From a virus (lineage: Duplodnaviria > Caudoviricetes), in IMG/VR virus record IMGVR_UViG_3300032282_004527, positions 1 to 62,835 of that record: a DNA stretch of 62,835 nucleotides; one strand, written 5' to 3'. Position numbers and translations under genes: made by a program. Positions 1-62,835 of the stretch are shown here, one piece after another; positions within the stretch are counted from its first letter, which is position 1; each line of letters begins with the position of its first letter. The notes beneath the pieces are model-generated. The model had not been told where the DNA came from. It saw only the letters and a list, made by a program, of their open reading frames with translations, and made no database searches.

Positions 1-33
1 GCATTTGTGACTCCTTTTCTAGGTACTATTTTG

Positions 34-987
34 TTATTTTATTTTCATGCCGTAACGGTAGTTTTGCGGATTTAGGATGAAGTCGTTGTCTTCTTGAGGG
101 GGCCCGATAGGCTGCCTCGGAGCCATCCTAGGATCTTCCCGTCCTTGGTAAGAAGGCCCCTGCCCAGCAGAAGGATCTTCTTCTTCCACCCCCTGATTCG
201 CTCTCTTAAGATGCTCTCTAAGAATTTCGTCTGTAGACCCACCCCCCGAACCACTAATATATTTTAACGCATTCATCGCCTCAAGGGCTACGGCTGCGCC
301 TAAGAATTTTTTGTTGAGTATGGCTTTTGGGGCCCCGGCCGCCAGCATGCTTCCAACACTCCCAAAAAATTGATCCATAGCGTCATGATTTTCTGGGTCT
401 CCTCCCATCCCAAGAATTCTTTGCAGAGCATTAGAAACATGAGCCCCATAATAATTTCCGCCAACTCCTAATGCCAGTCTACCGGGACCGCTCTCCGCCA
501 AAGGAATGCTCTTTTTTAATAAAGAATCAAATTTATCTGTAAATGAAGGGTTTATCGGGGGAACAGCGGCGGCTGTCGGCGGAGCGGTAGCTGCTGCTGT
601 CGAAGAAGGTGCATTTAGATTGCCTAAGTTTATTGGAAGAGAAGATGTTGGAGGTGGGGGAGGAGGTGGTGGGGGAGGAGGGGCCGCCCCGCCACCACCC
701 CCAGAAGAAGAGGAAGACCCCCCGGTTGGCATATTATTATTCCTAGTGGAAGCCACAGACTGATTATACGTGCCAACAGATCCGTTAAGATAATTAGTCA
801 CGGATTCTTTCTGCGAGTCAGTTAGCCTATTCCAATCAGACCCACCCTCATTATTACCCTGCTGAATACTATTTAAATATAGGTCTATTAGTTCCTGTGC
901 TGCCGAGGGTTTAGCGTAATGAACGTCTCTAAGAGGGGAGTTATCTCTTATATATTGCATAAAAAAGGCGAATTCATTATTGTTCAC
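34..987 (-). CDS. Pro/Gly-rich hypothetical protein, possible virion or ejection protein
   Basis: 317-aa ORF with AGGAG upstream, a poly-Pro linker and Gly/Ala-rich hydrophobic segments; co-oriented with the terminase block. Confidence 0.6.
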   Translation of the reverse strand: MNNNEFAFFMQYIRDNSPLRDVHYAKPSAAQELIDLYLNSIQQGNNEGGSDWNRLTDSQKESVTNYLNGSVGTYNQSVASTRNNNMPTGGSSSSSGGGGGAAPPPPPPPPPPPTSSLPINLGNLNAPSSTAAATAPPTAAAVPPINPSFTDKFDSLLKKSIPLAESGPGRLALGVGGNYYGAHVSNALQRILGMGGDPENHDAMDQFFGSVGSMLAAGAPKAILNKKFLGAAVALEAMNALKYISGSGGGSTDEILREHLKRANQGVEEEDPSAGQGPSYQGREDPRMAPRQPIGPPQEDNDFILNPQNYRYGMKIK

Positions 988-1013
988 TTGAAGGACTCCT
1001 TACTTAGCAATTG

Positions 1014-4000
1014 TCAAACTTCCCAGGGCATTCTCTTCTTCTTCTGGGGCTGCATAGGGTCTAGATCGTTTAACAGCCTGTAGACTGGGGATTCTCGTTC
1101 CTCGATGTATGGCTTCGGAGCCGGAGTATCTACTCCCTTAGTCAGCACGTCGTACCAAGGTCGAAGGGCGTCGTAAGCCATATAAGCAATGTTAAGGGGA
1201 GCCATCACCTTAGGGGCTAACACCTCTGCCCCTAAGAATCCTACCCCACCCAACATCTTAGCATAATCAGTATCTATTTTGTGCCCTGAGTACTCGTTTA
1301 AAGACTCTCCTAGACCACTGCCCATCAGAAGGCCTCCAAGACCAGGAAGTTTATTCAGAGCCCAGCCGAGCACTGCACCTTCCGCTGCGCCCTTACCGAA
1401 GCCGAAGAGTGCCTGGCCGACATCTCCTCCCGACGTCTTGTACTCTTTTCCAGCCTCCCCAACACCCATCAACCCAGGGAAGGTAAGAGAATGTACGTAG
1501 TCGCTGTACGGAGCATACTTTCTCCCGGTAGTCTCCTCTAAGTACTTACGATAGCCGCCAGCTACACCCTCTGCTAAATCCTTAGCATCTTCTAAGCCCT
1601 GATTCGTCATACCCATAAACCCAGCACTACTGCTTCTATCGCCAGATTTAAAGACTCTCCGGGGGGGAGGCTTGCTAGGATCAGCCGGAGGTTCCTCAGA
1701 GATACCCGGCCCAACCACCTCTGTTGGAGTTAATATTGCCCCCCGCTTGCTGGGGGGAGGGGTAGGCGACTCTTGCGGAGCTCCTTGCGCCTCTAGGCTC
1801 TGTCTTACTAGGTCTGTTGCTTCTCTCTGTATCCGCTGCGCTTTAAGGCCCTTACCTGAATCTCTTTCGTTTCTTTGTTTGCGGAGGACGTTTAGGATCT
1901 CATCATAGGTAATATTTTCACCCTTATTAATAAGTTCTGCTCTAAACGACTCCTCAAGAAGAGGGTTATGTATTTGATCCCCTCTGAAGCGCTGCTTGGT
2001 TTGTCGATCCAACTTCCATGGTTGATCTATGTCCCGTAACTGGCTAAAAAATTCATTTGGGGTGATTCTCTGACTTCCTCTAGAGAAATTAGGATTATTT
2101 TTTCTAGCAGCAGTTTCTTTATTGTCCATATCTTCCTGAATCTTTTCAAGAAGCCTTTCCCCCTCCACCCCCATTTTGCCTAGCGTGTCAATAATTTCTT
2201 TAGGAATATTTACGTAATATTTAAAATTATTATTAATAAACGGAAAAACCTCGGGACGACTCGGCGTTTTCCCTTCGAGAGAGTTAAGATACTCGCTTCT
2301 TACGCCTAGAGGAATAGAATCCCACCTTTCTACAAGGTCTCTATCTCCTTTGGATGACATTAGACTTTTTGACATCTCCGGCAGCCAGGACGGTACTCCG
2401 AGTGAGGGGGCTGACGTGGCAGGAGATGTACTGGGCTGTTGCGCGACCCCGCCTTCTTCGGGACGAACTATCGTCATGGGCACGCCTCGTAAACCCCTAG
2501 CACCCTCCGTAGTTTCCACCTGTCTAAAGTACTCGGCAAAATCTTGAATAGTCGGAAGATTGGTCTCTGAAACATCGTTTCTGAGACTTAAGAACTGGTC
2601 TAGCACCCCTAATGATTTTTGGTTGTTTTTTATTTTTTCGGCCGCCTCTTTTATCCTCGGATCTCTAGACGACACCCAGTTTTCTATCACAGCCTCTCGA
2701 ATCTTCTGTACGTCTTCGGGAGACCTAGACGCCTCCGCCTCGGCCGCACGAGAAGAGCGGTATTCCGAAAGAACGCGCTCGTCTTCTGCTATAGCTTGTT
2801 TAATAGTAGTAATATCTTGGCTATTTGGATTGTTTGTCTCAAGGACAGCTAATTTTTGTTTGTTCTCCTCTATTCTTTTTTGAGCTTCTATCTCCCCCAT
2901 CCCGCCAGAAGTGGTGAACGTGCGCTCTCCGCCAGGACGCTGTTGGCCTTGCTGCTGCCCCCGGAGGCGTGCGGCATTAAGAACACGAAACCTTCTCGCT
3001 TGGTCCGCAGGTTCCCGGTCCACATACGTGTAAAACTCTTTTACCGCATCTACTCTTTGCTGGTATTTTTGTTGGGATTCTTTTTCCCCCCGCGAAGGAG
3101 TATAACGACGATTCATGCGGGCGGCATTGACAATGCCTCCTACATCTTCTACCTCAAGGGTCGACCTCCTATCGCCCCAAAAAGCCCTAGTGTTCTTTTT
3201 TTTGTTTTTAATGTGTTTGAAATATTCTGAATAATACTCTGGGAGAGTTGTCTCTATCTCTCGAATAAGATCAGCGCTAAAGTTCTCTGGCCACCCCCAA
3301 TCTATTTCTGCTCGGAGTTTGGCTACTTCATCGTTGCTTATAGTTCTTCTAAAATCTTCCGCATCTATCTTATTTATATCTACGTTGTTTATGAGCCACT
3401 CTTTGTTTTCGTCTGTAAGCCCGGACCCTTCAAGATGGGAGTTCATTAGCTGTTTTATTTCTTCTTTGTCAGCGGCATTACGTGTGCTGTCTGACTTTGG
3501 AAGAAGCCAACTAACAGAAAAACGACTCGAGGCTTTGCCAACGTTCTTAGCGGCGTTCTCTTTACGCCGTTGCTCTAGTTTGTATATCTCGTCTTCGCTC
3601 CCAAGGATACTTATAAGATTATTGCGATATGTCTCTAGTTCAGCAGTTTTTTTGGTTATTTCGTCCTGCACTCTATTTTTTTCTTGCTCATCAGTAATAG
3701 ACGTTAATGAGTTTTTAAGACTACTGATCTCTTTTTCAGTCTGGGCAAAAAGAGGAAGTTCTCTCTCTATCACCCGCTCGGGCCGATTATAGCTAGCGTC
3801 ATTAGTACGAACGCGATGCCCCTCTTCTTCAGAGGTAAGACGCGAAAAGAACTCGTCTCTCGTAAGGCCCATACCCAGTTCTCTTTTAGCCTCTTCTGGT
3901 AAAGCGTCAAAAGAACTAAATAAATTATTTACTGCTTTTTCTACACGACCCCTAATTTCTCTGGTTGCGCCCCGACCACTGCCGTATTCATGTTGAGCAT

Positions 4001-7000
4001 CTAGATACTCCGCAAGACTACGTTTAAACACTTCTCGAGGGTCTTTAGAAATAGAAAGAGGATCCGCTACAACTTTTAATTTGCCCAAATGCGGGCCCAT
4101 TCCCTTTTGAGCGCTTCTTCTTCGCTGCTCGAGGGCTGCGGGAATGTGATCGGCTACGTCTCTTTTTTGACGGATGGCCTTATTTTTTGTTTGCTCTTTC
4201 TGATTTTTTATTATCTGACTCGTCTTTTTTATCAGGGATTCGCCTATATTTTTGTTGTATTTAGTAATGTCACTAAAAAGATTGCTTACAACCTCTCCCC
4301 AAGTAGTTGGCTTCTTAGAAGAGTACCCTTGTCTTTCTCTTACCTTATCGGCGTGTTCTTCCAAGAATACATCAAAAGCCTGCTCAAAAGTAAGTTTACT
4401 TAGCTTGCTGGCTTTTTTTTCTTTGGTAGTGACCGCGTTTTCTCGTTCAAACGACTCTTTTGCTTTTTCGTATAACTCTTCTACAGTCTTATCGGAAGCA
4501 CCCTCGAGAGTCGCGTCAAGAAACTCAAGCATAGCTCCGTATCCTGGCAGGTCGGAAGCGCGTCTTTTCGGGCCCCCGACAGGAGACTCCGTAATCCTTG
4601 ACTGCTCAAACAAAATACCACCCAAACCCCCAGGAACGTTCTCAGGCGTAATCCTATCTTCTGGAAAATTATCACTACTTTTTTCTTTTATCTGTTCTTG
4701 AAGTTTTTCGTATTCTTCTTTAGTCAGGTCTTCAAGAACCGAGGTCTGAATTTCTTTTATATTTTTAGTGTTTTGTTTATTTTTTTCTGCGGTTTCAATC
4801 TTTTCACGTTCGCGGAATGTACGCCTAGCGTGCTCTGGGTCCGCACTAGCGGGAGGAACCCCATAAATCTCGACCAATCTCGTCAGTTCCGACTTAATGT
4901 CTTCTATTTTGTCGTCTATCTCTTCTACTCTCTTTTTTTTGTTTTTGTCGTTTTCATACCCTTTCTTTTCTTTCTCGAGGTTTAGTCTTGTCTGTTCTAA
5001 CTCTACTATTCTTTCTCTTGCCTTTTCGTCGTTTTGTTCGGCTCCTTCGCGTATCTTTTTGACAAGATCAGAAGAAGACTGTCCTAGTGAGATTGGTGAG
5101 ATCGTGCCTAAACTGCGCGCCTCTATCTCTGTGTCGCTAGCGCGTGCTAGTCTAATTGCTTCTTTTATTATCTGGTTGTTCGCCTCAATTACCCTGTTGT
5201 CTGCTTCAAGCTGCTTGTTCAGGTAGTTTGCCAGTGCGGCAGTTATTTTTGATGTGTTATACGTAGATACGCCCGGATTATCAGAAACAAAGTTTTTTAG
5301 GTTGAGCAACTCTGTATAGAACGTACCAAAGGCCTTATTTGCGTCCGCTTGTGCACGGCCTATCGAAGAGGCGCTTTTGTCCCTTATATTTTTAAGTTGG
5401 TTACTGTTGCGTCGTAAAGACCGGATCACGGCCAGCTCAAGAGATGCAGAACTTCCCCTCTGCTCGGCTATAAGGGCCCTCTGCTGCGCTGGGGTGAGTT
5501 CCTTAAATTCTTCATCAAATTCTTTTGAAACCTTTTCGGCCTCCGCCAGGGTCGATAACTTTTCTTCCGCAAGAGTAGTGGCCTCATTCGTTTGTAGTTT
5601 GTTTTGTTCTATACGGTCTGCAATGCTCCTTAAGGTATCTCCTAAGTATCTTACTCTCTGGGTGGGATCCGAAATGTCTCGGTACTCTCTTCTACTAAGC
5701 TCCGGATCCCTAAAAAACAGGTCAATAAACTCAGCAGAGTTTCTCAGGGCCCCAGGAGATACTGCCCTGCCTGAGGGATCTCTCCAAGTAATATTAACAA
5801 TCCCTCCCGCGCCTGCGTGCGTAGCGTAATCCCCCGGCGCGGTTTTAAACCTATTCGGATCGTTACTTTCTTTTTCCGCCAGCGCACTGCCTAAAGTATC
5901 AAAAAAATCTTGCCCGAGTTCGCCCAGACCTCTAAAACTAGAGGACCTAAGACTTTCTAGTTTTTTCGCCTCGGCTATCTCCTCCTCTGTGGGAGGGTCG
6001 TCCCCCCTTAAGCGGACAGGTCCACGAGCCGCTGATCTGACTCTAGATTTGACGTTCCCCGCCCGGTCAGATCGAAGATCGTCTAGGTCGTCTAATGAAT
6101 CATCGTTTAAAAAATCTCTTTCTTCTTCGCCGTCTATTTCGGTGTCTTCTTCCGGAGATTCGTCACTATCTGTATCAAATTGCTCCCCCATCCGGTCGTT
6201 ATAGAGAGATTCTCGCGCCGCTGCGTCCTCCTTCGAGGAGACTGAACGGTCGAGCAGCGAGTCCGGAGGGGCCTCCGTAAAACGATCTGTGTCTAGAACA
6301 AAAGCTGTCTGTACTACGTTCCGCCGACCACCGTCGTCTGCTTCTTTTTGTGAAGTTAATTTTTCTACCTTCACCCCGTCAATAGGTCGCCAAATAGAAA
6401 CACCGCCAAAGTAACGAGAAGAATTGGAGTACTCTCCCCCCAAACGACTATTCGGCTCGACGTCGGGACGAACAAACACTAGCCTAGATCGGCCCGTAGT
6501 ACCTTCTCTTGGGGCTTTTTCTCCAAGAGAAACCTCTACAACGGCTGTCCTATAAATCTCATCCCCCTCGGCCCGACCTACTCGAATCAGAGGACCGGGC
6601 TCGACGGAAAAGTTTTCCCTAAACGTAAGGAGATTGTTTTCTTTATCTTCACCCAAAAGCTCGTATAATTCTGGATGCTTTTTAAAGACCTCTGCGTTTT
6701 CTGAGTTTACTTCGTATGTCTCGCCCGGAGGAAGCTCTCTTAGTCTAGGTAGCTTTTTTTCTGTTTTCGCTCTTTTTTGCTGGGCTACCCTTTGTCTGGC
6801 TTCCGCCAGGAATCTATCCACATGAGAATCACGGGAAGAAGTAGCAGTCGAAGTGGACGGACTCCACTTTTCCGATACCACCCCCTTAGGGCCGACTACG
6901 ATAAGGTTTCTTTTTAGTTTATTTTTGGCGGCGTCGATTGCGTGGCTGGTCCCGCCAAAGCCCCGCCCATCCGAGAAAGCCAAGGCCAGATCGACACCCC

Positions 7001-7472
7001 TCATGATGGATATGTTTCTTCCGTTGGCCGCGTCAGCGTAATCTCTTCTGTTGTTATTATAAGACTCAAAAATAGTCCCCCCCAGGTCGTTGGGCCCTCG
7101 AGGAATCGGAAACAATTTAATTTCTACATTGTTTTTCTTAGCCCAGTCGTGTGCATACCTATCTACCCCTCCGCCTGGAGACTCCCCTAGATTGAGGACT
7201 AAGACCCGCCCCTTTTCTTCGACTTTTTTTAAAAGGTCGTCAAGAGTACTATTTACCACTTCTTCGCTTATTCCCGGCCATTGTATTCCATCCCTAGTCT
7301 CTGGCCCCCTATGCCCAGAAATACCAACAACATACTTTTCTTTGTTGGTATTGCTTGGTCCAGGCTCAGAAGTAGGTCCAGGCTCAGAAGTAGGTCCAGG
7401 CTCAGAAGTAGGTTCATCTTCGCCCGTAACACGGACATTATTCTGTTGGGAGTCTCCGCTATTTTGTGTCAT
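1014..7472 (-). CDS. Giant (~2150 aa) protein with N-terminal SLOG/YspA-like nucleotide-binding domain, coiled coils and C-terminal glycine-zipper segments
   Basis: VVGISGHR...GESPGGGVDRYAHDWAKK...GRNISIM...LAFSDG...GGTSHAIDAA matches the YspA/DUF2493 SLOG pattern; start placed at ATG 7472 after AAGGAG. Confidence 0.7.
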   Translation of the reverse strand: MTQNSGDSQQNNVRVTGEDEPTSEPGPTSEPGPTSEPGPSNTNKEKYVVGISGHRGPETRDGIQWPGISEEVVNSTLDDLLKKVEEKGRVLVLNLGESPGGGVDRYAHDWAKKNNVEIKLFPIPRGPNDLGGTIFESYNNNRRDYADAANGRNISIMRGVDLALAFSDGRGFGGTSHAIDAAKNKLKRNLIVVGPKGVVSEKWSPSTSTATSSRDSHVDRFLAEARQRVAQQKRAKTEKKLPRLRELPPGETYEVNSENAEVFKKHPELYELLGEDKENNLLTFRENFSVEPGPLIRVGRAEGDEIYRTAVVEVSLGEKAPREGTTGRSRLVFVRPDVEPNSRLGGEYSNSSRYFGGVSIWRPIDGVKVEKLTSQKEADDGGRRNVVQTAFVLDTDRFTEAPPDSLLDRSVSSKEDAAARESLYNDRMGEQFDTDSDESPEEDTEIDGEEERDFLNDDSLDDLDDLRSDRAGNVKSRVRSAARGPVRLRGDDPPTEEEIAEAKKLESLRSSSFRGLGELGQDFFDTLGSALAEKESNDPNRFKTAPGDYATHAGAGGIVNITWRDPSGRAVSPGALRNSAEFIDLFFRDPELSRREYRDISDPTQRVRYLGDTLRSIADRIEQNKLQTNEATTLAEEKLSTLAEAEKVSKEFDEEFKELTPAQQRALIAEQRGSSASLELAVIRSLRRNSNQLKNIRDKSASSIGRAQADANKAFGTFYTELLNLKNFVSDNPGVSTYNTSKITAALANYLNKQLEADNRVIEANNQIIKEAIRLARASDTEIEARSLGTISPISLGQSSSDLVKKIREGAEQNDEKARERIVELEQTRLNLEKEKKGYENDKNKKKRVEEIDDKIEDIKSELTRLVEIYGVPPASADPEHARRTFREREKIETAEKNKQNTKNIKEIQTSVLEDLTKEEYEKLQEQIKEKSSDNFPEDRITPENVPGGLGGILFEQSRITESPVGGPKRRASDLPGYGAMLEFLDATLEGASDKTVEELYEKAKESFERENAVTTKEKKASKLSKLTFEQAFDVFLEEHADKVRERQGYSSKKPTTWGEVVSNLFSDITKYNKNIGESLIKKTSQIIKNQKEQTKNKAIRQKRDVADHIPAALEQRRRSAQKGMGPHLGKLKVVADPLSISKDPREVFKRSLAEYLDAQHEYGSGRGATREIRGRVEKAVNNLFSSFDALPEEAKRELGMGLTRDEFFSRLTSEEEGHRVRTNDASYNRPERVIERELPLFAQTEKEISSLKNSLTSITDEQEKNRVQDEITKKTAELETYRNNLISILGSEDEIYKLEQRRKENAAKNVGKASSRFSVSWLLPKSDSTRNAADKEEIKQLMNSHLEGSGLTDENKEWLINNVDINKIDAEDFRRTISNDEVAKLRAEIDWGWPENFSADLIREIETTLPEYYSEYFKHIKNKKKNTRAFWGDRRSTLEVEDVGGIVNAARMNRRYTPSRGEKESQQKYQQRVDAVKEFYTYVDREPADQARRFRVLNAARLRGQQQGQQRPGGERTFTTSGGMGEIEAQKRIEENKQKLAVLETNNPNSQDITTIKQAIAEDERVLSEYRSSRAAEAEASRSPEDVQKIREAVIENWVSSRDPRIKEAAEKIKNNQKSLGVLDQFLSLRNDVSETNLPTIQDFAEYFRQVETTEGARGLRGVPMTIVRPEEGGVAQQPSTSPATSAPSLGVPSWLPEMSKSLMSSKGDRDLVERWDSIPLGVRSEYLNSLEGKTPSRPEVFPFINNNFKYYVNIPKEIIDTLGKMGVEGERLLEKIQEDMDNKETAARKNNPNFSRGSQRITPNEFFSQLRDIDQPWKLDRQTKQRFRGDQIHNPLLEESFRAELINKGENITYDEILNVLRKQRNERDSGKGLKAQRIQREATDLVRQSLEAQGAPQESPTPPPSKRGAILTPTEVVGPGISEEPPADPSKPPPRRVFKSGDRSSSAGFMGMTNQGLEDAKDLAEGVAGGYRKYLEETTGRKYAPYSDYVHSLTFPGLMGVGEAGKEYKTSGGDVGQALFGFGKGAAEGAVLGWALNKLPGLGGLLMGSGLGESLNEYSGHKIDTDYAKMLGGVGFLGAEVLAPKVMAPLNIAYMAYDALRPWYDVLTKGVDTPAPKPYIEERESPVYRLLNDLDPMQPQKKKRMPWEV
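7357..7410 (-). repeat. 3 x 18-bp in-frame tandem repeat encoding TSEPGP
   Basis: ggtccaggctcagaagta occurs three times in tandem. Confidence 0.95.
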
Positions 7473-7504
7473 TACCGTGGCCCTCTCCTTGCCTTCTTCT
7501 GCTT

Positions 7505-9409
7505 TTAAACTTCCCAAAAAGAGTGATTATTGCCGTAGTCTTCTTCGACACTCTCGTCACCGATATTTAAAACATGCGGAGGAATGTAATCGCCGGCCTG
7601 CTCTAGCGCCTTGATAGCCAACCCAAGAGCAATGACAAGATCGTCATGAGTTCCCTTTTTAGCCCCCATACCCCCGTCTCCGAGGTTTGCGAACACCTGC
7701 AATTCCCTGAGGAGGTCGATAGAACGGAGCACTAGTCTAGGGGCCCTTCTCTCGTCCATAACCGTTTTGAAAAGCATTCTTCCGGCCCCGCGCATGATCT
7801 CTCTCTGCATCTCACCAATCAGGACGGCTTTTGTCTTGTAGTTCATCTCCCACCCAAGGGCAGGGGCTAGTTTTTGCTTTTTTATGTCGTCGATTTTTTC
7901 CCATCGGCCTATCAGAGGGTATTGTACCTCTTTGAACCTCTTCTGTATAGCGTACCCAGCCCCCTGACCCCCTACCTCAGGCATGATCATTGCGGTGTTG
8001 TAGTAGTGCCCAAGATTCACCATCTCGTCCGCAAAGTCAAAAGCAGCAATAACCCTACTATTATATTCAGCAACCTGGTGCATCTCTTTTGAGAGTACTA
8101 CGCCTGCACAGAAGTCGGCATCCGACGCCGCTACTGCGTCATCTAGGTCTGCACCCGTAAGACCCTCCTCTGCCGCCTTACCAAGGGCCGCGTCACACCC
8201 TATCCCGTAAACCATCCCTTCCCGAGGAAACTCCCAGATCGTCAACGGTCCGTTAGGGTCCTCTACAAAATAAGGACGCCGGATCATGCCGTTGTCTGGG
8301 ACAATGAGCTTGCCCGTCCTACCGTTTTTAATCGTGTTCTCCCGATACCAGAGAAGAGACTGCTTATCAAACACTGTCTGGCCTGCGGCGGCAAAAGCCT
8401 CGTCTACGGTTGGCGCATATTCAAGGTCAAAGATGGCCTTATTTCCCTGACACTTCTCTGCGAGGGCTTTCCTGCGCCATGAGATGTTCCCCCAACTTAT
8501 CCCCTTCATCTTTTGACGTAGAGACTTCTCATACTCGTCGGCAGACCCTGCGATCTCCATCATCTCTTCGTGGGTCAGATTATGCTCGTAATCGAGCCAA
8601 AAGGGCAGAAATATGGGGCACCATTCGGGAAGGTCGTTAGACCCCTTGAGCTCTGTCTGGCGGTCTCTGGCACGCATAAACTCGTCATAGAAGTACCCGT
8701 CAGCACCGTTCGACGTAGACTCAATGAACGCATACGTCTCCGGCTCCGAGGGGATGCACTGAAGGATTGATCGGGTCGTAGCGTAAGCGTCGTTCCACAA
8801 AGCCACCTCCGTTAGATGGGCGCACTGATAGTGAGAGCCTCTACCAATGTGGACGTTCTTCGCCGTACCGATCTCTACGCCAGACATCAGCCCAGGATGG
8901 TAAAGACGAGTCGTCTCATCCGGGTTACCCATGATAAGCATCCCCTTGGTACGGCGATACTTCAAAGGACGCAGATTCTCCGGGAGAGTCTCGTAGTACA
9001 GTTCGGTCATGTTGAAGATTTTTGTAGCAGACCCGGACTCAAAGGAAACGATACGAGCATCCGTGTGCTTCCAAAAACGCATGCGCCAAAAAATGAGAGC
9101 CTCGATCAGCGTAGAGATGCCCACCTGACGAGCTTTCAGTACAATGAACCTTACCGGCTTCCTCTTCTCTCGATACTCTTGAATTTTTGCATGCACGATT
9201 TGCTGACCGCGATTAAACTTAAAGTCAGTAATCTTTCCCTCTTTTGTGTTGATTTTAAGATACTGCTCAATGAACGGCCGAGGATCTGATTGAAAAACCT
9301 TAAGGGCTGCGGCGTCTTCTGCCGAAGATAGAAAAGGATTCACTACGTTGTCCGACTGCCGCCATGCGAGTTCCATCGGAGTCAGTTTACTTAGGGCTTT
9401 ACCGGGCAT
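7505..9409 (-). CDS. terL: Terminase large subunit
   Basis: LKARQVGIST Walker A, HLTEVA Walker B, ESTSNG coupling motif, GCDAA and HDDLVIALGLA nuclease acidic residues. Confidence 0.93.
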   Translation of the reverse strand: MPGKALSKLTPMELAWRQSDNVVNPFLSSAEDAAALKVFQSDPRPFIEQYLKINTKEGKITDFKFNRGQQIVHAKIQEYREKRKPVRFIVLKARQVGISTLIEALIFWRMRFWKHTDARIVSFESGSATKIFNMTELYYETLPENLRPLKYRRTKGMLIMGNPDETTRLYHPGLMSGVEIGTAKNVHIGRGSHYQCAHLTEVALWNDAYATTRSILQCIPSEPETYAFIESTSNGADGYFYDEFMRARDRQTELKGSNDLPEWCPIFLPFWLDYEHNLTHEEMMEIAGSADEYEKSLRQKMKGISWGNISWRRKALAEKCQGNKAIFDLEYAPTVDEAFAAAGQTVFDKQSLLWYRENTIKNGRTGKLIVPDNGMIRRPYFVEDPNGPLTIWEFPREGMVYGIGCDAALGKAAEEGLTGADLDDAVAASDADFCAGVVLSKEMHQVAEYNSRVIAAFDFADEMVNLGHYYNTAMIMPEVGGQGAGYAIQKRFKEVQYPLIGRWEKIDDIKKQKLAPALGWEMNYKTKAVLIGEMQREIMRGAGRMLFKTVMDERRAPRLVLRSIDLLRELQVFANLGDGGMGAKKGTHDDLVIALGLAIKALEQAGDYIPPHVLNIGDESVEEDYGNNHSFWEV

Positions 9410-9411
9410 AA

Positions 9412-10017
9412 CTAAAACTCCGTCTCTTCCATGGAGGCTTCTAAGTCTGCCTGCAGTCCGCTGGTGAGGACTTCACGATAGTCCATTGGACGATAATCAA
9501 CAACCATCTGATGAAAAATATTTCGAGTGTCGTCTACATTGTTAGACTTCGACATTTCTTCTATCGCCTTTTCTGAAAGGTCCTTTCTAGGCTTAGAAGA
9601 TTTGTCAAAGTCAGTCATTATCTTGTAGATGAACTTGTCTTCTTCTCTTAAGTTAGCGATTTCCTTGTTTGGAAAATCTTCATCTAGTCCTTGTTTTAGT
9701 CTTCTTTGGCGTCTTGAAACTTCTTCCGATATCTCCTCTCTACGCAAAAGAGAGCGCTTTAATATTCTTAAAATCTCAATCTTCGCGCTCTCTATTGTTA
9801 GTTCTTCTGCAGCAGACAAGTACTGCCTCTGCACCTGGGAGTACCTCTTTATCATCTCCCTTGAATCGATGATTCCGAGTTTGTCTGCAATCTCGTGAGG
9901 TTCGAGCCCTTGAGCGAAATAAATTTCAACCATCTTCTGGATTTCGTCTCGAAAATTCCTCACTACAGGACGTAGCGAGGTCTCGGCTGTCGTAGGTTTT
10001 ATTCTTATCTTCTTCAT
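9412..10017 (-). CDS. Putative terminase small subunit / HTH protein
   Basis: Immediately upstream of terL; HTH-like GLEPHEIADKLGI followed by helical coiled coil. Confidence 0.5.
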   Translation of the reverse strand: MKKIRIKPTTAETSLRPVVRNFRDEIQKMVEIYFAQGLEPHEIADKLGIIDSREMIKRYSQVQRQYLSAAEELTIESAKIEILRILKRSLLRREEISEEVSRRQRRLKQGLDEDFPNKEIANLREEDKFIYKIMTDFDKSSKPRKDLSEKAIEEMSKSNNVDDTRNIFHQMVVDYRPMDYREVLTSGLQADLEASMEETEF

Positions 10018-10400
10018 ACATCCACCCAGTTATCTACAAGACTTCTTCCAGCCATGGCTTCTTCGTTTATCTTTTCATAGAAGTCGTCGTCAGCCATAGA
10101 GATGGCTACAGGTACAGGTCGCTTTCTTGCATACTCTTCGCTAGGGGGAGGGGGTGGTGGAGATTCTCGATTATAGGCCGAGACGTACTGAGCTAGGTTT
10201 TCCATCTCGGGGAAGTCGTTTGTCGGCTTAGGATGCACAACCGTACTTGAAGATTTTTTTTCGCGTATCTCGTCTACAAACAGCAAAGCATTCCTGGCGT
10301 TGTCTATCGTAAAAGCCTTGAAAATGTTACCAGCAACAAACCCAGCAAGCATTACGCCCGCCCCCATAAGGAAATAACTTTTTGGACTAGTGCTCTCCAT
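10014..10400 (-). CDS. Hypothetical protein with N-terminal membrane anchor
   Basis: 128 aa; hydrophobic YFLMGAGVMLAGFVAG; stop/start overlap with the next gene. Confidence 0.6.
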   Translation of the reverse strand: MESTSPKSYFLMGAGVMLAGFVAGNIFKAFTIDNARNALLFVDEIREKKSSSTVVHPKPTNDFPEMENLAQYVSAYNRESPPPPPPSEEYARKRPVPVAISMADDDFYEKINEEAMAGRSLVDNWVDV

Positions 10401-10403
10401 TAC

Positions 10404-10592
10404 CTACCCCTTCCCCAGATCGTCAATCTTTTTTTCTATCCTAGCCAGACCCTCAGCAATAAAGTCTGCGCTTATGCTGTTGTTGATTTTTCTTCTTATG
10501 ATTTCGCTTACCGAGGTGTTTTCTTTTTCAGCCTCTTTCTTCAGCAAGAGAAATTCTTTTGGCTCTATACGCATAGTTACTGTCGTTTTCAT
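10404..10592 (-). CDS. Ribbon-helix-helix (CopG-like) DNA-binding protein
   Basis: KTTVTMRI...LKKEAEKENTSVSEIIR is a typical RHH pattern. Confidence 0.75.
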   Translation of the reverse strand: MKTTVTMRIEPKEFLLLKKEAEKENTSVSEIIRRKINNSISADFIAEGLARIEKKIDDLGKG

Positions 10593-10912
10593 TAGGAGCC
10601 CTCTGACTCGGGTAGTAGGCTGACCACATTAGGGTCATACATACTCAAAACATAGCGATGAATTTTTTTCTCTTCTCTGTTGTACACCCATAGTTGGTCT
10701 TTTGGAATTTTTTTCTCTGTCTGAATTATAGACCCTCCAAGCTGAAGAAGTACGTCTTTTGAGGCGCAGCATGGTAGGGAGTCAGAGATGTCGTCCGGAG
10801 ACCGTCCATCTCGCTGCTGGCAGGAGACGTGTACCTGAGACTTTGGGACTACGTATCCAGGCATAGTGTCGGTAACTTGCAACCCGCACAGAACACAGTT
10901 TGAAGAAAACAT
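10592..10912 (-). CDS. Hypothetical Zn-finger protein
   Basis: CVLC...HVSC; TAATG coupling on both sides. Confidence 0.55.
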   Translation of the reverse strand: MFSSNCVLCGLQVTDTMPGYVVPKSQVHVSCQQRDGRSPDDISDSLPCCASKDVLLQLGGSIIQTEKKIPKDQLWVYNREEKKIHRYVLSMYDPNVVSLLPESEGS

Positions 10913-11220
10913 TATCTTCCAAAAGTCCTTTTGTATTCTTGAGTGTCTTCGTCCGAACGAACCGTCCCTATCGCTGTCTTCTTCGCACCCCTCATCTGGG
11001 TTTCTAGGTTTGAATCTCTATAAATACGGGGAGGGTTTCCTGCCTGCATCCTTAAACCGTCAAACAACTGCCGGGCACAATTAACAAACTCCTTTTTGCA
11101 CACTGCGCACAAACGAAACTCTTCGTCAGCAATGTAGATTAGAGACAGGTCTCTAATCGGTACTTTGACTTCTTTGAGGCATACCTCACATCTCCGGAGG
11201 TCGTTTTCTTTATGATACAT
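10912..11220 (-). CDS. Hypothetical Zn-finger protein
   Basis: CEVC...CAVC; AAGGA RBS. Confidence 0.6.
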   Translation of the reverse strand: MYHKENDLRRCEVCLKEVKVPIRDLSLIYIADEEFRLCAVCKKEFVNCARQLFDGLRMQAGNPPRIYRDSNLETQMRGAKKTAIGTVRSDEDTQEYKRTFGR

Positions 11221-11435
11221 TTATTTCCTTCAACTTGCTTTAAGATAGAGGCTCGCTTCTTTAATATTTTTCTAGCCTCGTCTTGATTCCCCATCACTAA
11301 AAAATACCTAGCCCACTCGACGCATAGCGAACAAAATTCTACTAGCTCTTTACTGGACCATTCGTGACCAGACTGCCACCTCTTTAAAAGCCTCCAAACC
11401 TTATCGGGGTCTGGATGGTGGAAAGAAAAAGGCAC
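11139..11435 (-). CDS. Hypothetical protein
   Basis: 98-aa ORF filling the operon gap, coupled to the upstream stop. Confidence 0.45.
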   Translation of the reverse strand: MPFSFHHPDPDKVWRLLKRWQSGHEWSSKELVEFCSLCVEWARYFLVMGNQDEARKILKKRASILKQVEGNKCIIKKTTSGDVRYASKKSKYRLETCL

Positions 11436-12106
11436 TACTTCTTTCTTCCTCTTCTAGGCTTTGTGGCCTCTGCCTCCGCTACAACCATTGCCGGAGGGAG
11501 GAGATCTTCCAGTACGACCTGCGGGCCGTTATCGATCTCGAGTGTGCCGGGGGTGCCGACAATCTCAAGGCCATCAATCTCCTCGTCATCATCCTCTTCC
11601 TCGTCTTCTTCCTCGATGTCAGAATCTTCTGGCACAACTGGCTCCTCGGCAACTACGTCTTCTTCACTAATAGGTCTTGTTTTAGGGGCGGGTGCTGGGA
11701 AAAGCTCTAGTGAAATTCCTTCAACAACAGCCTTTGCACCTTTTTCAAGGTCTACAGATTTGTTTTGTGTTTTTGTTTTATGCGCCTGGTCTAGTAGCTG
11801 CGGGAGTAGGGATACAGCAGCTAAGAGCACCCCCTCAGGAACTTGCGTCCAATGTGGGAATTCCCCCGGTCCGAAGTCGTGAACACACAACCCTACCCCC
11901 GGCTGCCAGGTAACTACCTTCTGCGTACCTCTCCCGCCCTGTGCAGATACCGTAACCTTAGTCTCCTTCAGGGATTTTTCTGTGTCCTTGTACTGCTTCT
12001 TTACTGACTCATAGAGGTTGTCAGGGGCCGTGATCCTGTTCTTGGACGAACCCCTTGCAGATTTTTGTGCAAGTATCTGAATTACGAGCGCATCTTTCTT
12101 GTCCAT
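11435..12106 (-). CDS. Hypothetical protein with acidic C-terminal tract
   Basis: GGAGG RBS before ATG 12106 (MDKKD...). Confidence 0.65.
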   Translation of the reverse strand: MDKKDALVIQILAQKSARGSSKNRITAPDNLYESVKKQYKDTEKSLKETKVTVSAQGGRGTQKVVTWQPGVGLCVHDFGPGEFPHWTQVPEGVLLAAVSLLPQLLDQAHKTKTQNKSVDLEKGAKAVVEGISLELFPAPAPKTRPISEEDVVAEEPVVPEDSDIEEEDEEEDDDEEIDGLEIVGTPGTLEIDNGPQVVLEDLLPPAMVVAEAEATKPRRGRKK

Positions 12107-12150
12107 ACGTCCTCCACGAACTATGTGTATCACAAATGTATTCGCATGTC

Positions 12151-12182
12151 AAAACAAAAAAGGCCCCCTTTTCAGAGGGCCT
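12151..12182 (-). terminator. Intrinsic terminator
   Basis: Minus strand AGGCCCTCT-GAAA-AGGGGGCCT followed by TTTTTGTTTT, just after the 12188 stop. Confidence 0.8.
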
Positions 12183-12187
12183 AGTGT

Positions 12188-12451
12188 TTACTCGTTTTCA
12201 AGTAGAACTTCCATCAAAGTCTTTTCTTTTTTCTTCACCTTATCTAACGGGTTGGTCTCCCTAAAAAATTCAATAGCTCTTCTAATTACTTCCGACGTAG
12301 AGATATCTATCTTCCTACCGTAGTTTTGAAGATATTCATGCTGGTCTACATAAAGAGTTAGAAGAAGCTTTGTGCTTTTAGGGGCCCGTATTTTTACGCA
12401 AACGGCGCAAGAGCATGCTTTCAAATGGTTCGCTGGTCTCGAAGAAGGCAT
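12188..12451 (-). CDS. Zn-knuckle plus ribbon-helix-helix protein
   Basis: HLKACSCAVC, then LLLTL...ISTSEVIRRAIEFF RHH. Confidence 0.65.
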   Translation of the reverse strand: MPSSRPANHLKACSCAVCVKIRAPKSTKLLLTLYVDQHEYLQNYGRKIDISTSEVIRRAIEFFRETNPLDKVKKKEKTLMEVLLENE

Positions 12452-12509
12452 CTACAAACTCCTATACACCCTTTACGTATATTCTATGAAAAAACCTCAT
12501 AATTGTCTA

Positions 12510-12767
12510 CTATGTGTATTTGCACCCGCACCCGTCCTGCGGACGGTCTTGGTCCGATTCCTGAATCGTGTCCGACTGGAGAGAGGGTGGGTGTACGAGG
12601 TTTTCGAGGAAAGATGAAAAATTATCCATCTTTAATTTCCTTCTAGCCTCAAACTCTTCGCCCCTCGTCGCCATCGTCTCGAGCACGCTTTGTAGCATGT
12701 TTATCTGGCTTGTAAGTTTATCAATCTTCTCTTTGTATTTCCTACAAGGCGCTTTACAATCACTCAT
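12510..12767 (-). CDS. Hypothetical coiled-coil protein
   Basis: 85-aa ORF directly after the amidase. Confidence 0.55.
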   Translation of the reverse strand: MSDCKAPCRKYKEKIDKLTSQINMLQSVLETMATRGEEFEARRKLKMDNFSSFLENLVHPPSLQSDTIQESDQDRPQDGCGCKYT

Positions 12768-12770
12768 CGT

Positions 12771-13661
12771 CTACTTCCCCCAGTACTTATAGGTTGCGTC
12801 TTGTACCCTAAGGATTGCCTCACCCCGCACCCAATCCGTGAGTGGGACTAAGTCACCCTTAGGCTCTAGGACTTTTTTCCCGTTCGGTGCTTCTAGCTTG
12901 AGCGTCTTCTTGTTTACCCAGACGTGTAAGTCCCAACGCTCCCACATGCCACTTAACGGCCCATAAGGGGCCGCATCGCTACCCGAGAGCCTCGGAGTAT
13001 CATAGGGCGGCTCAGGGCCCAAATCTACGTTATCTGCAGCCTCTGCGTGACTCATGAAGTTCCCTACCGGTATCCGCAGGTTGCAGCAGATCTCCGCAAC
13101 GTCCTTCGCAAACCGTCGGAGCTGATCAGGCGTAGCCTGCTCATCCCCTAAATCTGACGTCGTAGCGTAATGAAAACCCGCCAAGCATATAGCACACGAC
13201 CCTGAATTTCTTCCAAACGTGTGGTGATACATATCTACTGCACACGATTCGTTACTCAAAGACATAACCGCGTTATCCCGAACTAACACCATCTTATGAT
13301 AGTCTGAAAAATTTACACCTCTAGGACCCGCACTCCAGTGCCCATAGATCATCCTGTTGTTTGTAAATTCCTTCAAATACCACTTAAGGAACTTTGGGTC
13401 GCACTTTTTTTTGTATTCCGGTAGTAATTGTAGTCCGCCGTACATGTAGCTTACTCCTTTTTGACACCCCCCTTCTTTAACGTGGGTAGTGTCCTTGTAC
13501 TGCCTAATTGTACTTTCTTTCCAATCTTTGTCTAGTTTGTCTAGTAATTCCATGACTTTCTTAGCTATTTCTTTGTTTCTTGTTTTTTCTTCTGGCGTCA
13601 TAGCTCTGCCCCCCCTACACCCTGAGGGTTCTCGATAGTCCTTTGTTTTTCCTCTTGGCAT
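12771..13661 (-). CDS. N-acetylmuramoyl-L-alanine amidase (Amidase_2-like endolysin)
   Basis: IYGHWSAG, YH, HTFGRNSG, TPDQL, MSHAEAAD and RWDL Zn-amidase motifs. Confidence 0.8.
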   Translation of the reverse strand: MPRGKTKDYREPSGCRGGRAMTPEEKTRNKEIAKKVMELLDKLDKDWKESTIRQYKDTTHVKEGGCQKGVSYMYGGLQLLPEYKKKCDPKFLKWYLKEFTNNRMIYGHWSAGPRGVNFSDYHKMVLVRDNAVMSLSNESCAVDMYHHTFGRNSGSCAICLAGFHYATTSDLGDEQATPDQLRRFAKDVAEICCNLRIPVGNFMSHAEAADNVDLGPEPPYDTPRLSGSDAAPYGPLSGMWERWDLHVWVNKKTLKLEAPNGKKVLEPKGDLVPLTDWVRGEAILRVQDATYKYWGK

Positions 13662-13775
13662 ATGCGTGGGTGAAAAAACGTAAAATGCCGTGGGGCCTCA
13701 TCTATAACACACGACGTATCGTAGTACCTACGTTACGGGCCCGGGGGGGCTCCGCCCTCTACATACGCTTGTACT

Positions 13776-13984
13776 GAGTGGTTGCGTCTCGTCCCCCGCA
13801 TTCGCGAGGGGGACGGAGACGCAACCCTCTCGCGGGCCCTCCCAGGTACCCACGCTTGTACTAGTACATACCGTCTACGGGGTGCGTACTAGGGCATACC
13901 GGGTACTTTTTTGGGAGTGGTTGCGTCTCGTCCCCCGCATTCGCGAGGGGGACGGAGACGCAACCCTCTCGCGGGCCCTCCCAG
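13776..13984. repeat. Two identical 70-bp direct repeats (13776-13845 and 13915-13984), each a long hairpin with a CCCCCGCATTCGCGAGGGGG apex
   Basis: GGTTGCGTCTC-GTCCCCC...GGGGGAC-G-GAGACGCAACC seen twice, 139 bp apart. Confidence 0.95.
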
Positions 13985-14191
13985 TGCACACGCTTGTACT
14001 AAGCGATACGTGCAGCGCTGGCGCGTGGGAGGGGCGGCCAGCCGATGCACGGCTCTCTGCAGAGCACGGGCTGCATCGCTGCGCGCCATCCCGCACCGCA
14101 TGCTCCCCCTACGGGCTCCACGGGGGGGTGGACTAAGTCGACGGGCGCCACCGCCCATCCTCGCGGCAACGCGAACCGGGTGGCTGGCACT

Positions 14192-14228
14192 TTCCGTTCG
14201 GAACGTTCCGTTCGAAACGTTCCGTCGA
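14192..14228. repeat. 14-bp tandem repeat TTCCGTTCGRAACG, about 2.5 copies
   Basis: Seen directly, ~40 bp upstream of the first early gene. Confidence 0.8.
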
Positions 14229-14269
14229 CTCTGTCCGACTTACGTCCGAAAAAAAAGAGAGGTAGTCAC

Positions 14270-14578
14270 ATGTACTACGTGACCTACATGCTGTGGGAGG
14301 GCGCTGTCGAAGGGCAGCAGCCACTCCCCGCAGGTCTCGGCGAGGCTGCCGCAGTAGCCTACGTCGAGACAAACTTCCCCCTTCTGGGGCCGTACCGCAA
14401 GGTGTGGCTCCATGAAGGAGACGGAGCAGGTCGGACCTTCGGGTTCCACCTGTGTCGTGAAGCCCAGCGCTGGGTGCCTGCGGGCGTCCCAGAGTGCTGG
14501 GTGAGGTGCTGGTCCTGCAGCGACCAGCAAGAGGCCTTCGAGGCAGCCGAGGAGGAGGCCTGCAGCAGAGGGCTGTAG
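14270..14578 (+). CDS. Hypothetical early protein
   Basis: GAGAGG RBS, ATG 14270 (MYYVTY...), C-terminal CWSC. Confidence 0.7.
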   Translation: MYYVTYMLWEGAVEGQQPLPAGLGEAAAVAYVETNFPLLGPYRKVWLHEGDGAGRTFGFHLCREAQRWVPAGVPECWVRCWSCSDQQEAFEAAEEEACSRGL

Positions 14579-14589
14579 GTCTCTTCTTC

Positions 14590-14616
14590 CGCCCTGAGCA
14601 TGGCGTTAAACTGCTC
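14590..14616 (+). other. Pseudoknot-like repeat family PK-A, copy 1
   Basis: CGCC-CT-GAGCA-T-GGCG-TTAAAC-TGCTC. Confidence 0.7.
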
Positions 14617-14687
14617 CCGACTAGGCGGCTCCTAGACTAGCGAGGTAACGCAACTAGCCTCGCAGCCTTCAGAAAGGAGGAACAAGG

Positions 14688-15125
14688 TTGCTAAAAACGA
14701 CCAACCGGCGTAACCCGTCGGTGGCGGCGGTCGAGCAGGAATTCACACGCCTGCCTCACCCCGACATCGACGGGGCCGAGGTTCTGCGGATCGACATCGG
14801 TCGGCCGCAAACCCTCGGCAACCCCTTCACCAGCAAGCCCTCACGCTTGGGCGCTTGGGTGAAGCGAGGAGTCCGGTTTGACGTGGTTACAGTGCGCACC
14901 GCACAGGAGGCCGTGGAAAAATTCCACGGGCATCTACGTGCGCACTGGACCCAGCAGACGGCCGTCCGTCGTATCCTGGAGCGCATCGCAGACTTCTGCG
15001 AGGCGAACCAGGACAACGAGGTCGAGTTCGTGTGCTGGTGTCACCCGGCCCCCTGCCACGGGCACGTGCTCGAGTACGCCATCAAGGGCATACTCAATGC
15101 GCGCCGGCAGCGGGAGCGGGACTAA
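14688..15125 (+). CDS. DUF4326-domain protein
   Basis: IGRP...GNPF and CWCHPAPCHGHVL signature; strong AGAAAGGAGG RBS. Confidence 0.85.
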   Translation: MLKTTNRRNPSVAAVEQEFTRLPHPDIDGAEVLRIDIGRPQTLGNPFTSKPSRLGAWVKRGVRFDVVTVRTAQEAVEKFHGHLRAHWTQQTAVRRILERIADFCEANQDNEVEFVCWCHPAPCHGHVLEYAIKGILNARRQRERD

Positions 15126-15176
15126 CCACGCGCCGGCCGTCCAAGGACTCTGTTGCAGGTCCCGCCCCCCCTCTTG

Positions 15177-15203
15177 CGTCCTAAGCATGACGTTAAACTG
15201 CTT
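15177..15203 (+). other. PK-A copy 2
   Basis: CGTC-CT-AAGCA-T-GACG-TTAAAC-TGCTT. Confidence 0.7.
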
Positions 15204-15236
15204 AGCACACGCTTGCGTGTGTTTTACCTTGGGGGT

Positions 15237-15287
15237 TGCACCCCCTCCTCGACCCCCCGCATTCGCGAGGGGGGTCGAGGAGGCGGT
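15237..15287. repeat. Long hairpin with CCCCCGCATTCGCGAGGGGG apex, copy 3
   Basis: CCTCCTCGACCCCCC...GGGGGGTCGAGGAGG stem. Confidence 0.85.
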
Positions 15288-15345
15288 CCGAATCGCCTGA
15301 CCACCCATGCGCCCTTCGCACAAGCAAGGGCAGAAAGGAAAAAGC

Positions 15346-15504
15346 ATGAGCGTCTACGAGACCGACCTCACCTGCGACGGCTGCGGCGCAAGTGAGAGCC
15401 CCTGCCAAATCGACTGCCCTTCCGGGGGCCTCGATCCGGCCGACCTCCTCCTACACGACCTTCGGGTCGTGTGGGGGGAGATCTCCAGCCTGCGCTGCAA
15501 CTAA
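15346..15504 (+). CDS. Small Cys-containing hypothetical protein
   Basis: CAGAAAGGAA RBS, ATG 15346, CDGC...C...C. Confidence 0.6.
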   Translation: MSVYETDLTCDGCGASESPCQIDCPSGGLDPADLLLHDLRVVWGEISSLRCN

Positions 15505-15635
15505 GCCCAGGCTGGAGACGGGGTTGGGGGACCCCGATAACAAAACCCCCTGCTCCCCCTACTCGCACCATCTCTTCAACCCTCCGCTTCGCTGAGGAGG
15601 GTTGAAGAGACGATGCGAGTCGTCTACACCCGGCC

Positions 15636-15723
15636 GCCTCTCCGTGGGCTTCATACACGGCTGCGGGCGAGGACCCCGTCAACATCCTCAAGCATCCGCC
15701 TACCCGTGGGCATCGTACACGGG
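15636..15723 (+). other. Pseudoknot-like repeat family PK-B, copies 1-2 (15636-15660 and 15698-15723)
   Basis: GCC-TN-YCCGT-G-GGC-N4-TAC-ACGG. Confidence 0.6.
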
Positions 15724-15740
15724 AAGAGAGGAGTGCAGCC

Positions 15741-16067
15741 ATGCGCTACACATTCCCTATGCAAACACTGAAGAGCCTCGACCAACTGGTCGAGAGCCTG
15801 CAAGCAGACTCGGAGGCCGCATGCCTCCTGGACTGCGAACCAAACGGGCACGAGTGTGAGAGCAACCGCTCTCACGCTCAGACAATGAAAGAGGTGGTAG
15901 ACGCGGCTCACCGCGCCACCACTATAGCCGAGGCAATCGAGGTCGCGCGCGACCTCGGATTCTATAACATCCAGGGGTATCGCATGATACCCTTGGAAAT
16001 CATCCAGGCAGCGGTGGCAGCCGCAGCCTCGGAAGACCTAGAGACGGGCGACGAGCCCGCTCTCTAG
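15741..16067 (+). CDS. Hypothetical early protein
   Basis: GAGGAG RBS; 108 aa. Confidence 0.7.
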   Translation: MRYTFPMQTLKSLDQLVESLQADSEAACLLDCEPNGHECESNRSHAQTMKEVVDAAHRATTIAEAIEVARDLGFYNIQGYRMIPLEIIQAAVAAAASEDLETGDEPAL

Positions 16068-16073
16068 GCAAAG

Positions 16074-16100
16074 CGTCCTGAGCACGACGTTAAACTGCTC
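16074..16100 (+). other. PK-A copy 3
   Basis: CGTC-CT-GAGCA-C-GACG-TTAAAC-TGCTC, 6 nt after a stop codon. Confidence 0.7.
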
Positions 16101-16175
16101 GGGGGTTGGCATACCTCCTCGCTAGGGTTGAGCCTCGCTCCCCTAACCAGGAGGTCTGCCAAAAAAACCGGGGCA

Positions 16176-16366
16176 GCGCCTGCCGGCGACTGCCTGTGGC
16201 CTACCGGGCCGCAAGGAGACGGCGCCTGCCGGCGCACTGCCTGTGGTCTACCGGGCCGCAGGGAGACGGCGCCTGCCGGCGCCTGCCTGTGGTCTACCGG
16301 GCCGCAGGGAGACGGCGCCTGCCGGCGCCTGCCGACGCTCTGCCTGTGGCCTACGAGACCACAGAG
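16176..16366. repeat. 46-47-bp GC-rich tandem repeat, 3 full units plus partials
   Basis: CTGCCTGTGGYCTACCGGGCCGCARGGAGACGGCGCCTGCCGGCGC at 16190, 16237 and 16283; partial at 16340. Confidence 0.95.
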
Positions 16367-16422
16367 GGGGTGAAGAAGTAGGTCGGCCTAAGTCTGTAGC
16401 CCTAAAAAAACCAGAGGAGGAA

Positions 16423-16566
16423 ATGGCCTACATGGAAATAGACCAGGAACTAATCGAAATGTGGACGGGACTTACTACCCGCCCCGCCCGCGTACTAATG
16501 CCGGCAACAATCATCGCTGCCGGAAGCGTAGCAATATGGCTGGTAGTTATGGCGTTCGCACCATAA
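16423..16566 (+). CDS. Small membrane protein
   Basis: GAGGAGG RBS; C-terminal hydrophobic helix. Confidence 0.6.
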   Translation: MAYMEIDQELIEMWTGLTTRPARVLMPATIIAAGSVAIWLVVMAFAP

Positions 16567-16582
16567 CTACTAAAAAGGGGGA

Positions 16583-16636
16583 TGCACCCCCTCCTCGACC
16601 CCCCGCATTCGCGAGGGGGGTCGAGGAGGCGGTGCA
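16583..16636. repeat. Long hairpin with CCCCCGCATTCGCGAGGGGG apex, copy 4
   Basis: Near-identical to the 15237 copy. Confidence 0.85.
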
Positions 16637-16656
16637 AATCGCCTGGCCGACCATCT

Positions 16657-16683
16657 GCCTACCTGCGGGCATCGTACACAGGT
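16657..16683 (+). other. PK-B copy 3
   Basis: GCC-T-ACCTGC-G-GGC-ATCGTAC-ACAGGT, directly before the RBS of the 16704 gene. Confidence 0.6.
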
Positions 16684-16703
16684 AAACAAGAAAGGAAGAC
16701 AAC

Positions 16704-17105
16704 ATGAACAACGTCAAGGTAGACCCATTCACCGGCGAACAAGCGCCGGAAGAAACCACCCCAACCTCCACCGCGTGGGACATGTTCCCACAGGAAATCA
16801 CCTTCATCACCGTTGTCCGCAAGGACACGGGAACCAAAGTCTGCTACCGAGTCAACCGACAGGGGCTGGACGCCTGGGCGGCGGGGCAAGTAGTCCTATC
16901 CGCACAAGAAAAGTCCGGCCTCTTCAAGGGCCTCGCCTTCCTGCAGGCATCAGGGGCATACCCCTACAAGAACCTGAAGGAAGACAAGACCGGCAGCCGC
17001 CACCACGAGCGACTCGCCGAGGTCTTCGACCGGGTCGTCATGAAGGGCATGACGACCATCACGGTGAACGGGGAAGAAATCCCCTTCGAGTTCATCGTTC
17101 ACTAA
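16704..17105 (+). CDS. Hypothetical early protein
   Basis: AGAAAGGAAG RBS; 133 aa. Confidence 0.75.
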   Translation: MNNVKVDPFTGEQAPEETTPTSTAWDMFPQEITFITVVRKDTGTKVCYRVNRQGLDAWAAGQVVLSAQEKSGLFKGLAFLQASGAYPYKNLKEDKTGSRHHERLAEVFDRVVMKGMTTITVNGEEIPFEFIVH

Positions 17106-17110
17106 ACACA

Positions 17111-17137
17111 CGTCCTGAGCACGACGTAAAACTGCTC
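17111..17137 (+). other. PK-A copy 4
   Basis: CGTC-CT-GAGCA-C-GACG-TAAAAC-TGCTC, 5 nt after a stop codon. Confidence 0.7.
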
Positions 17138-17149
17138 CGGCTTAAACGT

Positions 17150-17250
17150 CTGCCTATGGTCTACCAGACCGCAGGGAGACGGCGCCTGCCGGCGCGCTGC
17201 CTGTGGTCTACCGGGCCGCAGGGAGACGGCGCCTGCCGGCGCACTGCCTG
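17150..17250. repeat. Second cluster of the 47-bp tandem repeat (2 units plus partial)
   Basis: Units start at 17150, 17197 and 17244. Confidence 0.9.
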
Positions 17251-17531
17251 CGTACTCGAAAGAGAAAAAATAAAAATTAAAGCCAAAGACTAAACACACG
17301 GCAACAACACCCAATGCGAATGTAAGTCGCTGGCTTTGACAAATTTTCGATATGAAAAAAAGATAACCCCCTAAAAAACTTAAAGTCAGTAGGCCTAGAA
17401 AAATAAGCAGCCAACCCCCGTTCGCCCGCCCCTTCGGGGCGAGGGCGGGCGAACGGGGGTCGGCGGCTTTTATTTGCCTATGGTCTATCCTTGAACCTAC
17501 CCCATAGCCTAGGTCAATAGAAAGGAACAAC

Positions 17532-17759
17532 ATGGCAGACTCAAAACAATGGTTTGAAGAACTTAAGAAACGAATCGTAACCATCCAAATGACTTACGAA
17601 GATGCTGAAGACCTCGTATATGCATGCAAAGTACTACGGACACAATACCTAAACTGCGGGGCTAAACTTCCCGCTGAACATGCACTCTACATGGCAAGCA
17701 TCATCGAAGACGCACAAGACGTAGTTGAAAAAGAATACAGTAAGGAAGGTAACTGGTAA
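17532..17759 (+). CDS. Hypothetical protein
   Basis: AGAAAGGAACAAC RBS. Confidence 0.7.
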   Translation: MADSKQWFEELKKRIVTIQMTYEDAEDLVYACKVLRTQYLNCGAKLPAEHALYMASIIEDAQDVVEKEYSKEGNW

Positions 17760-17926
17760 TGGAAAAAACACAGTGGACTACTGACGAACTCAGAGAAGAA
17801 TTCGAAGTCGTTGGCTTCATGGCACCATTCGTTGTAGTTGTTAGAAAGTCTGATGGACAAAAAGGGTCAATGGAGTTCGTCCACCACCCTAGAATCTACT
17901 CCAACTTCGTACCGTACAACGCATAG
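17759..17926 (+). CDS. Small hypothetical protein (55 aa, not in the ORF track)
   Basis: MEKTQWTTDELREEFEVVGFMAPFVVVVRKSDGQKGSMEFVHHPRIY...; TAATG coupling and AAGGAAGG RBS. Confidence 0.7.
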   Translation: MEKTQWTTDELREEFEVVGFMAPFVVVVRKSDGQKGSMEFVHHPRIYSNFVPYNA

Positions 17927-17941
17927 GAAGGACAACAAAAT

Positions 17942-18340
17942 ATGCCACAACCACATACGTACTACGTCGTCCGACACTGGACTTCCGGAAAAAACGAGAA
18001 CAAATGCTACACGTGCAACAAGTGGCACCTACGGTACTACGGCGCTGTCCACTGCGCAGGACTCGTCAAGGCACACGTAAATGCTTATTCAGTTGCTAAA
18101 ATTAATCAAGAGGGGGAACTCTTTACAGACATATCCCTCATACACGAAATCCCTTACTTGAAAGAAAAAGCATCAAATAGGCTCAGCGAAAGAACAAAAC
18201 GAAATGAAAAGAAAAAGAATCAACAAGCAGACGAAGCACAACGACGACTTCGCGAAAAAATGAGAAACGACAGGATTGAAGAAATCAAAAACCTGTCCGT
18301 CATCCTCGCTGCTGCTACAGCAATAATCGCTACTATGTAG
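17942..18340 (+). CDS. Hypothetical protein
   Basis: AGGAAGG RBS; CYTC motif. Confidence 0.65.
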   Translation: MPQPHTYYVVRHWTSGKNENKCYTCNKWHLRYYGAVHCAGLVKAHVNAYSVAKINQEGELFTDISLIHEIPYLKEKASNRLSERTKRNEKKKNQQADEAQRRLREKMRNDRIEEIKNLSVILAAATAIIATM

Positions 18341-18356
18341 AAAAGAAAGAAACACT

Positions 18357-18470
18357 ATGGGTGCAATGAAACGACTACTCGAAGCCATACTCATGCCAGA
18401 CAACGACATGAGGCCCATCGACTGCGGATGCGCAACAGAGTTCTTCCTAGGACCTAACTACCGAATCTAA
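18357..18470 (+). CDS. Small hypothetical protein (37 aa)
   Basis: MGAMKRLLEAILM... fills the gap and has a purine-rich leader. Confidence 0.4.
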   Translation: MGAMKRLLEAILMPDNDMRPIDCGCATEFFLGPNYRI

Positions 18471-18472
18471 TC

Positions 18473-18503
18473 AAAGCCTGCCCGTGGGCTTTATACACGG
18501 GCA
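18473..18503 (+). other. PK-B copy 4
   Basis: AAAGCC-TGCCCGT-G-GGCTTT-ATAC-ACGGGCA, between a stop codon and an RBS. Confidence 0.65.
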
Positions 18504-18514
18504 CAAGGACAACA

Positions 18515-19096
18515 ATGAACACAAAGCCAGAACTAATCAATAGCTTAGTAAGAAACAGCGACAAATACGCACGACTTGTCAGCAACATCAAGGCACACCC
18601 CTCTACCATAGAGCACCAGGCCGAAACACACATCGGCTTTCACATCTGGGTTGGATCTACACCCGACCATATCAAACCTCTCATATGCAGAGAGTTCACA
18701 CACCCCTTCTGCGGATACTGCTACAGACTAAACAAAGACCTAAAGTACGCTCAGGACGAAGCAGAACACTCCGCTAACCTGCTCGACGCAGGAGAACTAG
18801 AAGGAGCATTCGACTCACTAAGAGAGGCTATCGAAACACTTAGACCCTGGGGAGTGCCAGAAAAACTCGAGCAAGCACTCACACTACTTAATGAAATAAA
18901 AACAAGTCTTGGCAACGAACCCAAGTTCCTATCACCTACCCTACTGAAAAAAATTGAAGAGTATGTTCGAATCAATTTTGACGACGAATATGGACTCGGA
19001 AATGGAGTCGCCGTTCTTATCGGACGGTACGCAATGCGTGGATGGGAAAACGCTGTCAACGCAATCAACTACATGATGTGCAACAAAGTACACTAA
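18515..19096 (+). CDS. Hypothetical protein
   Basis: 193 aa; AAGGACAAC RBS. Confidence 0.7.
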   Translation: MNTKPELINSLVRNSDKYARLVSNIKAHPSTIEHQAETHIGFHIWVGSTPDHIKPLICREFTHPFCGYCYRLNKDLKYAQDEAEHSANLLDAGELEGAFDSLREAIETLRPWGVPEKLEQALTLLNEIKTSLGNEPKFLSPTLLKKIEEYVRINFDDEYGLGNGVAVLIGRYAMRGWENAVNAINYMMCNKVH

Positions 19097-19105
19097 AGTA
19101 ACCAC

Positions 19106-19139
19106 AAGCCCCCAGTAAGCAATTGCTTACTGGGGGCTT
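19106..19139. repeat. Perfect 34-bp palindrome
   Basis: AAGCCCCCAGTAAGCAA|TTGCTTACTGGGGGCTT, intergenic, no U-tract. Confidence 0.9.
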
Positions 19140-19158
19140 ACAACAAAAAGGAACAACA

Positions 19159-19485
19159 ATGAAAACAACACAAGAAAACAAAACAACATCAAAGAAAACC
19201 CTCACACACATCTTCAGCATCGTACCTCGTGTAGCAATCATGTGCGTACACAGATCCAAAACAAACATAAAAGCAGAGTTCAGAGTCTTCGCCTGTCTCA
19301 ACAACGACATCCTAGACATCACATGGCACGTAGGAGTGCTACTCAACGCCAACGGTAAAAACGGCGTCGTCGCAAGAGGATACGGTTTAGACCTGGAAAT
19401 GCACATCGTCAACAACCTAGAGTACGAACTCTACGGCGACAACACAAGAGTACTAGAAGTCAATAAACTCTATAGAGCAATGTAA
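19159..19485 (+). CDS. Hypothetical protein
   Basis: AAGGAACAAC RBS, ATG 19159; GYGLDLEMHIV motif. Confidence 0.7.
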   Translation: MKTTQENKTTSKKTLTHIFSIVPRVAIMCVHRSKTNIKAEFRVFACLNNDILDITWHVGVLLNANGKNGVVARGYGLDLEMHIVNNLEYELYGDNTRVLEVNKLYRAM

Positions 19486-19493
19486 GGAAAACA

Positions 19494-19757
19494 ATGAGAA
19501 ACAAAGTAATCGATAAACTAGGAGAAAAATTTTTCAGCAAAACAACTGAAATTGACTACCTACTTAACATAGTAGACAAAATAGACGAAACAGAAAAAAA
19601 AGAAATGGATATAAAAATCCTTCAAGCCATCGCCATCTACGACCAACTCACCGCAGCAATCATCGACTACATCACCAACGAAGAAGACAAGAAAACAGCC
19701 ATGAACCTCGTAAGCAACATGATGAAAATCTTGATGCTAAAATACAACAATAAATGA
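19494..19757 (+). CDS. Hypothetical protein
   Basis: AAGGA RBS; operonic. Confidence 0.6.
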   Translation: MRNKVIDKLGEKFFSKTTEIDYLLNIVDKIDETEKKEMDIKILQAIAIYDQLTAAIIDYITNEEDKKTAMNLVSNMMKILMLKYNNK

Positions 19758-20053
19758 ACTACGACTTCAAAAAACTACTCAACTACGCACACAACAACCC
19801 ACTAGAACAACCTGACTGGCGAACCAGGCCATGGGGACGACCAGTACTAACAACACCAACAGGCGACGACCCAGAACTCGTAGCCACAGCAACAATAAGA
19901 TACAATGGAATTTTTATAGACGGTATAAAAATCTACTACCGAAACAACGCACTAGAAATTATCTCGCCTTCTAAGTTTGTTGACCAATATGAACAAACGC
20001 TGTTCTCCAGCGACATCATATGGGTCTACAGAAACCACATAAAAACAAAATAA
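19754..20053 (+). CDS. Hypothetical protein
   Basis: Coupled to the upstream gene; 99 aa. Confidence 0.6.
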   Translation: MNYDFKKLLNYAHNNPLEQPDWRTRPWGRPVLTTPTGDDPELVATATIRYNGIFIDGIKIYYRNNALEIISPSKFVDQYEQTLFSSDIIWVYRNHIKTK

Positions 20054-20119
20054 AAAAGTAACCACGAGGCCCGTAGTAGAACAACTACTGCGGGCCTCAA
20101 TACTAGAAAGGAGGTTTCT

Positions 20120-20362
20120 ATGGAAAATAAATTCGTACTGCCCGGACACCAGCCTGCAACATGCCCATGTGTAGCATGCAGAATATACAGGAAAGAAAAA
20201 CCTAACCCAACGACAAAAACAAAAACATCAAAGAAAAGAAACTACCTATGGATATCAGACGGACTAGACCATGAAGTAACTACACTCGCAATTGAACTAA
20301 ACTGCTCTAAGGCTAAAGTCGTCAGAGACGCAATCATCAAATACATCAACGAAAGAAAGTAA
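20120..20362 (+). CDS. Zn-knuckle plus ribbon-helix-helix protein
   Basis: HQPATCPCVAC, then RNYLWI...CSKAKVVRDAIIKY RHH; AGAAAGGAGG RBS. Confidence 0.7.
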   Translation: MENKFVLPGHQPATCPCVACRIYRKEKPNPTTKTKTSKKRNYLWISDGLDHEVTTLAIELNCSKAKVVRDAIIKYINERK

Positions 20363-20366
20363 AACT

Positions 20367-21026
20367 ATGGAAGTAAAGTGGTCAGACAGCACTAAGACAG
20401 CATACTCATTCAATATCCCATCTGAAAAGACATGCCCTGGAAAAACCCCCACGTGCGTATCCAAATGCTACGGACTCAGAGGACGATTTCGTCCTGAGAT
20501 GAATGGCTCAGCAACAACAGACTATAACTTCAAAGTTCTTCAAGACGATGTAACGGCTATTGAAAGAATTAAATGGCCAAACAAAAAAAGCATCAACAGC
20601 TTCAGAATAAACGGAGTAGGAGACATATACTCCCTAGAATTTGGCAGATCTATTTTCAAGATGTGCCACAACAACAACAACAAAGAATTCTGGCTGTACA
20701 CAAGATCCTTCGACATCATTGATACACTTCTCAGTGAACAAAACAAACCTGAAAACCTCGTGCTGTTCTTGTCTGCAGATGTTGACAACGTAAATAAAGC
20801 ACACGAACTAGCCGAAAAATATAACCTACCCGTAGCCTACATGGGACACGACGTAGCAACAGAAAAAGACGCTTTCGTATGCCCAAGTACTACAGGTGAC
20901 CCTAGGTTCAAACTATCTAAAAGAAAAGAAGAAGCGCCATGCATCAAATGCAAGTACTGCTTTAATAGAAAAGAAAAATTCGATATTTTCAGAACTAAAA
21001 AGGGCGTAAGATTCCTCTATCACTAA
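20367..21026 (+). CDS. Gp88-like Cys-rich (radical-SAM-like) protein
   Basis: FNIP...TCPG...C...CY, FRINGVGD, FWLYTRS and C-terminal CIKCKYC. Confidence 0.75.
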   Translation: MEVKWSDSTKTAYSFNIPSEKTCPGKTPTCVSKCYGLRGRFRPEMNGSATTDYNFKVLQDDVTAIERIKWPNKKSINSFRINGVGDIYSLEFGRSIFKMCHNNNNKEFWLYTRSFDIIDTLLSEQNKPENLVLFLSADVDNVNKAHELAEKYNLPVAYMGHDVATEKDAFVCPSTTGDPRFKLSKRKEEAPCIKCKYCFNRKEKFDIFRTKKGVRFLYH

Positions 21027-21035
21027 GGAGATAAC

Positions 21036-21458
21036 ATGATAAACAAAACAAAAAGAACAAAACAAGAAATTGAATTCTTCATGTCACTGCTCGAAGAAGT
21101 AGGAGACAACCAAACCAAATTCCCAGAAAACTACGTACTAAGCAATGTACGTAGACAAGACAGAGTAGCACTCTACTCTGTATACGAAATCCTTGGGCGT
21201 GTAGGAAACAAACTAGGATACATCTGGAACTGCCCACACTGCCTTTCTTTTAGGTCATTTGACGAAGACTGCTGTGACCATAACTCAGACGGAGACTGCT
21301 CCGACTGCGGAGGGGAAGGATGGTATGACTGCCACGTCTGCAGAGGATGTGGAGAAGGTCAAGTAGGAGAAGCCCGATGCTACGCATGCAAAGGAAAAGG
21401 AGAAACACCCTGTAACCTCTGCAGGCCGGAATATATGCCAGACTACACACCATACTAA
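21036..21458 (+). CDS. Protein with DnaJ-type CxxCxGxG zinc finger
   Basis: CSDCGGEG, CHVCRGCG, CYACKGKG. Confidence 0.75.
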   Translation: MINKTKRTKQEIEFFMSLLEEVGDNQTKFPENYVLSNVRRQDRVALYSVYEILGRVGNKLGYIWNCPHCLSFRSFDEDCCDHNSDGDCSDCGGEGWYDCHVCRGCGEGQVGEARCYACKGKGETPCNLCRPEYMPDYTPY

Positions 21459-21470
21459 AGGAAAAACAAC

Positions 21471-21779
21471 ATGACAGTATATCAAAATATAGACGAACTA
21501 TATTCAACAGAACTGCTGTTCATATTAGCAAACAGAGCCGCAGAACCATTCGACACAGCTAGAACAACAATGTCCGACATGCTGGATAAAAAGGAAGTGC
21601 TGCACGCACTCCAAGAACTAGGACTTCTTAACGTATTCAAAAACATCATCAAAGAACTAAGTGAAGCAAATAGCCAACTAAAACTTCTTGGGGAAGGCGT
21701 CATGCCCGAAGAAGAAGTTAAAACACGAATTGGAAAATCCATTCGTTCCGCACTCATCTATTTTGATCCAGCAATGTAG
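21471..21779 (+). CDS. Hypothetical protein
   Basis: AAAGGA RBS; 102 aa. Confidence 0.65.
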   Translation: MTVYQNIDELYSTELLFILANRAAEPFDTARTTMSDMLDKKEVLHALQELGLLNVFKNIIKELSEANSQLKLLGEGVMPEEEVKTRIGKSIRSALIYFDPAM

Positions 21780-21791
21780 TTTAGGATTAAT

Positions 21792-22238
21792 ATGAACATA
21801 AAAGAAGCAGCAAGAAACCACATTATAAAAACATACGAACAAGCAAAAAACACATGGACAAAAGCAGACTGGACGCACGAACTCGTATTAGACGGTAAAG
21901 GAGTTCTATGGGGAACAGACGAGTTAGAAGAAAAAACATGGCCGAAATACTGCAACGGACAAGACGGACCTAGAAACTCTAAAGACACAACAGAGTCTTG
22001 GGGAGACGTATGCGAATACTGCGCAGACGCCAAAGACCACGCAAAACTTGCAGAAGAATTCGCTGAAATAGCAGTGAATCTTATTAAGCAAGATAAGTGG
22101 AACGAAGCAGAAAACAACGCATACATTGCCTACACCTTCGAAATGACATACGGAGACGCCCCAACATGGCGACCTCTACTACAGAAAATAGAACAAGCAA
22201 AAGAACTATTCGAAGAAGAAGGTATCCCCTTCAACTAA
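21792..22238 (+). CDS. Hypothetical protein
   Basis: 148 aa; CEYC followed by a helical region loosely resembling the 18515 ORF (CGYC...AEHSANLL). Confidence 0.65.
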   Translation: MNIKEAARNHIIKTYEQAKNTWTKADWTHELVLDGKGVLWGTDELEEKTWPKYCNGQDGPRNSKDTTESWGDVCEYCADAKDHAKLAEEFAEIAVNLIKQDKWNEAENNAYIAYTFEMTYGDAPTWRPLLQKIEQAKELFEEEGIPFN

Positions 22239-22245
22239 AATAAAA

Positions 22246-22867
22246 GCCCTACGCGGGGATGGGCTCCCGCATTCTACAAACACAAAAGAAGGGACAATGA
22301 CAATGAAAGACTACACGCTGAACAAAGAATACGTAGAAGCACAACTCGGAATCGACGAGCCGCGCTGGACGAGCGAGGACCTCAACGTGATCGGGGCCAT
22401 GCTCCATGCATGCGACACCCCAGAGGAAGCACGCACCGTCTTCAGTCTTGCGTGCCGCATCGGCATCGCGTGGCAGTGCTGGGACTGCGACAGCATCCTC
22501 ATCGACTTCGAGGAGTCGTGCTGCGGCATCCGACCCGACAACATCATGTACTGTCAGTGCGGTAACGTGCACGTCGCCATGGCTCCAGAGATCCACAGCA
22601 ATGGATGCTCGTGCCCCGAGTCTGCACCAAGGTGGGACATGCTAATCGTGACCTACGTTCCACAGCACCTGCAGGAGACGGCTCGTGCCACGGGCTCCTG
22701 GAATGGATGCGACCTGGAAGCGGTGGTCACCGTGGAATGCGCCAAGGAGTTCGAGGGCATGGAGTTCGTCAAGGTGGAGGGAAGGATGCTGAGGCCCTAA
22801 AAACCCTGAAGTAGAAGACGAGCAGAACTAACGAGGCGCCCTATGCAAGAATAAGCTCCCGCATTCT
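22246..22867 (+). repeat. Imperfect 30-bp direct repeats (22246-22275 and 22838-22867) flanking one gene
   Basis: GCCCTAYGCRRGRATRRGCTCCCGCATTCT, 24/30 identical. Confidence 0.8.
22297..22800 (+). CDS. Cys-rich hypothetical protein
   Basis: 167 aa; visibly more GC-rich than its neighbours. Confidence 0.7.
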   Translation: MTMKDYTLNKEYVEAQLGIDEPRWTSEDLNVIGAMLHACDTPEEARTVFSLACRIGIAWQCWDCDSILIDFEESCCGIRPDNIMYCQCGNVHVAMAPEIHSNGCSCPESAPRWDMLIVTYVPQHLQETARATGSWNGCDLEAVVTVECAKEFEGMEFVKVEGRMLRP

Positions 22868-22881
22868 TAGGAGGAACAACA

Positions 22882-24180
22882 ATGCTAGAACTACTCCCCT
22901 ACCAAAAAGAAGGTGTTAATTTTCTCAAGTCCAAAACCTACGCACTACTTGCTGACGATCCTGGACTAGGTAAAACAGCACAGGTCCTCCGATCTATAAA
23001 CACACAACAACCAGTACTCGTTATCTGCCCTAAAGTAGCAAAAGGAGTCTGGAAAGCAGAAGCAACTAAATGGATAGGACCAAACTACAAAGTCACTATA
23101 TGCAAATCTAAAGCTACTGCAAAGTACCCGGCTCCTGGAGAGATGGTCATCATGTCCTACGACAGTGCGGACATCACAGACAACTACATCTCTAAAAACA
23201 CAATCCTCGTTGCAGACGAAGCACACCTCGTAAAAGCAGGCAACAATAAAAGATGCGCACTCTTTAGAACCATCACTCGACAAATCGTATGGAACCAAGG
23301 TAAAATCTGGCTCCTTACAGGAACACCTATGCCTAATAACCCACAAGAACTTTGGAATATTCTTGCATACACCCCTATGGCTGAACAGGCTTGGGGTAAT
23401 GAAAGAAACTTTTTCAAACTATTCAATGGGTTCAGAATCAGAACAGCCTTTGGAATCCAAGTCAAGTGGGGTAAGCCTACGCCAGCCGCTGGAGAAGGGT
23501 TTCGTAAGGTCGCTCTTCGTAGACGACGTCACGAAGTTCTTAAAGAACTCCCTGAAAAGTTCTACCAAGAAGACCTTGTACCTATTTCAAGAGAAGCACT
23601 CAAAGCATGCACCACACTTCTAAAGAAACTAGAAGAAATGGGCATCGACGAAGACAGAATCGTTGACGTAATCATGGACGCTAACAAGTACGGAATTCCC
23701 GCACAACTTATTGCCGAGGCTCGTAAGGCCCTAGCAATCGCTAAGATTCCTACGCTTCTAGAGCACGTCAGCGAAGCCGAGAATACTCAAACACCACTAG
23801 TAGTCTTCAGCGCTCACAGGGCCCCAATAGACGCACTTAATGGACGTCCAGGGTGGGGCATCATCACTGGAGACACGTCTGCTAACGAACGCACTCGACT
23901 CGTTGAAGAGTTCCAAGCAGGCAACCTGATCGGCATGGCTGCTACCATCAAAGCAGCAGGTGTCGCATTAACCCTCACTAAAGCAAACAAGTGCCTATTC
24001 GTAGACAGAGACTGGACGCCAGCTAATAACAGCCAAGCAGAAGCACGCCTACAACGCATTGGGCAAAAATTCAATGTGCTCGTAACAACGCTTGTCTGCG
24101 AACACGCTATCGACACAAAAGTCTACAAAACACTGATCAAAAAGCAAATGCTTATTGAAGAAGTAGTAGGGAACGGATAA
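22882..24180 (+). CDS. SNF2-family (SMARCAL1/HARP-like) helicase
   Basis: LADDPGLGKT, DEAH, LTGTPMPN and QAEARLQRIGQ. Confidence 0.9.
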   Translation: MLELLPYQKEGVNFLKSKTYALLADDPGLGKTAQVLRSINTQQPVLVICPKVAKGVWKAEATKWIGPNYKVTICKSKATAKYPAPGEMVIMSYDSADITDNYISKNTILVADEAHLVKAGNNKRCALFRTITRQIVWNQGKIWLLTGTPMPNNPQELWNILAYTPMAEQAWGNERNFFKLFNGFRIRTAFGIQVKWGKPTPAAGEGFRKVALRRRRHEVLKELPEKFYQEDLVPISREALKACTTLLKKLEEMGIDEDRIVDVIMDANKYGIPAQLIAEARKALAIAKIPTLLEHVSEAENTQTPLVVFSAHRAPIDALNGRPGWGIITGDTSANERTRLVEEFQAGNLIGMAATIKAAGVALTLTKANKCLFVDRDWTPANNSQAEARLQRIGQKFNVLVTTLVCEHAIDTKVYKTLIKKQMLIEEVVGNG

Positions 24181-24182
24181 AA

Positions 24183-24566
24183 ATGAAAATCACCAAAAAG
24201 ATGCTTATAGGTATTAAGGCTGGAAAGATCAACCCCACTGACTCTGAAATCCGTAAGGCACACAAAGAATTCAAAGAGCTAACACTAAAAGCACTTCAAA
24301 CTAACTACCACCACAAAGCAGCCTACTACGCTAAAGAGGCTTGCGAAGTCATCAACAAACTCACCAATGGGTATGGAGTAGAGTACTTCATCACAAACAA
24401 AGGTAACGGATACTGGTACGTAAACCAGGGAGAAACCTACGCAAAAACACTACTGTTCCCCGATCCATTCCTTAAAGAAAATTCACGGCGTAAGTATCCG
24501 TTCGTATGGACCTGGGGAGACGTAGTAGAAAAAGAAGACCTTGAAACATTTAAGAGTCTTCTATGA
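24183..24566 (+). CDS. Hypothetical protein
   Basis: 127 aa; GYGVE...YVNQGETYAKT motif. Confidence 0.65.
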   Translation: MKITKKMLIGIKAGKINPTDSEIRKAHKEFKELTLKALQTNYHHKAAYYAKEACEVINKLTNGYGVEYFITNKGNGYWYVNQGETYAKTLLFPDPFLKENSRRKYPFVWTWGDVVEKEDLETFKSLL

Positions 24567-24805
24567 GACACCTCGTATGCTCTAACAACCTAGCAAAAGT
24601 AATGTCTAGGTCACACATGACAGTATCCCATCTAGCTAAGATCACAGGACTAAACAAAGAAACAATAAGAAAATACATGAGAGGAGAGTCAGAACCAAGT
24701 GTCTACATAGCAATACTTATCTCAGACGCATTGTTCTGCAACATACAAAGTCTATGGTCAGCAGAAGTCTATGAAACAAAAGACTTGCAAAGCTATGATG
24801 ACTAA
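24563..24805 (+). CDS. XRE-family HTH regulator
   Basis: MTVSHLAKITGLNKETIRKYMRGESEPS. Confidence 0.85.
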   Translation: MRHLVCSNNLAKVMSRSHMTVSHLAKITGLNKETIRKYMRGESEPSVYIAILISDALFCNIQSLWSAEVYETKDLQSYDD

Positions 24806-24813
24806 GGTATAAT
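24785..24813 (+). promoter_or_regulatory. Sigma70-type promoter
   Basis: TTGCAA-17 nt-TATAAT. Confidence 0.75.
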
Positions 24814-24819
24814 TAGCAC

Positions 24820-24884
24820 GTTGTTCCTTCCTTTCTGCAAAAAGCCCCCTCTTAGTGATAACACACTAAGAGGGGGCTTTTTTT
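24820..24884 (+). ncRNA. Candidate ~65-nt small RNA with anti-RBS 5' seed
   Basis: Bounded by the promoter above and a hairpin plus T7 terminator; 5' GTTGTTCCTTCCTTTCTG is complementary to the phage RBS consensus. Confidence 0.55.
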
Positions 24885-25000
24885 ATTTAGGTTATAACTA
24901 ATAACTAAACTTCAGTTTCTACAAAAAGCCCCCTCTTAGTGATAACACACTAAAAGGGGGCTTTTTTTATTTAGGTTATAACTAATAACTAAACTTCAGT
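24833..25000. terminator. Tandemly duplicated (2 x 84 bp) bidirectional intrinsic terminator
   Basis: AAAAAGCCCCCTCTTAGTG...CACTAARAGGGGGCTTTTTTT twice, between convergent operons. Confidence 0.9.
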
Positions 25001-25459
25001 AGTAGGAACGTCTGAATAATCTACCGACTTCTTACTTTTTTTATTAGTAAGGGGGGCCTCAGCCAAAGTCGGTGGGCGCGAAGACTTACGACCTTCTTTC
25101 TTCTTAGGCTCATTTGCAAGAACTTTCTTGGCTTCCTTCTCCACCTTCTTAAGGTTCTTCTCACGAAGCTTACGAGCCAGAACCGCCAACTCATGAGCAC
25201 GAGAGGGCTTCCCCATGGGGGCTGCTGGCTGCTCTACCTCTACAGGCTTCTCCTTCTCTGGGAGGACCTTAGGCTGCTCCTGGACGGCAGCCGGAGGCTC
25301 CGCCGGGATAGCCCGAGCGTAGACGATAGCGTCGTCAGGGAAGTAGAACTTCTCATTGTTTGAAGAAACAAAACGGCCAAAAGCATCGCTTCCGAGATGA
25401 CCGAACATACTGAACGAGCAGCGCTCGTCCCAACCAACCACACGAACTTCGACCTTCAT
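24989..25459 (-). CDS. Hypothetical protein with basic C-terminus
   Basis: GGAGGT RBS; 156 aa. Confidence 0.65.
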   Translation of the reverse strand: MKVEVRVVGWDERCSFSMFGHLGSDAFGRFVSSNNEKFYFPDDAIVYARAIPAEPPAAVQEQPKVLPEKEKPVEVEQPAAPMGKPSRAHELAVLARKLREKNLKKVEKEAKKVLANEPKKKEGRKSSRPPTLAEAPLTNKKSKKSVDYSDVPTTEV

Positions 25460-25590
25460 GACTTTACCTCCGGAGTATTTCCGTCCTCAACCCACTTGAG
25501 GAACTGCTGATAGTCAACGTTGTTGGAGTCCAAAGGAATCCAAGCACCGTCCTCTACTCTTCTAACCATCTTCCCATGTATCTCGTACAT
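25456..25590 (-). CDS. Small tail-fibre-associated protein (44 aa, not in the ORF track)
   Basis: IPLDSNNVDYQQFLKWVEDGNTP, a motif commonly found after phage fibre genes; coupled on both sides. Confidence 0.65.
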   Translation of the reverse strand: MYEIHGKMVRRVEDGAWIPLDSNNVDYQQFLKWVEDGNTPEVKS

Positions 25591-26702
25591 TACAGCTCTG
25601 CCTCCGCAGTTAAGTGTATCCCGCATCGAATAGGATGAGCAGAAACATTAGAATCGTTCTGAACAAACAAAGAGTTGTCGCTAACAGTGGGAACACTAGC
25701 AGTGTAGTCTTTTGTAAAGTCCGACGCATTCCCCCACCCACTTCCAGAGCGATACGGGTTATAAGTGACGACTGTCGGATACGCTCGCATGTATACGGGG
25801 AACCTACAGTCCACCCCCATGTACTGGGTGTCTTTCAACGGAGTAACGTAATTAATAGACCCATCATCCCCCGCAGAAGACGCTGGTGTAGTACCTCTGG
25901 GGAACGTGCTGAAGAAGTGACGCTGGCACCGATGTATCTCAAGAATAAGTGGGGAGTATTCGAACTGACTGTTCGTTGTCCCTAACTCCACCTGAACCCC
26001 TGTGACAACGAAACCATCGTTTGCGCCAGCCGTCCCCGTGGGAGTGTAAGCGAAACCTATAGCCAACGTCTGCGTGCTCCCAGAACCAATAGTGAACGTT
26101 GCAGAGAACGTCTGGTTCGAAGTAGTAAGCGTCTTCACACTTGTCTGACTTTGGAGGTTTGTCCAAGTACCCTGGCTCAAATCCCAGGAGCTTCCCCCGT
26201 AAGTACCACCACGAACGCAGTACACGGTCAACGAAGACGACGTTGAAGTTGCAAAGTTTCGGGCTTTAAAAGAAACCGTAATGGTCTTTCCCGACAAATC
26301 CTGGCAGTCCGTCGCATCGATAATCTGATAGAAATACAGCGTACTTGTGTCAGAGTTACCGCTGGCTCTTATAACCCTAGCGCCGTACAAATTGTAGTAA
26401 GGAGTAGATCCGCCAGAAAAGCGATCAACAGAAAGTCCAGCAACCATACCAGTACGATACCCAAACCAGCGGTCAGCCGTGTACGTAAGAAGACCCCCAG
26501 TCTTGCCACTACTAACGTCAGTAAACGACGTACCTCGCTGCCAAACATCGAAACCCCCATTAATAAGGCGGTTACGCCACTGAAGGCTTCCTGTGGACCC
26601 GGCACGATCAAGCACCGCTGAAGTTGTAGCAATCGTGCTGTCTACGTCCGTACTCGTGATTGTGCCATCCCGAATCTGATCGCCACGAATGTCCGTACCC
26701 AT
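25590..26702 (-). CDS. Tail fibre / receptor-binding protein with CBM-like domain
   Basis: RNRLINGGFDVWQRGT...YTADRW...GVQVELGT...CQRHF pattern. Confidence 0.75.
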   Translation of the reverse strand: MGTDIRGDQIRDGTITSTDVDSTIATTSAVLDRAGSTGSLQWRNRLINGGFDVWQRGTSFTDVSSGKTGGLLTYTADRWFGYRTGMVAGLSVDRFSGGSTPYYNLYGARVIRASGNSDTSTLYFYQIIDATDCQDLSGKTITVSFKARNFATSTSSSLTVYCVRGGTYGGSSWDLSQGTWTNLQSQTSVKTLTTSNQTFSATFTIGSGSTQTLAIGFAYTPTGTAGANDGFVVTGVQVELGTTNSQFEYSPLILEIHRCQRHFFSTFPRGTTPASSAGDDGSINYVTPLKDTQYMGVDCRFPVYMRAYPTVVTYNPYRSGSGWGNASDFTKDYTASVPTVSDNSLFVQNDSNVSAHPIRCGIHLTAEAEL

Positions 26703-26739
26703 CAAAATCTCCTACTCAAGTCTTGTAGGAGTATATCAT

Positions 26740-26780
26740 AAATGAAAAGGCCACGCACGGAGTGAGAGGTGCGTGGCCTT
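26740..26780 (-). terminator. Intrinsic terminator
   Basis: 12-bp stem AAGGCCACGCAC/GTGCGTGGCCTT with minus-strand tail TTTTCATTT. Confidence 0.6.
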
Positions 26781-26871
26781 AAAAGCATTCTTCTAGATGT
26801 GGCAGAAGATATTCAGTTGTACCTGCCCGGCTCCTCCAGCCGGATTTAGACTCGAACTATAACACACCACT

Positions 26872-26909
26872 AAAAAAGAAACAAGGCCCCTCCCGAAGGA
26901 AGAGCCTTG
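26872..26909 (-). terminator. Intrinsic terminator after the fibre gene
   Basis: CAAGGCTCTTCC-TTCG-GGAGGGGCCTTG followed by TTTCTTTTTT. Confidence 0.85.
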
Positions 26910-26927
26910 CTCCTAGTCAACTAGACT

Positions 26928-28331
26928 CTAGTAGAAGTAAACGGCGCGAACGCTGTCCCCGCTCACAGGAGCCGCATTGAAGGTGATGACATCGCTAGCC
27001 AGGGTGTAGTCCACGCTGACCACCTGCTGGAGGCCGTTGAGGAACACCTGGGTCATCCCAGCACCCGGAACGTGTGCAAGAGTGAACGCGGTGTTGCTGC
27101 CATTGACGCTGCCCGCAGGAGTCTCAATGGACATCTGAACCATGATGGGGTCGCCATCGCCACCCTTGATACCGCTGGAGAAGGCCGCAGCAGCGATCTT
27201 CGCAGAGGTAACTGCCTCGTCCGCCAGTTTGTCAGTCGTGACGTTGAGGTTAGCGATCTTCGCGGTGATCACCGAGTTAGCAGCTAGTTCGCTGCTGGAG
27301 ATACCGAGAGCCGCAACCTTCAGGCCAGACCCGCTCTTGCTCAGGCTAACGCCGTCCAGAACCAGGTTCAACTGGTTGGAGAGGTTGCTTAAGCCGTCGC
27401 CAACAGTCAGAGAGGTAGGACCCGTGAACTGGCTGAACTCGAGAGAAGTCGTGCCCAGGGTGATGGGAGCATCCGTCACGAGGACGAACTGCTGGTTGCC
27501 GTTTACGCTACCCTCCGAGATGAAGCACAGCATACCGGGCTGAACCTCGTTGGAGACGTCTGCGTCGGTCGAGCGGGCCCAAGCCCCAGCAGCGACCACG
27601 TAGATGCCGTTGTCGGCCCCGGAAGTCTGATTCTTGACCAGCACGCGGTCGCCAGCGATAACGGCGACACCATCAATCGTCTGGGTGCCCGAGAGGGTCA
27701 GGTTGGCGGTCGAGGCAACGCGGCAAGCAGCCTTGATTCGAGCGCCGGTGCTCAGGGCGTCAACGTAGGTCTTCGTGACAAGGTCGCTGCCAACCGTCGG
27801 GGTGGCGGTGCTCTGGATCTTGAAGGCCCCGAGGCTGACATTCCCACCGACGGTCAGGGACTCCAGATTGGGCACGTAGGAGGCGCCCAGCTTGGTACCG
27901 TTCCAGACGCCCGCGCTGATCGTGCCGACGGTGGAGATCGAGTCATCGCCGCTGTAGGTCCCGCCTGCAACCGAAGCAAGGGTAGCATTGTATGCCTGCA
28001 CGTCGCTGCCGATGGCAAGGCCGAGAGCGGTGCGTGCGCCAGAGGCGGTCGAGGACCCCGTACCGCCATACAGGATGGGGATCTCAGAAGCCAGTGCGAA
28101 GTTGGCGAGGTTGCTGGAGTAGGCCTGAACGTCCGAGCCAAGAGCCAGCCCGAGGTTCGTGCGTGCGGCGGAAGCGCTGGTTGCGCCCGTACCGCCGTAT
28201 GCGACAGCAATCTCCGTTGCATGCCACACACCGCTGGTCAGCGTACCGACCTGGGAGATGTCCGACTGGATAAGCGCGCTGGCCGGAACCGTTGCGCTGA
28301 TAATCTGTGTACCGCGAATCTGCGTAGCCAT
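26928..28331 (-). CDS. Tail or head fibre structural protein
   Basis: GGTGAT..AARTNLGL repeats; KAACRVASTANLTLSGTQTIDGV..GDRVLVKNQT..NGIY motif. Confidence 0.8.
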   Translation of the reverse strand: MATQIRGTQIISATVPASALIQSDISQVGTLTSGVWHATEIAVAYGGTGATSASAARTNLGLALGSDVQAYSSNLANFALASEIPILYGGTGSSTASGARTALGLAIGSDVQAYNATLASVAGGTYSGDDSISTVGTISAGVWNGTKLGASYVPNLESLTVGGNVSLGAFKIQSTATPTVGSDLVTKTYVDALSTGARIKAACRVASTANLTLSGTQTIDGVAVIAGDRVLVKNQTSGADNGIYVVAAGAWARSTDADVSNEVQPGMLCFISEGSVNGNQQFVLVTDAPITLGTTSLEFSQFTGPTSLTVGDGLSNLSNQLNLVLDGVSLSKSGSGLKVAALGISSSELAANSVITAKIANLNVTTDKLADEAVTSAKIAAAAFSSGIKGGDGDPIMVQMSIETPAGSVNGSNTAFTLAHVPGAGMTQVFLNGLQQVVSVDYTLASDVITFNAAPVSGDSVRAVYFY

Positions 28332-28350
28332 GAGAGACTCCTAACGAGGT

Positions 28351-28542
28351 TTATTTATCGTCTCGTCTCATCTCGTCTAAGTCCTTCCGAGTCTGGTAGA
28401 GAACATTCTCAATGCTCAATCTAACGTTTTCGGCGTTTTTCTTGATTGTCTCGTCTTGTAAACCAAAAATGTACAGCTCAAAAATACTTCGAACTTGTGC
28501 AAAATTCTTGTTCCAGATCTTGTTGAAGTGGTCTTTTTTCAT
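28351..28542 (-). CDS. Hypothetical protein
   Basis: 63 aa; TGATG coupling. Confidence 0.45.
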   Translation of the reverse strand: MKKDHFNKIWNKNFAQVRSIFELYIFGLQDETIKKNAENVRLSIENVLYQTRKDLDEMRRDDK

Positions 28543-28805
28543 CAGTAGGTATAATCACAAAGAAGTAGATCGCTGTTTTGTGGTGCCGTAACAAAGGTTA
28601 TTGTAGCGCCAGAAAATAAAAAGTCAAGAGTTTGTTTTTGTCTTAGTCCATTTAAAAATACTTTTAAAGTATTAGGTAGTGGTGTGTGCCCTAAAATGAA
28701 AGTAGTGTTCACCCCGTCTATGGGGCCTGAGGGTACTTCGCCAGAGATAGAAGTGCCTCCTCCTCCTCCGCCCCCTCCCCCTCCGCTTGGCGGATAGTAC
28801 GGCAT
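28542..28805 (-). CDS. Small structural protein paralogous to the C-terminal domain of the 26928-28331 fibre
   Basis: EVPSGPIDGVNTTF...VFLNGLRQ...ITF..AP versus ETPAGSVNGSNTAF...VFLNGLQQ...ITF..AP. Confidence 0.7.
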   Translation of the reverse strand: MPYYPPSGGGGGGGGGGTSISGEVPSGPIDGVNTTFILGHTPLPNTLKVFLNGLRQKQTLDFLFSGATITFVTAPQNSDLLLCDYTY

Positions 28806-28806
28806 C

Positions 28807-29091
28807 CTAGTAGGTCAACTCCGTAACCATGGCGTACCCGTCTACTGCGGACCAAGTACCAGATACGGGGCCTGTGTACTTGTGAGGAACCTCGTAGTAG
28901 CCCTGGGGGGCTACGATGCAGGTAAAGGAGCTTGAGGAGGCATCTAACCCAAGCTTAAGGTAAAGGCTGGCGGAGGAGGCATTGTTGTAGACAGACGCCC
29001 AAGGGCGATCCTTGCTAGGCGAAGAAAGTACAATAGAACTTGTCGTAGCAAGAACCTGCGTTACGCTACTATTCGGAAGTGGTTGCTCCAT
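28807..29091 (-). CDS. Small beta-rich virion-type protein
   Basis: 94 aa; YNNASSASLYLKLG...YYEVP..YTG.VSG.W. Confidence 0.6.
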   Translation of the reverse strand: MEQPLPNSSVTQVLATTSSIVLSSPSKDRPWASVYNNASSASLYLKLGLDASSSSFTCIVAPQGYYEVPHKYTGPVSGTWSAVDGYAMVTELTY

Positions 29092-29405
29092 TAACGTCTA
29101 CCTCTTCGAGAACTGCCTCTCGATTTTTTTCTTTTGTTACGGGTGCTTATGGCTCGAGCTTTCTTCTTAGCATCTGCCTTGCTAGAAGCTCCCCAAGCAT
29201 GGAGGGATTTCAACAGCCTAGTAGGCTCACCATTTGAATCCCTTTCAGGACCCTTAGCGTTACCCATCCTAGCAAGAAACGAAGCTCTTCGAGGATTGTC
29301 TCCAGACTTAACAGGACGCTTAAGGTTACGTCCCTCCGTCCTATTGATCCTCTTTCTACCAGACTCAGATAGACCACCTTTAGGGTTCTTATCAGAAGCC
29401 TTCAT
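29091..29405 (-). CDS. Basic phage protein (DUF6321-like)
   Basis: KNPKGGLS..GR...NLKRPV..GDNPRRASFLARM...RLLKSL..W. Confidence 0.6.
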   Translation of the reverse strand: MKASDKNPKGGLSESGRKRINRTEGRNLKRPVKSGDNPRRASFLARMGNAKGPERDSNGEPTRLLKSLHAWGASSKADAKKKARAISTRNKRKKSRGSSRRGRR

Positions 29406-29515
29406 AGCACGTCTATTCTACTCTATCCGGGAAACAATGACAAGAAGAAAAAACACCAACACCAGGAAAAAGCTACAAGTTCTTGGAGTATATTAAACAA
29501 AGTGGTGCCACAGCG

Positions 29516-29599
29516 GATATAAATCGGACACGATTTATATCGCCTTACTACTACGTAGTAGTAGTATCTATGGCGATATAAAATGTAGGCGATATAAAA
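29516..29599. promoter_or_regulatory. Iteron/operator-like cluster in divergent intergenic region
   Basis: GATATAAATCG/CGATTTATATC inverted repeat, 18-bp palindrome TACTACTACGTAGTAGTA, GGCGATATAAAA twice. Confidence 0.6.
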
Positions 29600-29653
29600 A
29601 AGTGTTGAAAATCCTACACATTTCTTTACGAATTTTCCATTCCTGAGAGGGTC

Positions 29654-29683
29654 TTGACCTACTCCCCAGGCATATGCTAAGAT
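29654..29683 (+). promoter_or_regulatory. Putative sigma70 promoter for the replication module
   Basis: TTGACC-18 nt-TAAGAT with extended -10 TG. Confidence 0.5.
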
Positions 29684-29721
29684 ACCTCTGCCAGACGAAC
29701 TAGTGCTTAGGGGTGGTTCAA

Positions 29722-30348
29722 ATGAAAAGTTTCAAAGTTGCTCCCTTGTTCGAAGCGCCCTTGGCGCAGGTGTCGTCTGGCGATAACACCTCTAAGCAGT
29801 TCGAAGCAAGGGAGCATTCTTTTTCTTCCGAATCTGCAGACTTCATCGAACTCCTCCACAGCTCAACAGACTACGTCTATAAGAAAATCAATCAATACTG
29901 CCTCGTTAAAAAAGATTCAATCTGCTGCTACTGGACAGGGCTTCACTCCGTCAGTAACGGGTACAAGACTCCCGTCCTAAAGTTCGGACCTTTCAGGAAG
30001 TACGGTAAGTCCGTTTCCTACATCCTCTGGTGCCTTAAGTACGAGAAAGAACCCGAAGCCGGATTTGTTATTATGAACACCTGCATCTGCCAGAACGTGT
30101 GCTTGAACGAAAATCACCTAGCTGCTGTTAAGCGCCAAGACGTAAAAATTTTTCTCTCCTTGAAGGAGAACTGCCTGATCGACGAAAAAATCTTCACCCC
30201 AGACGGGTTAGACAAGACCCCCGAGCTTAGGGGATACGTCACCCCCCACTTGCGTGGTTGGTACGAATCCTTCAAGGCAAAGGGTATGCTAAAGAAGAAG
30301 CGATACGCTAAGCGAAAGCAGGAAGAAAGGACCAACCAAAATGGCTAG
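29722..30348 (+). CDS. Degenerate HNH/His-Me-finger-like protein
   Basis: CCYWTG...GY...IMNTC...CLNENHL. Confidence 0.55.
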   Translation: MKSFKVAPLFEAPLAQVSSGDNTSKQFEAREHSFSSESADFIELLHSSTDYVYKKINQYCLVKKDSICCYWTGLHSVSNGYKTPVLKFGPFRKYGKSVSYILWCLKYEKEPEAGFVIMNTCICQNVCLNENHLAAVKRQDVKIFLSLKENCLIDEKIFTPDGLDKTPELRGYVTPHLRGWYESFKAKGMLKKKRYAKRKQEERTNQNG

Positions 30349-31012
30349 ACCGAAGAAGACCCAAGAGACGGCTCCCCGCATCGTAGAAAAGGATCAGGTA
30401 GTTCTCACGATCCGTGATGAGGATGACGATGTTCCTGTCTTCGAAGAGGACGAGGAGCAGTTCAACGAGCATGACCTGGAGGAGATCACCGAGATCGCTG
30501 CTAAGATTGTCGGAGAGACCCGAGAAGCCGTCTCCAAGACCGCTCAGAGCGCCGTCAGGACTGACAACAACCTAGCGGAGGTTATGCGTGCTCTCGACGC
30601 TTTGACGAAGTCGTTTACGGCCTTGTCCAACAAGGTCGACTCTCTCGTCATGAGGGACGACCCCTCCAAGATCCTCTACACTCTCGACGAAGTTATCGAG
30701 GAAAAGTTTTCAACGCTTCTTTCTTCTATTGAGTCTGTAGGAAGTCTCACAGCTCCCGTGTATCCTGCCCCCCCTAAGCTTACGGCATCTAGAGATCTGG
30801 ACGAGATCCTTTCCAAGGCACCTCCTAAGGAGGTCGTAGATAAGATCCGTAAGTGGGTGGGGACGATTCCTAGCGGAAAATCTGCATCCCTGGATACGGT
30901 TACCGTCGAGATTGGTAAGCGGCTCGGGATGGATCCTAGGCTGGTTCACGGAGTCATCCAGTCGCAGGAAGATATTGTTAAGATCTCCAACGGTAAGATC
31001 TACAGCCTGTAG
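30341..31012 (+). CDS. Hypothetical protein, possible C-terminal winged helix
   Basis: AAAGGA RBS; 223 aa; acidic N-terminal region and coiled coil. Confidence 0.7.
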   Translation: MARPKKTQETAPRIVEKDQVVLTIRDEDDDVPVFEEDEEQFNEHDLEEITEIAAKIVGETREAVSKTAQSAVRTDNNLAEVMRALDALTKSFTALSNKVDSLVMRDDPSKILYTLDEVIEEKFSTLLSSIESVGSLTAPVYPAPPKLTASRDLDEILSKAPPKEVVDKIRKWVGTIPSGKSASLDTVTVEIGKRLGMDPRLVHGVIQSQEDIVKISNGKIYSL

Positions 31013-31048
31013 CGTGTTCGTGTGGCCCCTACGTTACAGGGGCATACT

Positions 31049-31124
31049 GCACCCGTAGCTCAATGGATAGAGCATCGGCCTTCTAAGCCGAGGGTTACAG
31101 GTTCGAGTCCTGTCGGGTGCGCCA
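31049..31124 (+). tRNA. tRNA-Arg(UCU)
   Basis: Cloverleaf; anticodon loop CT-TCT-AA; GTTCGAGTC T-arm; encoded CCA. Confidence 0.95.
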
Positions 31125-31127
31125 CAA

Positions 31128-31200
31128 GGGTCTGTAACTCAGCGGTCAGAGTTTCCGGCTTTTAACCGGCAAGTCGTGGGTTCGAATCCCACCAGACCCA
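31128..31200 (+). tRNA. tRNA-Lys(UUU)
   Basis: GGGTCTG/CAGACCC acceptor stem; CT-TTT-AA loop. Confidence 0.92.
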
Positions 31201-31225
31201 ACCCCTCTTAAAAGAAAGGACCAAC

Positions 31226-31822
31226 ATGGCATACCTAGAGGATCGAGTAACCCATCTAGAAAACGAAGTCTCTCGTCTAACGGAGACTGTTGGTTTGATT
31301 TTTAAATACATCCTCGAACCATACCGTCCGGCTTCGTCAACCCCTGTAGACACTCCAGCAGACGTTCCCGCAGACGTCCCTACGAAGGATGCGGAACCTA
31401 ACTCAAATAATAGATTGTATTCTTACTCTCGCCCTTTGAGCAAGGAGCAGGGGAAGGAGTGGGTGAGCTTGCTCCTGTCTCACAAGGAAAAGTTCCTCGA
31501 GGAATACAAAAAGTTCACTAAAAAGGAAAAGAACGGTTGCGTCATCTGGACGGGTTCCTACACAACCGCCGGAAAAAACAAGGGTAAAAAGCCTAAGATT
31601 CGCATCCCCCAAACAAGGGTTTATCGTTCTGTTGGTGTCTCCTACATCAACACGCGAGTAGCCTACTGGGCGATACTCAACAAGAAGCCCGTATTGCTTA
31701 CTGACCGTGTAACCAACACGTGCAAGGTAGAAGGGTGCGTAGCCAAGGAGCATCTTAAGTTTCTGACTCTTGAGGATAGCCTATACTCCGGACTTAAAGC
31801 CTATAAGGAGAATCGTAGGTAA
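31226..31822 (+). CDS. Degenerate HNH/His-Me-finger-like protein
   Basis: GCVIWTG...RVAYW...VTNTCKVEGCVAKEHL. Confidence 0.6.
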   Translation: MAYLEDRVTHLENEVSRLTETVGLIFKYILEPYRPASSTPVDTPADVPADVPTKDAEPNSNNRLYSYSRPLSKEQGKEWVSLLLSHKEKFLEEYKKFTKKEKNGCVIWTGSYTTAGKNKGKKPKIRIPQTRVYRSVGVSYINTRVAYWAILNKKPVLLTDRVTNTCKVEGCVAKEHLKFLTLEDSLYSGLKAYKENRR

Positions 31823-31828
31823 AGGCTT

Positions 31829-31901
31829 GCTGGGGTAGCCCAACGGCAGAGGCAGGGGACTTAAAATCCCCCAAGTGTGGGTTCGAATCCCATCCCCAGT
31901 A
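31829..31901 (+). tRNA. tRNA-Leu(UAA) with short variable loop
   Basis: GCTGGGG/CCCCAGT acceptor stem; GGGGA-CTTAAAA-TCCCC anticodon arm. Confidence 0.9.
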
Positions 31902-31904
31902 CAT

Positions 31905-31979
31905 GGGACCGTAGCACAGGGGTTAGTGCGTTGGCCTTATAAGCCAGTGATCCTGGTTCGACTCCAGGCGGTCCTACCA
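31905..31979 (+). tRNA. tRNA-Ile(UAU)
   Basis: GGGACCG/CGGTCCT acceptor stem; TGGC-CTTATAA-GCCA anticodon arm; encoded CCA. Confidence 0.9.
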
Positions 31980-31997
31980 AACATTCCTAGGAGACTT

Positions 31998-32465
31998 ATG
32001 AGACGTTCTAAAATTTACATCCGAGCTGACGGCAGAAAGTATGTTGTTGTGTATCGAGGAGAAAGGAGGGAAACTACTCTGTACTCTCGGTACCTTATGG
32101 AGCGACATCTTGGTCGGAGGCTGGAGCCACATGAACACGTTGACCACATCAACGACGACCCTACCGACGACCGTATAGAGAATCTTCAAATCATATCCCA
32201 ACTGGAAAATACTCTTAAGTACCATGCTCTCCATCCTAAAGAGATGTGGGATCTTTCTTGTTTAGAGTGTGGTGTTTCATTTCAAAGGCTTGCCAAAGAT
32301 TGTCGCAAAGGACAAAAGGCAGGCAAAGTGGGCCCTTTTTGCGGTCGCTCTTGTGCGGGTAAAGGTACTAGAAGAAAGGCGAAAAAGGATGAAGAAAACC
32401 GAGTCTTGCCTGATGTGCAACCGGTGGTCGAAGTGCAAGAGCCCTCAGGTGGGGCTGGAGTTTAG
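31998..32465 (+). CDS. HNH homing endonuclease
   Basis: ME.HLGR.L...EHVDHINDDPTDDRIENL plus CxxC...FCGRSC; AGGAG RBS; overlaps the polymerase start. Confidence 0.85.
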   Translation: MRRSKIYIRADGRKYVVVYRGERRETTLYSRYLMERHLGRRLEPHEHVDHINDDPTDDRIENLQIISQLENTLKYHALHPKEMWDLSCLECGVSFQRLAKDCRKGQKAGKVGPFCGRSCAGKGTRRKAKKDEENRVLPDVQPVVEVQEPSGGAGV

Positions 32466-34863
32466 CACAGGTCCCGTTGACGTTTTGTTTGTTGGTGACT
32501 ATCCAGAAGAAGAAGATGAAGATACAGGAAAGCCATTCAGCGGAAACGCAGGAGGCTTTCTTCGTCAATTCACTTCTTTTTTGGTCGATGTAAAAATAGG
32601 ATACACTTACGCTATCAAGTGCCGTCTTTCTAAAGACGACCGAAAAGACGAAAAGGGAATGAAGCAGTGGATTAGCCATTGCTCCGAGTTTCTTATTGAG
32701 GACATCCAAGCAGCTCGCCCTAAGGTCATCGTAGCACTAGGAAGCTTGGCTCTTAAAGCTGTGTGGCCTGACGGCCCTAAGTCTATCGCCCAGGCTCGAG
32801 TAGCCCCTCAGAAAGTGGGTAATACTTGGGTCATTGCTACATACCACCCTATCAACCACATAACCGACCGACGAGACTTGAGACAGGACTATTTTAGCTT
32901 GGGACAGACGATCACAAAATTGCTTGACGGAAATTACACTAATGAGAAGCCTGACATTCGAGCGGCCTCTGACGAAGACATGCCCCAGGTGACGGCCCAG
33001 ATTTCTTCTTCGAAGCACTTCTTCTTCGACGTAGAGACAGATACGTGGGGGTACAAGAATCACCCCGAGATCAAGACCTTCTACATGAAGGGCCGAAAAA
33101 TGATCTGCATCGGGATAGGCACTTCTGAAACAGAGCCTGTGTGGATTCTTCGTCCGCACCAGTTCGACATGATAAAGCATCTCCTTAAAACCAAGGTCCT
33201 TGTGGCTCACAACATCCTATACGATGCTTCTGTTCTTCATTACCTCTGTGGGATGGACTGGGTGTGGGACTGCGAGCTTGAGGACACGTTCCTTATGCAC
33301 GTGAGCCTCGACCAGGGCTACATCGGAAACAGCCTTGACGACTTGTCGATGAAGTACCTGTCAGTCCCTTCTTGGAAGAAGGAGGCCCACGACGCTATTG
33401 ATCAGGAGAACCACCTCCGCCGCAAGGAAAACAATCCGAGCCCCCATCCTGTAACTCTTGCGGACATTCCCTGGGATACGTTGGTAGAGTACAACGGCAG
33501 GGACGTTTACTACACGATAAAGCTCTACAACCTGTTCAGCGGGTTCGACCTACCACAGTCCTACAAGAACAGATACATGAGATTTGTTCCTGTACTTGGT
33601 AGAACCCAGGTCCGAGGCATCCGAGCAAACAAGAGCAAGATCCTCGCTACGAAGTACGTGTACCAGAAGAAGATCGACCACCTGCTGTCTACCTTGAACA
33701 AAGCCCCTGAGATTCGTCAGGCGTGCGAAGAGCTCGGCATTGACGAATTCAACCCCTCTAGTGGCCTGCAAATGACCCGTCTCATGCAGTTGTGTGACGT
33801 TCACCCTGGGTACTCGGAGTCTGGTCAGTACTATAAGACCGACAAGAAGACAATGTCGGAGATCACCCCTAACCACACCCTTATCCGCCGTCTGGTTCGT
33901 ATCAAGGAGATGCGTAACATGCTCTCCAAGTTTATCGAGCCTCTGTCCCACTACGTGGCAGAAGACGGCAGGGTCCATACCTTTTACACACTGGGGAGAG
34001 CTGAGTCTACGTTCTCTGTAGGTGGCGACCCGACGGGAGGGGTGACGACTGGGCGAATCTCGGCTCGAGACCCAGCCCTTCACAACTTCAAGAAGGACCC
34101 GATTCTTCGTGCGTGCTTCGAGGCGGCCCCGGGCTGGACGTGTGTTGAGTTCGACTACGGAGCAGCAGAGGTTCGTGGGCTTGCTTGGCTGGCCGACTGC
34201 AAGAATCTTATCCAGTGGTTCAGGGACAAGGTAGACCCCTACATCATGGTAATGGCTACGATGGACAAGGTTCCATACGACCTGATGTACGAAGAGTACA
34301 AGACAGGCAGTAAGAAGGCTGCGCTCAAGGAGCGGAGGCAGAAGGTGAAGGGCGGCTTCCTAGGGTGGCAGTATGGGTCAGGAATGGCCAAGTTTGCCCA
34401 GACCATTGGTGCCGACCTCCATACCGCAGAACGGCTCTACAGTGTCTTTGACGACCTGTTCCCCGAGGTTCGAGTGTATCAGAAGAATAAGCTTGACCTA
34501 GTTGCGCAAGGGCTTCCTCTAGTGACTCCGTTCGGGGTGCAGCGCCGCTTCACTGCGAAGGACCCGCACGAGGAGAATCAGGTGAAGAACTACGAGCCGC
34601 AGGGTTCGATGTCTGACGTAACTATTCAAGCGGCTGCGGAGGTAGAAGAAAAGATCCCCGCAACGGACCTACAGATCGTCAACCTCGTGCACGACTCTAT
34701 GTGGCCAGACATTCGAACAGACGTCCTCGAGGAGACTATCTATAAGGTAGTGGGCATCATGAGGAACCCTACACTACCCTTCGAGATCACCGTACCTCTT
34801 GAGGTAGAAGTGATGTACGGACCTAACAGAGGGAAAATGAAAGAGTACGTTCTAAAGCCTTGA
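32389..34863 (+). CDS. polA: Family A DNA polymerase with N-terminal family-4 uracil-DNA glycosylase-like domain and 3'-5' exonuclease
   Basis: CxxC..LFVGDYP..E...GKPF.G.AG..TYHP (UDG); DVET and HNILYD (exonuclease); TTGRIS, DYGAAEVR, R...K...YG and VHDS (polymerase motifs). Confidence 0.92.
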   Translation: MKKTESCLMCNRWSKCKSPQVGLEFSTGPVDVLFVGDYPEEEDEDTGKPFSGNAGGFLRQFTSFLVDVKIGYTYAIKCRLSKDDRKDEKGMKQWISHCSEFLIEDIQAARPKVIVALGSLALKAVWPDGPKSIAQARVAPQKVGNTWVIATYHPINHITDRRDLRQDYFSLGQTITKLLDGNYTNEKPDIRAASDEDMPQVTAQISSSKHFFFDVETDTWGYKNHPEIKTFYMKGRKMICIGIGTSETEPVWILRPHQFDMIKHLLKTKVLVAHNILYDASVLHYLCGMDWVWDCELEDTFLMHVSLDQGYIGNSLDDLSMKYLSVPSWKKEAHDAIDQENHLRRKENNPSPHPVTLADIPWDTLVEYNGRDVYYTIKLYNLFSGFDLPQSYKNRYMRFVPVLGRTQVRGIRANKSKILATKYVYQKKIDHLLSTLNKAPEIRQACEELGIDEFNPSSGLQMTRLMQLCDVHPGYSESGQYYKTDKKTMSEITPNHTLIRRLVRIKEMRNMLSKFIEPLSHYVAEDGRVHTFYTLGRAESTFSVGGDPTGGVTTGRISARDPALHNFKKDPILRACFEAAPGWTCVEFDYGAAEVRGLAWLADCKNLIQWFRDKVDPYIMVMATMDKVPYDLMYEEYKTGSKKAALKERRQKVKGGFLGWQYGSGMAKFAQTIGADLHTAERLYSVFDDLFPEVRVYQKNKLDLVAQGLPLVTPFGVQRRFTAKDPHEENQVKNYEPQGSMSDVTIQAAAEVEEKIPATDLQIVNLVHDSMWPDIRTDVLEETIYKVVGIMRNPTLPFEITVPLEVEVMYGPNRGKMKEYVLKP

Positions 34864-34888
34864 CGTATGCCAGGGTAAAACGTATTAT
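34860..34888 (+). promoter_or_regulatory. Sigma70-type promoter
   Basis: TTGACG-17 nt-TATTAT. Confidence 0.65.
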
Positions 34889-34921
34889 GTTTGTAGTACA
34901 AACGTAAAGGAGGGCAAACAA

Positions 34922-35197
34922 TTGTTTGCTGAGACTAGTACAAACGGCGCAACTATTAATACTGAATTCTTGGATACTACCCCAACGAAGCGTCGCCCAG
35001 GCCGTCCAAAGGGTAGTAAGAACAAGGAGACGCGAGAAAACAAGAAGAATGCTACTATCACCCGCTACATCAACAGCAAGGATATCAACTCCTTTTTCAA
35101 GCTCCCAGCGGACATCCAGAAGAGCATCCGAAACCTTATCACATTCGGATTCGATGATTCTAAAGAGGATGACATTTCTTTTGACGTAGAAGATTAG
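34922..35197 (+). CDS. Small AT-hook DNA-binding protein
   Basis: KRRPGRPKGSKNK; AAGGAGG RBS before TTG. Confidence 0.6.
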   Translation: MFAETSTNGATINTEFLDTTPTKRRPGRPKGSKNKETRENKKNATITRYINSKDINSFFKLPADIQKSIRNLITFGFDDSKEDDISFDVED

Positions 35198-35216
35198 CGG
35201 AATGGGAAGGAACAAC

Positions 35217-35627
35217 ATGAAGAAGATCAGTGACGAAGAGTTCAGCGAGTATCTCACCCTTACGGGGGAAGTTGAAGTGATTGAGGATCGGCTCCAGACC
35301 GTGGCCGAAGTCTTCATGAACGAAGCACAGTACCTCGTAGGGGTGGGGGCTAAGATGTCGCAAGTGCAGAGAGACCTGAAGGCTCGTAGGGCGGAGCTTT
35401 ACGGAGAGTTCCGTCAGTTAAAGGTTACCGACAAGTCCTGGACGGAGACGGCGATTGAGTCGGCAATTAACACCGACCCGTCGATTGTTGAAATCCAGGC
35501 TCGTGAGGCTAACCTCGAGATGGCGGTAAGCCTTCGTAAGTATCGCGTAGAGGCTCTCAAGATCCTCAACGGCAACCTCCAGATCCTCGGCAGGTCCATC
35601 CTAAACGAAAAGTTTGGAGTGCAGTAA
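35217..35627 (+). CDS. UvsY-like recombination mediator (putative)
   Basis: Helical ~136-aa protein with TETAIESAINTD motif; near the SSB and RecA genes. Confidence 0.55.
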   Translation: MKKISDEEFSEYLTLTGEVEVIEDRLQTVAEVFMNEAQYLVGVGAKMSQVQRDLKARRAELYGEFRQLKVTDKSWTETAIESAINTDPSIVEIQAREANLEMAVSLRKYRVEALKILNGNLQILGRSILNEKFGVQ

Positions 35628-35630
35628 GAA

Positions 35631-35993
35631 GTGACGATAGGAGACATCTTCGACGACGTAGCTTTCTCTATGCTTCGTGAAGTTCGGATGACTATAGAGA
35701 GTCGAGGAGGTAAAGTCATATCCGACTTTGTAAAGCCAATCAAGAAAACCAATCAGCCGGTTGACTGTTACTACAGCTTCTTGGGGGTGATGGTAAACAA
35801 CATAAAGCATGAGACCACCGCACCCCTTCGAGTAGGTATAACCCTCATAATACCTTCCGACGAAGTGCCCTTAGAAAATCGTAAAATAAGAGGCATGTTC
35901 AGAAGGAATTTGGTTCGAGCAAAAAGTAAGATACTGGACGAGTACATTCGACTGGAGAACAAGCATGGCTACGTGGATTCAACCGTCAGATAA
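35631..35993 (+). CDS. Hypothetical protein
   Basis: 120 aa; operonic. Confidence 0.55.
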   Translation: MTIGDIFDDVAFSMLREVRMTIESRGGKVISDFVKPIKKTNQPVDCYYSFLGVMVNNIKHETTAPLRVGITLIIPSDEVPLENRKIRGMFRRNLVRAKSKILDEYIRLENKHGYVDSTVR

Positions 35994-36363
35994 GGTTCAA
36001 TGGGAAGAGAGCTTCAAGAAGCAGTTCAACCGCATCATTGAAAGTTGTGGTGTGACAAAGTCTCAGATAGCTCATGCGTCCAAGATCGACCCGTCTTATG
36101 CGACTATGTTTTCGGCTAAGGGTCGCCTTCCTACCAGGAAGGTGATGCACGCTCTTGGTTATGGGCTTGAGCTTCTCAAGGTACCACAAAAAGAAATCTA
36201 CGCTCTTTGGCTTTCAGCAGGACTTCTCCCAAAGAAAGTGAATGAGCAGTTTATTGACGATTTGTCCAGAGCTATGTCTCTGGAGGAAGGAGAAGAGTAC
36301 GAACTCAATATTGACGACGTAGAAGAAGACAGCGTCCCATTCTCAGTATACGACGAAGACTAA
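35965..36363 (+). CDS. HTH (XRE-like) protein
   Basis: GVTKSQIAHASKIDPSYATM...GRLP. Confidence 0.6.
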   Translation: MATWIQPSDKVQWEESFKKQFNRIIESCGVTKSQIAHASKIDPSYATMFSAKGRLPTRKVMHALGYGLELLKVPQKEIYALWLSAGLLPKKVNEQFIDDLSRAMSLEEGEEYELNIDDVEEDSVPFSVYDED

Positions 36364-36390
36364 CACTACACAGAAAGAAAGACAGACAAC

Positions 36391-37230
36391 ATGTTTGATA
36401 AAGACGCATTCCAAAGACAAATCCTCAACGTAAAGTACAGCGATAAATACAAGAAGGCTTTTGGGGGCGGGAGTGGCTTTGTGTTTTCTTTCCTCTCCAC
36501 GAGCAAGCTCGACGACGGTCAGTACACCGCTCGCATCATTCCTTCTCACCCAGAGAGATGCCCTGAGGGTTGGCTAAAGGTTGCTACCCACTCGGTCCTT
36601 ATGAACATCGGAGACGAGAAGGGTACTCGAGTAGAGTGCATTAAGGAAGAAGACCAGCCGTGCGCAGTGTGTGAGATCCTTGAGTCTATCTCAGACGACA
36701 TCCACACTCTTCCTCAGCATATTCAGGAAGTCTTCAATAAGATGGTGGCTATCCGTAAGCTGGTGCTGCCCGCTACAATCTTTGCGGAGCCTCTCCGTCC
36801 CAACGATATCGCCACCACTTGGCGTAAGTCGACCAAGGAGAACGGGGTCATGCTCGAGATCCGGGCTGCTGGGACGCAGGCCGACCTGTTCAATCTGATG
36901 ATCGCCGACCCTATGCTCACCCACCCCGAGAAGGGGCGTTATTTCCTCTTTACGAAGCGCCACAACACTACCAAGGCCATCCTTCCCGCAGACAGTTCTC
37001 CTGGCCCACTTAAGAACCCAGACCTTCTCAAGTCCTATCCGAACATGGTTGGGGCGTACTTCAAGAACGTTAAGCGTCTTAACTACGCCGACCAGCAGCA
37101 GTTCCTCGAAACGGCGTTCTGGTTCAAGGACCCCAAGGTTCAGGCCCTTGTGCAGGCTAACTTCTACGATAACCCTGGTAGTTCCGAAGAAGAGTCTTAC
37201 GATATGCCTTTTGACTTGGCGTTCGACTGA
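36391..37230 (+). CDS. gp32-like single-stranded DNA-binding protein
   Basis: G.Y..RIIP, H...C...C.VC Zn ligands, acidic/aromatic C-terminal tail. Confidence 0.7.
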   Translation: MFDKDAFQRQILNVKYSDKYKKAFGGGSGFVFSFLSTSKLDDGQYTARIIPSHPERCPEGWLKVATHSVLMNIGDEKGTRVECIKEEDQPCAVCEILESISDDIHTLPQHIQEVFNKMVAIRKLVLPATIFAEPLRPNDIATTWRKSTKENGVMLEIRAAGTQADLFNLMIADPMLTHPEKGRYFLFTKRHNTTKAILPADSSPGPLKNPDLLKSYPNMVGAYFKNVKRLNYADQQQFLETAFWFKDPKVQALVQANFYDNPGSSEEESYDMPFDLAFD

Positions 37231-37511
37231 TGAGTAAAGAGGACGAGTACTTCGTCGGTATAATGGCGAAAAGAAGCTCTACCCGTAAGAACAGAGTCGT
37301 CTGGGTCGGTGAGATAGCAAACAACCAAAAAGACGTAGACGCTCGGACGGAGTACTTCGTCCTCTTGTACTCGATATTGAAAAACATGAAAAAGTTTTCG
37401 TCCCCTCCTTCGGGGAAAATGCTCTACCTAATCAAGGAAAAAGACAACGACTGGTACCTTGGATTTAAAGAGACAACTTTTTATAAGTCGTTCGGTGAGC
37501 TTTGTGATTAG
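37230..37511 (+). CDS. Hypothetical protein
   Basis: TGATG coupling; 93 aa. Confidence 0.55.
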   Translation: MSKEDEYFVGIMAKRSSTRKNRVVWVGEIANNQKDVDARTEYFVLLYSILKNMKKFSSPPSGKMLYLIKEKDNDWYLGFKETTFYKSFGELCD

Positions 37512-37522
37512 TAAGGATTTGT

Positions 37523-38566
37523 ATGGCAAAGAAAAAATCAATGAAAGACGCTTCTCCAGAAGAGATAATAGACTCTTGTTTGGAGGAGAACCCCGTTATC
37601 CCAGGACCTATTCCGTGCTGGATTCCTACGGGATGCTCACAACTAGACTGGGCAATAGGTGGGGATGGGTGGCCCTGTGGCCGTATGATAGAAGTCCATG
37701 GGATGGAAAGCAGCGGCAAAACAATGCTTGCGATGCTAGCCTGTCGGAACACCCTAAAGATGGGTGGGACAGCCATCTATCTAGATATGGAAGCCGCGTT
37801 CAACGACGAGTGGGCCGCAAAAATTGGGTTGCCTACCGAAGGTCTTATTCTTAGAACTCCTAAGGACCTCGAGGAAGTCCACGACATCATCGAAGCCATC
37901 GTAGACAACCACCAGAAGTTCAATTCACCTATCATTATCGTATGGGACTCCCTCGCAGCCAGCGCTTCTCGAGCGAGTGTTCGCAAGAAGTCTGCCAAAG
38001 AGACCGACCCTATCGGGGCAGAAGCTCGTCTGAACGGATCTTTCTTCCGTAGGAAGGTCTTGAAGGACATGAGGAATCTTCCAATCTGCTTGATGATTAT
38101 TAATCAAGTTCGTCAAAAGATTGGCGGAAACCCTTACGATAACGAGACCACCCCTGGGGGGTTGGCAGTCAAGTTCTATGCTTCTTTGCGGGTGTCTGTA
38201 AAGAAGAAGCGGACGATGAAGCCGAAGCGGGAGGGTGCTCTCCCTGCAGGGGCTTTTGTTCGAGCCAAGATGGTGAAGAACAAGGTGGCTCGCCCGTACA
38301 TGATTGCCGACTTCCCTATCTATTTCAATCGTGGGATAGATGACATCTATGCGGTGATGTACTTCTGCGAATTGAATAAGATACTATCATCAACCTCCAA
38401 CGGAAGATTCTACTGGAACGATAAGACCTATACTCGAGCGGATCTTTGGAGGCTCTTCAAGGAAAGTGACTCGGAGTTCCAGAAACTTCGGTCAATTGCC
38501 AAGAAGGCTTTCTACTCTGAAACGCCGCTCGGCGAGGAGTCCTACGATACTTCAGACGACGACTAA
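37523..38566 (+). CDS. recA: RecA/UvsX recombinase
   Basis: GRMIEVHGMESSGKT, IVWDSLA, INQVR, TPGGLAVKFYAS and KNKVARP. Confidence 0.95.
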   Translation: MAKKKSMKDASPEEIIDSCLEENPVIPGPIPCWIPTGCSQLDWAIGGDGWPCGRMIEVHGMESSGKTMLAMLACRNTLKMGGTAIYLDMEAAFNDEWAAKIGLPTEGLILRTPKDLEEVHDIIEAIVDNHQKFNSPIIIVWDSLAASASRASVRKKSAKETDPIGAEARLNGSFFRRKVLKDMRNLPICLMIINQVRQKIGGNPYDNETTPGGLAVKFYASLRVSVKKKRTMKPKREGALPAGAFVRAKMVKNKVARPYMIADFPIYFNRGIDDIYAVMYFCELNKILSSTSNGRFYWNDKTYTRADLWRLFKESDSEFQKLRSIAKKAFYSETPLGEESYDTSDDD

Positions 38567-38577
38567 GGACTAAAGAG

Positions 38578-40026
38578 ATGACAGAAGAGCAACAGGAGCG
38601 TATCTTGGCGTGGCTGGTACAGTCAGCCACACGGGAGTTGCTGTTCCCCTTCCTGTCGGATTCTTTCTTCGAGTCCCCTAGGCAAAAGGCCGTCTACACA
38701 CTCATCCAGTCTATCTGGAAAAAGCGTAAGTCTATCCCTACTAAGCGTGAGATGCGCTCTCTTATGAAGAAGGCGTGCGCTAAGGAGACTGAGCTTGTCC
38801 GGATGGATTGGGTAGACCGTGTGGACGGCCTTTACACTCTCGACGTAACTGGTGCGACTCTGGAGGAGCTTGCCGAGAAGATCTCTAGGCACGAGATTCT
38901 CAAGGTGGCCTCCGAGTCCGCTAGCGACAAGCCTATTCGAGATTTGCTTAGTGATACTAGAAAAAAGATCGACAGCCTGAACAGCCTTCTCCAGGTAAGC
39001 GTAAAGGAAGAGGAGACCGTCACCATGCTTTCTGCAGGCTACTTAAAAGGAAGAGAGGACAAGATGACGTCTGCAGTAGACAATGGGATTAATCTAGGTT
39101 TTGAGCGTATCGACAAGGCTACTGGTGGGATGCTTCGTGGGGAGTTAGTCGTCGTCATGGCTCCTTCAAATACGGGTAAGACAATGTTCCTTGTGAACGT
39201 GGCTGCTAACTTACTAGAACAGGGGTATAAGATACTCTTCATAAATTGCGATACAGTTCGAGAGATTGTAGAGCGTCGCCTATATGCTCGAGTCACGGGC
39301 ATAAGCATGAACGAGGAGTGTGACATCCAAGACATTCATAACGGGGTGCTTAGTTGGGCAGAGAAGCACAACGTCTCGGAGAGCAGCTTCCTGTATCGAG
39401 ACATCGTTCCTAACACAACTACCGTGTCCACCATCCGAGGAATGCTCCACCAGATCGACGAGAAGTACGGTTCTCGAGACGTAGTCATCATCGACTACGG
39501 AGACCTCATCCTGCCCGATACCAAGAGCAACGAGAAGCGCCATGTCCTGGCAGACGCTTTCGAAGGTCTTCGTGGGCTTGGAAGAGATATGGACAAGCTC
39601 GTAGTGACCGCGACCCAGTCGAACCGAAGCGGACTGGACAAGCACAAGGACGAAGTCATCACGATGAAGAACGCCTCTGAGGCCTACGCTAAGTTCTTCC
39701 CGTGCTCGCTAGGACTAGCCATCAACCAGACTCAGGCGGAGAGGACGTTCACCCCCCCAGTGTGTCGGCTCAGTGTCTTGAAAAACACTAAAGGTGAGCG
39801 AGACTTCGTAGTGCCGTTCGTTATGGATTACGAAAGAGCCACCATGAGGTACGACACCGAAGGGATCGTTCAAAAGGTTCTAATGTCGGATACTTCGGAC
39901 GGAGACGGAAAGTACCAGAAAAAGACACCTAAAGATCAGTCTGCAGTCAAGATAGGGAACAACAAATACAGCCCTAAAAAGTACGAAAACAAATCTGTAG
40001 TAGAGAGCTATCCGGAGCCAGAATGA
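38578..40026 (+). CDS. dnaB: DnaB-like replicative helicase
   Basis: GELVVVMAPSNTGKT, VIIDYGDL and TATQSNR. Confidence 0.9.
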   Translation: MTEEQQERILAWLVQSATRELLFPFLSDSFFESPRQKAVYTLIQSIWKKRKSIPTKREMRSLMKKACAKETELVRMDWVDRVDGLYTLDVTGATLEELAEKISRHEILKVASESASDKPIRDLLSDTRKKIDSLNSLLQVSVKEEETVTMLSAGYLKGREDKMTSAVDNGINLGFERIDKATGGMLRGELVVVMAPSNTGKTMFLVNVAANLLEQGYKILFINCDTVREIVERRLYARVTGISMNEECDIQDIHNGVLSWAEKHNVSESSFLYRDIVPNTTTVSTIRGMLHQIDEKYGSRDVVIIDYGDLILPDTKSNEKRHVLADAFEGLRGLGRDMDKLVVTATQSNRSGLDKHKDEVITMKNASEAYAKFFPCSLGLAINQTQAERTFTPPVCRLSVLKNTKGERDFVVPFVMDYERATMRYDTEGIVQKVLMSDTSDGDGKYQKKTPKDQSAVKIGNNKYSPKKYENKSVVESYPEPE

Positions 40027-40163
40027 CACCTTTTGTAGATCTGCCAAAGTGCGAGCTGTGTGAGACTGAAAAAAATACTGTTTGTGTTTCTGAAGAGTAT
40101 AAGCTTTTCTTGTGTCAAAGATGTCGAGAAAAAATGTCTATCTACTGGGGGGAGGAAAGATGA
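40023..40163 (+). CDS. Small Zn-finger protein (46 aa, not in the ORF track)
   Basis: KCELC...LCQRC; ATGA overlaps at both ends. Confidence 0.6.
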   Translation: MTPFVDLPKCELCETEKNTVCVSEEYKLFLCQRCREKMSIYWGEER

Positions 40164-40426
40164 AGCCGTTAGTGCATTACGAGGACCGCCCGGGCGGTCG
40201 GATAGCCCGCGTATCTAAGTACAAGCACACCCAGTCCGGAAAAAAAGTGTGCTTCACCCTTCCGGAGTTCCCGCAAACTTTGCACAGAGTGTCTGTCTAT
40301 CTGTGCGGGGAGAAGCTAGCCCCTGGAGTAGACTATCACTTTTACGAAGGGAGGGTTTTTCTGCATCAATATGTCCCAAGCAGGGATCACGTGTATGTCG
40401 TGATAACAGAAGAGCAGCATGAATAA
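40160..40426 (+). CDS. Small protein resembling the fibre C-terminal domain
   Basis: GGAGG RBS; FTL...VYLCGEKLAPGVDY. Confidence 0.55.
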   Translation: MKPLVHYEDRPGGRIARVSKYKHTQSGKKVCFTLPEFPQTLHRVSVYLCGEKLAPGVDYHFYEGRVFLHQYVPSRDHVYVVITEEQHE

Positions 40427-40811
40427 AAAAAGAGATACGAGCAATAGCGCAAAGGAGTTAGGGAGGGACGTACTATCAGTTCTTAAAGACCTCCTTACTC
40501 AGGAAGACTTAGAAAAGTTAAAGCAAGGTCTTCGGAATAGGATCGCCCACTTTAAAAATATACGCAACCTATCTCCTGGAGATGCTAAGACCGCAAAAGC
40601 TAGGAGGGCCGCAGAAGAATACGGCAAGACTAAAGACCTCATAAATATATCCAATAAATATCACATATCCGTAAAAACAATACTAGAAGAATGGGATAAA
40701 ATGAATGTCAAATGTATGGCAAGGGATAACCCCTCCCCCAATCCCCCCGAATCCGCAGATGCAGATTGTGATGGGCCAGATACAGGGGCACATTGCTCAG
40801 GCAGTAACTGA
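40419..40811 (+). CDS. Hypothetical protein, possible HTH
   Basis: LINISNKYHISVKTI resembles an HTH. Confidence 0.5.
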   Translation: MNKKRDTSNSAKELGRDVLSVLKDLLTQEDLEKLKQGLRNRIAHFKNIRNLSPGDAKTAKARRAAEEYGKTKDLINISNKYHISVKTILEEWDKMNVKCMARDNPSPNPPESADADCDGPDTGAHCSGSN

Positions 40812-41070
40812 GCGATTGACCCCCCTAGCACAAACTTTGGGGGAAATGCTGACTAGGATAAAGGCGCTAGAAGACGCTCACGCGGCCTTGGTAGAGGATG
40901 TTAAGACCTCACGAGAGTCGGTGTCCGACCTTCGTCTGTTTGATCCCGAAGAGCGAAGAATTCTTATCCTTAACTCGGCCGGGTTCTACGACAAGAAAGA
41001 CATAAAGAACATGTGGGAAAAGTACAAGTCTTCGAAAGTAGAGGTCTCTGAAAATGTCGGGGAGGGGTAG
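40705..41070 (+). CDS. Hypothetical coiled-coil protein
   Basis: 121 aa; fills the operon but overlaps the previous ORF. Confidence 0.5.
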   Translation: MSNVWQGITPPPIPPNPQMQIVMGQIQGHIAQAVTERLTPLAQTLGEMLTRIKALEDAHAALVEDVKTSRESVSDLRLFDPEERRILILNSAGFYDKKDIKNMWEKYKSSKVEVSENVGEG

Positions 41071-41203
41071 TGAGTGCAAGATCTGTGGAGAAGAGTTTGG
41101 TGTAGGGATTCACTTTGGTACTGCTTTTATTTGTCGTCTTTGCGAGGAGTGGTTCTGGAGTTTTATCCGAGCAGCTAAGCAGACGATGAAGAAGAAGAAA
41201 TGA
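41054..41203 (+). CDS. Small Zn-finger protein resembling the CsfB/Gin anti-sigma factor (49 aa, not in the ORF track)
   Basis: ECKICGEEFGVGIHFGTAFICRLCEE; GAGGT RBS; ATGA overlap with primase. Confidence 0.55.
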   Translation: MSGRGSECKICGEEFGVGIHFGTAFICRLCEEWFWSFIRAAKQTMKKKK

Positions 41204-41919
41204 GCGAACTTTTAGTAGTATGCCCTGCCTGCTTAAAAAAGAAGCTGTACATAAACGCTTCTAAAAAAGTTGGGTGGTGTCACTACTGCTCAAGAGCCTT
41301 GGGGCCATCAGAGGTGCTGCCTTTTATAAAAGGCACAAACACCTCTGGCCCCCGGGTCTTGTCAAAGATACCTCCCTTAGATGATGCATGGGAATCAAGA
41401 GATGCTAGAACATTTTTACAATCACGAAAAGTCAGTCGTGTGGAGTGTCCCGTCATCGGGTACGACCCAGAAGGACGGCGTCTGTACTTCCGGATATGGA
41501 GCCCCTCCCCCGAGTTACCCACCACGTACCACACTCGGTCAATCGACCCAGACGGTTCGTGGAGAGTCCAGGGAGGAAGTACTAAAGGGGCTTACTTCTT
41601 CGGTACGGCCCCCAAGAAAAGAGTCTGCATCGTAGAGGGTATCTGGGACGCCATCCGTATCGGCTCCGGTGCCTTAGCACTTCTCGGATCTTCTATGAGC
41701 ACAACCCAAGAGACGTACCTTAAAAACGCCTACGACAAAGTTCTTGTGTACATGGACCCTGACGAAGCGGGGAAGAAAGCGCAGAAGGAGATTCTTCAAA
41801 GGCTATGGAAGATCGGGGTCAAGTGCTCCGAGATGTCTGGTTCTGATAAGGAACCCGCCGACTGTGAGCCAGACCACCCCGCACTAATACTTACTAGACA
41901 TTTCCTAGAGGAGGGATGA
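41200..41919 (+). CDS. DNA primase (Zn finger plus TOPRIM)
   Basis: CPAC...CHYC, IVEGIWDA, ALLGS and MDPDEAG. Confidence 0.88.
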   Translation: MSELLVVCPACLKKKLYINASKKVGWCHYCSRALGPSEVLPFIKGTNTSGPRVLSKIPPLDDAWESRDARTFLQSRKVSRVECPVIGYDPEGRRLYFRIWSPSPELPTTYHTRSIDPDGSWRVQGGSTKGAYFFGTAPKKRVCIVEGIWDAIRIGSGALALLGSSMSTTQETYLKNAYDKVLVYMDPDEAGKKAQKEILQRLWKIGVKCSEMSGSDKEPADCEPDHPALILTRHFLEEG

Positions 41920-41920
41920 C

Positions 41921-42121
41921 GTGGAACAGACTAAAGAGCTTCTGTTGTTGGTACAGGAGATGAACGACTGCTACGACAACGTAGCGTGGCACAGTGACAC
42001 CGCTAGCCTGCGGGTGGCTTATCCTTACCACATCAAGATGAAGGAACTGCTGGCCCAGGCGGAGGGCTTGCTGAAGGAGGGACTCGATGTCCAAGGGCGA
42101 CGCACTGCTAAAGTTGGCTGA
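41921..42121 (+). CDS. Hypothetical protein
   Basis: GAGG RBS; GTG start. Confidence 0.55.
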   Translation: MEQTKELLLLVQEMNDCYDNVAWHSDTASLRVAYPYHIKMKELLAQAEGLLKEGLDVQGRRTAKVG

Positions 42122-42311
42122 CGACTACGTAGTCATTCAGTCTCCATACCATGAGAAGTTTATCGCGGAACTCAAGGAGGGCATCCCCCCAGAGGACCGT
42201 ATGTGGGTTCCCGAGGAAAAGGTGTGGGAGGTGTCTGGGGACCTCTACGAAGAGGTTATGGATATTACGTCTAGGCACTTCAACGTGAAGGTAGAGATCG
42301 TGAATGCGTAA
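42087..42311 (+). CDS. Stand-alone HARP-like domain protein
   Basis: SPYHEKFIAELKEGIP...RMWVPEEKVWEV; AAGGAGG RBS. Confidence 0.55.
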   Translation: MSKGDALLKLADDYVVIQSPYHEKFIAELKEGIPPEDRMWVPEEKVWEVSGDLYEEVMDITSRHFNVKVEIVNA

Positions 42312-42320
42312 GGGGAGAGG

Positions 42321-43370
42321 ATGAAGATCCTGGTAGCCGCTGACCTACATGTGTCAGACAGGATGGTGATGGGGAGACCTAGACTTCCTGTCTACGAGGA
42401 GATGCTTAAAAACATCTACCAAGTTGCCAAAGACAACAATTGCGCTGCTATGGTTTTTGCTGGGGATGTGATCGACAACAAGAACCGCCCCAGCCTAGAC
42501 GTGCTTGTGGCCATTGACTACTTCATCTCAGAAAGTTACGGGGTTCCTCTCTACTGGCTTAGAGGGAACCACGAGACCCCAGACAAGGCCGACCCTACTA
42601 AATCCATCATCAACCTTTACGATGGCCGAGGTAGGTGTCGGGTGGTGAGAGACGCGGAACACAAATCCTACCACCACCAGTGCACAGAAGAAGACAGACA
42701 GTTCTACTTCCTCCCCTGGTACCCGGCAGAGCAGTTCAAAGAAGAGGCTAAGGCCTTAGCCCTAAGGGCAGACAGATACAAGCAGAAGACAGGGAAGAAG
42801 CCCATCCTGTTCGCCCACATAGGACTGAAGGAAGGCTCGACCAGCCCCAGCAACTTCCATCCCCCCTCTGCGGTGGGGGTGGCTGACCTGTTCCCCGAGA
42901 AGTGGGCGATGGTTGTCTGTGGAGACTATCACGCCCATCAGTTTGTAGCAAAGAACGTCTTCTACACAGGCGCCCCTATCCCGCATAACTTTGGGGATTT
43001 CAACATCAAAGGGGTGTGGGTGATAGACACCGAGGCTCTGACGGTTCGGGCAGTACCTATCCCGTCCCCCAAGTTCGTACAGTGGGACGCTACGGTTCAA
43101 GAAAAAATCCCCTGGGACCAGCAGGACTATGTTCGCATCTACGCTAACCCTAAAGACATAGACATCATACGAGCCACCTACCCAGAAGCAGACGTTAGGG
43201 CCAAAGTTCCAGAGGAGCAGATTACGCTCCCGACGGACAGCCGAATCTCACTAGATGCGTCTGCTTCGCACGAAGTGCTGTTGAGTAGGTACCTAGAGTA
43301 TAAGGGTATTGAGGAGGACGAAGCAGAATGCTTAAAAGCCGTGGGCCTGGAGATACTAGGGAGTCTTTAA
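42321..43370 (+). CDS. sbcD: SbcD/Mre11 (T4 gp47-like) nuclease
   Basis: ADLH, AGDVID, RGNHE, AHI and GDYH metallophosphoesterase motifs. Confidence 0.9.
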   Translation: MKILVAADLHVSDRMVMGRPRLPVYEEMLKNIYQVAKDNNCAAMVFAGDVIDNKNRPSLDVLVAIDYFISESYGVPLYWLRGNHETPDKADPTKSIINLYDGRGRCRVVRDAEHKSYHHQCTEEDRQFYFLPWYPAEQFKEEAKALALRADRYKQKTGKKPILFAHIGLKEGSTSPSNFHPPSAVGVADLFPEKWAMVVCGDYHAHQFVAKNVFYTGAPIPHNFGDFNIKGVWVIDTEALTVRAVPIPSPKFVQWDATVQEKIPWDQQDYVRIYANPKDIDIIRATYPEADVRAKVPEEQITLPTDSRISLDASASHEVLLSRYLEYKGIEEDEAECLKAVGLEILGSL

Positions 43371-43867
43371 TGCTACTTGCTGACAGGTACGAGAACCCTA
43401 ACTACGAACTGTCTGCTCAAGAGCACAGCACCTCCATGGACTGGGGGTGGCTGCGTGAGAAGGAGAAGACCCAGAGCTACGAGTTCTACACCTACCTGAC
43501 GGTGGAGATTGCGCTGGAGCGTTGGGCATTCCTTATCAACCAGATAAAGATTACGTACTACACGAACTTCATGCTTGGTGGGCCCAAAGAAGACAGCGGC
43601 GACGGCAACCTCTCGTGGTTGCGCTCCGTGCTCGACGAGGCGCAAGCGATGCTCGACGAGATGAAGTGGCTGTGGGATTTTGTTGACAACTATAAGTACC
43701 CACATCCGATGGTGTTCGACGAGCAGAAAGCACCCGAGTGGCGCAAGCAGAGAGGTGCCGATTTCTTCTATCGAGCGCTGAAGAAGAACAACGCGCTGAA
43801 CTATGTCTGCCTGATGCGCGATATGATCGTGCTGTTGGAAGCCGACAGAGAGGATCCTTTTATCTGA
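43370..43867 (+). CDS. Hypothetical protein
   Basis: TAATG coupling at 43370. Confidence 0.6.
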   Translation: MLLADRYENPNYELSAQEHSTSMDWGWLREKEKTQSYEFYTYLTVEIALERWAFLINQIKITYYTNFMLGGPKEDSGDGNLSWLRSVLDEAQAMLDEMKWLWDFVDNYKYPHPMVFDEQKAPEWRKQRGADFFYRALKKNNALNYVCLMRDMIVLLEADREDPFI

Positions 43868-44484
43868 TGCTTGCCCCTCCCCCTCTGGTCCTCTCCTACG
43901 ATTATGATGTGCACGACGACAGGCAGTTCCTTCGTCTTCGTCTGCTGCAAGACCACGAGGGGGTCTACATGTGCTGTGAAGGGAACGAGAGATTCGTGGA
44001 GGCTATTGTGGACCGCGTGTACACAAAGAAGTTCCTCGACCTTCGGCTGCACCGTCCGGAGTGGGTACACGAGGAATCCGCTACAATCGACAGGTTCAGC
44101 GGTAGTGGTTACGACGCGGAGACTCAGAGTAATTACACGAAGTTCTTCGCTAACGCATGGTACTCCAGCAAGGAGACCTCGGACATCGCCCTTGGGGAAG
44201 TTACCATCAAGCACAGCACCAACGCCTACATCGTTATCCACATCGAAGGGGAATGCAAAAGAACGGTTGACGAGTTGTCTCGTCGCATACAGGTCCCCCG
44301 CCCTACAGACTTCCCTTTCAAGATGGTGCGGTGCCAAAAGCACGACGAGGAGTTCGGTCCCCAGGTCCGCACCGGAGGTCACATCACAAAAGAGAAGAGT
44401 CTGTGGTGGTCCGCCGCGTGGTACACGACGGAGGGCATACGTCAGGTTTACGGTAGAGGCAAGGATAAGCTAAAGAGATGGTAG
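43867..44484 (+). CDS. Hypothetical protein
   Basis: TGATG coupling at 43867. Confidence 0.6.
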   Translation: MLAPPPLVLSYDYDVHDDRQFLRLRLLQDHEGVYMCCEGNERFVEAIVDRVYTKKFLDLRLHRPEWVHEESATIDRFSGSGYDAETQSNYTKFFANAWYSSKETSDIALGEVTIKHSTNAYIVIHIEGECKRTVDELSRRIQVPRPTDFPFKMVRCQKHDEEFGPQVRTGGHITKEKSLWWSAAWYTTEGIRQVYGRGKDKLKRW

Positions 44485-44500
44485 TCTGGAGTTCTAACTG

Positions 44501-44899
44501 ATGAATACCTCAAGTAACTCCTCGGAGTATTACCCGTGGTACAAGTATGCCCCCAAGACGAAGCAACTCCACCGACTTGACAAAGGACTCCCCGCCCAGA
44601 AAGTCATCTTCTTCTATCGAGGTAAGAAGTACTTCGCTTTCTATGTAGTACACGAGCACCGGTACACAGTGTACGGACTGAACTTTCCGTTCGAGATGCT
44701 GGTGGCTAGGCTGCCCGGTTGGGACGAGGACGACGTGCACAAGGATGCCCTGGAACTCATCGAGCACGAACTCAAGATGTGGCTAGCCGGGGTTTGCTTC
44801 GAACACGAGTGGCGTCCTGTGAAAGGAAAGAAGAAAGGACAGACGTGTTGTTCACTAGCCATAACAAACAGAAGAAGAAACAGACGGAAGAAGATCTAG
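44501..44899 (+). CDS. Hypothetical protein
   Basis: GGAG RBS; 132 aa. Confidence 0.6.
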   Translation: MNTSSNSSEYYPWYKYAPKTKQLHRLDKGLPAQKVIFFYRGKKYFAFYVVHEHRYTVYGLNFPFEMLVARLPGWDEDDVHKDALELIEHELKMWLAGVCFEHEWRPVKGKKKGQTCCSLAITNRRRNRRKKI

Positions 44900-44913
44900 A
44901 TGTCTCGGGTACG

Positions 44914-45147
44914 ATGGAGGATCGACTGATCCCACACGTGAAGAGCGTCGCTGAGCGTACTGAGTGCCTACGTCAGGTGGTCGAGGCAGACATGCGGGAC
45001 CATGAGCAGCGATGCGTCGCGGAAGACAGGGTGCGACCGTGTGGGGATGTCTGCCGATGCGCGATGCTTGCTAAGGTGATGATGTCGGTCACCATCGCCA
45101 GCGCCGAGATGAATAGCATGCTGCAGGTGGTGGAGGGACGGCGATGA
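44914..45147 (+). CDS. Hypothetical protein
   Basis: ATG 44914 within the ORF-track frame; start uncertain. Confidence 0.4.
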   Translation: MEDRLIPHVKSVAERTECLRQVVEADMRDHEQRCVAEDRVRPCGDVCRCAMLAKVMMSVTIASAEMNSMLQVVEGRR

Positions 45148-45200
45148 GAGATAGTTCCGTAAATTTTTAAAAAATCTAAAAAGTAAAAAGGAGAGATAAC

Positions 45201-45440
45201 ATGACCCAAGACATCGACGACGAGTACATTGCCCGTAACTGGGAAGGTATTGAATACGACCACAAGAAAGTTAGGTTTGCTTTGGACCGAGCGTTCCTGA
45301 AGTACCCAGAGTCCGAGCGGTACGAAAGAATGGTTCTTACCGTACAGGAGATGCTTGACAGGGCTAAGAAGTACGGGACAAGACATGCGATAAATTTTCA
45401 GAGATGCTGCCTAAATGCTCTTCTAGCTGACGGGAGGTAG
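45201..45440 (+). CDS. Hypothetical protein
   Basis: AAGGAG RBS; 79 aa. Confidence 0.65.
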   Translation: MTQDIDDEYIARNWEGIEYDHKKVRFALDRAFLKYPESERYERMVLTVQEMLDRAKKYGTRHAINFQRCCLNALLADGR

Positions 45441-45443
45441 GCT

Positions 45444-47186
45444 ATGCGCTTGAAGGAAGTGACTCTAACAAACTTCCGGTCCTATAAGGGAGTCCACACC
45501 TTCAAGCCCCGTTCAGGGGCTTCTTTTATCCTTGGTAGTAATTCCGATAACGGGTACTCCAGCAACGGAGGAGGTAAGACATCCCTCCTGTCTGCTATTG
45601 CCTGGGGGCTGTATGGGGAACTGGCGACGGGGTCGGCTAAGGATGCTGTCATCCATTATGGGGAACTCGAAGTAGCGGTTGAGATTAAGTTCGAGGGGCT
45701 CGTAGTCCGTAGGTCCAAGAAGCGAGCAAAGCCAGAAATACTTGAATTTTTTTCCGAAGAGTATGGTACCTGGATTCGTGAAGACCTCGACCAAACGCAA
45801 GACAAGCTAGACAAGTATGTAGGGGTAAGTAAAGACCTCTTCTATAACGCCTTCTGGTTGGACAATGCTAGTAAGACCGTACAGTTCCTCTTCAAGCGCC
45901 CCGCAGAGCGCCTACAGGCCCTTCAGGACCTTCTAGGGGAGGGGTTCTTTGCTAAGGCCAAGAAGGCCGCTACAGCTAAAAGACAGGCAATAGACACGCA
46001 AATCAGCAAGATAGAGAGCGACCTCCCCTGGCTCGAGAAGCAAGAGAAGGCCCACATTTCTAGGGTGTTTGATCTTGAGCAGCAGCTTATAAGGGAAGAA
46101 TCGAGAGTACAAAAGGCAGAGCAAGAAAACAAGTCCCTACTCCTCTCCCAGGAGGAAGATCTGAACAAGCTTGTTAGGTGTGTCGAGGTTCTTGTCTTTG
46201 AAAGAGACCAGCTAGCCGAAAGGCTAAACATAAGCCCCGAGGAACTAATCCGAAATTGCGCCCTTCTCGAGGCCCAGATCCGCCAAACAGAGGACAAGTT
46301 CCAAAAGCAGTACACAGGGAAAGCAGACAAAACATGCCCCACATGTCTTCGACCACTAGAAGCAGAAGATAAGAAGGTGCTAGAAGAAGAGAAGAACAAG
46401 CTGTTCAAAGACCTCACAAGACTAAAAAAAGCCCTCGACACAGAAAAGAAGAAAAAAGACGAAGTACAGAAAGAAAAGAAGAAAATCGACAAAATCTCTT
46501 CTGAGATTTTAGAAGCAAAAACAATGATAAATATTAAATCCAAGACGATAGAAGAAAACAAAAAGAGAGTCGTAGTAGAAGACAAAGCTCTTCTGTCTAG
46601 GTTGAGGGGTTTGATTGAGAAGGAGCGAGAAAACCTAGAGACAACGAAGAGAGAGCAGAAAGAAAAAAAGTCACTTCTTGAGAGTCTTAAAGAAAGAGTT
46701 CCTATGTATAGGTTCTGGGAGGAGGGGTTTGGGAGCAAGGGTATCCAGAATCTTCTTCTAGACGATGTTCGTGGGCTTCTCGACCAGTTCACGAGAAACT
46801 ACTTGGCTCATTTTTCTGGGGAAGTTCTTAGGGTAGTGTACCCTAAGAGTGATAAAGGGTTTGAGATTTTGGTCTCCTATCGAGGAAAGGAGACTCCTAT
46901 TTCAAACCTGAGCCGAGGAGAAGTAGGTCGGGCAAACATGGCCGTTCTTCTAGCTCTTCGAAAGATGCTTCTGTTTATGAATAGGAGCAAGATAGACTTC
47001 ATCGTATTGGATGACGCTATCTCCGACCTAGACGAGAGCGGAACCCAAAGTATCGTAGACCTGGTTGAAGTTCTTTCCAAGGAGGTTGGTTCCGTGTTCG
47101 TCACCCTTCCACAGCACCTTCCAACAATCAAACAGGAACTTGTTGTGAGGGTATCAAAAAAGGACGGAGCTTCTTGCATCCTGTAG
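45444..47186 (+). CDS. sbcC: SbcC/Rad50 (T4 gp46-like) SMC ATPase
   Basis: NFRSY, SNGGGKTS, CPTC zinc hook, LSRGE signature, VLDD..SDLD. Confidence 0.92.
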   Translation: MRLKEVTLTNFRSYKGVHTFKPRSGASFILGSNSDNGYSSNGGGKTSLLSAIAWGLYGELATGSAKDAVIHYGELEVAVEIKFEGLVVRRSKKRAKPEILEFFSEEYGTWIREDLDQTQDKLDKYVGVSKDLFYNAFWLDNASKTVQFLFKRPAERLQALQDLLGEGFFAKAKKAATAKRQAIDTQISKIESDLPWLEKQEKAHISRVFDLEQQLIREESRVQKAEQENKSLLLSQEEDLNKLVRCVEVLVFERDQLAERLNISPEELIRNCALLEAQIRQTEDKFQKQYTGKADKTCPTCLRPLEAEDKKVLEEEKNKLFKDLTRLKKALDTEKKKKDEVQKEKKKIDKISSEILEAKTMINIKSKTIEENKKRVVVEDKALLSRLRGLIEKERENLETTKREQKEKKSLLESLKERVPMYRFWEEGFGSKGIQNLLLDDVRGLLDQFTRNYLAHFSGEVLRVVYPKSDKGFEILVSYRGKETPISNLSRGEVGRANMAVLLALRKMLLFMNRSKIDFIVLDDAISDLDESGTQSIVDLVEVLSKEVGSVFVTLPQHLPTIKQELVVRVSKKDGASCIL

Positions 47187-47199
47187 GTTGGGGAGTAGA

Positions 47200-47757
47200 A
47201 TGAGAATTTTAGGAATAGACCCAGGAACTCGTAAAGTTGGGTGGGCTATCTTTGATACAGAACTGCAGTCCTTCACGTCGCACGGACATTCTATTTTTGA
47301 CGATCCTGATATTGACTATCGTTTAGAGGGGATCAGGATATGGCTTTTTAGAATGCTCGAAAGCACCTGGAGGGATGTTAGTATTGTCTCTTACGAGAAG
47401 ATGTTCTCAAACGGAACGTCGGCAGACGCCCCCCTAGCGACGTTTACGTGGCTTCTTCGTATTGCCACTAAGAAAAGTTTCAGTAAAGACGACGCTGTAG
47501 AGATAAAAGAGATCCCCCACTCTCTAGCCTACAAGTTAGTGTGCGGGGAGGGGTCTGTTGAGAAGAAGTGGGTTAAGTCTGTCCTTGAGTTAACGTACAA
47601 CGCCAAGTTCAGTACGCTAGACGAATCTGACGCCGCAGCAATGGCACTTGCCGCTTGGAAGCGTGGGTACGAACAGAAGCCAGAAAAAAAGAAGAAGCCC
47701 CGACTCAAAAGAGTGGAGGCCTCCCTTCACGAGATAGACGATTGTCTATCGTCGTGA
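47200..47757 (+). CDS. ruvC: RuvC Holliday junction resolvase
   Basis: ILGIDPGT, YE and DESDAAAMA. Confidence 0.88.
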   Translation: MRILGIDPGTRKVGWAIFDTELQSFTSHGHSIFDDPDIDYRLEGIRIWLFRMLESTWRDVSIVSYEKMFSNGTSADAPLATFTWLLRIATKKSFSKDDAVEIKEIPHSLAYKLVCGEGSVEKKWVKSVLELTYNAKFSTLDESDAAAMALAAWKRGYEQKPEKKKKPRLKRVEASLHEIDDCLSS

Positions 47758-47760
47758 TAC

Positions 47761-47811
47761 CTACGCCTTGCTGCGAGCCCGACGGGCCTTCTTACGCTTA
47801 CCTCTAGCCAT
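47761..47811 (-). CDS. Basic micropeptide MARGKRKKARRARSKA
   Basis: AGAAAGGAGGT RBS 8 nt before ATG; leader duplicated with the adjacent micro-ORF. Confidence 0.6.
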   Translation of the reverse strand: MARGKRKKARRARSKA

Positions 47812-47844
47812 TGAGATCCACCTCCTTTCTAGGATTTATAAGTT

Positions 47845-47907
47845 TCAGCAAGCTCCACGGCTGCCGCCTCTAGGGGAGACTTTCATCTTTCTCTTACCCT
47901 TAGCCAT
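47845..47907 (-). CDS. Basic micropeptide MAKGKRKMKVSPRGGSRGAC
   Basis: AGAAAGGAGGT RBS 8 nt before ATG. Confidence 0.6.
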   Translation of the reverse strand: MAKGKRKMKVSPRGGSRGAC

Positions 47908-47932
47908 TGAGATCTACCTCCTTTCTAGCATA

Positions 47933-48400
47933 CTACTTTCTAATAATAGGGGCCCCTAGTGGGTGCTGATCTGTGTCTGACATCATCTGCTCCCACGAGG
48001 ACGGTCCTGGAGCGGGTGGCGGAGGAAGTAGGTGAGAGGGGAGTAAAGAAGTCCCCAAAGTGACCTGCTCTCCGGAACCTCCGTATGTGTTTTGCCCCGT
48101 ATCCATTTGTCGAGATTCCCACCAGTCCGTCGGGCCCAGAAGAGGTTGTGTATGTCCTATTGGGGTGCCTAAAGAATGTTGTGCAGTGTCCCGAAGAACT
48201 CTATTGAAAGGGTATCGTGCTCTTTGTTCGATCACTTGACCTGTTTCAGGATTCCTAACTACGTCTGGGTAGTACCAGGGCAAGGGATAAACTTGTCTTT
48301 CTATTGACGGGTCTTTGTAATTTTTGTTAGACATAGCAATGTCTAACATTGTTCGTATTGTTCTTTCCAACCACTCTGCGTATTGTCGATGTTCGTCCAC
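47933..48400 (-). CDS. Hypothetical protein
   Basis: Likely GTG start at 48400 after GAGGT. Confidence 0.55.
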   Translation of the reverse strand: MDEHRQYAEWLERTIRTMLDIAMSNKNYKDPSIERQVYPLPWYYPDVVRNPETGQVIEQRARYPFNRVLRDTAQHSLGTPIGHTQPLLGPTDWWESRQMDTGQNTYGGSGEQVTLGTSLLPSHLLPPPPAPGPSSWEQMMSDTDQHPLGAPIIRK

Positions 48401-48402
48401 TG

Positions 48403-48678
48403 TTACCTCATATGAGGTATAAGCATTGAAATAATAACAAGAACCACCGTTATAACTTGAATCCACACCGCTGTTTTTTCACGGAGACTTTTGGGGTCTT
48501 CGTTTTCTTTTATCTTAGAAACAGAGGCCTGAAGATTGTCGATCTTATCTTCAATATGATGAAGACACTCAACAATCCTCACGACCTCTAATTCCAAGGT
48601 GTGGACCTTATCCGTGTAATTGGTAACGGAAGACTTTAAGTCTTCGAATCGGGCGTGCCCGTTACTAACCTCAGGCAT
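48403..48678 (-). CDS. Coiled-coil protein with C-terminal TM helix (holin- or XhlA-like)
   Basis: WIQVITVVLVIISMLI; lies in the lysis cassette. Confidence 0.55.
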   Translation of the reverse strand: MPEVSNGHARFEDLKSSVTNYTDKVHTLELEVVRIVECLHHIEDKIDNLQASVSKIKENEDPKSLREKTAVWIQVITVVLVIISMLIPHMR

Positions 48679-48832
48679 TCTTTTTCAACCTGGTCTGCAA
48701 CCAAAAGTGCACCAGCTGAAACAGCCCATTCGCCTGTACTGAGGGGATATAGGCGATAAGCTCACTACAAGCGAAAAGTATTGCAAAAACTTCTGCGGCA
48801 TGGGAAGAAAGAAAGCTCATTGCATCCATCAT
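48671..48832 (-). CDS. Small holin-like membrane protein (not in the ORF track)
   Basis: ...VFAILFACSELIAYIPSVQANGLFQLV...; ATGA overlap with the NlpC gene. Confidence 0.55.
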   Translation of the reverse strand: MMDAMSFLSSHAAEVFAILFACSELIAYIPSVQANGLFQLVHFWLQTRLKKNA

Positions 48833-49440
48833 TTTCTCCTAATTATAACCGCATTCTTTTCTTTATTATACTCGATATTGAAACCTAATGCAACACATAT
48901 GGGTCGAAGGTCTCCTCGTATTCTATCATTTTCAATCTCAGCCTTGCAAGGAATTTGAATTTCATCCTCGTCCACAAGAAGAACTCGGATGTTTATCTTT
49001 GGAATTTCCATAAGGGCCCAAGGCCGCCGTATTTGCTTTATCTTGTTTCTTCCAAACGTAAAGATCGATCTCTTCATTACGGGGTGGGAGGAGGTAGGTC
49101 TGTCTACTATCATGTTCGAGCCCACGCAGGTACCTACGTGGGTTATCGTTCCTTCGGGAAAGTCCCCATACGTATTTGAAAACATAACAATATCCCCGGC
49201 ACGAACATCCCGTATCTCAACAACGGGGCCGATTTCATTCCCCGCAAAAGAGTTCGCCATATCCTCTCCCGTGTCTTTAAACACGTCGTCGGGATTCGAG
49301 GCGATAGGGAGGGCCATACCTGCCTCCCTCCAGGCCGCCCGAGTAAATGCTGCGCACTGAGCGGGGGTGTTAGGTTTAAAATCTCTGCCAACCCAACCAT
49401 TTAAAACCGTCATGATAGTTTCGAGCTTTTGAATCAGCAT
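48829..49440 (-). CDS. NlpC/P60 (CHAP-like) cell-wall peptidase with C-terminal copper-amine-oxidase-N-like domain
   Basis: QCAAF, GDIVMF, ITHVG; C-terminal LRPICVALGFNIEYN. Confidence 0.8.
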   Translation of the reverse strand: MLIQKLETIMTVLNGWVGRDFKPNTPAQCAAFTRAAWREAGMALPIASNPDDVFKDTGEDMANSFAGNEIGPVVEIRDVRAGDIVMFSNTYGDFPEGTITHVGTCVGSNMIVDRPTSSHPVMKRSIFTFGRNKIKQIRRPWALMEIPKINIRVLLVDEDEIQIPCKAEIENDRIRGDLRPICVALGFNIEYNKEKNAVIIRRK

Positions 49441-52400
49441 CTAGTAGGCCCATTCTCTCCGACGAAGTTTGTAGGGGTCCTCCCCTGTTGGGTACGGCTT
49501 CACGAGATTTCCGTTGTATGTGTAGTTTGATACGTCGCCCAAAGTAAACTGGGCGGAGAAGTCTAAGAAAGCAGGCCCCACGTCTTTCCATCGATAAGGG
49601 TCGAGTACAGACTTCCCAAGCCGAAGCAACTGCGCGGCCGGCTTGTCAAGAGACCACAAGTCTGAAGTAAGCCAGCTTGTTTGAGGGGAAATCATGGACT
49701 CCCAAAGAGTCTCTTCTCTTACTTTTTTCATCTGGTAAGGATTCATTGCTTCTCTAAACTCTTGAGACAATCGAGACCGCACTAAGAAATATCGGTACAG
49801 GTCTGCTCTCCAAGACAGTGGGTTTAAATTTTTTCCTGCGGTTGTTTGAAACAGGTGTACCCACTGGTCCCACGGAAAATCTATCATAACACGGCTTTGA
49901 TTTCCACGATTATCAAATGAATAGGGGATAGGCATCGTCTTCGCCAGAGCCTCAGGTAGATGCTCTCTGTCGTATTCTTTTGTGTCTAGCATGTTGTCTG
50001 TTACGTAGTTTCTCATGAACTGAGCCATTACGTACTTCGACGGGTTCTGAATCATGTTTGGAATATGGAGAAGCATGTTCTGCACCTTCCAAGAGAAGAA
50101 GGGGAATGCTGCATATCCAAAACTCTTTGCATTTGGGTTTAGGTTTCTTGCACTATAATCAATAAGGAAGTAGTTCACCCAGTTTGCAGCCATGTTAGGA
50201 GGGATTCCCTGCTTAAGAAGCTGGTCAAACAGGGTTATCTTTACACCTCGGTCTAGCACGTCAAATACAAGGGTAGAAGCAATTCCTTTGTCCCAAATTC
50301 TACCTGCGGACCAAAAAGGATTTCTTCCTAGCTTTACATTCTCTGCCACGCTTCGGAACTGGGCGGACCCTCTAAAATGCGTAAGGCCTGACCTAACTGC
50401 CATTCTGTGGGTGGCGCTATCTTCGAGCGCTTGCGCTACCCGAGTCATGTAGTTCATTATCCCGGGATGGCGTGCTTCGTACTTAGAGGCTTCCTTTGTT
50501 GCGTCGTAGATAGTGTTAAAGAACCCTACCGGATTAACCCCCGCTATGTACGCAAGACCGAAGATGTTCTTAAGGTGAATAAGGTTAAACTGCACTGTCA
50601 ACTTCTGTACAAAGTTCCAGTAGTCAGAAATAACCTGCATAACTCCGTTTCTTATTTGGTAGTTGGGGAAGTACTGCTTAAGGTATCTATAGACATCCCC
50701 CGAGATGTAGTGGCCTTCTAGCGCTGGGATCAGCCCATTTGGACCTCCCAGGTTATGCCATGCGGTAGCCCCGTTTGCGTCTTTAAGGGTCTCCAGCTGC
50801 CTCCTAAGATCTTCTGTAGAAGGCTTCCTTATTACCGAGTTGTTTGGGAGGTACAGGAGAAGATTTGACAAGGCCTTTCTGTTTAAGATAGCAGTAAGCT
50901 GCTTTTTCTTTGCGCTTGCCCGAGACGAAATTACATCGTCGTCTACTCGAATGTTCAATGCCTCTTCGCCCTGGGCGATTCGCTCTGCATTACACTTTTC
51001 AATCTCGTGCATAACTCCCGCTGCGTCTTGCAGGGTTCTGTTCTTCTCTCCAGAGAAGCCTCGGGAAATCTGGTTACTGGCGCCAGGACCTGTCCCCGTA
51101 TAGACCTCATCAATACCTACATCCATGTCTTCAAGATTTCTCTTGATCAGGTACTGCTTGAAAGCTTCTATGCCTTTTTTATCTCCGACTAGGTCGTAAG
51201 GATGCCAGTTTTTGCGGTACATCGGCATCAGACCGGACTCCCAAGAGAGCCCGAACTGGCGAATACTGTCCTTCTCTAGCCCGCCGAGCCAATCAGCAAC
51301 AAACTCATTGACAGCCTTCTCTGATCCAAAGACCTTCTCTAATCCTGTAATAGAATCTAGTGCTTCGCTCTCTGCGATAGCGAACACCCGAAGGTCTCTT
51401 TTTATCGAGGAAGGAAGACTGTTCTTTCTCTGACTCGAAGACAGGGTAATAATATCCTTTAGGGGCATCTGCCCAATAAGACCTATGTTATCCCCCGCTG
51501 CCGTATGAAAATAATGAGCAAACTTACCGGAAAATTTTACAAGGTCTTCTTGTAGTTCTCTAGTAACCGTAAGTTTTGCCTCTAAAGTTGGATTTGCTTT
51601 CAATGCTGCCTTGTTTAAGAGCTCTCCATTAAGTTCGATTCCGTATTCAATACATGCCGGGTCTAGGTTTGCTCGAGACTTCTCGAGATCCTGAACAACC
51701 TCTAGAGCCCCGTAGTTAAGCCCGACTCTTCTAAACACGATGTCGCCTAGCTGATCTATTGTGTCGTAAACTCCGCCAGGCTTAAAAAGAAACTTTAGAG
51801 CCTCTTTTGGATTTCGAATTGTTTGGAATTGACTAAAACTTGTCTGGAGCCGGCTAAGTTCTTTTGTGTGCTCGTTAAGAACAATCTCGTTTGCTTTGTC
51901 TATTGCGTACTTGTACTGATACCCAATACGATCCATTAGTGCGGTCTTTAAAGAACCCTGAAGGTTTGCTTCAGAGATATCGGCCATTGTTTCAATAAGC
52001 TTCTTGAATCTCCACTCAGGAAGGGAGTCGATAAAATTGTTCAGCTCCGTAGCCTGTGCGGGAGTAATTTCCATGTTGGTTACTTTTTGAGCGATGTTTG
52101 TCTTGAACTGCGCACGGATTCTTTGGTTTACCTGCGTAAGGATATTTAAGTTTTGTACATTTCTATTCGGCGTGTAGGTGTTGTAACGCGCCTGATAAGA
52201 CCCTCCTGGGGCGGGGGTTTGAACAACGGTTGATTGCGTGGTGTAGTAGTTATTTCTAGACGAACTAGTGAAAAAGTCTCTAAACTGGTCGTCTTCTAGT
52301 AGATTTTTAAGAACCCGGATACCATCTAGGTTCTCTATGTTCTTTGTTTCAAACGCATCGTTTATTGTCTTCTGCAGAGATGCGTAGTTTTTAGTGATAT

Positions 52401-54762
52401 CTTTTAGTTGCTCAATGATGTTGTTTTCTAATCTTCGGTGTGCTGCCGCTACAGGGTAGGAGACCGTGGATCTCATCATGTCTTCGAAAGCAAGAAGCAT
52501 TCTAGTAAGGCCTCCGGACAGCTGCCTTTGCATCTTGTCTTTTCCGAGTATCTTGGAGATCTGATCAGGGGTGTATCCTTGTGCGAGTAGACGAGCCTTT
52601 TCTTGGTTCTCTCTTTTGACTGACCCGCCCTTGGCCTCAAGCATCAACTCAAAAAGCTCGATAGTCCACTCTTTCTTCTGTTGCGCAGAGATTCGAGGAT
52701 CCGATATCTGATTGACAAGGTGCTCTATGTCAGCGGTAGCCGTTCTAAGTTTGCTAGAAGCCTCACTAGTGATGTTTCTAACATCTTCAAAAGCTCGGTC
52801 CAGCCTGAACCCGGCTTTTCTCTGCGTATGCATGATGTCGCCATGCGTCGTATTCAAGTAGTGATAAATATCCGATACTGACCCCTGATTGGTGCCGGTA
52901 TGTGCGTACTTAATAAGATTCTGTGGGTCTAGCATGGCCCTCATTCTTGTGATGGCCGTGTCTAGTTTGGTTGCTTCGGTAGCAAAGTAACCGTGGGGGA
53001 GGTGATGCATAACCTTAGAGAACACAGACAACGTAGTCATAAGATTCTCTAGATGAAGTCTGCGGTTGTTTTTTCCGGTAATAGCCCCAATTTCGTCAAG
53101 AACAAATTTCTGTAACTTAGCTTCGTCAACAAGAACTTTAGACCCGGTTATCTCTGTGATATTATCAAATATAGGGTCTTTCTGAATCATTGAAATAAGA
53201 TGTTCAAATTGAATAGCATTTAACTTGCCCACGTCTACAGGAGAATTTCCTAAAGACGAAGCGCCAAAAATTGCTCTTCTATTGTTGTTCGTAGGGGAGA
53301 CGTACCCTATAGTAGCATTTACAAAGCTGTTCACCTGGTCAAGGAGGGCGGGATCAACAATAGTCTCTAACGGGGCTCTAAGCTCTGGCGTATCTCGTAC
53401 TGACTCAAAGAATATGCTCCTAAAGGCTGTCCCTATTGCAGGGATGGGGGAAGGGGCTATCTTGATTCCGCGTTCCCTACTGTCTCTATAGTTTTCCCAG
53501 TTACTGAAGTCATGCCCTACATGAAGTCGGATGTAGGGAAGGCCGTCAAGGGCTTCTTTCTCTACGTAGGCGGCGTAGGCCGCAATGTTCCTGATCTTGT
53601 CCGACAAAGGGGCGGGGCTTACGCTATCAAAAAGGTCTAGATTTATTTTTGAATGTTTCTTTAACTCTGATATCGGCAGCTGTAAAAACTCATCCCTTAT
53701 CTCTTCAAAAGACTGATTTCTTCTAGTTTTAGGGTTATAAAATATTTTTACGCTGCTCTTATCTAGCGCGGGATTGATGTACTGCATAAGGTTCGGGTCT
53801 GTGTAGGTCTTCGCAGCCTGAGGGAATTCCTGAACTATGTGAGACCCCTTCGGCTCTCTTACTTTTAAAGTATCCGCCACCATATTAGGAACCACGATAT
53901 GACGGATGTTCTCTGGTGTCAGCTCGTCAGCAAGGGTAGCGAACCTTCTAGCTTCCATCTGTCGTTCGGGGGAAGCCCCCGCAAGGGTTGGATGTTTTTC
54001 TAAGATACTTAGGGCATCTCTTGTTAGGTGACGTGGGCCAAAAGAAACAGCACGAGAAAACTTGTTCTGAAGTTTAATGTCTGCCGCAAAACCCGCAGCC
54101 TCTGTGACCCATCTAGCGGGGGCTGCCCATCCTCGACTGTTTGTGTACTTGTACGCAGCCTCATAGAGAGACGCGGTCTCGTCAAACCCTGCGGCAGCCG
54201 TTATCATCGAAGCAGGAGCATTAAACGGTAAGTTAAAGGCTTCTAGGGCTGTCAGCGGTATCGCCCAAGAGCTTTCGCTTCTACTTGCCCAAGCATTTTT
54301 TACCGGGGCCGTCATGTTATGAATAGAGCGCCAAAACCACTTACCGGCTGCGTCGTAACTGCTAAGCGGATTAACGGGGTCTAACTGATAGTTACTTAAA
54401 GGATCGTCCCAATTCCCAGTAGGCTCGGGGGTTTTCTTTCTACGAGCGTCAAAAACAAAAGGCTCGTTAGGCCTCTGGGAGTCTCCCTTTTTAGGGGAAA
54501 AATCAACCCCTTCTTTGTGGGTTCGTACTTGCGGAGACTCCCTACCCGCTGAAGTCCTCTTCTCCGCAGGAGTCGAAGGAAGAGGTTCGATCTTGGCTTT
54601 TCTTGGCTCCATTGGCGGGGCAGGCCGACTATCCGTCGGAGCCATAGGGTCAAAAGACTCTCGCCTATCGATGGGAGCCATAGGGTCGAAGGATTTTCTT
54701 TTATTTAACTCCTCCTCAGATGGCGGAGGATTAAAAGGGTCAAACTTATTGATCTTTCCCAC
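49441..54762 (-). CDS. Large (1773 aa) putative internal virion / DNA ejection protein
   Basis: Size, position at the end of the tail module, C-terminal DY...PFFSW motif typical of such proteins. Confidence 0.6.
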   Translation of the reverse strand: MGKINKFDPFNPPPSEEELNKRKSFDPMAPIDRRESFDPMAPTDSRPAPPMEPRKAKIEPLPSTPAEKRTSAGRESPQVRTHKEGVDFSPKKGDSQRPNEPFVFDARRKKTPEPTGNWDDPLSNYQLDPVNPLSSYDAAGKWFWRSIHNMTAPVKNAWASRSESSWAIPLTALEAFNLPFNAPASMITAAAGFDETASLYEAAYKYTNSRGWAAPARWVTEAAGFAADIKLQNKFSRAVSFGPRHLTRDALSILEKHPTLAGASPERQMEARRFATLADELTPENIRHIVVPNMVADTLKVREPKGSHIVQEFPQAAKTYTDPNLMQYINPALDKSSVKIFYNPKTRRNQSFEEIRDEFLQLPISELKKHSKINLDLFDSVSPAPLSDKIRNIAAYAAYVEKEALDGLPYIRLHVGHDFSNWENYRDSRERGIKIAPSPIPAIGTAFRSIFFESVRDTPELRAPLETIVDPALLDQVNSFVNATIGYVSPTNNNRRAIFGASSLGNSPVDVGKLNAIQFEHLISMIQKDPIFDNITEITGSKVLVDEAKLQKFVLDEIGAITGKNNRRLHLENLMTTLSVFSKVMHHLPHGYFATEATKLDTAITRMRAMLDPQNLIKYAHTGTNQGSVSDIYHYLNTTHGDIMHTQRKAGFRLDRAFEDVRNITSEASSKLRTATADIEHLVNQISDPRISAQQKKEWTIELFELMLEAKGGSVKRENQEKARLLAQGYTPDQISKILGKDKMQRQLSGGLTRMLLAFEDMMRSTVSYPVAAAHRRLENNIIEQLKDITKNYASLQKTINDAFETKNIENLDGIRVLKNLLEDDQFRDFFTSSSRNNYYTTQSTVVQTPAPGGSYQARYNTYTPNRNVQNLNILTQVNQRIRAQFKTNIAQKVTNMEITPAQATELNNFIDSLPEWRFKKLIETMADISEANLQGSLKTALMDRIGYQYKYAIDKANEIVLNEHTKELSRLQTSFSQFQTIRNPKEALKFLFKPGGVYDTIDQLGDIVFRRVGLNYGALEVVQDLEKSRANLDPACIEYGIELNGELLNKAALKANPTLEAKLTVTRELQEDLVKFSGKFAHYFHTAAGDNIGLIGQMPLKDIITLSSSQRKNSLPSSIKRDLRVFAIAESEALDSITGLEKVFGSEKAVNEFVADWLGGLEKDSIRQFGLSWESGLMPMYRKNWHPYDLVGDKKGIEAFKQYLIKRNLEDMDVGIDEVYTGTGPGASNQISRGFSGEKNRTLQDAAGVMHEIEKCNAERIAQGEEALNIRVDDDVISSRASAKKKQLTAILNRKALSNLLLYLPNNSVIRKPSTEDLRRQLETLKDANGATAWHNLGGPNGLIPALEGHYISGDVYRYLKQYFPNYQIRNGVMQVISDYWNFVQKLTVQFNLIHLKNIFGLAYIAGVNPVGFFNTIYDATKEASKYEARHPGIMNYMTRVAQALEDSATHRMAVRSGLTHFRGSAQFRSVAENVKLGRNPFWSAGRIWDKGIASTLVFDVLDRGVKITLFDQLLKQGIPPNMAANWVNYFLIDYSARNLNPNAKSFGYAAFPFFSWKVQNMLLHIPNMIQNPSKYVMAQFMRNYVTDNMLDTKEYDREHLPEALAKTMPIPYSFDNRGNQSRVMIDFPWDQWVHLFQTTAGKNLNPLSWRADLYRYFLVRSRLSQEFREAMNPYQMKKVREETLWESMISPQTSWLTSDLWSLDKPAAQLLRLGKSVLDPYRWKDVGPAFLDFSAQFTLGDVSNYTYNGNLVKPYPTGEDPYKLRRREWAY

Positions 54763-55883
54763 TAAATGGAACTCCTCAGGTAATCGTCAATGCCTTTAAT
54801 AATTTCTGGGCTTGAACCCGAGGTTCCTTTAGAAGTGGACGTTGTCGATCCTGTTGTTTTGCCTCGAATCGTTTCCTGGTCTTCTGCGGAAAGTTTAGAG
54901 TTAAAATACTTTAAAGCCTCTTGGCGCCCAACAAACTTAGGCGATTTCTTTCCTTTTCCTGACTCGTTAAATCTTTCAAATACATTGCTCTGTGCCCCTG
55001 TAGCGTCATAGGTAGGAGCAAAACTAGTCTCTCCGGTTTCGGCATTCTGCAGATACCCGCCAAAAGAAGTTACAGGCCCCTTTGCACGGTCTCCTGACGG
55101 AACCCCTACCGAACTACTCGGCATTTCCCGGACTCCGCCACCCGTCGCCCGACTTCTTGGGAAACCGGAACGATCAAGCATCCAGTCCGCGTACCTGCCT
55201 GCCTTGCCCATGTCTATGCGCTCTACCTCAGCAATTCTTTTCTCATGCTCTTGAATAATTTTCTCGTCATCTCGCAAAGACTGCCCGGAAGTCTGCTGCA
55301 ATCTGTTAGACTCGTCTACTAGGCTGATTCTTTTTTGCATGTCCGCCGAAATAAATTCAGATACTCTCTGCTGAATAGGTAGTCTTATAATGTTTCGAAC
55401 GTTTGCAAAGGGCATTCCAGGCTCAAACATTCTTTCTGCTTGATGCTTGGTCAAGGCCCCGTCAGCGATAAGCTGCGCGGCCTGAAGAAATGTTCTGTGG
55501 ATCTCTACCTGATCTTTTACGGCCTGCCGATTCTCCTGCGGGACCTTTAGACGGGCAGCGAGCTCTTTGTTTAGCTGGTCCACCTGCATCTTTCTTTGGG
55601 GCTCGTAAATGTTCTTTATGAATCCCTCGGTGTAGTGGCCCCACATCTTAGCGCGCTCAGTCTCTTGCTTCAGTGCTTCTTCCCGTCGCTTGTTTTCGAG
55701 TTCTGATTGACTCTTTTTCATCTCTGCGATTTTTGAAACAATCTGAAGAACGTGCATCCTGTCCGTGATCTGCTTAGACTCTGCGGCGCTGGATGCCGTT
55801 GCGGCCTTGCGTATGGCTTCTTCTGACGAAGAAGAAGAAGAAGAAGACGTATGGAGCGGGGACCACCATCCCGGATCAGACAT
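54762..55883 (-). CDS. Putative ejection or internal virion protein
   Basis: Helical Q/E/K-rich 373 aa; AGGAG RBS. Confidence 0.55.
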   Translation of the reverse strand: MSDPGWWSPLHTSSSSSSSSEEAIRKAATASSAAESKQITDRMHVLQIVSKIAEMKKSQSELENKRREEALKQETERAKMWGHYTEGFIKNIYEPQRKMQVDQLNKELAARLKVPQENRQAVKDQVEIHRTFLQAAQLIADGALTKHQAERMFEPGMPFANVRNIIRLPIQQRVSEFISADMQKRISLVDESNRLQQTSGQSLRDDEKIIQEHEKRIAEVERIDMGKAGRYADWMLDRSGFPRSRATGGGVREMPSSSVGVPSGDRAKGPVTSFGGYLQNAETGETSFAPTYDATGAQSNVFERFNESGKGKKSPKFVGRQEALKYFNSKLSAEDQETIRGKTTGSTTSTSKGTSGSSPEIIKGIDDYLRSSI

Positions 55884-55891
55884 AAAAACTC

Positions 55892-57415
55892 CTAGGAGAC
55901 CGTATAAGGAGACGTCGAAGTTCTGCTCATCATGTTGTTCAGGGTTTGATTATACCCAAACATCCCAGACATGTCTTGCCCTGGCGATAGGTTTCCGAAT
56001 TCTTGATAGGATGTCCCATACGGGCTATAAGACATCGAAGGTTGACTACTATTCATTTGAGGGGTGTCGGATATAGATTTTGATTTACTTTCATCAAAAT
56101 AAGAGTTTCCGACACTGTACCCCCTACCTTTAGGAAGGTTTTTCATCGCGGCGGCAACTTCGTTCTGAGGGATCTCCGACGGATTCCAGTTATTAAGAAT
56201 AGACTTCCTCATGTCGTTCGGAAGCCGGTCTAGATTTTTTACGTAGTTTGGAGGGATTTGATGAGTTTTTTCGTAATAGTCGTCTATTCTTTTTTTCTGG
56301 GCGGATTCGTACCTTGCTCGATTAATCATCGCAGCCATCGGGCTCCGCATCTGCGACGGGAGGCGCTGAAACTGCTCTTCGGACATCCCCCCCGGACCAC
56401 CCTCGAGGGCTGCAATTCTCTGGGCTAGGCGTCTTGCGACAAAGTTAACGATACCAACATCCGCGCCCGCATCTTGCATTTTTTCAAGATTCATGGCCAT
56501 CGTCATGATGTCGTTTAACTCTTCGTCGGGGTCCTTCTTCTCCTCTGCCTTGGCCGTCGGCTTATTGGGTGTTTCTGTTGTTTTTGTTTTGTTGGCCTCG
56601 GAAATCTCGTCGGAGCCTCCGCTCGTAGTACCCCCAGTAGCCGTAGAAGCAACTTCCTGCTGCTTCTTGATCGATGCTAATTCTTGCTGCTTCTTGATCG
56701 ATGCTACTTTTATTTGTTGCGCATGCTGCTGTTTTTGTGCTAACTGCCCCTCTGCATACTTTAAGCTACTCGCCCACTTAGGTCTGCTAGAAAGAGGCAT
56801 AAGAGGAGCATAGTATTTTAACCAAGATACGGTTCTCTGTAGCTGAGCTACATTTTGCTGATTAGTGTGTAACTGTTGTTGAACTTTTTGGTATGCATCT
56901 GCAGTGGCCCGTTCAGTTATTCTATAGTACCCAACCTCCATGTCTGCTAATTCTTTAGCATATCCGGAATTTGGGAACTTTTTATTTAAATTAGATAATG
57001 CGCCAAAAACAAAAGCGTATCTTTGATAGTCATCACTAGAAGGGGTGTTCCTACTATCTGAATACTTAATATTTAGGTTATCATAAACAGGTCTACATAC
57101 CTTTTCATAAAAAGTAGCCCACTGATCTTGAGACCACGCGGGATTCCCTTGAGATTGGATGTATTGATCATATAAGTTATTTACTAATTTTTGATCTGCT
57201 GGTTTGATTGGATGTTCTTTACCATAATTTTTTTGTCGGGTGGTTCTTTGGTTCTCGCCAGACTGTCTAACCAATTCTTCTGGGACGTCATCGGGCAATT
57301 TCTCCTCCTTAGGAATAGGCCTCCAATACGATGTCCCGCCTCCGGGGGCCCGATAATCCGGACGAACAAGTTCTGATATAGTTCCATCTTCTTCTACTCT
57401 ATATTTATCAGGCAT
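55892..57415 (-). CDS. Putative ejection or internal virion protein
   Basis: Q-rich 507 aa; ASIKKQQE duplication; GGAGG RBS. Confidence 0.55.
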   Translation of the reverse strand: MPDKYRVEEDGTISELVRPDYRAPGGGTSYWRPIPKEEKLPDDVPEELVRQSGENQRTTRQKNYGKEHPIKPADQKLVNNLYDQYIQSQGNPAWSQDQWATFYEKVCRPVYDNLNIKYSDSRNTPSSDDYQRYAFVFGALSNLNKKFPNSGYAKELADMEVGYYRITERATADAYQKVQQQLHTNQQNVAQLQRTVSWLKYYAPLMPLSSRPKWASSLKYAEGQLAQKQQHAQQIKVASIKKQQELASIKKQQEVASTATGGTTSGGSDEISEANKTKTTETPNKPTAKAEEKKDPDEELNDIMTMAMNLEKMQDAGADVGIVNFVARRLAQRIAALEGGPGGMSEEQFQRLPSQMRSPMAAMINRARYESAQKKRIDDYYEKTHQIPPNYVKNLDRLPNDMRKSILNNWNPSEIPQNEVAAAMKNLPKGRGYSVGNSYFDESKSKSISDTPQMNSSQPSMSYSPYGTSYQEFGNLSPGQDMSGMFGYNQTLNNMMSRTSTSPYTVS

Positions 57416-57450
57416 AAAAAATCCCTCCTAAACTAAGGCACTAAAATTTA

Positions 57451-58224
57451 TCAAGGGAAAGAGGCAGAATTAAGAGAATTATAGTCTTTCAGCATATTCC
57501 CGGAAAGAGCCGATGGGTTTTTAATCTCTGTCCACGACCCGTTTTCGTATGCATAAGTAGGGTTGCTCGACCCGGGACCAGACGTAGTTGTAGACCCTCC
57601 GGGGACGTTGGAGTACCCTCCGTAAACCACATTTCCGCCTCCGTCCGTAGGGCTAATACCCCAGGAAGGGATTAACTCCCAATTACCTGAGTTTGAGTTG
57701 AACCTAAAATTGTTTCTCTCCTGAGACCTGGCCTCGGAGTCGGTGATCTCGGTTCTTTGCTTTTTGTCCTGACTTTTAGTGTCTTTGTCTTCGCTCTTCC
57801 CAAATCCAGTATTGTTTCTGTACTCTCCGCCCATATCGGGGAGGTAGTTTGTTCCACCGCCACCGCTGTTTCCAGCATAGTCCTGTCTTGGGTACTGCAT
57901 AGCTGTTGATGCCGCCTGTGCTAAAAGTTGCCTAATATAGTTTTCGTAATTGCCTGCACTGCTGACTGCCGGCTGATACGCCATCTGCATCATCTGGAGA
58001 GATGCGTTCTGGTTGGCGAGGGGGGACCTACCGTGCCCCATCCCCTTATACTGCTGCTGGATAAGGGCGTTCAAAGAAGGCTGAAGAACCCCCATGTTCG
58101 CTGCGTAGTACTGTTGGAGGTTATTCCCGTACTGCCCTACTGTGTTTCCGGCGGCTGCGGCTGGATTAGCCACACCGCTGTAGAGTGTGTTCCATACCTG
58201 CCCTGGCTGTGAATAGCTATACAT
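57451..58224 (-). CDS. Putative pilot or ejection protein
   Basis: Q/G/N/Y-rich 257 aa. Confidence 0.5.
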   Translation of the reverse strand: MYSYSQPGQVWNTLYSGVANPAAAAGNTVGQYGNNLQQYYAANMGVLQPSLNALIQQQYKGMGHGRSPLANQNASLQMMQMAYQPAVSSAGNYENYIRQLLAQAASTAMQYPRQDYAGNSGGGGTNYLPDMGGEYRNNTGFGKSEDKDTKSQDKKQRTEITDSEARSQERNNFRFNSNSGNWELIPSWGISPTDGGGNVVYGGYSNVPGGSTTTSGPGSSNPTYAYENGSWTEIKNPSALSGNMLKDYNSLNSASFP

Positions 58225-58793
58225 TACTCACTCCAAGACCCTAGAGTAGTGCCCTCTAGGAGGTAAAATTGTACCGAACCCTTTATAGCCGAGTTACCGG
58301 AAGAAGTCCTAAGGGCCAAGCAGTACCCCGGCTGCAGGATGATAGGGGTCTTGAAGGTGTAGGTGCTCGTGTCGTGGACTCGGATAGAGTCGATTTCAGT
58401 CATCGTGGAAGTGGTAGTGATGCCCGTACCGATAGACACTGTCCAGGGGCACGGACGCACCGTAGCAACGTTTTTGTTGACAGGGGATGTGTTAGTGGAC
58501 CCCACTACCGTAGGGGTTGCGTAAGGCCCTACAAGGACGTCTACGCGCTCGTCCGCTACGCTCGCCAAGTTAACTACGTCGACGACTACGGGAGTCGTAG
58601 CAGTATTACTTCCAATCATGAAAAAGATTGTTGAGCCTATCGACGGGGTAACAGAGATGAATGAAGAAAAAGCTCTTCCGTCGTAGGTGTAAGAAAGAGA
58701 CTCTTCACGAGAGGTTGAATAGGTTAGAAGACGGTTTCTAGTGTCAACGCCTGCGTTAGAGACAGGCCCCCCGGCCCCGTTAGAGATCTGCAT
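58224..58793 (-). CDS. Beta-rich virion structural protein
   Basis: 189 aa; operonic. Confidence 0.55.
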   Translation of the reverse strand: MQISNGAGGPVSNAGVDTRNRLLTYSTSREESLSYTYDGRAFSSFISVTPSIGSTIFFMIGSNTATTPVVVDVVNLASVADERVDVLVGPYATPTVVGSTNTSPVNKNVATVRPCPWTVSIGTGITTTSTMTEIDSIRVHDTSTYTFKTPIILQPGYCLALRTSSGNSAIKGSVQFYLLEGTTLGSWSE

Positions 58794-58795
58794 GA

Positions 58796-59059
58796 TTACT
58801 CCTCGACGTCAGAATCTAAAATTTCTTCGCCCGTAAGTAGGGCCAAATACATATTACCTTTTCTAACCTCTCTAAGCAACTCCGAAAGAACTGACAAAAC
58901 TGTAAGGGACGTAGTCTCTAAAGCCCCGCCACTACCATCGGAACCACTAGAAAAAGATACGAGAAGAGACCCCTCTTCGTCGACCTGGAGGAGGGTTGAG
59001 TTTCCTTCCGGGTCTTCGGCAATAGCCGAGTCACTAGGGTGCTCTTTAAAACCACTCAC
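58796..59059 (-). CDS. Hypothetical structural protein
   Basis: 87 aa; coupled. Confidence 0.55.
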   Translation of the reverse strand: MSGFKEHPSDSAIAEDPEGNSTLLQVDEEGSLLVSFSSGSDGSGGALETTSLTVLSVLSELLREVRKGNMYLALLTGEEILDSDVEE

Positions 59060-59412
59060 TTAGACACCCCCCCGTTTATCATGATGCTCACGACCCCTGG
59101 AACAGAGGCCTCCATGTAGATAACGTCCCCTGAGTTGCTTAGGACTTCAAAACCCGTCCACTGAGAAACTGCGCAGTCTCCAGTCTTTGAGTTTCTTGGG
59201 GGCAGGTACCATCCAGGTATCAGAAGGTAGGAATCCGAGATAGACTGCGTGAAGGGGACAATCCATACCTTCACGACAACACCCTCGTCAGAGGAGTTGG
59301 CCATGTTGATCGAACGAATGGCTACCACCGGGTACTGGGCGGTGTTATGAACGTAAGCAATACTCGGGGCGGTTCCGGCCGTGCCTCGAAAAAAGTTTCT
59401 CCACAGTACCAT
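59056..59412 (-). CDS. Hypothetical structural protein
   Basis: 118 aa; beta-rich; coupled. Confidence 0.55.
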   Translation of the reverse strand: MVLWRNFFRGTAGTAPSIAYVHNTAQYPVVAIRSINMANSSDEGVVVKVWIVPFTQSISDSYLLIPGWYLPPRNSKTGDCAVSQWTGFEVLSNSGDVIYMEASVPGVVSIMINGGVSK

Positions 59413-59636
59413 TAGATCTCACCCATCATGAACACAAATTCGTCAGAAGTAGCGTTGTCCGTTATTACTGCAGGCTTTATCTTTGGGTTTGTGTTGTTCA
59501 TTATGTTGAACACTTTTTGATTGTTCAAGAACAACGCCTGAAGAGCCTCTTTTACCGGCCGATGCTGATAGTTCTGCCAGGTGTAGTCCGGATTTATTTT
59601 TATTTTTTGTGTTGGTTTTTCTTCTTCTTCTGCCAT
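59412..59636 (-). CDS. Hypothetical protein
   Basis: 74 aa; coupled. Confidence 0.5.
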   Translation of the reverse strand: MAEEEEKPTQKIKINPDYTWQNYQHRPVKEALQALFLNNQKVFNIMNNTNPKIKPAVITDNATSDEFVFMMGEI

Positions 59637-59641
59637 ACGAC

Positions 59642-60784
59642 CTACTGAATAGCAAGCAGGTTGTATCTAGCCTGCCTGAAGTCTACGTACATCCCCTGAA
59701 TCAATAAGTTCGTCCCAGTTACCTTGATAGCAAATTCGTTGAACTCCGTAGGGGTGCTGTCTTCTGTGCCGTCTAAAACAGGGAGAGTGCACTGGCAAGG
59801 GAGGCTCGTACTGCTCATTGCGGGGGTTACCTGAGTGACGTTTTTGAATCTGTCCGTAAAGTAGAATGTTATCGAGATATCTTCGCCTTCCCCGTAAATA
59901 AGGCATCTTCGGAACTGTTTCGTAAGTACACGATCCCCAAAATCCAGGGCCCTAGACTTCACTTCGCTGACTACGCTAATCTCCGGAAGGGAGTCCGATG
60001 TGGGCGCGTCGTTTTTCCCGATGTAGTCTGTCTGATCAATAAAAGGCTGAATGTATAAGTTTCCATCCCCGCCAGGTATCATCATACAATCCCAAGGAGA
60101 AGAGATGTACTTCACGACCCCCTGCGGTGGGTTACTCTGTCCGATCCCCGTAGTGTTCGGGAATGGTTGATAAGACCAGCCCCCAAAATAGGTCTTATCT
60201 AGTGCGTAAATGTCTGACATCTGACCCGACGTGCGGGCTATCCGTACAAACGCCTTCTTATCGTTGAAGGCGACGGAAGAGCCAGGAGTGAACTTTAGCT
60301 GGTCTCGTATCTGGGCGGAGGCTAGGTTTACGGACCCGTCGTAAATGTAAAGATTGTTCATGAAACCAAACATGATGGTAGACCCGTATTGGGTCACCAT
60401 GTCCCTGGCCGCCCCTACTTCGGGATGAAGGATACCTACAATAGGGAGGGTCTGGATGTCCCCAGAGATGTATAGGATACCTTTATCACAGAACACAAGG
60501 ATGCGGTCATCTAACCCTACTAGATTGGTAACATGCCCCCACTGAGGCTCTATGGTCACCTGGTTTACTTCCGGCCAAGTTGTTATGTCTGCCGTCTCTG
60601 TCCATCGTATTGTGTTGCTGTTGTCACAAGCCGCTACTAGTGCGTTCTGGTAAATACAAACAGAGAAGGCCCCCGCAGGAGAGTTGTCTAAAACCGTTGC
60701 GGAAGCAGAGAACCCGTCCCAGTAACAGATGTGTGGCCAGTTCTTGTTGGCCATTATAAGTACGTTTAAAGCTGTTTCAGCCAT
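59642..60784 (-). CDS. Tail nozzle / stabilisation-like protein (podovirus tail tube B-like, C-terminal part)
   Basis: IRWTET..ITTWP, GHVTNL, ILVFC..GI, S..LDFG....KQFR pattern. Confidence 0.55.
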   Translation of the reverse strand: MAETALNVLIMANKNWPHICYWDGFSASATVLDNSPAGAFSVCIYQNALVAACDNSNTIRWTETADITTWPEVNQVTIEPQWGHVTNLVGLDDRILVFCDKGILYISGDIQTLPIVGILHPEVGAARDMVTQYGSTIMFGFMNNLYIYDGSVNLASAQIRDQLKFTPGSSVAFNDKKAFVRIARTSGQMSDIYALDKTYFGGWSYQPFPNTTGIGQSNPPQGVVKYISSPWDCMMIPGGDGNLYIQPFIDQTDYIGKNDAPTSDSLPEISVVSEVKSRALDFGDRVLTKQFRRCLIYGEGEDISITFYFTDRFKNVTQVTPAMSSTSLPCQCTLPVLDGTEDSTPTEFNEFAIKVTGTNLLIQGMYVDFRQARYNLLAIQ

Positions 60785-62346
60785 TACAGAGACAGCCCCA
60801 GTCTTTGTAGATTATTACTAGAGTCTATATAGTAAACATGATTGTCCGATACCACTATGTCGGGATACTGAAAGTCTCTATCCGCTGCTTCCCACTGAGA
60901 TCCTTGCCAATTAAGATTGGCGGATACCAATCCCACAGTAGTGAGGCTATTGGCGGTGAGTTTGTGTAAGTTACAAATATTAGGATTTATTAGGTCTTTT
61001 ATGAACAAGAGTATTCCGTTCGACCCTGCTCCGTTGGCAACTACATGAAACATGTTTATAGGGCTGTAAATACCATTTACTATTCTGTTTGTGATTGGTC
61101 CTGACCCGTCGTTTGTAGACGGGTTAGGGTAAGAGGCCCCTAGATTAAACGAGTCAAGAGCATTGCCGTTATAGTCATAAGTCTTTATTTCTATGTTGTG
61201 CCACGGGAACGAGGCGAATCCGTTAGAAGATAGGTATCCTGGCTTGTATAGGGCAGGCTCTGTGCACTGAGAATTCCAGAACAGCAGCCCAAAGAATTCT
61301 TTACCGGGAAACATGTACTGCGGTATCTTGGCGGTTTCTTTACTGCCCGGCATAGACCCTGGAAGAACTGTAAAATTACCCGTGCTTATGTTGTTTAGAA
61401 CAACTCCCGTGTTTTTATCGAAAGACCTCACCCACCCCTGGCTACCCACCAAACCTCTAACTACTTTGGTATAAGGAGCTACAGGACACCAATATAACGG
61501 TCCCGTAGTAGCCGTCTGATCTAGGTTAGTACCTCCTAAAAAGTACCCTGCAGGAGACGGAGGGGGGAACACTGAGGGACTGTCCGCTATGAACCCGTAA
61601 GCAATTTGATAAGACAAAGCAGGGGGTGGGTCGGGATTCGTATAGGTTATTGTAGAATAATCATTTTGGGTCATGTTTATGCTCGCCCCGGATAACCACA
61701 CCTTGTTTTTTAAGATACGAACTCGTGGAGAAATTGTTACTGCGTCTTTTTCTGTTTTTAGTTCTACCGACCAAACCACCTCTAGATTTTTATTCATGCA
61801 GATAAGCAGAGCGGAGTCTATCACCAAAGCGCCTGGCTCGGGAGGGTCTCCGTTATAAGCAACTACAAAAAGCCTATCGTCCTCTGTCGCTATGCCCATA
61901 CTGCCTAGTACAGAGTAGGAAGGTATAATTTCATTGTATTCTTTAGTGGCTATTATTGCCCCCGTAGTGTAAGAAAACGAAGTTATAGACGGAAGCTTAG
62001 TGTCCCCAGAAAAACAAACCACCCTGTCCGAAAGAAAACATAGCTCTCGAGCATTAGTTATGCTAGAAGTAGCCCATTGAACAACCCCTGTGCTAGCCTT
62101 TATTTTGCAGAGGCCATTAACGGTTGAGGATGAGTGGGTTATTGCCGCATTCCCGTACCAAAAGTTACTGTCAAAAAACCCATAAGAATAACTGTTAGGA
62201 GCCCCTGTTGACGGGACGTGCCACACAGTACCAGACGCGTCTTTTTTAATGCAGTAGATGCCCGGATTGGTGCCGCCGTAAGATCCATCAGATCTAACAA
62301 TGATGTTGTCTTTCGTAACGACCAGTCCTCGAGAAAGCCCATTCAT
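60784..62346 (-). CDS. Beta-propeller-like virion protein
   Basis: 520 aa with repeated ..G.V.W motifs. Confidence 0.5.
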   Translation of the reverse strand: MNGLSRGLVVTKDNIIVRSDGSYGGTNPGIYCIKKDASGTVWHVPSTGAPNSYSYGFFDSNFWYGNAAITHSSSTVNGLCKIKASTGVVQWATSSITNARELCFLSDRVVCFSGDTKLPSITSFSYTTGAIIATKEYNEIIPSYSVLGSMGIATEDDRLFVVAYNGDPPEPGALVIDSALLICMNKNLEVVWSVELKTEKDAVTISPRVRILKNKVWLSGASINMTQNDYSTITYTNPDPPPALSYQIAYGFIADSPSVFPPPSPAGYFLGGTNLDQTATTGPLYWCPVAPYTKVVRGLVGSQGWVRSFDKNTGVVLNNISTGNFTVLPGSMPGSKETAKIPQYMFPGKEFFGLLFWNSQCTEPALYKPGYLSSNGFASFPWHNIEIKTYDYNGNALDSFNLGASYPNPSTNDGSGPITNRIVNGIYSPINMFHVVANGAGSNGILLFIKDLINPNICNLHKLTANSLTTVGLVSANLNWQGSQWEAADRDFQYPDIVVSDNHVYYIDSSNNLQRLGLSL

Positions 62347-62355
62347 ATTAAATCC

Positions 62356-62835
62356 TTAAGGGGGGGTTAGGCCAAGAACAGCCGCACCCCATGATGTGTC
62401 TACAAGGAAGGTATTCGGTAGTTCCGTGTTCGGGTTTACTTCGGCCCTAGTCCCGCCGCCCCCGGCCCCGTTCCAATCCCCTACCAAAGGCGGAGGCTCT
62501 GGAGGGACGGGGGGTCCGGGCTCGTGCTCACCCTCCCCCGAAGGGGGCACTGTTCCAGGCGTTCCTGCTATGAATGCAGACGCAAAGTTAGTTCGGGCAG
62601 TACTGCCCTCGTAAGGCACAGTGAAAGACCCAAAGTTAGCCCGTAGCCCGGGTCGCCAGTTTGTGGAGGGTACGTGGAAGTAGTAGACGTAGCCCTGCTT
62701 AGCTACTACAATGTACAGCCTTCCGTCGTTTATACCTAAGTTGGCGATACCTATAATCGGATTAGATCCTAGGACCCCTCGGTCGTGTGCTAGTGTCGTG
62801 CCTGTCCGCGTTGTAATCCATCCGCTTCTAGCAAC
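62356..62835 (-). CDS. Partial CDS running off the window end, probable tail protein
   Basis: Frame open from 62835 (VARSGWITTRTGT...) to the stop at 62356. Confidence 0.6.
   Translation of the reverse strand, partial: VARSGWITTRTGTTLAHDRGVLGSNPIIGIANLGINDGRLYIVVAKQGYVYYFHVPSTNWRPGLRANFGSFTVPYEGSTARTNFASAFIAGTPGTVPPSGEGEHEPGPPVPPEPPPLVGDWNGAGGGGTRAEVNPNTELPNTFLVDTSWGAAVLGLTPP

Follow-up and report, generated by a model that had tools for sequence, protein, structure and literature searches.

Introduction

In coliphage T7, RNase III sites are found between the early genes, and after cleavage at these sites the upstream message retains a protective structure. Compact H-type pseudoknots include the class I preQ1 aptamer and the frameshift signals of luteoviruses, while some small or antisense RNAs encoded by phages, such as sar of P22 and c4 of P1, cover ribosome-binding sites (RBSs); bacterial sRNAs carry a 5' seed plus a terminator. 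Arrays of hammerhead ribozymes flank genes in prophages and, by the account in Perreault et al. (2011; PMC3088659), were proposed to cut long transcripts into gene-length mRNAs, and the RAGATH motifs and pistol were discovered, as outlined in Harris et al. (2015; PMC4604425), through searches near twister and hammerhead genes.

The present study analyzed a tailed-phage record of 62,835 bases (62.8 kb), the whole of which is referred to as the window. The original prediction held that gene boundaries in its early region carry reusable structured elements, including PK-A after stop codons and PK-B before RBSs, and that these form one system with its own silencing RNA.

Results

Elements at gene boundaries

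A repeat search of the window recovered all of the predicted element classes at their claimed positions (Table 1), among them four copies of PK-A and four of PK-B (repeat starts at 15631, 15693, 16652, and 18471). By our own count, the claim that most boundaries carry an element holds within 14.3-20.1 kb (9 of 14) and drops to 11 of 22 over the whole operon. The long hairpins fold well beyond shuffled sequences (z from -4.8 to -8.4) and include the repeat pairs D8 (15231/16577, 90% identical) and D9 (13776/13915, 100% identical); the hairpin at 17409 is likely a terminator where the early operon passes from its GC-rich to its AT-rich half. AAAGTAACCAC occurs exactly twice, both times ahead of a 14-15 bp hairpin. 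The elements predicted at 22.2-22.9 kb are present as the D16 repeats (22246/22838, 80% identical), but their folds are not significant (z -0.95 and +0.65). Searches of IMG/VR for the hairpin apex and the tandem unit returned no match elsewhere, an Rfam search found no ribozymes in the window, a search for close relatives of the phage found none, and no RNA run contained the phage.

Table 1 Features of the early region and their coordinates in the window
Feature	Coordinates	Strand	Details
PK-A copy 1	14590..14616	+	40.9 bits; 11 nt past stop of gene 14270-14578
PK-A copy 2	15177..15203	+	49 bits; 51 nt past stop of gene 14688-15125
Long hairpin D8 copy 1	15231..15300	+	apex CCCGCATTC; -49.4 kcal/mol, z -4.9
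Hairpin, ~24 bp	15561..15620	+	after gene 15346-15504; -40.9 kcal/mol, z -8.1
PK-B-like copy	15636..15662	+	GCCU + hairpin, loop GGCUUCAUA; not directly before an RBS
PK-B copy	15698..15724	+	immediately upstream of RBS of gene 15741-16067
PK-A copy 3	16074..16100	+	44.2 bits; 6 nt past stop of gene 15741-16067
Long imperfect hairpin	16106..16162	+	directly past PK-A copy 3; -37.2 kcal/mol, z -3.0
Four-unit array	16173..16364	+	GC-rich units of 46-47 nt, each predicted to form hairpins
Long hairpin D8 copy 2	16577..16646	+	-54.4 kcal/mol, z -7.3
PK-B copy	16657..16683	+	immediately upstream of leader of gene 16704-17105
PK-A copy 4	17111..17137	+	40.7 bits; 5 nt past stop of gene 16704-17105
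Two-unit array	17147..17250	+	same 46-47 nt repeat as 16173-16364; repeat search
Hairpin, ~25 bp, + U-run	17409..17475	+	-55.8 kcal/mol, z -6.2
PK-B copy	18476..18502	+	between stop of 18357-18470 and RBS of 18515-19096; z -2.9
AAAGTAACCAC + 15 bp hairpin	19095..19140	+	AAAGTAACCAC overlaps stop codon; no U-run; z -7.5
AAAGTAACCAC + 14 bp hairpin	20055..20098	+	z -8.4
D16 repeat with CCCGCATTC	22246..22275	+	before RBS of gene 22297-22800; fold not significant
D16 repeat	22838..22867	+	before RBS of SNF2 helicase gene 22882-24180
Sigma-70-like promoter TTGCAA-17-TATAAT	24785..24813	+	10/12; inside 3' end of HTH regulator gene 24563-24805
Candidate sRNA, ~65 nt	24820..24888	+	5' seed, terminator hairpin, U-run; -35.8 kcal/mol, z -7.8
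Tandem duplicate of terminator + 3' flank	24916..24999	+	98%; only last 5 nt of seed

PK-A is a widespread pseudoknot family

PK-A is a 27 nt H-type pseudoknot with helices P1 (NGUC/GACN) and P2 (GAGCA/UGCUC) and an A-rich third loop, and its copies in the window belong to a family that is widespread in phages and prophages of many bacterial phyla. A covariance model matched exactly four sites in the 62,835 bases (40.7-49 bits; next best 13 bits), of which copy 1 has the compensatory P1 variant GCC/GGC and copy 2 the P2 variant AAGCA/UGCUU. Covariation is present in both helices: across 150 distinct aligned sequences 93.7% of cells pair, with a covariation score reached by 0 of 500 shuffles, pair 5-16 being UA in 146 and CG in 4 and never unpaired, and pair 9-29 being GC in 82, GU in 24, AU in 23, and CG in 4. 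Among 137 distinct rows matched by a model from which P1 was left out, 97.4% of cells pair, and the inner pair 13-37 is GC in 128, AU in 4, GU in 4, and UA in 1. Many positions were fixed in the patterns used to gather most of the sequences, and part of the motif's apparent invariance is therefore imposed. The G-U pairs and compensatory changes, which preserve the pairing, suggest that PK-A acts as RNA and not as DNA. Nested folding alone is unexceptional (z -0.5 and -2.3), and any resistance to exonucleases would therefore need to stem from the tertiary fold.

A 14-mer scan placed the motif in at least 119 IMG/VR loci holding at least 96 full-motif instances, and all five multi-copy contigs carry three to eight copies on the same strand, with a reversed-pattern control returning 0. 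PK-A is also found in 48 bacterial genome contigs of many phyla, ranging from Enterococcus, Macrococcus, and Peptoniphilus to Saccharibacteria, Deltaproteobacteria, Bacteroidetes, and Actinomycetes, and the model confirmed it in the cultured phages Nostoc NMeng1, D6E, and Mycobacterium Labelle. Against Rfam 15, the motif gives no match at E up to 5 to any model, Pistol and RAGATH-5 included.

Position and neighbors of PK-A

With open reading frames of at least 60 codons considered, the start of PK-A lies 4-8 nt past a stop codon in 57 of 155 unique instances (43 of 114 loci) versus 3.0 for random positions, the mode being 5 nt (27 cases). Three copies in the window start 5, 6, and 11 nt after the stop. 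The remaining copy is 51 nt away, a distance that speaks against a role at the 3' end. Downstream, copy 2 is followed by a small hairpin with a U-run and then by D8, copy 3 by the long hairpin, and copy 4 by two tandem units; the next start codon is about 70 to 400 nt off.

Elsewhere, PK-A stands within 0-7 nt upstream of a ribozyme (hammerhead, twister, HDV-like, or pistol), a DUF2800 RNA, or a tRNA in about ten loci. Two hammerhead III matches above the Rfam threshold adjoin it in locus L182, where a regular expression finds the hammerhead core at three of the four copies. Pistol (54 bits) follows it in L167, DUF2800 RNA in L164 and L035, and tRNA-Arg, 2 nt past it, in L082; the Twister-P1-like matches of L153 and L094 and the HDV-like match of L084 fall below the Rfam gathering score. 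A U-run follows in 16 of 167 instances.

PK-B is a separate hairpin family

PK-B is a separate, covarying family of 7 bp hairpins with a constant 9 nt loop, located 1-4 nt upstream of the Shine-Dalgarno (SD) sequence save for the PK-B-like copy in the window. Three pairs of the hairpin change on both sides, a score reached by 0 of 500 shuffles, and the putative 3 bp pseudoknot helix is invariant. Six other contigs have PK-B between a stop and an SD. None of the four PK-B contigs searched whole contains PK-A; both elements occur at one locus outside those four (L202). The compensatory changes in PK-A and in the PK-B hairpin bear out the prediction that the boundary elements are reusable modules at the RNA level.

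Shared leader and candidate small RNA

The shared leader that had been proposed for the region exists, but it extends beyond it to genes at 30341, 31226, and 35217 and is an early/middle leader. The predicted promoter-seed-terminator unit complementary to this leader is confirmed as a sequence layout at 24785-24888, and the unit is plausibly a well-formed candidate for a small RNA that would pair with RBSs. Its seed GTTGTTCCTTCCTTTCT spans 24820-24836, the predicted fold leaves most of the 5' part unpaired, and the terminator hairpin (24839-24882) has 19 bp. The exact seed 17-mer is present in eight IMG/VR contigs.

Discussion

We put the probability at roughly 0.55 that the host polymerase transcribes 14270-24805 as the early operon of a tailed phage, on the plus strand, and that its gene boundaries carry separate reusable RNA modules, not one co-evolved system; host-type promoters also precede other genes in the phage. 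As part of the same reading, judging from its neighbors in other genomes, PK-A would mark and protect the 3' end of the upstream cistron beside a processing site, while PK-B would be a 5' stabilizer or an insulator of the RBS. PK-A sits as near the stop codon as a terminating ribosome permits and is followed in other phages, within 0-7 nt, by a U-run or by an element whose own cleavage site is at its 5' end or close to it, such as a type III hammerhead, a P1 twister, an HDV-like ribozyme, or a tRNA. Since the cut would fall at the 5' end of the downstream element, the pseudoknot would become the end of the upstream mRNA and impede 3'-to-5' exonucleases; at L167 it would not end up terminal because pistol cuts near its 3' end. 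In the window, long perfect hairpins, which look like substrates of double-strand RNases or terminators, would stand in for the ribozyme. The predicted processing or stabilizing of single-gene units fits this arrangement insofar as PK-A adjoins self-cleaving ribozymes and a tRNA in other phages.

For the end of the region, a possible if somewhat doubtful reading is that the anti-leader (24820-24836) represents a cassette boundary, either fossil or inverted, and no RNA gene, and that the promoter-like site beside it arose by chance. The minus strand of 24820-24888 reads leader, GTG, five codons, and stop, and together with the preceding hairpin this order matches the plus-strand boundaries at 19095-19161 and 20055-20122, hairpin then leader being the usual boundary layout in the early operon. 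Because other phages have the identical 17-mer as an ordinary translation start and a minus-strand GTG follows it here, the seed may be a fossil gene start, and the 84 nt tandem duplication (24832-24915/24916-24999, 98% identical) shows that the site was recently rearranged. However, a 10/12 promoter with a perfect -10 and a start exactly at the seed is rare, only three sites of such quality being present on both strands of 13 kb; the leader type is otherwise missing from minus-strand genes (0 of 32 with 8 nt or more), and a neutral fossil would be expected to decay away from the consensus.

It is unlikely that PK-A acts on the ribosome instead of on RNA decay, either at the mRNA entry channel of a ribosome holding the stop, where it would promote or block readthrough, re-initiation, or ribosome release, or by recruiting ribosomes to a following leader that lacks an SD. 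Its sharp spacing of 5-6 nt after all three stops (TAA 38, TAG 14, TGA 13) corresponds to the spacer that recoding pseudoknots use, and a role in starting downstream translation is possible because about 25 of 65 stop-proximal cases have the next start 19-30 nt downstream and an SD-like 4-mer is present in only 5 of 28 short leaders. However, productive readthrough would be rare, the in-frame extension having a median of 14 codons and not exceeding five codons in 22 of 65 cases; at many copies a ribozyme, tRNA, or U-run comes next and not a gene, and the starts in the window are far more distant.

The single programme of the original prediction, in which the boundary structures yield stable single-gene messages and the RNA of 24820-24888 then pairs with the shared leader to stop early translation, seems quite improbable to us. 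In its favor, the unit is well formed, with its 10/12 promoter, predicted start at ~24820, unpaired seed, and strong terminator, and seed complementarity of at least 8 contiguous nt within -25..+3 is found at 9 of 23 genes in the early class, 5 of 28 in the middle class, and 0 of 32 in the late class, compared with shuffled-seed means of 1.3, 1.0, and 0.3; outside the seed itself, six of the seven genome-wide matches of at least 9 nt are at RBSs. Yet a generic target of the anti-Shine-Dalgarno type gives a near-identical class bias (5, 4, 0), the region shows no excess of promoter-like sites (6 versus 9.3 in shuffles), and in five of the eight contigs with the 17-mer it is the reverse complement of an RBS with ATG within 0-3 nt. 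None of these eight has the promoter-seed-terminator layout by eye, and no element was found alongside such an RNA elsewhere. PK-A and PK-B occur independently of one another as families common to many unrelated phages, which leaves neither an integrated system with its own silencing RNA nor a combination unique to this phage supported.

It is likewise improbable that the tandem 46-47 bp units, the CCCGCATTC repeats, and D16 act as DNA, whether as protein-binding sites (iterons, operators) or as recombination sites that move cassettes. In favor of this, CCCGCATTC occurs six times on one strand of the early region versus 0.35 expected, the D16 copies do not fold significantly, and related-strain contigs join 22262 to 22855 and 16175 to 17182 through 13 shared letters each, deleting the gene or genes between two repeat copies, a weak hint of cassette loss for the predicted repeat-driven shuffling, but each joint is supported by one contig with a shorter side of only 45-46 letters, every element is intergenic and on the transcribed strand, and the account is inapplicable to PK-A or the PK-B hairpin, whose pairing is kept through G-U and compensatory changes.

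Returning to separate RNA modules as the preferred reading, the candidate sRNA resembles sar of P22, c4 of P1, and bacterial sRNAs in being short, with a predicted unpaired, pyrimidine-rich seed against the SD and spacer and an intrinsic terminator; unlike sar and c4, which have one cis-encoded target, its putative targets are many leaders in trans. The intercistronic hairpins of the window, in an early polycistronic transcript, recall the RNase III sites of T7, whereas the modules combine a pseudoknot with a loop-conserved hairpin across phages of many phyla and are not host-specific RNase III sites. PK-A is similar in size (about 27-34 nt) to the preQ1 and luteovirus pseudoknots, has two short stems and a third loop rich in A as they do, and is spaced from the decoding site much as recoding signals are, but it matches no Rfam preQ1 model, has no slippery site or productive readthrough frame, and follows all three stop codons. 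As in the RAGATH association, matches to Pistol, RAGATH-5, Twister-P5, twister-P1, and hammerhead are plentiful at PK-A loci; PK-A is distinct from those RAGATH motifs that have a model in Rfam 15. Like pistol, it has a short P1 with a pseudoknot-forming loop, and unlike pistol it has no P2 and P3. Compared with prophage hammerhead arrays as described in PMC3088659, PK-A has no known catalytic core and is followed in the window by long hairpins, while it is similarly repeated between single genes or short blocks of phage operons and, in L182, adjoins such hammerheads.

A covariation-supported pseudoknot family

The original prediction had distributed a small set of reusable elements along the gene boundaries of the early operon, and a repeat search of the window recovered every claimed class at its place, including four copies of PK-A (an intergenic element following stop codons) and four of PK-B (a hairpin element preceding ribosome-binding sites). 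The most valuable outcome of the analysis concerns PK-A, which constitutes a 27-nt pseudoknot family, supported by covariation, with a set place after stops and before RNA-cutting sites. Fourteen bases of the PK-A motif, scanned against IMG/VR, matched at least 119 loci, and 96 instances of the full motif were present among the IMG/VR loci listed, some of them variants with joint changes in the loop and its downstream partner strand. The alignment comprised 150 distinct sequences out of 158 unique ones found; across these 150, the pseudoknot pairing was kept in 93.7% of cells, as against 22-49% when the partners were slid, and the covariation score was reached by 0 of 500 shuffles.

Two of the four pairs in helix P1 change on both sides, among them pair 5-16 (U-A in 146 sequences, C-G in four, unpaired in none), as do four of the five to six pairs in helix P2, where pair 9-29 occurs as GC (82), GU (24), AU (23), and CG (4) and pair 10-28 as AU (130), GC (12), and GU (6). 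PK-A is composed of two interlocked helices, both kept by compensatory change, as is characteristic of an H-type pseudoknot. A covariance model built from P2 alone was used to find more diverged copies, whose inner pairs likewise show compensatory changes (e.g., GGACA/UGUCC and GGUCA/UGACC); 97.4% of cells pair in the 137 distinct rows obtained with this model, the rows being fitted to P2 with P1 outside the model. G-U pairs are common, which favours PK-A acting as RNA. Since most of the sequences were gathered with patterns fixing many positions, the invariant bases are partly imposed.

A 25-base degenerate PK-A pattern matched 48 contigs in bacterial genome assemblies, the isolates among them including Enterococcus lactis, Macrococcus epidermidis, Peptoniphilus, Hornefia, and Aedoeadaptatus and the metagenome-assembled genomes (MAGs) being labelled as Saccharibacteria, Deltaproteobacteria, Bacteroidetes, Actinomycetes, Anaerolineae, and others. 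BLAST searches of PK-A against named phages produced 24 records, and the model confirmed all three of those examined.

Placement and neighbours of PK-A

Five contigs contain multiple copies of PK-A, with three to eight copies each, all on one strand and none in the reversed pattern; in one of these, the copies punctuate DNA-metabolism genes, standing ahead of a GP88-family gene, a DNA polymerase gene, and an SSB gene. Among the 155 unique instances with enough upstream sequence, 57 start 4-8 nt past the stop of an ORF with 60 codons or more (exactly 5 nt in 27 cases), compared to 3.0 for random positions in the same loci. The 57 instances were drawn from 43 of 114 loci. PK-A is found after all three stop codons; the window copies lie 11, 51, 6, and 5 nt from their stops. 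Promotion of stop-codon readthrough by PK-A is unlikely, as continued in-frame reading would add a median of 14 codons, and no more than five in 22 of 65 cases.

Positions of features in the window (nucleotide coordinates), of PK-A in named phages, and of the RNAs neighbouring PK-A in other loci (L numbers denote loci or contigs from IMG/VR or bacterial assemblies)
Feature	Location	Strand	Remarks
PK-A, window copies	14590, 15177, 16074, 17111		
PK-B, window copies	start ~15636, 15698, 16657, 18476		
D8, long hairpin pair	15231/16577		
D9, long hairpin pair	13776/13915		
D16, repeat pair	22246/22838		
SNF2 helicase gene	22882-24180	+	near end of early operon
Small HTH regulator gene	24563-24805	+	last gene of early operon
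Candidate sRNA unit	24820-24888		seed 17-mer, then terminator
PK-A in Nostoc phage NMeng1			model-confirmed
PK-A in thermophilic phage D6E	between portal and scaffold genes		model-confirmed
PK-A in Mycobacterium phage Labelle	6 nt past gene 85		model-confirmed
Type III hammerhead	L182 (Firmicutes contig), after PK-A copies		two at Rfam threshold, abutting the motif
Hammerhead core	L182, 3/4 copies		regular expression
Hammerhead-like core	L070		regular expression, without Rfam confirmation
P1-type twister match	L153, L094		E 1e-5 and 6e-6, below gathering
HDV-like match	L084		E 0.0015, below gathering
Pistol ribozyme	L167		54 bits
DUF2800 RNA	L164, L035		140 and 79 bits
tRNA-Arg	L082, 2 nt downstream of PK-A		
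Annotated pseudo-tRNA	Nostoc phage NMeng1, downstream of PK-A		uncalled by ARAGORN

In addition to the ribozyme, tRNA, and other RNA neighbours compiled in the table, a U-run follows 16 of 167 PK-A instances, and Pistol, RAGATH-5, and Twister-P5 occur elsewhere within those PK-A loci; no downstream motif common to the window copies and the other loci was detected by blastn. Cleavage of type III hammerheads, P1 twisters, HDV-like ribozymes, and tRNAs falls at or close to the 5' end of each, so the upstream RNA would end a few bases past PK-A. Pistol ribozymes, however, cleave near their own 3' ends, and the pistol neighbour is thus at odds with a common outcome in which the upstream RNA ends just after PK-A.

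Further conserved structures accompany PK-A in some loci. A second structure, lacking an Rfam match at the thresholds used, follows PK-A in L019, L022, L057, and L115 (~30-80 nt downstream) and in L153 (3067-3120), and has a covarying outer stem (CCCUC/GAGGG vs GCACC/GGUGC) around AGAGCCUCCACG...GGC, followed by GGAUAACCAAC. In nine Deltaproteobacteria-type MAG contigs (L156, L162, L170, L175, L176, L181, L184, L194, and L195), PK-A is preceded by a conserved hairpin that starts with ..CCCAUUG.. and whose stem changes preserve pairing, and is often followed by a terminator; L176 also has a weak match to a group II intron domain ~170 nt upstream of PK-A.

PK-B as an independent module

Pattern scans placed PK-B in other contigs at four loci using a first pattern and at 15 using a second. 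Four of the latter (L199-L201 and L205) are coding-sequence coincidences with no stem, and the two distinct sequences that they represent (L199 and L200) were left out of the alignment. The true cases in these other contigs always have the same layout, consisting of a stop, 6-10 nt, GCCU, a 7-bp hairpin with the loop GGCAUCGUA, and a Shine-Dalgarno (SD) sequence within 1-4 nt. The stem covaries, occurring as CCCGUG/CACGGG, CUGGCG/CACCAG, CCAGUG/CACUGG, and CCGGCG/CACCGG, and in an alignment of 10 sequences three pairs of the hairpin change on both sides, a score matched by 0 of 500 shuffles; all three pairs of the proposed pseudoknot (5' GCC with the GGC of the loop) are invariant in 10 sequences.

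PK-A is absent from the whole record in each of the first four PK-B contigs (0/4), and L202 holds both elements, each in the slot between a stop and a AGAAAGGAA-type ribosome-binding site, which together indicate that PK-A and PK-B are independent, interchangeable intercistronic modules. The notion of one system peculiar to this phage is not supported, as the modules are found separately in many phages.

Setting of the elements in the early operon

The window is a whole IMG/VR record, 62,835 bases long. Terminase and tail-fibre-like genes occupy its minus strand, and its plus strand holds a replication block comprising a PolA fused to a UDG domain, RecA, a DnaB-like helicase, a Toprim protein, an SbcCD-like pair, and RuvC. 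The early operon (14270-24805, plus strand) consists of 23 genes, most of them orphans. Scans of 59 window proteins against PHROGs and Pfam revealed no phage RNA polymerase, the completeness of the record being estimated at 48%; a role for PK-B as a phage-polymerase promoter therefore has nothing among these proteins to motivate it. These searches brought to light no close relative of the phage: megablast of 14000-25000 against 50,697 phage records returned no match, and a search for a relative of the gene at 16704-17105 found none. The SNF2 helicase matched three loci in IMG/VR, at 26-34% identity, and seven in JGI metagenomes, at 26-32% identity.

The G+C content of the early operon is mosaic and breaks sharply within the one operon, with 55-63% up to ~17.3 kb (14000-17300) vs 41-43% at 18-22 kb (18000-22000). 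The GC-rich part holds all of the PK-A copies, both D8 hairpins, both tandem-unit arrays, and three of the four PK-B copies, and the D9 pair is located just upstream of it (13776-13984). This concentration of elements, combined with the break in composition, suggests that the GC-rich part is a separately acquired module.

By our own count, an element is borne by 9 of the 14 gene boundaries within 14.3-20.1 kb and by 11 of 22 in the whole operon. The tandem units, 46-47 nt in length, form two arrays of four and two units, and the identities within the repeat pairs are 90% for D8, 100% for D9, and 80% for D16. The stability of the long hairpins greatly exceeds that of shuffled sequence (z -4.8 to -8.4), the D16 copies both have no significant fold, and AAAGTAACCAC occurs exactly twice, each time ahead of a 14-15-bp hairpin. 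A 9-mer, CCCGCATTC, is common to the D16 copies and the D8/D9 apices, with six copies, all on the plus strand, where 0.35 would be expected. Exact matches in IMG/VR numbered zero for the D8/D9 apex and zero for the tandem unit. RNase III requires about two turns of dsRNA, to which predicted stems of ~20-25 bp at 13776, 15561, and 17409 can be compared; the predicted main stem of the D8 copies is shorter, at 13 bp. In contigs of related strains from two further samples, position 16175 is linked to 17182 and position 22262 to 22855, with 13 shared letters at each joint. These joints, each represented by one contig with a shorter side of 45-46 letters, would remove whatever gene or genes lie between two copies of a repeat and are a weak hint that the repeats may mediate cassette loss.

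Three plus-strand copies of ACGCTTGTACT (13765-13775, 13852-13862, and 13990-14000) alternate with the two identical D9 hairpins in the divergent region that precedes the early operon; with up to one mismatch, four matches are found vs 0.9 expected. The copies may serve as non-consensus early promoters or regulatory sites. A short palindromic unit (TTCCGTTCGGAACG-like) was seen by eye in three head-to-tail copies at 14190-14232, ~40 nt ahead of the first early gene, and resembles operators, perhaps for the HTH protein encoded by the last gene of the operon.

Elsewhere in the window, the family A DNA polymerase (32389-34863) has an N-terminal uracil-DNA glycosylase-superfamily domain (Pfam UDG, E 2.9e-16). 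The four tRNA genes, which are the sole Rfam 15 matches in the window at gathering scores, lie at 31049-31979 (Arg-TCT, Lys-TTT, Leu-TAA, and Ile-TAT, for A/U-ending codons) as two pairs flanking a 198-aa gene, with an HNH endonuclease gene adjoining. Two very large minus-strand ORFs, at 1014-7517 (2167 aa) and 49441-54762 (1773 aa), have almost no family match.

The early leader and a candidate silencing RNA

Crude gene calls distinguish two leader styles, with AGAAAGGA..ACAAC often ahead of the start in plus-strand early and middle genes and TAGGAG followed by a U-rich spacer in minus-strand late genes. The 17-mer at 24820-24836, the seed of the candidate small RNA (sRNA), is an exact complement of the idealised early leader. 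Contiguous seed complementarity of at least 8 nt at -25..+3 is shown by 9 of the 23 early genes, 5 of the 28 middle genes, and none of the 32 late genes, with shuffle means of 1.3, 1.0, and 0.3, respectively; a generic SD-type control string gave 5, 4, and 0, and most of the class bias is thus mere anti-SD character. These contiguous-match counts replaced an RNAduplex scan of the window that was uninformative, with hundreds of sites at or below -13 kcal/mol, because the seed is pyrimidine-rich. When sought ungapped with up to three mismatches, the 17-mer is found in the window only at itself and at 30320, so pairing with the real leaders would need bulges or stretches of 8-12 nt.

Judged from its sequence, the candidate sRNA unit is well formed. 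A predicted sigma-70-type promoter (TTGCAA-17-TATAAT, a consensus match of 10/12) would place the start at ~24820, the first 19-20 nt are mostly unpaired in the predicted fold, and the unit ends in a strong intrinsic terminator of 19 pairs, nine of them G-C, with TTATTT after five T in the stem end; the fold of the sRNA and terminator has an energy of -35.8 kcal/mol (z -7.8). Promoter-like sites of a similar kind lie ahead of the genes at 28600, 29683, and 34888, and the terminator stem had no match in metagenome contigs. A look-up of RNA runs containing 15200-25100 yielded none.

Alternatively, 24820-24836 may be a fossil gene start, and three points speak against the sRNA. The seed 17-mer is present in eight other viral contigs, in five of which it forms the strand opposite a ribosome-binding site that has an ATG 0-3 nt away, and the promoter-seed-terminator layout was seen by eye in none of the eight. 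Read on the minus strand, the window itself presents a hairpin, a leader, GTG, five codons, and a stop, mirroring the plus-strand boundaries at 19.1 and 20.1 kb, and the 84-nt tandem duplication of the terminator region (98% identical) marks a recent rearrangement at the site. In L132 and L134, which are identical in this region, no start codon adjoins the 17-mer on the opposite strand; a small hairpin (AGGGC-UUCU-GCCCU) with no U-run comes next, and a related small RNA may be encoded there. A silencing RNA of this phage is the hypothesis that enters the joint reading.

A proposed RNA-based control of early messages

The original prediction is right in treating the elements as modular RNA units tied to the processing or stabilising of single cistrons, and the ribozymes and tRNAs found beside PK-A in other loci lend this part independent backing. 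In our joint reading, to which we assign a probability of roughly one in four, PK-A would be an undescribed, phylum-spanning phage RNA class that, with PK-B and an RNA masking ribosome-binding sites, would provide RNA-based control of early messages. PK-A, as a triple-helix-type pseudoknot of 27 nt, would be set one ribosome footprint past the stop codon and directly ahead of a ribozyme, tRNA, or nuclease site, such that each processed message would end in a built-in exonuclease-resistant 3' cap; PK-A might otherwise engage the terminating ribosome. In this phage, PK-A would work with the 5' hairpin module PK-B and a phage-made RNA masking the early ribosome-binding sites, and the three together would amount to a fully RNA-based cutting, stabilising, and later silencing of early messages.

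The reason for self-cleaving ribozymes being scattered among phage genes has been an open question since such arrays were described. The place of PK-A, past the stop and directly ahead of four ribozyme classes, tRNAs, or U-runs, suggests a concrete rationale that lends itself to testing, namely that cleavage at this point would give the upstream message a structured end. PK-A is only 27 nt long and is therefore easy to test, and might be useful as a portable mRNA 3' stabiliser. Should the candidate sRNA prove real, the phage would be silencing its own early genes through the masking of a leader common to them, of which there are few examples.

Relation to known RNA families

No family in Rfam 15 matches PK-A in the window or at the other PK-A loci. 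Over 13500-25100, at E values up to 5, PK-A, PK-B, and the tandem units have no Rfam overlap, and the matches on the hairpins and the terminator are far below gathering and of unrelated kinds; hammerhead, twister, and HDV-like ribozymes are likewise absent from this interval and present only in other PK-A loci. A literature search by PK-A sequence, with a scope separate from the 2015 paper on ribozyme-associated motifs (RAGATH) and its supplements, returned nothing but unrelated papers, and PK-A may be listed among the motifs of that paper. A keyword search likewise brought up no PK-A-like motif, and none is mentioned in the portions consulted of PMC10690425, PMC5737381, and the preprint 10.64898/2026.09.22.753630.

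Among known ribozymes, the pistol is defined by a P1 hairpin whose loop pairs with a downstream junction, together with P2, P3, and a conserved core. PK-A resembles it in having P1 and a pseudoknot but lacks its P2 and P3, and the Pistol model, which matches true pistols next to PK-A in L167 and L022, has no match in the window; PK-A is therefore not a pistol ribozyme. In the part of PMC5737381 consulted, the Breaker and Weinberg groups take a pseudoknot, many near-invariant bases, and a multi-phylum range as the signs of RNAs with demanding functions, and PK-A, with its pseudoknot, near-invariant bases, and occurrence in several phyla, has all three.

Follow-up and report, generated by a model that had tools for sequence, protein, structure and literature searches.

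Results

The window analyzed here is the entire 62,835-nt stretch of IMG/VR virus record IMGVR_UViG_3300032282_004527, assigned to the Caudoviricetes. It carries four copies of a 27-nt element, designated PK-A, at positions 14590..14616, 15177..15203, 16074..16100 and 17111..17137 (copies 1 to 4), all on the + strand and each fitting the 27-nt pattern with 0 mismatches. When up to 3 mismatches were permitted, exactly these four + strand matches to CGYCCTRAGCAYGRCGTWAAACTGCTY were found in the window, and 100 dinucleotide-preserving shuffles of the window yielded none; the four-copy repeat of the original prediction was thereby borne out. No further copy was found in the whole virus record, and a relaxed shape search across the window disclosed no copy beyond the four.

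In copy 1, stem 1 (S1) pairs 14590-14593 with 14602-14605 (CGCC/GGCG), loop 1 occupies 14594-14595, stem 2 (S2) pairs 14596-14600 with 14612-14616, the junction base is 14601, and loop 3 spans 14606-14611 (TTAAAC). In motif coordinates, S1 joins positions 1-4 to 13-16 and S2 joins positions 7-11 to 23-27. Copy 1 differs from the other three in S1 (CGCC/GGCG vs. CGTC/GACG), and copy 2 differs from the other three in S2 (AAGCA/TGCTT vs. GAGCA/TGCTC). Outside the stems, only columns 12 (T, T, C and C in copies 1-4) and 18 (T, T, T and A) vary, and loop 3 of copy 4 is TAAAAC. The arrangement of stems and loops proposed earlier therefore describes the window sequence correctly. Nested-only folding energies of the copies were unremarkable (z -0.2 to -0.7), as expected given that the folding tool cannot score a pseudoknot.

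Copies 1-4 begin 11, 51, 6 and 5 nt past the stop codons of the ORFs at 14045-14578, 14688-15125 (TTG start; DUF4326), 15741-16067 and 16704-17105, respectively, which agrees with the 5-51 nt range originally given. Downstream surroundings differ from copy to copy. The TTG start of the DUF4326 ORF lies 71 nt past the end of copy 1, and a terminator-like hairpin with a T-run (15207-15222, then TTTTACC) begins 3 nt past copy 2. Between copy 3 and a 47-codon ORF at 16423-16566 lie a hairpin region and four tandem repeats of 46-47 nt (16173-16364). Copy 4 precedes about 2.5 copies of the 46-47-nt repeat, an A+T-rich stretch and an inverted repeat with 33-nt arms at 17399-17475; no + strand ORF of at least 40 aa downstream of it starts before 17532. 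No sigma-70-like promoter was predicted at the window copies.

Since the four window copies provide a single compensatory event per stem, the fold is established chiefly by relatives elsewhere. Three covariation searches were performed, each with a different part of the motif left free, and in each of the three alignments the covariation score was above all 500 shuffles. Paired cells accounted for ~91-96% across the alignments (91.3% in the stem-2-free search), as opposed to 17-56% when partners were slid by 1-3 columns. With positions 3, 14, 7 and 27 free (search 1), 78 distinct matches were recovered, chance matches included, in which pair 3-14 was UA 31, AU 27, CG 6, GC 2, GU 3 and other 9; the covariation score was 0.227 vs. 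0.102 +/- 0.008 for shuffles, none of 500 reaching it. All five S2 pairs varied on both sides in the stem-2-free search. When stem 1 was left free (n=67), pair 1-16 was paired in 46 matches, pair 2-15 was GC 39, CG 15, AU 8, UG 3, UA 1 and unpaired 1, pair 3-14 was paired in all 67 with 5 pair types, and pair 4-13 was CG 65, GC 1 and UA 1, CG also being the pair in all four window copies. PK-A thus consists of two crossing helices, each of which covaries, and is an H-type pseudoknot; the selected fold originally proposed is supported by hundreds of independent copies in other phages.

Unpaired positions are unequally constrained. With the six positions of loop 3 set to NNNNNN, AAAC was retained in 52 of 71 distinct matches, chance matches included; in the same set A19 was kept in 59, A20 in 63, A21 in 60 and C22 in 62, as opposed to position 17 (T 36, C 16, A 11, G 8) and position 18 (T 35, A 19, C 10, G 7). 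T23 was retained in 63 of 67 matches of the stem-2-free search. All four bases occur at the junction (T 59, A 23, C 12, G 2; n=96). Position 5 was fixed in most search patterns and in the context filter, and C5 occurred in nearly all true matches of the one search that left it open. The near-invariant unpaired bases are C5, A19-A21 and C22.

Two observations show that the motif is read as RNA in the sense strand. G.U outnumbered A.C by approximately 3:1 in two pattern-only sets (39 vs. 12 and 16 vs. 6), and the position of the motif relative to upstream stop codons is sharply bounded. It starts 5 nt past the stop codon in 81 cases, 6 nt in 38, 7 nt in 25 and 8 nt in 18; of 443 copies, only 16 start closer than 5 nt, 212 lie at 5-12 nt, and 215, about half, are more than 12 nt from any stop. 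The distances have no 3-nt periodicity. The reach of the ribosome past the A site along the mRNA channel fits the 5-nt floor.

PK-A is a large phage RNA family located between genes in phages of many bacterial groups, with 482 distinct contexts in 421 fetched loci, as compared to 5 in reversed-sequence controls. Its carriers include temperate phages that use the host polymerase and phages of unrelated hosts, and tandem copies occur. In a scan of the whole window, no Rfam 15 family reached gathering score at the motif; looser cutoffs were equally empty, both over 13600-18600 (E up to 10, preQ1 and other riboswitches included) and in five further motif-bearing loci (E up to 1). Rfam covariance models did not place PK-A among riboswitches (e.g. 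preQ1), pistol, hammerhead or twister ribozymes. Novelty, which had been made to depend on Rfam, accordingly stands with respect to that database and is curtailed by a characterized relative in the literature, coremin, discussed below. A second family, PK-B, is unrelated to PK-A in sequence and has the same shape and contexts.

Downstream of the knot lie genes as diverse as scaffold, SSB, unknown early genes and tRNAs, and the next start codon comes at no fixed distance (13-60 nt past the motif). Head scaffolding proteins account for 16 of the 75 downstream genes examined, whatever the gene upstream: in Firmicute phages the knot stays with the downstream scaffold gene, and the upstream position is taken by a minor head protein, small inserted genes or regulators. 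A tRNA starts (RNase P site) 2-5 nt past the knot in 7 loci. Type III hammerhead ribozymes adjoin its 3′ end, four in L219 and two in L135 as identified by reading; a hammerhead core regular expression caught 3 and 2 of these, of which 2 and 1 reach the Rfam gathering score. Pistol ribozymes are present on the same contigs as PK-A in L025 and L022. A terminator was found within 45 nt past the knot in 19 of 482 contexts. A separate class of 13 loci, mostly labeled Deltaproteobacteria, consists of a tiny ORF, a knot containing the stop codon, and usually a terminator-like hairpin ~20-45 nt further on, with nothing else in the transcript. Immediately past 98 of 482 copies there is a T-rich tract (at least 5 T within the first 8 nt), compared with 39 on the upstream side; every Firmicute scaffold-upstream copy examined has one. 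The 30 nt past the knot are less structured than control windows (mean -2.6 vs. -3.0 and -3.2 kcal/mol).

Discussion

The closest known element to PK-A is coremin, also called xrRNA-C, a motif of RNA viruses that infect plants and fungi. We tentatively favor, while recognizing that it could well be wrong, the reading that PK-A is a phage coremin-type pseudoknot that acts as a compact roadblock, mechanically obstructing enzymes that travel 5′ to 3′ (RNase J-type exonucleases and ribosomes), and so insulates or stabilizes the RNA downstream. The reading draws on the covarying helices, the sense-strand RNA, the likeness to coremin, coremin-type hexaloops in phages, and the stalling known for coremin and other xrRNAs. 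PK-A would be transcribed within the sense mRNA and fold on itself into a compact H-type knot in which stem 1 has 3-4 bp, loop 1 has 2 nt (C followed by a pyrimidine) and stem 2 has 4-5 bp; a single junction base and a 6-nt loop 3 with AAAC at its end complete the fold. Placed in gaps between cistrons or in 3′ UTRs, just beyond the footprint of a ribosome terminating on the preceding gene, it would halt RNase J-type exoribonucleases as well as post-termination ribosomes that slide or keep reading. The RNA that follows, be it the leader and coding region of the next gene, a tRNA, a ribozyme or a non-coding tail, would be shielded and would become independent of the upstream cistron. In the window, an early G+C-rich operon (~14.0-17.5 kb) would be cut into separately stable units, with stable RNAs predicted to begin at copies 2, 3 and 4.

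Protection of what follows fits the downstream scaffold genes and tRNAs, the tandem copies and the low structure past the knot. Several observations point the other way. Where a terminator lies within 45 nt there is little downstream to protect, and hosts with no known 5′-3′ exonuclease are represented by 6 Aeromonas phage records carrying the motif and by 7 of 5426 E. coli genomes carrying the hexaloop form. A second hairpin (hp2), which coremin needs, is not a feature of PK-A, and the phage form might therefore stall ribosomes and not exonucleases. Among the four functions originally offered for the fold, a nuclease barrier gains the most support, by way of a stem and spacer held in common with the coremin xrRNA, and this support is one of analogy.

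An unlikely alternative is that the knot caps 3′ ends, blocking 3′-to-5′ exonucleases (PNPase, RNase II or R) and stabilizing the upstream cistron once a downstream cut by RNase P, a hammerhead or RNase E/Y has been made, or behind a terminator. Tight placement at 5-12 nt behind upstream stop codons, the T-rich tracts, the tiny-ORF loci and window copy 2 with their terminator-like hairpins, and tRNA 5′ ends immediately past the knot would all be consistent with such a cap; the 3′ end of the knot directly abuts hammerhead stem III, so that cleavage would leave a tail of 6-7 nt. Because cuts by hammerheads or RNase P part the knot from the RNA downstream, those cases are better suited by a cap than by a roadblock. 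However, the Firmicute knot keeps company with the downstream scaffold gene while the upstream gene changes, the known relative coremin blocks enzymes arriving from the 5′ side, and an ordinary hairpin would suffice as a cap, which would leave the strict loop conservation unexplained. An intrinsic terminator or attenuator of pseudoknot type, with stem 2 beside a U-run releasing RNA polymerase, would likewise account for the T-rich tracts, including those before Firmicute scaffold genes, but we regard it as very unlikely: the U-run is missing from ~80% of copies, all four in the window included, tRNAs, ribozymes and ribosome-binding sites directly downstream need to be transcribed, and stopping just before scaffold and capsid genes makes little sense. 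Most improbable is an element acting in double-stranded DNA, either a promoter, perhaps of hairpin type, or a protein site. Its repeated position ahead of many genes (13-60 nt from start codons, 2-5 nt from tRNAs) would suit a promoter, and one S. aureus phage annotation has a program-predicted promoter over the motif. Nevertheless, a duplex site would not be expected to show Watson-Crick covariation of crossing helices, with G.U tolerance confined to the sense strand, the sharp 5-nt floor has no DNA-level reason, the motif occurs directly before terminators as well as in temperate phages using host polymerase and phages of unrelated hosts, and no sigma-70-like match is present at the window copies.

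The conserved unpaired bases bear on two further alternatives. Occurrence in many phyla, a pseudoknot and several near-invariant unpaired bases (C5, A19-A21, C22) are what Weinberg et al. 2017 use as criteria for “sophisticated” RNAs, and with the tandem copies they would suit a specific binding site, whether a riboswitch-like ligand sensor or an operator for a conserved host or phage protein, that controls neighboring genes. We consider this quite improbable, as there is no constant gene association and no recognizable expression platform, the distance to the next start and the junction base vary, preQ1 and other riboswitch models gave no match at E up to 10, and PK-B argues for a role of the fold over that of one ligand. 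The same bases, together with adjoining hammerheads and pistol ribozymes on the same contigs, could mark a small self-cleaving ribozyme or dedicated processing site, and ribozyme classes have been discovered through such neighborhoods. A length of 27 nt, though, is far below that of any known natural self-cleaving class; no Rfam ribozyme model matches PK-A, the related coremin RNA was stable in vitro in published assays (10.1101/522318; PMC10520033), and self-cleavage seems to have little to recommend it. A signal to the ribosome for readthrough, frameshifting or tuned termination of the upstream gene is also highly improbable. Coremin does promote -1 frameshifting in vitro (PMC10321173), and the stop codon within the knot in the tiny-ORF class recalls two plant-virus coremin copies reported with a stop codon inside the motif. 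As for spacing, stimulators of frameshifting and readthrough sit at 5-8 nt, a distance at which many knots follow a stop. But about half of the copies are more than 12 nt from any stop, the distances lack 3-nt periodicity, no slippery heptamers were seen in the flanks read, readthrough in the examples read in frame ends after ~10-17 codons, short of the next gene, and window copy 4 has an in-frame TAA inside the motif.

If the roadblock reading is correct, PK-A is a very small, autonomous RNA device by which phages govern mRNA decay and uncouple the translation of adjacent genes. It would work in hosts as different as Firmicutes, cyanobacteria and candidate phyla, and bacterial RNA biology would gain a first xrRNA-like class. 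Unequal amounts of neighboring proteins made from single long phage transcripts, such as portal and scaffold, would be explained, and a plant-virus element would be linked to phages, whether through sharing long ago or through a striking case of convergence. With hundreds of natural variants, the phage family provides the covariation that had been missing for the pseudoknot proposed in coremin, and a 27-nt insulator or stabilizer would be useful in synthetic operons. A bolder and somewhat more doubtful claim is that one coremin-type knot is common to eukaryotic RNA viruses and the DNA phages of most bacterial phyla, that in bacteria it is the first known natural RNA resistant to exoribonucleases and ribosomes, a portable 27-nt “full stop” at which RNase J and sliding ribosomes come to a halt and which thereby fixes where phage RNAs end and how long they last, and that its explicit Watson-Crick stem 2 settles the disputed plant-virus pseudoknot.

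Coremin is carried by Beet necrotic yellow vein virus RNA3 and others (Dilweg, Gultyaev, Olsthoorn 2019 preprint 10.1101/522318; Dilweg et al. 2023, PMC10520033), and its published motif is GUCCGAAGACGUUAAACUAC (10.1101/522318; PMC10520033). It has in common with PK-A the stem CGUC/GACG (3-4 bp), the fixed loop-closing C-G, the stretch GACGUUAAACU and, after the stem, GUUAAACU; both reside in RNA that is untranslated or intergenic, can occur in tandem and can embed a stop codon. Mutagenesis of coremin has shown that the loop-closing C-G is needed, U-A being tolerated and G-C not, that base pairs 2 and 3 are free if paired and pair 4 is dispensable, that the first loop base has to be a pyrimidine, and that in the spacer GUUAAACUAC the first two U's are replaceable whereas AAA, C, U and A are essential (10.1101/522318; PMC10520033). 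PK-A has the same first hairpin (hp1: 3-5 bp, pairing over sequence, fourth pair dispensable), the loop-closing C-G, a pyrimidine as first loop base, and a spacer in which positions 17 and 18 are free and AAAC is kept; where coremin has A, its position 24 is G and pairs with C10. Position by position, natural variation in phages thus mirrors the published mutational tolerance of coremin.

The two elements also differ. Coremin loops follow YGAD (4 nt) or YGNNAD (6 nt), whereas the PK-A loop has 8 nt, CYRAGCAN, and falls outside both forms because its second base is U or C and not G; five of its bases form Watson-Crick pairs with the 5 nt past the spacer. In coremin, hp2 directly follows the spacer, but PK-A has no obligatory second hairpin: a hairpin of at least 4 bp with at least 2 G-C pairs and a loop of 3-8 nt begins 0-5 nt past the knot in 51 of 463 cases, vs. 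65 of 463 at 40-45 nt downstream and 105 of 463 in the upstream control. PK-A belongs to double-stranded DNA phages of bacteria, which are without Xrn1, and coremin to RNA viruses of plants and fungi. Hexaloop forms that fit YGNNAD are nonetheless present on double-stranded DNA phage contigs (CGAAAT 13, CGCAAT 12, CGGAAT 6, CGAGAT and others; n=112 contexts), in cultured Enterococcus, Lactobacillus and Synechococcus phages, and in the few E. coli genomes noted above; the phage occurrences indicate that the coremin type as such is present in phages. By experiment, coremin stalls Xrn1 one nucleotide before the stem and blocks scanning ribosomes (10.1101/522318; PMC10321173), and hp2 is strictly needed for its Xrn1 resistance (PMC10520033; PMC10321173).

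The xrRNA-WCC elements, Watson-Crick-style coremin variants from a frameshift screen and one natural virus (Dilweg et al. 2023, PMC10321173), stimulate frameshifting without a need for hp2, while their Xrn1 resistance still requires it (PMC10321173). Like PK-A, they have an explicit pseudoknot between hairpin loop and spacer, with one base as loop 1; their stem 2 has 3 bp in the context of a 4-nt loop, compared with 4-5 bp and a 2-nt loop 1 in PK-A. The BWYV-class knot of luteovirids is a compact H-type pseudoknot in which loop 1 is short, one base forms the junction and the last loop is rich in A, a layout that PK-A shares, although PK-A has no upstream slippery site and lies past stop codons rather than inside ORFs. 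The likeness of coremin to BWYV has been stated, and the BWYV knot fails to stall Xrn1 even with hp2 added (PMC10321173).

The xrRNAs of flaviviruses and tombusviruses are protein-free mechanical blocks to 5′-3′ exonucleases that occur in tandem, as PK-A also does, but their ring-like folds are far larger and do not resemble it in sequence. One flaviviral xrRNA also stops bacterial RNase J1, and such blocks therefore need not be enzyme-specific. In bacteria, 5′-proximal stem-loops or bound ribosomes shield mRNA from RNase J1 or RNase E, the same effect on downstream mRNA that is proposed for PK-A; these stabilizers are ordinary hairpins or ribosome-binding sites of one gene each, whereas PK-A is a conserved, portable pseudoknot family. 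Its likeness to coremin could be the result of convergence on a good small fold.

Results

Exactly four matches to the pattern of PK-A, a 27-nt H-type pseudoknot ("the knot"), were found in the window, at 14590, 15177, 16074 and 17111, in agreement with the four copies originally predicted. All lie on the + strand without mismatches. The pattern had no match in 100 shuffles, and a relaxed shape search of the window found no copy beyond the four. The compensatory changes that had been proposed for both stems are present in the window copies, and the predicted spacing of 5-51 nt past a stop codon was borne out: copies 1 to 4 are separated from the preceding stop codon by 11 nt (ORF 14045-14578), 51 nt (ORF 14688-15125; DUF4326, E 2.8e-12), 6 nt (ORF 15741-16067) and 5 nt (ORF 16704-17105). 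Scans of Rfam 15 at gathering and permissive thresholds found no family at the motif.

The size and spread of the PK-A family were estimated with several searches; the counts are lower bounds, and the variants sampled depend on the search patterns. A scan of IMG/VR contigs in which only positions 8-11, 13, 15-17 and 19-26 were fixed returned at least 119 loci, and nearly all matches also carried the unfixed 5′ part. A shape-and-motif filter over 421 loci yielded at least 482 distinct contexts with 275 distinct 27-mers, compared with 5 matches in reversed-sequence controls. With 30-nt BLAST, the motif was detected in 136 cultured-phage records, including phages of Staphylococcus (83), Mycobacterium (10), Microbacterium (10), Lactobacillus (7) and Aeromonas (6), with Geobacillus phage D6E and phages of Nostoc, Microcystis, Synechococcus, Paracoccus, Arthrobacter and Moorella among the others. 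At least 120 loci were found when one genome per prokaryote species was scanned. Their record titles name Firmicutes, Actinobacteria, Cyanobacteria, Chloroflexi, Planctomycetes, Bacteroidetes, alpha-, beta-, gamma-, delta- and epsilon-proteobacteria, and Saccharibacteria and other candidate phyla. The literature searched, main texts with few subscription papers among them, held no description of the phage motif and no link between coremin and phages; the motifs described in the accessible parts of the Patience, Microbacterium-phage and 10,000-candidate-RNA papers are other than PK-A.

Each structural part of the knot (stem 1, positions 1-4/13-16; loop 1, 5-6; stem 2, 7-11/23-27; junction, 12; loop 3, 17-22) was tested by a search that left it free, and all distinct matches were counted, chance matches included. 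With positions 3, 14, 7 and 27 free (n=78), pair 3-14 was UA in 31, AU in 27, CG in 6, GC in 2, GU in 3 and another combination in 9. The covariation score of this set was 0.227, as against 0.102 ± 0.008 after shuffling, and 0 of 500 shuffles scored as high. When stem 2 was left free, all five of its pairs varied on both sides and 91.3% of the stem was paired (8-26, GC 31 and AU 26; 9-25, GC 43, AU 12, CG 3 and UA 3; 10-24, CG 34, UG 16 and UA 8; 11-23, AU in 63 of 67); over the whole structure 95.2% of cells paired, compared with 17-55% with slid partners. With stem 1 free, 2-15 was paired in 66 of 67 matches, 3-14 in all 67, and 4-13 was CG in 65; pair 1-16 was paired in only 46. Leaving loop 3 free showed that positions 17 and 18 are variable, while AAAC was retained in 52 of 71 matches. 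These searches demonstrate that PK-A is an H-type pseudoknot in which stem 1 has 3-4 bp, loop 1 has 2 nt (C followed by Y), stem 2 has 4-5 bp, the junction is a single base and loop 3 has 6 nt, the last four being AAAC. Energy prediction restricted to nested structures found PK-A unremarkable, as expected.

Three observations argue that the knot acts as sense RNA rather than DNA. G·U pairs outnumbered A·C combinations 39 to 12 and 16 to 6 in two pattern-only sets. A same-strand ORF of at least 60 codons ended within 400 nt upstream of the motif in 443 of the 482 contexts. The distance from stop codon to motif was 5 nt in 81 cases, 6 in 38, 7 in 25, 8 in 18 and 9 in 17, and fell below 5 nt in only 16 of 443. 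Five nucleotides remain covered by a ribosome whose A site holds the stop codon, so the knot sits as near as possible without being unwound by the terminating ribosome. In Synechococcus phage S-EIV1, all five copies are on the coding strand of a leftward block, and no sigma-70-like promoter was predicted at the window copies. PK-A is thus a conserved, independently folding sense-RNA pseudoknot located in untranslated gaps, clear of terminating ribosomes.

Downstream of the knot, the next start codon mostly follows after 13-61 nt. Among the downstream ORFs scanned (n=75), 16 encode head scaffolding proteins, 4 belong to phrog_1392 and 3 encode SSB; the window has its own phrog_1392 gene at 20367-21026. 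In Firmicute siphoviruses the knot is constant before the scaffold gene, and the gene upstream varies (minor head protein, small inserted genes or a Rha-like regulator). Before scaffold genes of Firmicute phages (for example L017 8661-8720, L053, L057 and L128; L numbers denote contigs or loci), a U-rich run comes after the knot, then a short conserved hairpin, and finally an A-run and the Shine-Dalgarno sequence. Some Firmicute phages have a terminator-like hairpin just 5′ of the knot (L092, L125, L128). The arrangement may be a larger regulatory leader.

Other contexts include tRNAs, ribozymes and tiny ORFs. A tRNA starts 2-5 nt past the knot in 7 loci, and within 250 nt of the knot 13 tRNAs lie downstream versus 3 upstream. 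Type III hammerhead ribozymes, identified by eye, start directly at the 3′ end of the knot four times in L219 and twice in L135, and three hammerheads reached the Rfam gathering score; the knot and an adjoining hammerhead could stack as one unit. Pistol ribozymes were observed on two other motif-bearing contigs (L025, L022). Tandem knots occur in L133, L147/L366, L211 and L306, and in 19 of the 482 contexts the 45 nt past the knot contain a terminator-like hairpin. In 13 loci, most labelled Deltaproteobacteria (L166, L185, L199, L214, L217, L230, L146, L183, L205, L222, L223, L171, L134), a conserved tiny ORF with a Shine-Dalgarno sequence terminates inside the knot, at a TAG over positions 1-2 or a TGA at 6-8. 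These ORFs have 18-25 codons and the consensus MRWMFPHATHCS.CGS..., from which L134 diverges. An upstream promoter-like TTGACA is present in most of the loci. In most, a terminator-like hairpin, judged by eye, lies ~20-45 nt past the knot, and 8 of these hairpins were called by the automated scan.

The window record is a linear dsDNA phage sequence of 62.8 kb with an estimated completeness of 48%, carrying genes for terminase, family A DNA polymerase, helicases, tail fibres and four tRNAs. Gene direction changes from leftward (up to 13661) to rightward (from ~14045), and the rightward block opens with 3.3 kb of G+C-rich sequence dense in repeat families. In 2-kb windows, G+C content is 63% and then 56% across 14001-18000, compared with 41-56% elsewhere. 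This island at the start of the rightward genes may be a module gained from a phage of a higher-G+C host. BLAST of the 5-kb PK-A region against a phage collection gave no match. Two huge ORFs lie on the − strand, 1014-7517 (2167 aa), which adjoins the large terminase gene, and 49441-54762 (1773 aa). Neither matched a Pfam family at E values up to 0.01, and their sole PHROG match was a weak one of ORF 1014-7517 to a GTP-binding-domain family (E 2.9e-6).

Tandem repeats of 46-47 nt follow two of the knots on the + strand, with ~4 copies at 16173-16364 after copy 3 and ~2.5 copies at 17147-17260 after copy 4. By eye, each unit is able to form two short G+C-rich hairpins. No ORF of at least 40 aa follows copy 4 until 17532, and the repeats may be non-coding RNA. 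An inverted repeat at 17399-17475 (33-nt arms, 88% complementary, 11-nt gap, A/T runs on either side) looks like a two-way terminator closing the G+C-rich module. A terminator-like hairpin lies directly 3′ of copy 2. An 83-nt unit forming a hairpin with 19-22-nt arms occurs at 15231-15313 and 16577-16659 (90% identical), a 70-nt unit with an 18-nt-arm hairpin is repeated exactly, 139 nt apart, at 13776-13845 and 13915-13984, and three copies of a 29-nt unit lie within 13748-14001, between the divergent gene blocks.

A further repeat, PK-B (core GCCTNCCNGNGGGCNTNNTACACNGG), occurs on the + strand at 15631-15670, 15693-15732, 16652-16691 and 18471-18510. It has the H-type layout of PK-A with a different sequence, and in the window it adjoins the 5′ side of the ribosome-binding sites of the ORFs starting at 15741, 16704 and 18515. 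At least 33 viral loci in IMG/VR carry PK-B. Most copies precede a start codon by 11-17 nt and abut the Shine-Dalgarno sequence on its 5′ side, and one lies 4 nt ahead of a tRNA. Covariation is seen at the middle pair of PK-B stem 2 (GC 25, CG 5, AT 2, TA 1). Since two unrelated sequences share one shape and similar contexts, the fold itself, rather than one specific partner, appears to be what counts.

Discussion

We infer, by analogy, that the knot would serve as a mechanical roadblock on RNA, tentatively one that operates in the 5′-to-3′ direction. This direction is preferred because the coremin motif of RNA viruses acts that way, because a viral xrRNA also stops bacterial RNase J1, because the knot accompanies highly expressed downstream genes, and because the RNA past the knot is kept unstructured. 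The opposite arrangement, a 3′-end cap protecting upstream RNA, would better fit the RNase P and hammerhead cleavage sites and the terminators found directly past some knots; we consider it improbable. Each of the remaining rivals (binding of a ligand or protein, recoding, self-cleavage, termination, a DNA promoter) accounts for fewer of the facts.

More specific candidates were rejected. A sigma-70, sigma-54 or T7-like promoter lacked a fit to consensus and was not predicted, and an N4-type hairpin promoter is at odds with carriage by temperate phages without their own polymerase. Against an RNase P substrate mimic, the 5′ terminus exits at the opposite end of the stacked helix from the 3′ terminus. 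Against a boxA/nut-like site, a U-run was seen after only ~20% of copies and after none in the window. Pairing with 16S rRNA is contradicted by covariation of position 3, through which complementarity is lost, and a type III antitoxin mimic by the absence of toxin-specific variation. For a likeness to preQ1-I and pistol RNAs, there was no model match.

Under the preferred 5′-to-3′ roadblock, copy 1 would shield the DUF4326 cistron, and copy 2 would either start a short, stable RNA or protect the long hairpin and small ORF beyond. Copies 3 and 4 would head RNAs consisting largely of the 46-47-nt repeats, the one starting at copy 4 finishing near the inverted repeat and holding no ORF of at least 40 aa. 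In plant viruses, coremin yields non-coding RNAs shielded at the 5′ end (10.1101/522318, PMC10520033), a parallel to the putative repeat RNAs that is suggestive only.

The comparison with coremin came from a full-text literature search with 10-letter pieces of the PK-A motif. Coremin, or xrRNA-C, is the motif GUCCGAAGACGUUAAACUAC of plant and fungal RNA viruses. Its first hairpin has 3-4 bp (CGUC/GACG) and a 4-nt loop, and is followed by a conserved spacer and then by a second hairpin (hp2). The motif halts the 5′-3′ exonuclease Xrn1 1 nt ahead of the first hairpin, is a barrier to scanning ribosomes and stimulates −1 frameshifting, and its authors suspected an unresolved pseudoknot like the BWYV frameshifter (10.1101/522318, PMC10520033, PMC10321173). 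PK-A and coremin have the stem and the run GACGUUAAACU in common. The position-by-position agreement between published coremin mutagenesis and natural phage variation is more telling than this shared sequence. Coremin requires the loop-closing C-G, which is fixed across phage copies. At pairs 2 and 3 coremin accepts any bases that pair, and phages show free covariation there; coremin can do without pair 4, which phage copies often leave unpaired. Coremin tolerates replacement of the first two spacer bases, and phages vary freely at both, AAA, C and U are essential in the one and retained in the other, and the pyrimidine obligatory as coremin's first loop base corresponds to C5 in nearly all true phage matches.

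A scan of loop lengths returned at least 112 contexts (3 nt, 2; 4 nt, 11; 5 nt, 5; 6 nt, 77; 7 nt, 16). Five of six tetraloop (CGAA) matches checked were eukaryote-type RNA viruses (RdRp, tombusvirus p33, benyvirus P25) and were not counted as phage copies; the search thus recovers the classical coremin motif. The hexaloops CGAAAT, CGCAAT, CGGAAT, CGTAAT and CGAGAT obey coremin's published YGNNAD rule, and some of them resist Xrn1 in plant-virus work. Hexaloop forms (CGNNAT) occur in dsDNA phages and prophages (for example L472, L473, L483, L485, L495 and L503); at least 11 contigs between 18 and 60 kb long carry them, as do cultured phages of Enterococcus, Lactobacillus and Synechococcus. Back-to-back hexaloop arrays were seen in L499, L522 and L527. 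The hexaloop form is also present in 7 of 5426 E. coli genomes, in a few mobile elements (for example L578 1198-1225), and one of these copies precedes an integrase-domain gene by 105 nt; the PK-A octaloop query matched none of 5426 E. coli genomes. A tie between carriage and hosts with RNase J is only suggestive, and the E. coli hexaloop copies count against it.

PK-A is not a plain member of the coremin family. Its loop has 8 nt and breaks coremin's G-second rule, and unlike in coremin five loop bases form a Watson-Crick helix with bases past the spacer. It also lacks a second hairpin, which in published work is strictly necessary for nuclease resistance by coremin; a hairpin started 0-5 nt past the knot in 51 of 463 cases, versus 65 and 105 in control windows. 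Watson-Crick-style coremin variants (xrRNA-WCC) stimulate frameshifting without hp2 and block Xrn1 only with it (PMC10321173). Together with the missing hairpin, this behaviour points to one of two possibilities: either the long stem 2 of PK-A replaces hp2, or the phage form acts mainly on ribosomes.

Follow-up and report, generated by a model that had tools for sequence, protein, structure and literature searches.

Where the early genes of an uncultured freshwater phage meet its convergent late genes, does the short intergenic region encode a small RNA directed against the phage's own ribosome-binding sites, or is it the inverted remnant of a gene start? The original prediction had proposed a near-consensus promoter firing straight into a terminator, and a ~65-nt RNA whose unpaired 5' end would serve as an off switch for early genes. 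The window, i.e., the whole stretch of DNA analysed (62,835 bases), is a whole IMG/VR virus record of the linear class, with a CheckV completeness estimate of 48%. The DNA runs matching it were from freshwater, lake, and estuary metagenomes.

The convergent junction and its terminators

Genes in the window are arranged in strand blocks (Table 1), and the small-RNA candidate sits at the convergent junction of the early block and the tail-fibre block. The 3' end of the early block consists of an SNF2 helicase gene, a 127-aa ORF without known function, and the 80-aa Cro/CI-type HTH gene. The last of these closes the block, which agrees with the location at the end of the early region given in the original prediction.

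Table 1 Positions of the junction features and of the gene blocks around them (window coordinates)
Feature	Position	Strand	Details
Late and structural genes	terminase 7505-9409, tail fibres 25590-28331	minus	include ORFs of 2167 and 1773 aa
Early block, small genes	14688 to 24805	plus
Last early-block gene, 80-aa Cro/CI-type HTH_3 protein	24563-24805	plus	Pfam E 2.7e-7
Sigma-70-like promoter	24785-24813	plus	TTGCAA (24785-24790), 17-nt spacer, TATAAT (24808-24813)
Minus-strand reading	24802-24837	minus	ribosome site CAGAAAGGAAGGAACAAC, GTG (24819-24817), CTA ATT ATA CCT TAG
CU-rich tract GTTGTTCCTTCCTTTCTG, proposed 5' seed	24820-24837	plus	reverse complement of early-gene ribosome-site consensus
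Predicted small RNA, ~65 nt	24820-24885	plus	predicted from promoter, terminator, and fold
Bidirectional intrinsic terminator T1	24839-24888	both	19-bp perfect stem (hairpin 24839-24882), 6-nt loop
Second terminator copy T2	24923-24966	both	one A.C mismatch in stem
Tandem duplication, 84 bp x 2	24832-24915 / 24916-24999	both	98%, 2 mismatches
Last ORF of convergent late block, 156 aa, no family	24989-25459	minus	downstream of tail-fibre genes
Replication block	29713 to 47757	plus	UDG-PolA fusion, DnaB-like helicase, UvsX-like recombinase, SbcCD-like genes

Some features of the other blocks were recorded as well. Four tRNA genes lie in two pairs at 31049-31979 on the plus strand (Arg-TCT, Lys-TTT, Leu-TAA, and Ile-TAT), and all four read A-ending codons. 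A single 864-aa ORF (32269-34863, plus strand) combines DNA polymerase A with an N-terminal uracil-DNA-glycosylase-superfamily domain; the nearest polymerases of cultured phages were ~24% identical at best (tblastn). The two very large minus-strand ORFs at 1014-7517 (2167 aa) and 49441-54762 (1773 aa) had no Pfam family, and their sole PHROG hit was a weak GTP-binding-domain match in the former.

T1 was considered bidirectional because of the T-rich run after it on the plus strand and the A tract before it, which yields 5 U on the minus strand. When the 71-nt RNA spanning 24820-24890 was folded, its first 19 nt were unpaired, as had been predicted for the 5' end complementary to the ribosome-site consensus. 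The hairpin reached -33.3 kcal/mol (z -7.1), and none of 200 shuffles was as good. A 19-bp stem with a T-rich run is what the end of a short transcript from a trans-acting small-RNA gene calls for. The tract itself exceeds every other sense-strand pyrimidine run in the 10.2-kb early block, where runs of at least 11 nt number 2 for pyrimidines versus 22 for purines. No curated Rfam family was found at gathering score for the predicted small RNA, and window-wide only the 4 tRNAs passed; the 78 sub-threshold Rfam hits over 24500-25100 were hairpin-driven and all far below the cut-offs.

The terminator is held within a tandem duplication, which the original prediction had missed. The final 6 nt of the tract, the terminator, a spacer, and the terminal 11 nt of the 156-aa minus-strand ORF all fall within the duplicated stretch, and the duplication junction is crossed by an independent contig of one metagenome run (X1; 24887-24951).

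Hairpins and repeats are also present in the early region. Four long GC-rich hairpins with the identical 20-nt core CCCCCGCATTCGCGAGGGGG (13793-13812, 13932-13951, 15254-15273, and 16600-16619) are located in or around a GC-rich island (63% GC in the 14001-16000 bin vs ~41-56% in the other 2-kb bins). GC-rich tandem repeats of related units occupy early intergenic positions (46 nt x 3.4 at 16176-16333 and 47 nt x 2.1 at 17150-17250), and the latter is followed by a strong terminator-like hairpin at ~17406-17480.

The promoter-like site and predicted pairing with translation starts

The promoter-into-terminator anatomy was recovered in full, with the promoter-like site, the free 5' tract, and a strong T1 all present. 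The TTGCAA-17-TATAAT site matches the sigma-70 consensus in 10 of 12 positions, has a perfect -10 hexamer, and is A-rich upstream. Its -35 hexamer is contained in the final codons of the HTH gene, and the -10 hexamer begins 3 nt past the TAA stop; the predicted start is a purine at the usual distance from the -10, G24820, which is the first base of GTTGTTCCTTCCTTTCTG. Among 5000 local dinucleotide shuffles, any equally good promoter in the 100 nt upstream was obtained in 1.4%, and one positioned to start at the tract in 0.08%.

Sigma-70-like sites matching in at least 10 of 12 positions numbered 10 in the window vs 7.25 +/- 2.8 in shuffles, i.e., there was no overall enrichment. Four of the other nine lie directly upstream of correctly oriented gene starts (12509, 13534, and 29443 on the minus strand and 34860 on the plus strand), and a 9/12 site with TG was found at 29654 on the plus strand. 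Host-type promoters therefore seem to be used by the phage. Having a perfect -10, a 17-nt spacer, and a TTG -35, the site at 24785-24813 would probably fire in most bacteria, and we infer that the RNA could accumulate.

A 23-nt motif, CTGAGCACGACGTTAAACTGCTC, was found in four plus-strand copies with 0-3 mismatches, none being expected (14594-14616, 15181-15203, 16078-16100, and 17115-17137). The copies precede the first early genes, each ~90-420 nt upstream of the next one, and three of the four come directly after a curated early gene's stop codon (15125, 16067, and 17105). They are candidate phage-specific early promoters or processing sites. Since this different motif stands before the first early genes, early transcription may be served by another polymerase or specificity and not by sigma-70-type promoters; CTGAGCACGACGTTAAACTGCTC neither favours nor rules out the promoter at 24785.

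All seven leaders listed as matches in the original prediction exist, directly before start codons (14670, 15330, 16689, 17522, 19148, 22872, and 35205), and the ORFs behind them have coding-like composition. The full 18-mer gave two hits at up to 3 mismatches, with 0.04 expected. Six copies of GGAACAAC are present in the window: four stand before real starts, the fifth is the tract, and the sixth is located inside a gene. Predicted duplexes of -15 kcal/mol or lower were obtained with 10 of 21 early, 6 of 25 middle, and none of 34 late starts, and with ~5% of background windows. The mean duplex energy of the seed on early starts was not matched by any of 200 shuffles or of 80 pseudo-seeds, i.e., reverse complements of 80 real leaders; the original prediction had made enrichment of early leaders among the predicted targets a check on itself, and it passed, the enrichment being strong. 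In cofolds with nine translation starts, pairing covered the SD and the spacer in every case and ran to the base before the start codon (ddG of -11 to -27 kcal/mol across the nine targets tried), so that the claimed extension into the AACAAC spacer was seen as well. The predicted fold and the duplex statistics together describe an accessible seed with beyond-chance complementarity, as in a trans-acting small-RNA gene. Scored against an ungapped position weight matrix built from early leaders, the tract came 168th among 125,632 positions; this matrix is uninformative because A-richness dominates it.

Flanked by the stop at 24805 and the hairpin at 24839, the tract might be a cis-acting 3'-UTR element of the early operon, carried on every read-through early mRNA. 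Intramolecular pairing, either to purine-rich stretches or to leaders of the same RNA, would then tune stability or translation; in a variant of this explanation, a processed 3'-derived fragment would be the active form and a promoter would be unneeded. When 24540-24892 was folded, the tract paired with the purine-rich GAGAGGAGAG (~24676-24686) in the HTH coding sequence, and extra complementarity to the 14688 start (24813-24819) is located upstream of the predicted start, where only the longer RNA would contain it. As a precedent, an anti-SD motif in the 3' UTR of Staphylococcus aureus icaR pairs with the 5' UTR of the same mRNA, according to PMC3868564, and an anti-SD pyrimidine motif between stop codon and terminator is common to both. 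The cistron next to the candidate, however, has no SD to pair with, its start overlapping the stop of the preceding ORF, and a dedicated promoter-like site is present. A 3'-UTR motif pairing with the SD of its own cistron, as in icaR, was not found here, the only local partner predicted being the purine segment in the coding sequence. Other candidate partners on the same RNA are up to 10 kb away, and the well-placed promoter would be left unexplained. We consider a cis-acting role improbable.

The minus-strand reading and the possible origin of the tract

Read on the minus strand, the tract makes a perfect ribosome site of the early style, and the GTG after it is spaced as are the starts at 17532 and 35217; SD, spacing, and start codon are thus all in place. 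The 5-codon GTG ORF of the original prediction is real (24819-24802, MLIIP*). An ORF of plausible length and a promoter were not found for this site, as the reading frame closes after 5 codons and two terminators adjoin it upstream. Strong SD-plus-start sites numbered 146 in the window; 70 of them, including the minus-strand GTG site, precede fewer than 30 codons.

Minigenes of such a kind are known: the lambda bar minigenes and CreT-type RNA toxins act by ribosome loading or peptidyl-tRNA drop-off. Here, a very strong SD, GTG, four codons (CUA AUU AUA CCU), and a stop could be expressed from late transcripts reading through the terminators and act in either way. The SD, the in-register GTG, and the 5-codon ORF are as such a minigene would have them, and small ORFs with strong SDs are found at the other convergent junction (47758-47932, minus strand). 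The phage tRNA-Ile(TAT) reads AUA, but this codon argument is anecdotal. Two strong terminators stand immediately in front of the site and leave no space for a promoter, and a minigene is, in our estimate, highly improbable. The small ORFs at the other junction are paralogous mini-ORFs of 20 and 16 codons with very basic products (MAKGKRKMK..., MARGKRKKARR...), both behind the strong site TAGAAAGGAGGT in a direct repeat spaced by 96 nt.

The minus-strand site may also be an inert relic. A fragment bearing a terminator and a ribosome site, along with the first two codons of an early-type gene related to the 14688 start, would have recombined in inverted orientation into the module junction; the promoter hexamers would be chance matches in the AT-rich end of the HTH gene, and any short transcript would lack a selected function. 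The tract is similar to the leader of gene 14688 (14670-14694), the product of which is a DUF4326 protein (E 2.8e-12). The similarity extends over 23 of 26 columns (E 0.006) and includes TGCTAA. It runs through the start codon and four bases beyond it, ending at 24813, an extension that had escaped the original prediction, and the GTG is found exactly where other leaders have ATG. The identical 18-mer was present in three other IMG/VR contigs, each time as the reverse complement of a ribosome site that immediately precedes the ATG of an ORF. All these features are as expected of an inverted gene start, and a relic minus-strand site, which the original prediction had set against its own proposal, gained support from the GTG register, the 14688 similarity, and the 18-mer.

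Strain comparison is in line with a relic as well. In another metagenome run (X2), the flanks were ~99% identical (21 differences in 2314 bases), contig coverage breaks off after 24813 and begins again at 24955, and judging by depth no alignable piece fits into 24814-24954; hence the unit is not fixed in closely related strains. The X2 break falls within one base of the end of the 14688 similarity, i.e., at the same 24813/24814 boundary, which suggests that 24814-24954 is a strain-variable cassette with its own history, the minus-strand end of which would be a gene start. In a run from a different study (X3), ~95% of the 24765-24915 bin was covered, by arithmetic from bin depth, and the only indel at the small-RNA unit among the differences listed was 2 extra T in the T-run. 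The presence of the unit in X3 speaks for the small RNA, but X3 is so closely related that this does not amount to conservation of the seed.

More distant relatives were searched for in the phage, IMG/VR, and metagenome collections, and none above 34% protein identity was found. Helicase relatives were at most 34% identical in IMG/VR and at most 32% in metagenomes, and the region downstream of the best one (L003) was not syntenic. With the 127-aa ORF, the 156-aa ORF, and the DNA polymerase as queries, no locus was obtained in IMG/VR. Blastn of 24300-25300 against phages gave no match, the exact terminator stem was found in 0 contigs, tblastn of the 520-aa late protein against cultured phages returned none, and the run search retrieved no RNA runs with the region.

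An inert relic is also favoured by the 84-bp tandem duplication, which marks the junction as rearrangement-prone, by the orphan strong SD-plus-start sites elsewhere in the window, and by the chance-level frequency of promoter-like sites genome-wide. Several observations argue against it. A promoter of this quality and placement is rare in the local shuffles, a decaying sequence would not be expected to match the consensus best among 81 sequences, and there is no coding-sequence remnant after the ribosome site. Moreover, an ancestral site 1 nt past two terminators and without a promoter would be an odd arrangement. On balance, the relic is a serious possibility and nearly as likely as the small RNA.

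The proposed small RNA and its counterparts

If the small RNA is functional, 24785 to ~24885 would form a self-contained gene. A host-type sigma-70 promoter lying across the HTH stop codon would start transcription at ~G24820, and T1 would end the RNA after ~65 nt. The single-stranded first 18-19 nt would mimic the 16S anti-Shine-Dalgarno tail in extended form: the seed complements both the purine-rich SD and the AACAAC spacer common to the early and middle genes of the phage. By pairing with early and middle starts up to position -1, the RNA would block 30S binding, and late minus-strand genes would be spared, since their leaders differ. A strong terminator and a free seed make a leader-pairing RNA physically likely, if the host polymerase reaches the site, and we infer that it could repress translation.

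As to its timing, a late off switch or timer was unsupported: a sigma-70-type promoter is expected to be active from the start of infection unless occluded or repressed. Early read-through might occlude the promoter, or the adjacent HTH protein might control it; neither is more than a possibility. The original interpretation thus stood as far as anatomy and early-leader enrichment are concerned, and the timer did not.

The seed most likely derives from a gene start similar to that of gene 14688, copied in inverted orientation. Such an origin would explain the GTG and CTAA that follow the seed on the other strand and the extra similarity, but it leaves the well-placed promoter and the super-consensus quality of the tract unexplained. 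Inverted gene-start origin and small-RNA function are compatible, not exclusive. Strain heterogeneity, the chance-level number of promoter-like sites, the minus-strand ribosome site, and a selection effect, the site having been picked from a large scan, were counted against the small RNA. All in all, a functional trans-acting small RNA, probably arisen from an inverted gene start, is plausible at somewhat less than an even chance. The complete scenario is unlikely: a lytic phage would use a ~65-nt RNA, a mimic of the 16S tail generated by an inverted copy of its own gene start beside a promoter, to compete with ribosomes for its own early and middle mRNAs, leaving late ones untouched, as an RNA counterpart of RegA.

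If true, 18 nt would hold a class-wide translational switch and early/late separation would be achieved post-transcriptionally. The locus would also be a clear case of a regulator born from an inverted copy of its target, and it would offer a portable design for selective translational shut-off. If the locus is a relic, it serves as a warning that an inverted ribosome site, a terminator, and a chance promoter look just like a small-RNA gene.

Among bacterial small RNAs, those of the RybB and OmrA/B type have their own promoter, a single-stranded 5' seed of ~16-19 nt that pairs with many mRNAs, and a terminator hairpin with a U tail, in a total of ~65-80 nt. The candidate resembles them in its predicted free 5' end and size and in having little beyond the terminator hairpin, and a promoter-like site lies before it. 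Unlike them, it is phage-encoded, and its seed fits the SD/spacer consensus of the phage itself, not the mRNAs of a host regulon. C/U-rich anti-SD small RNAs are known from Gram-positive bacteria, i.e., RsaE/RoxS, the RNAIII hairpins, and the streptococcal csRNAs. In mycobacteria, a pyrimidine-rich motif of the 6C small RNA pairs with the SDs of several mRNAs, according to PMC6486639. A pyrimidine-rich anti-SD motif directed at several mRNAs would be shared with the candidate, but the motifs of the Gram-positive and 6C RNAs are short (UCCC or C-rich) and lie in hairpin loops, whereas the candidate has an 18-nt linear 5' seed that reaches into the phage-specific spacer.

Among phage RNAs, the c4 RNA of P1/P7 has one target, ant, and is processed from the same operon transcript. 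An antisense RNA, it pairs around a ribosome-binding site and so prevents translation, according to a review (PMC12197685). The candidate would likewise be a phage RNA against ribosome sites. The c4 family was absent among the sub-threshold Rfam hits over 24500-25100. Phage small RNAs have so far been found to act mostly on single targets or host genes, as far as that review (PMC12197685) goes. Within the partial texts covered by the literature search, no phage RNA was found that targets a ribosome-site signature shared by the phage's own genes. The closest concept is that of T4 RegA, one phage protein that binds and shuts down many early-mRNA translation starts; RegA is a protein, whereas the candidate would be an RNA acting by base pairing.
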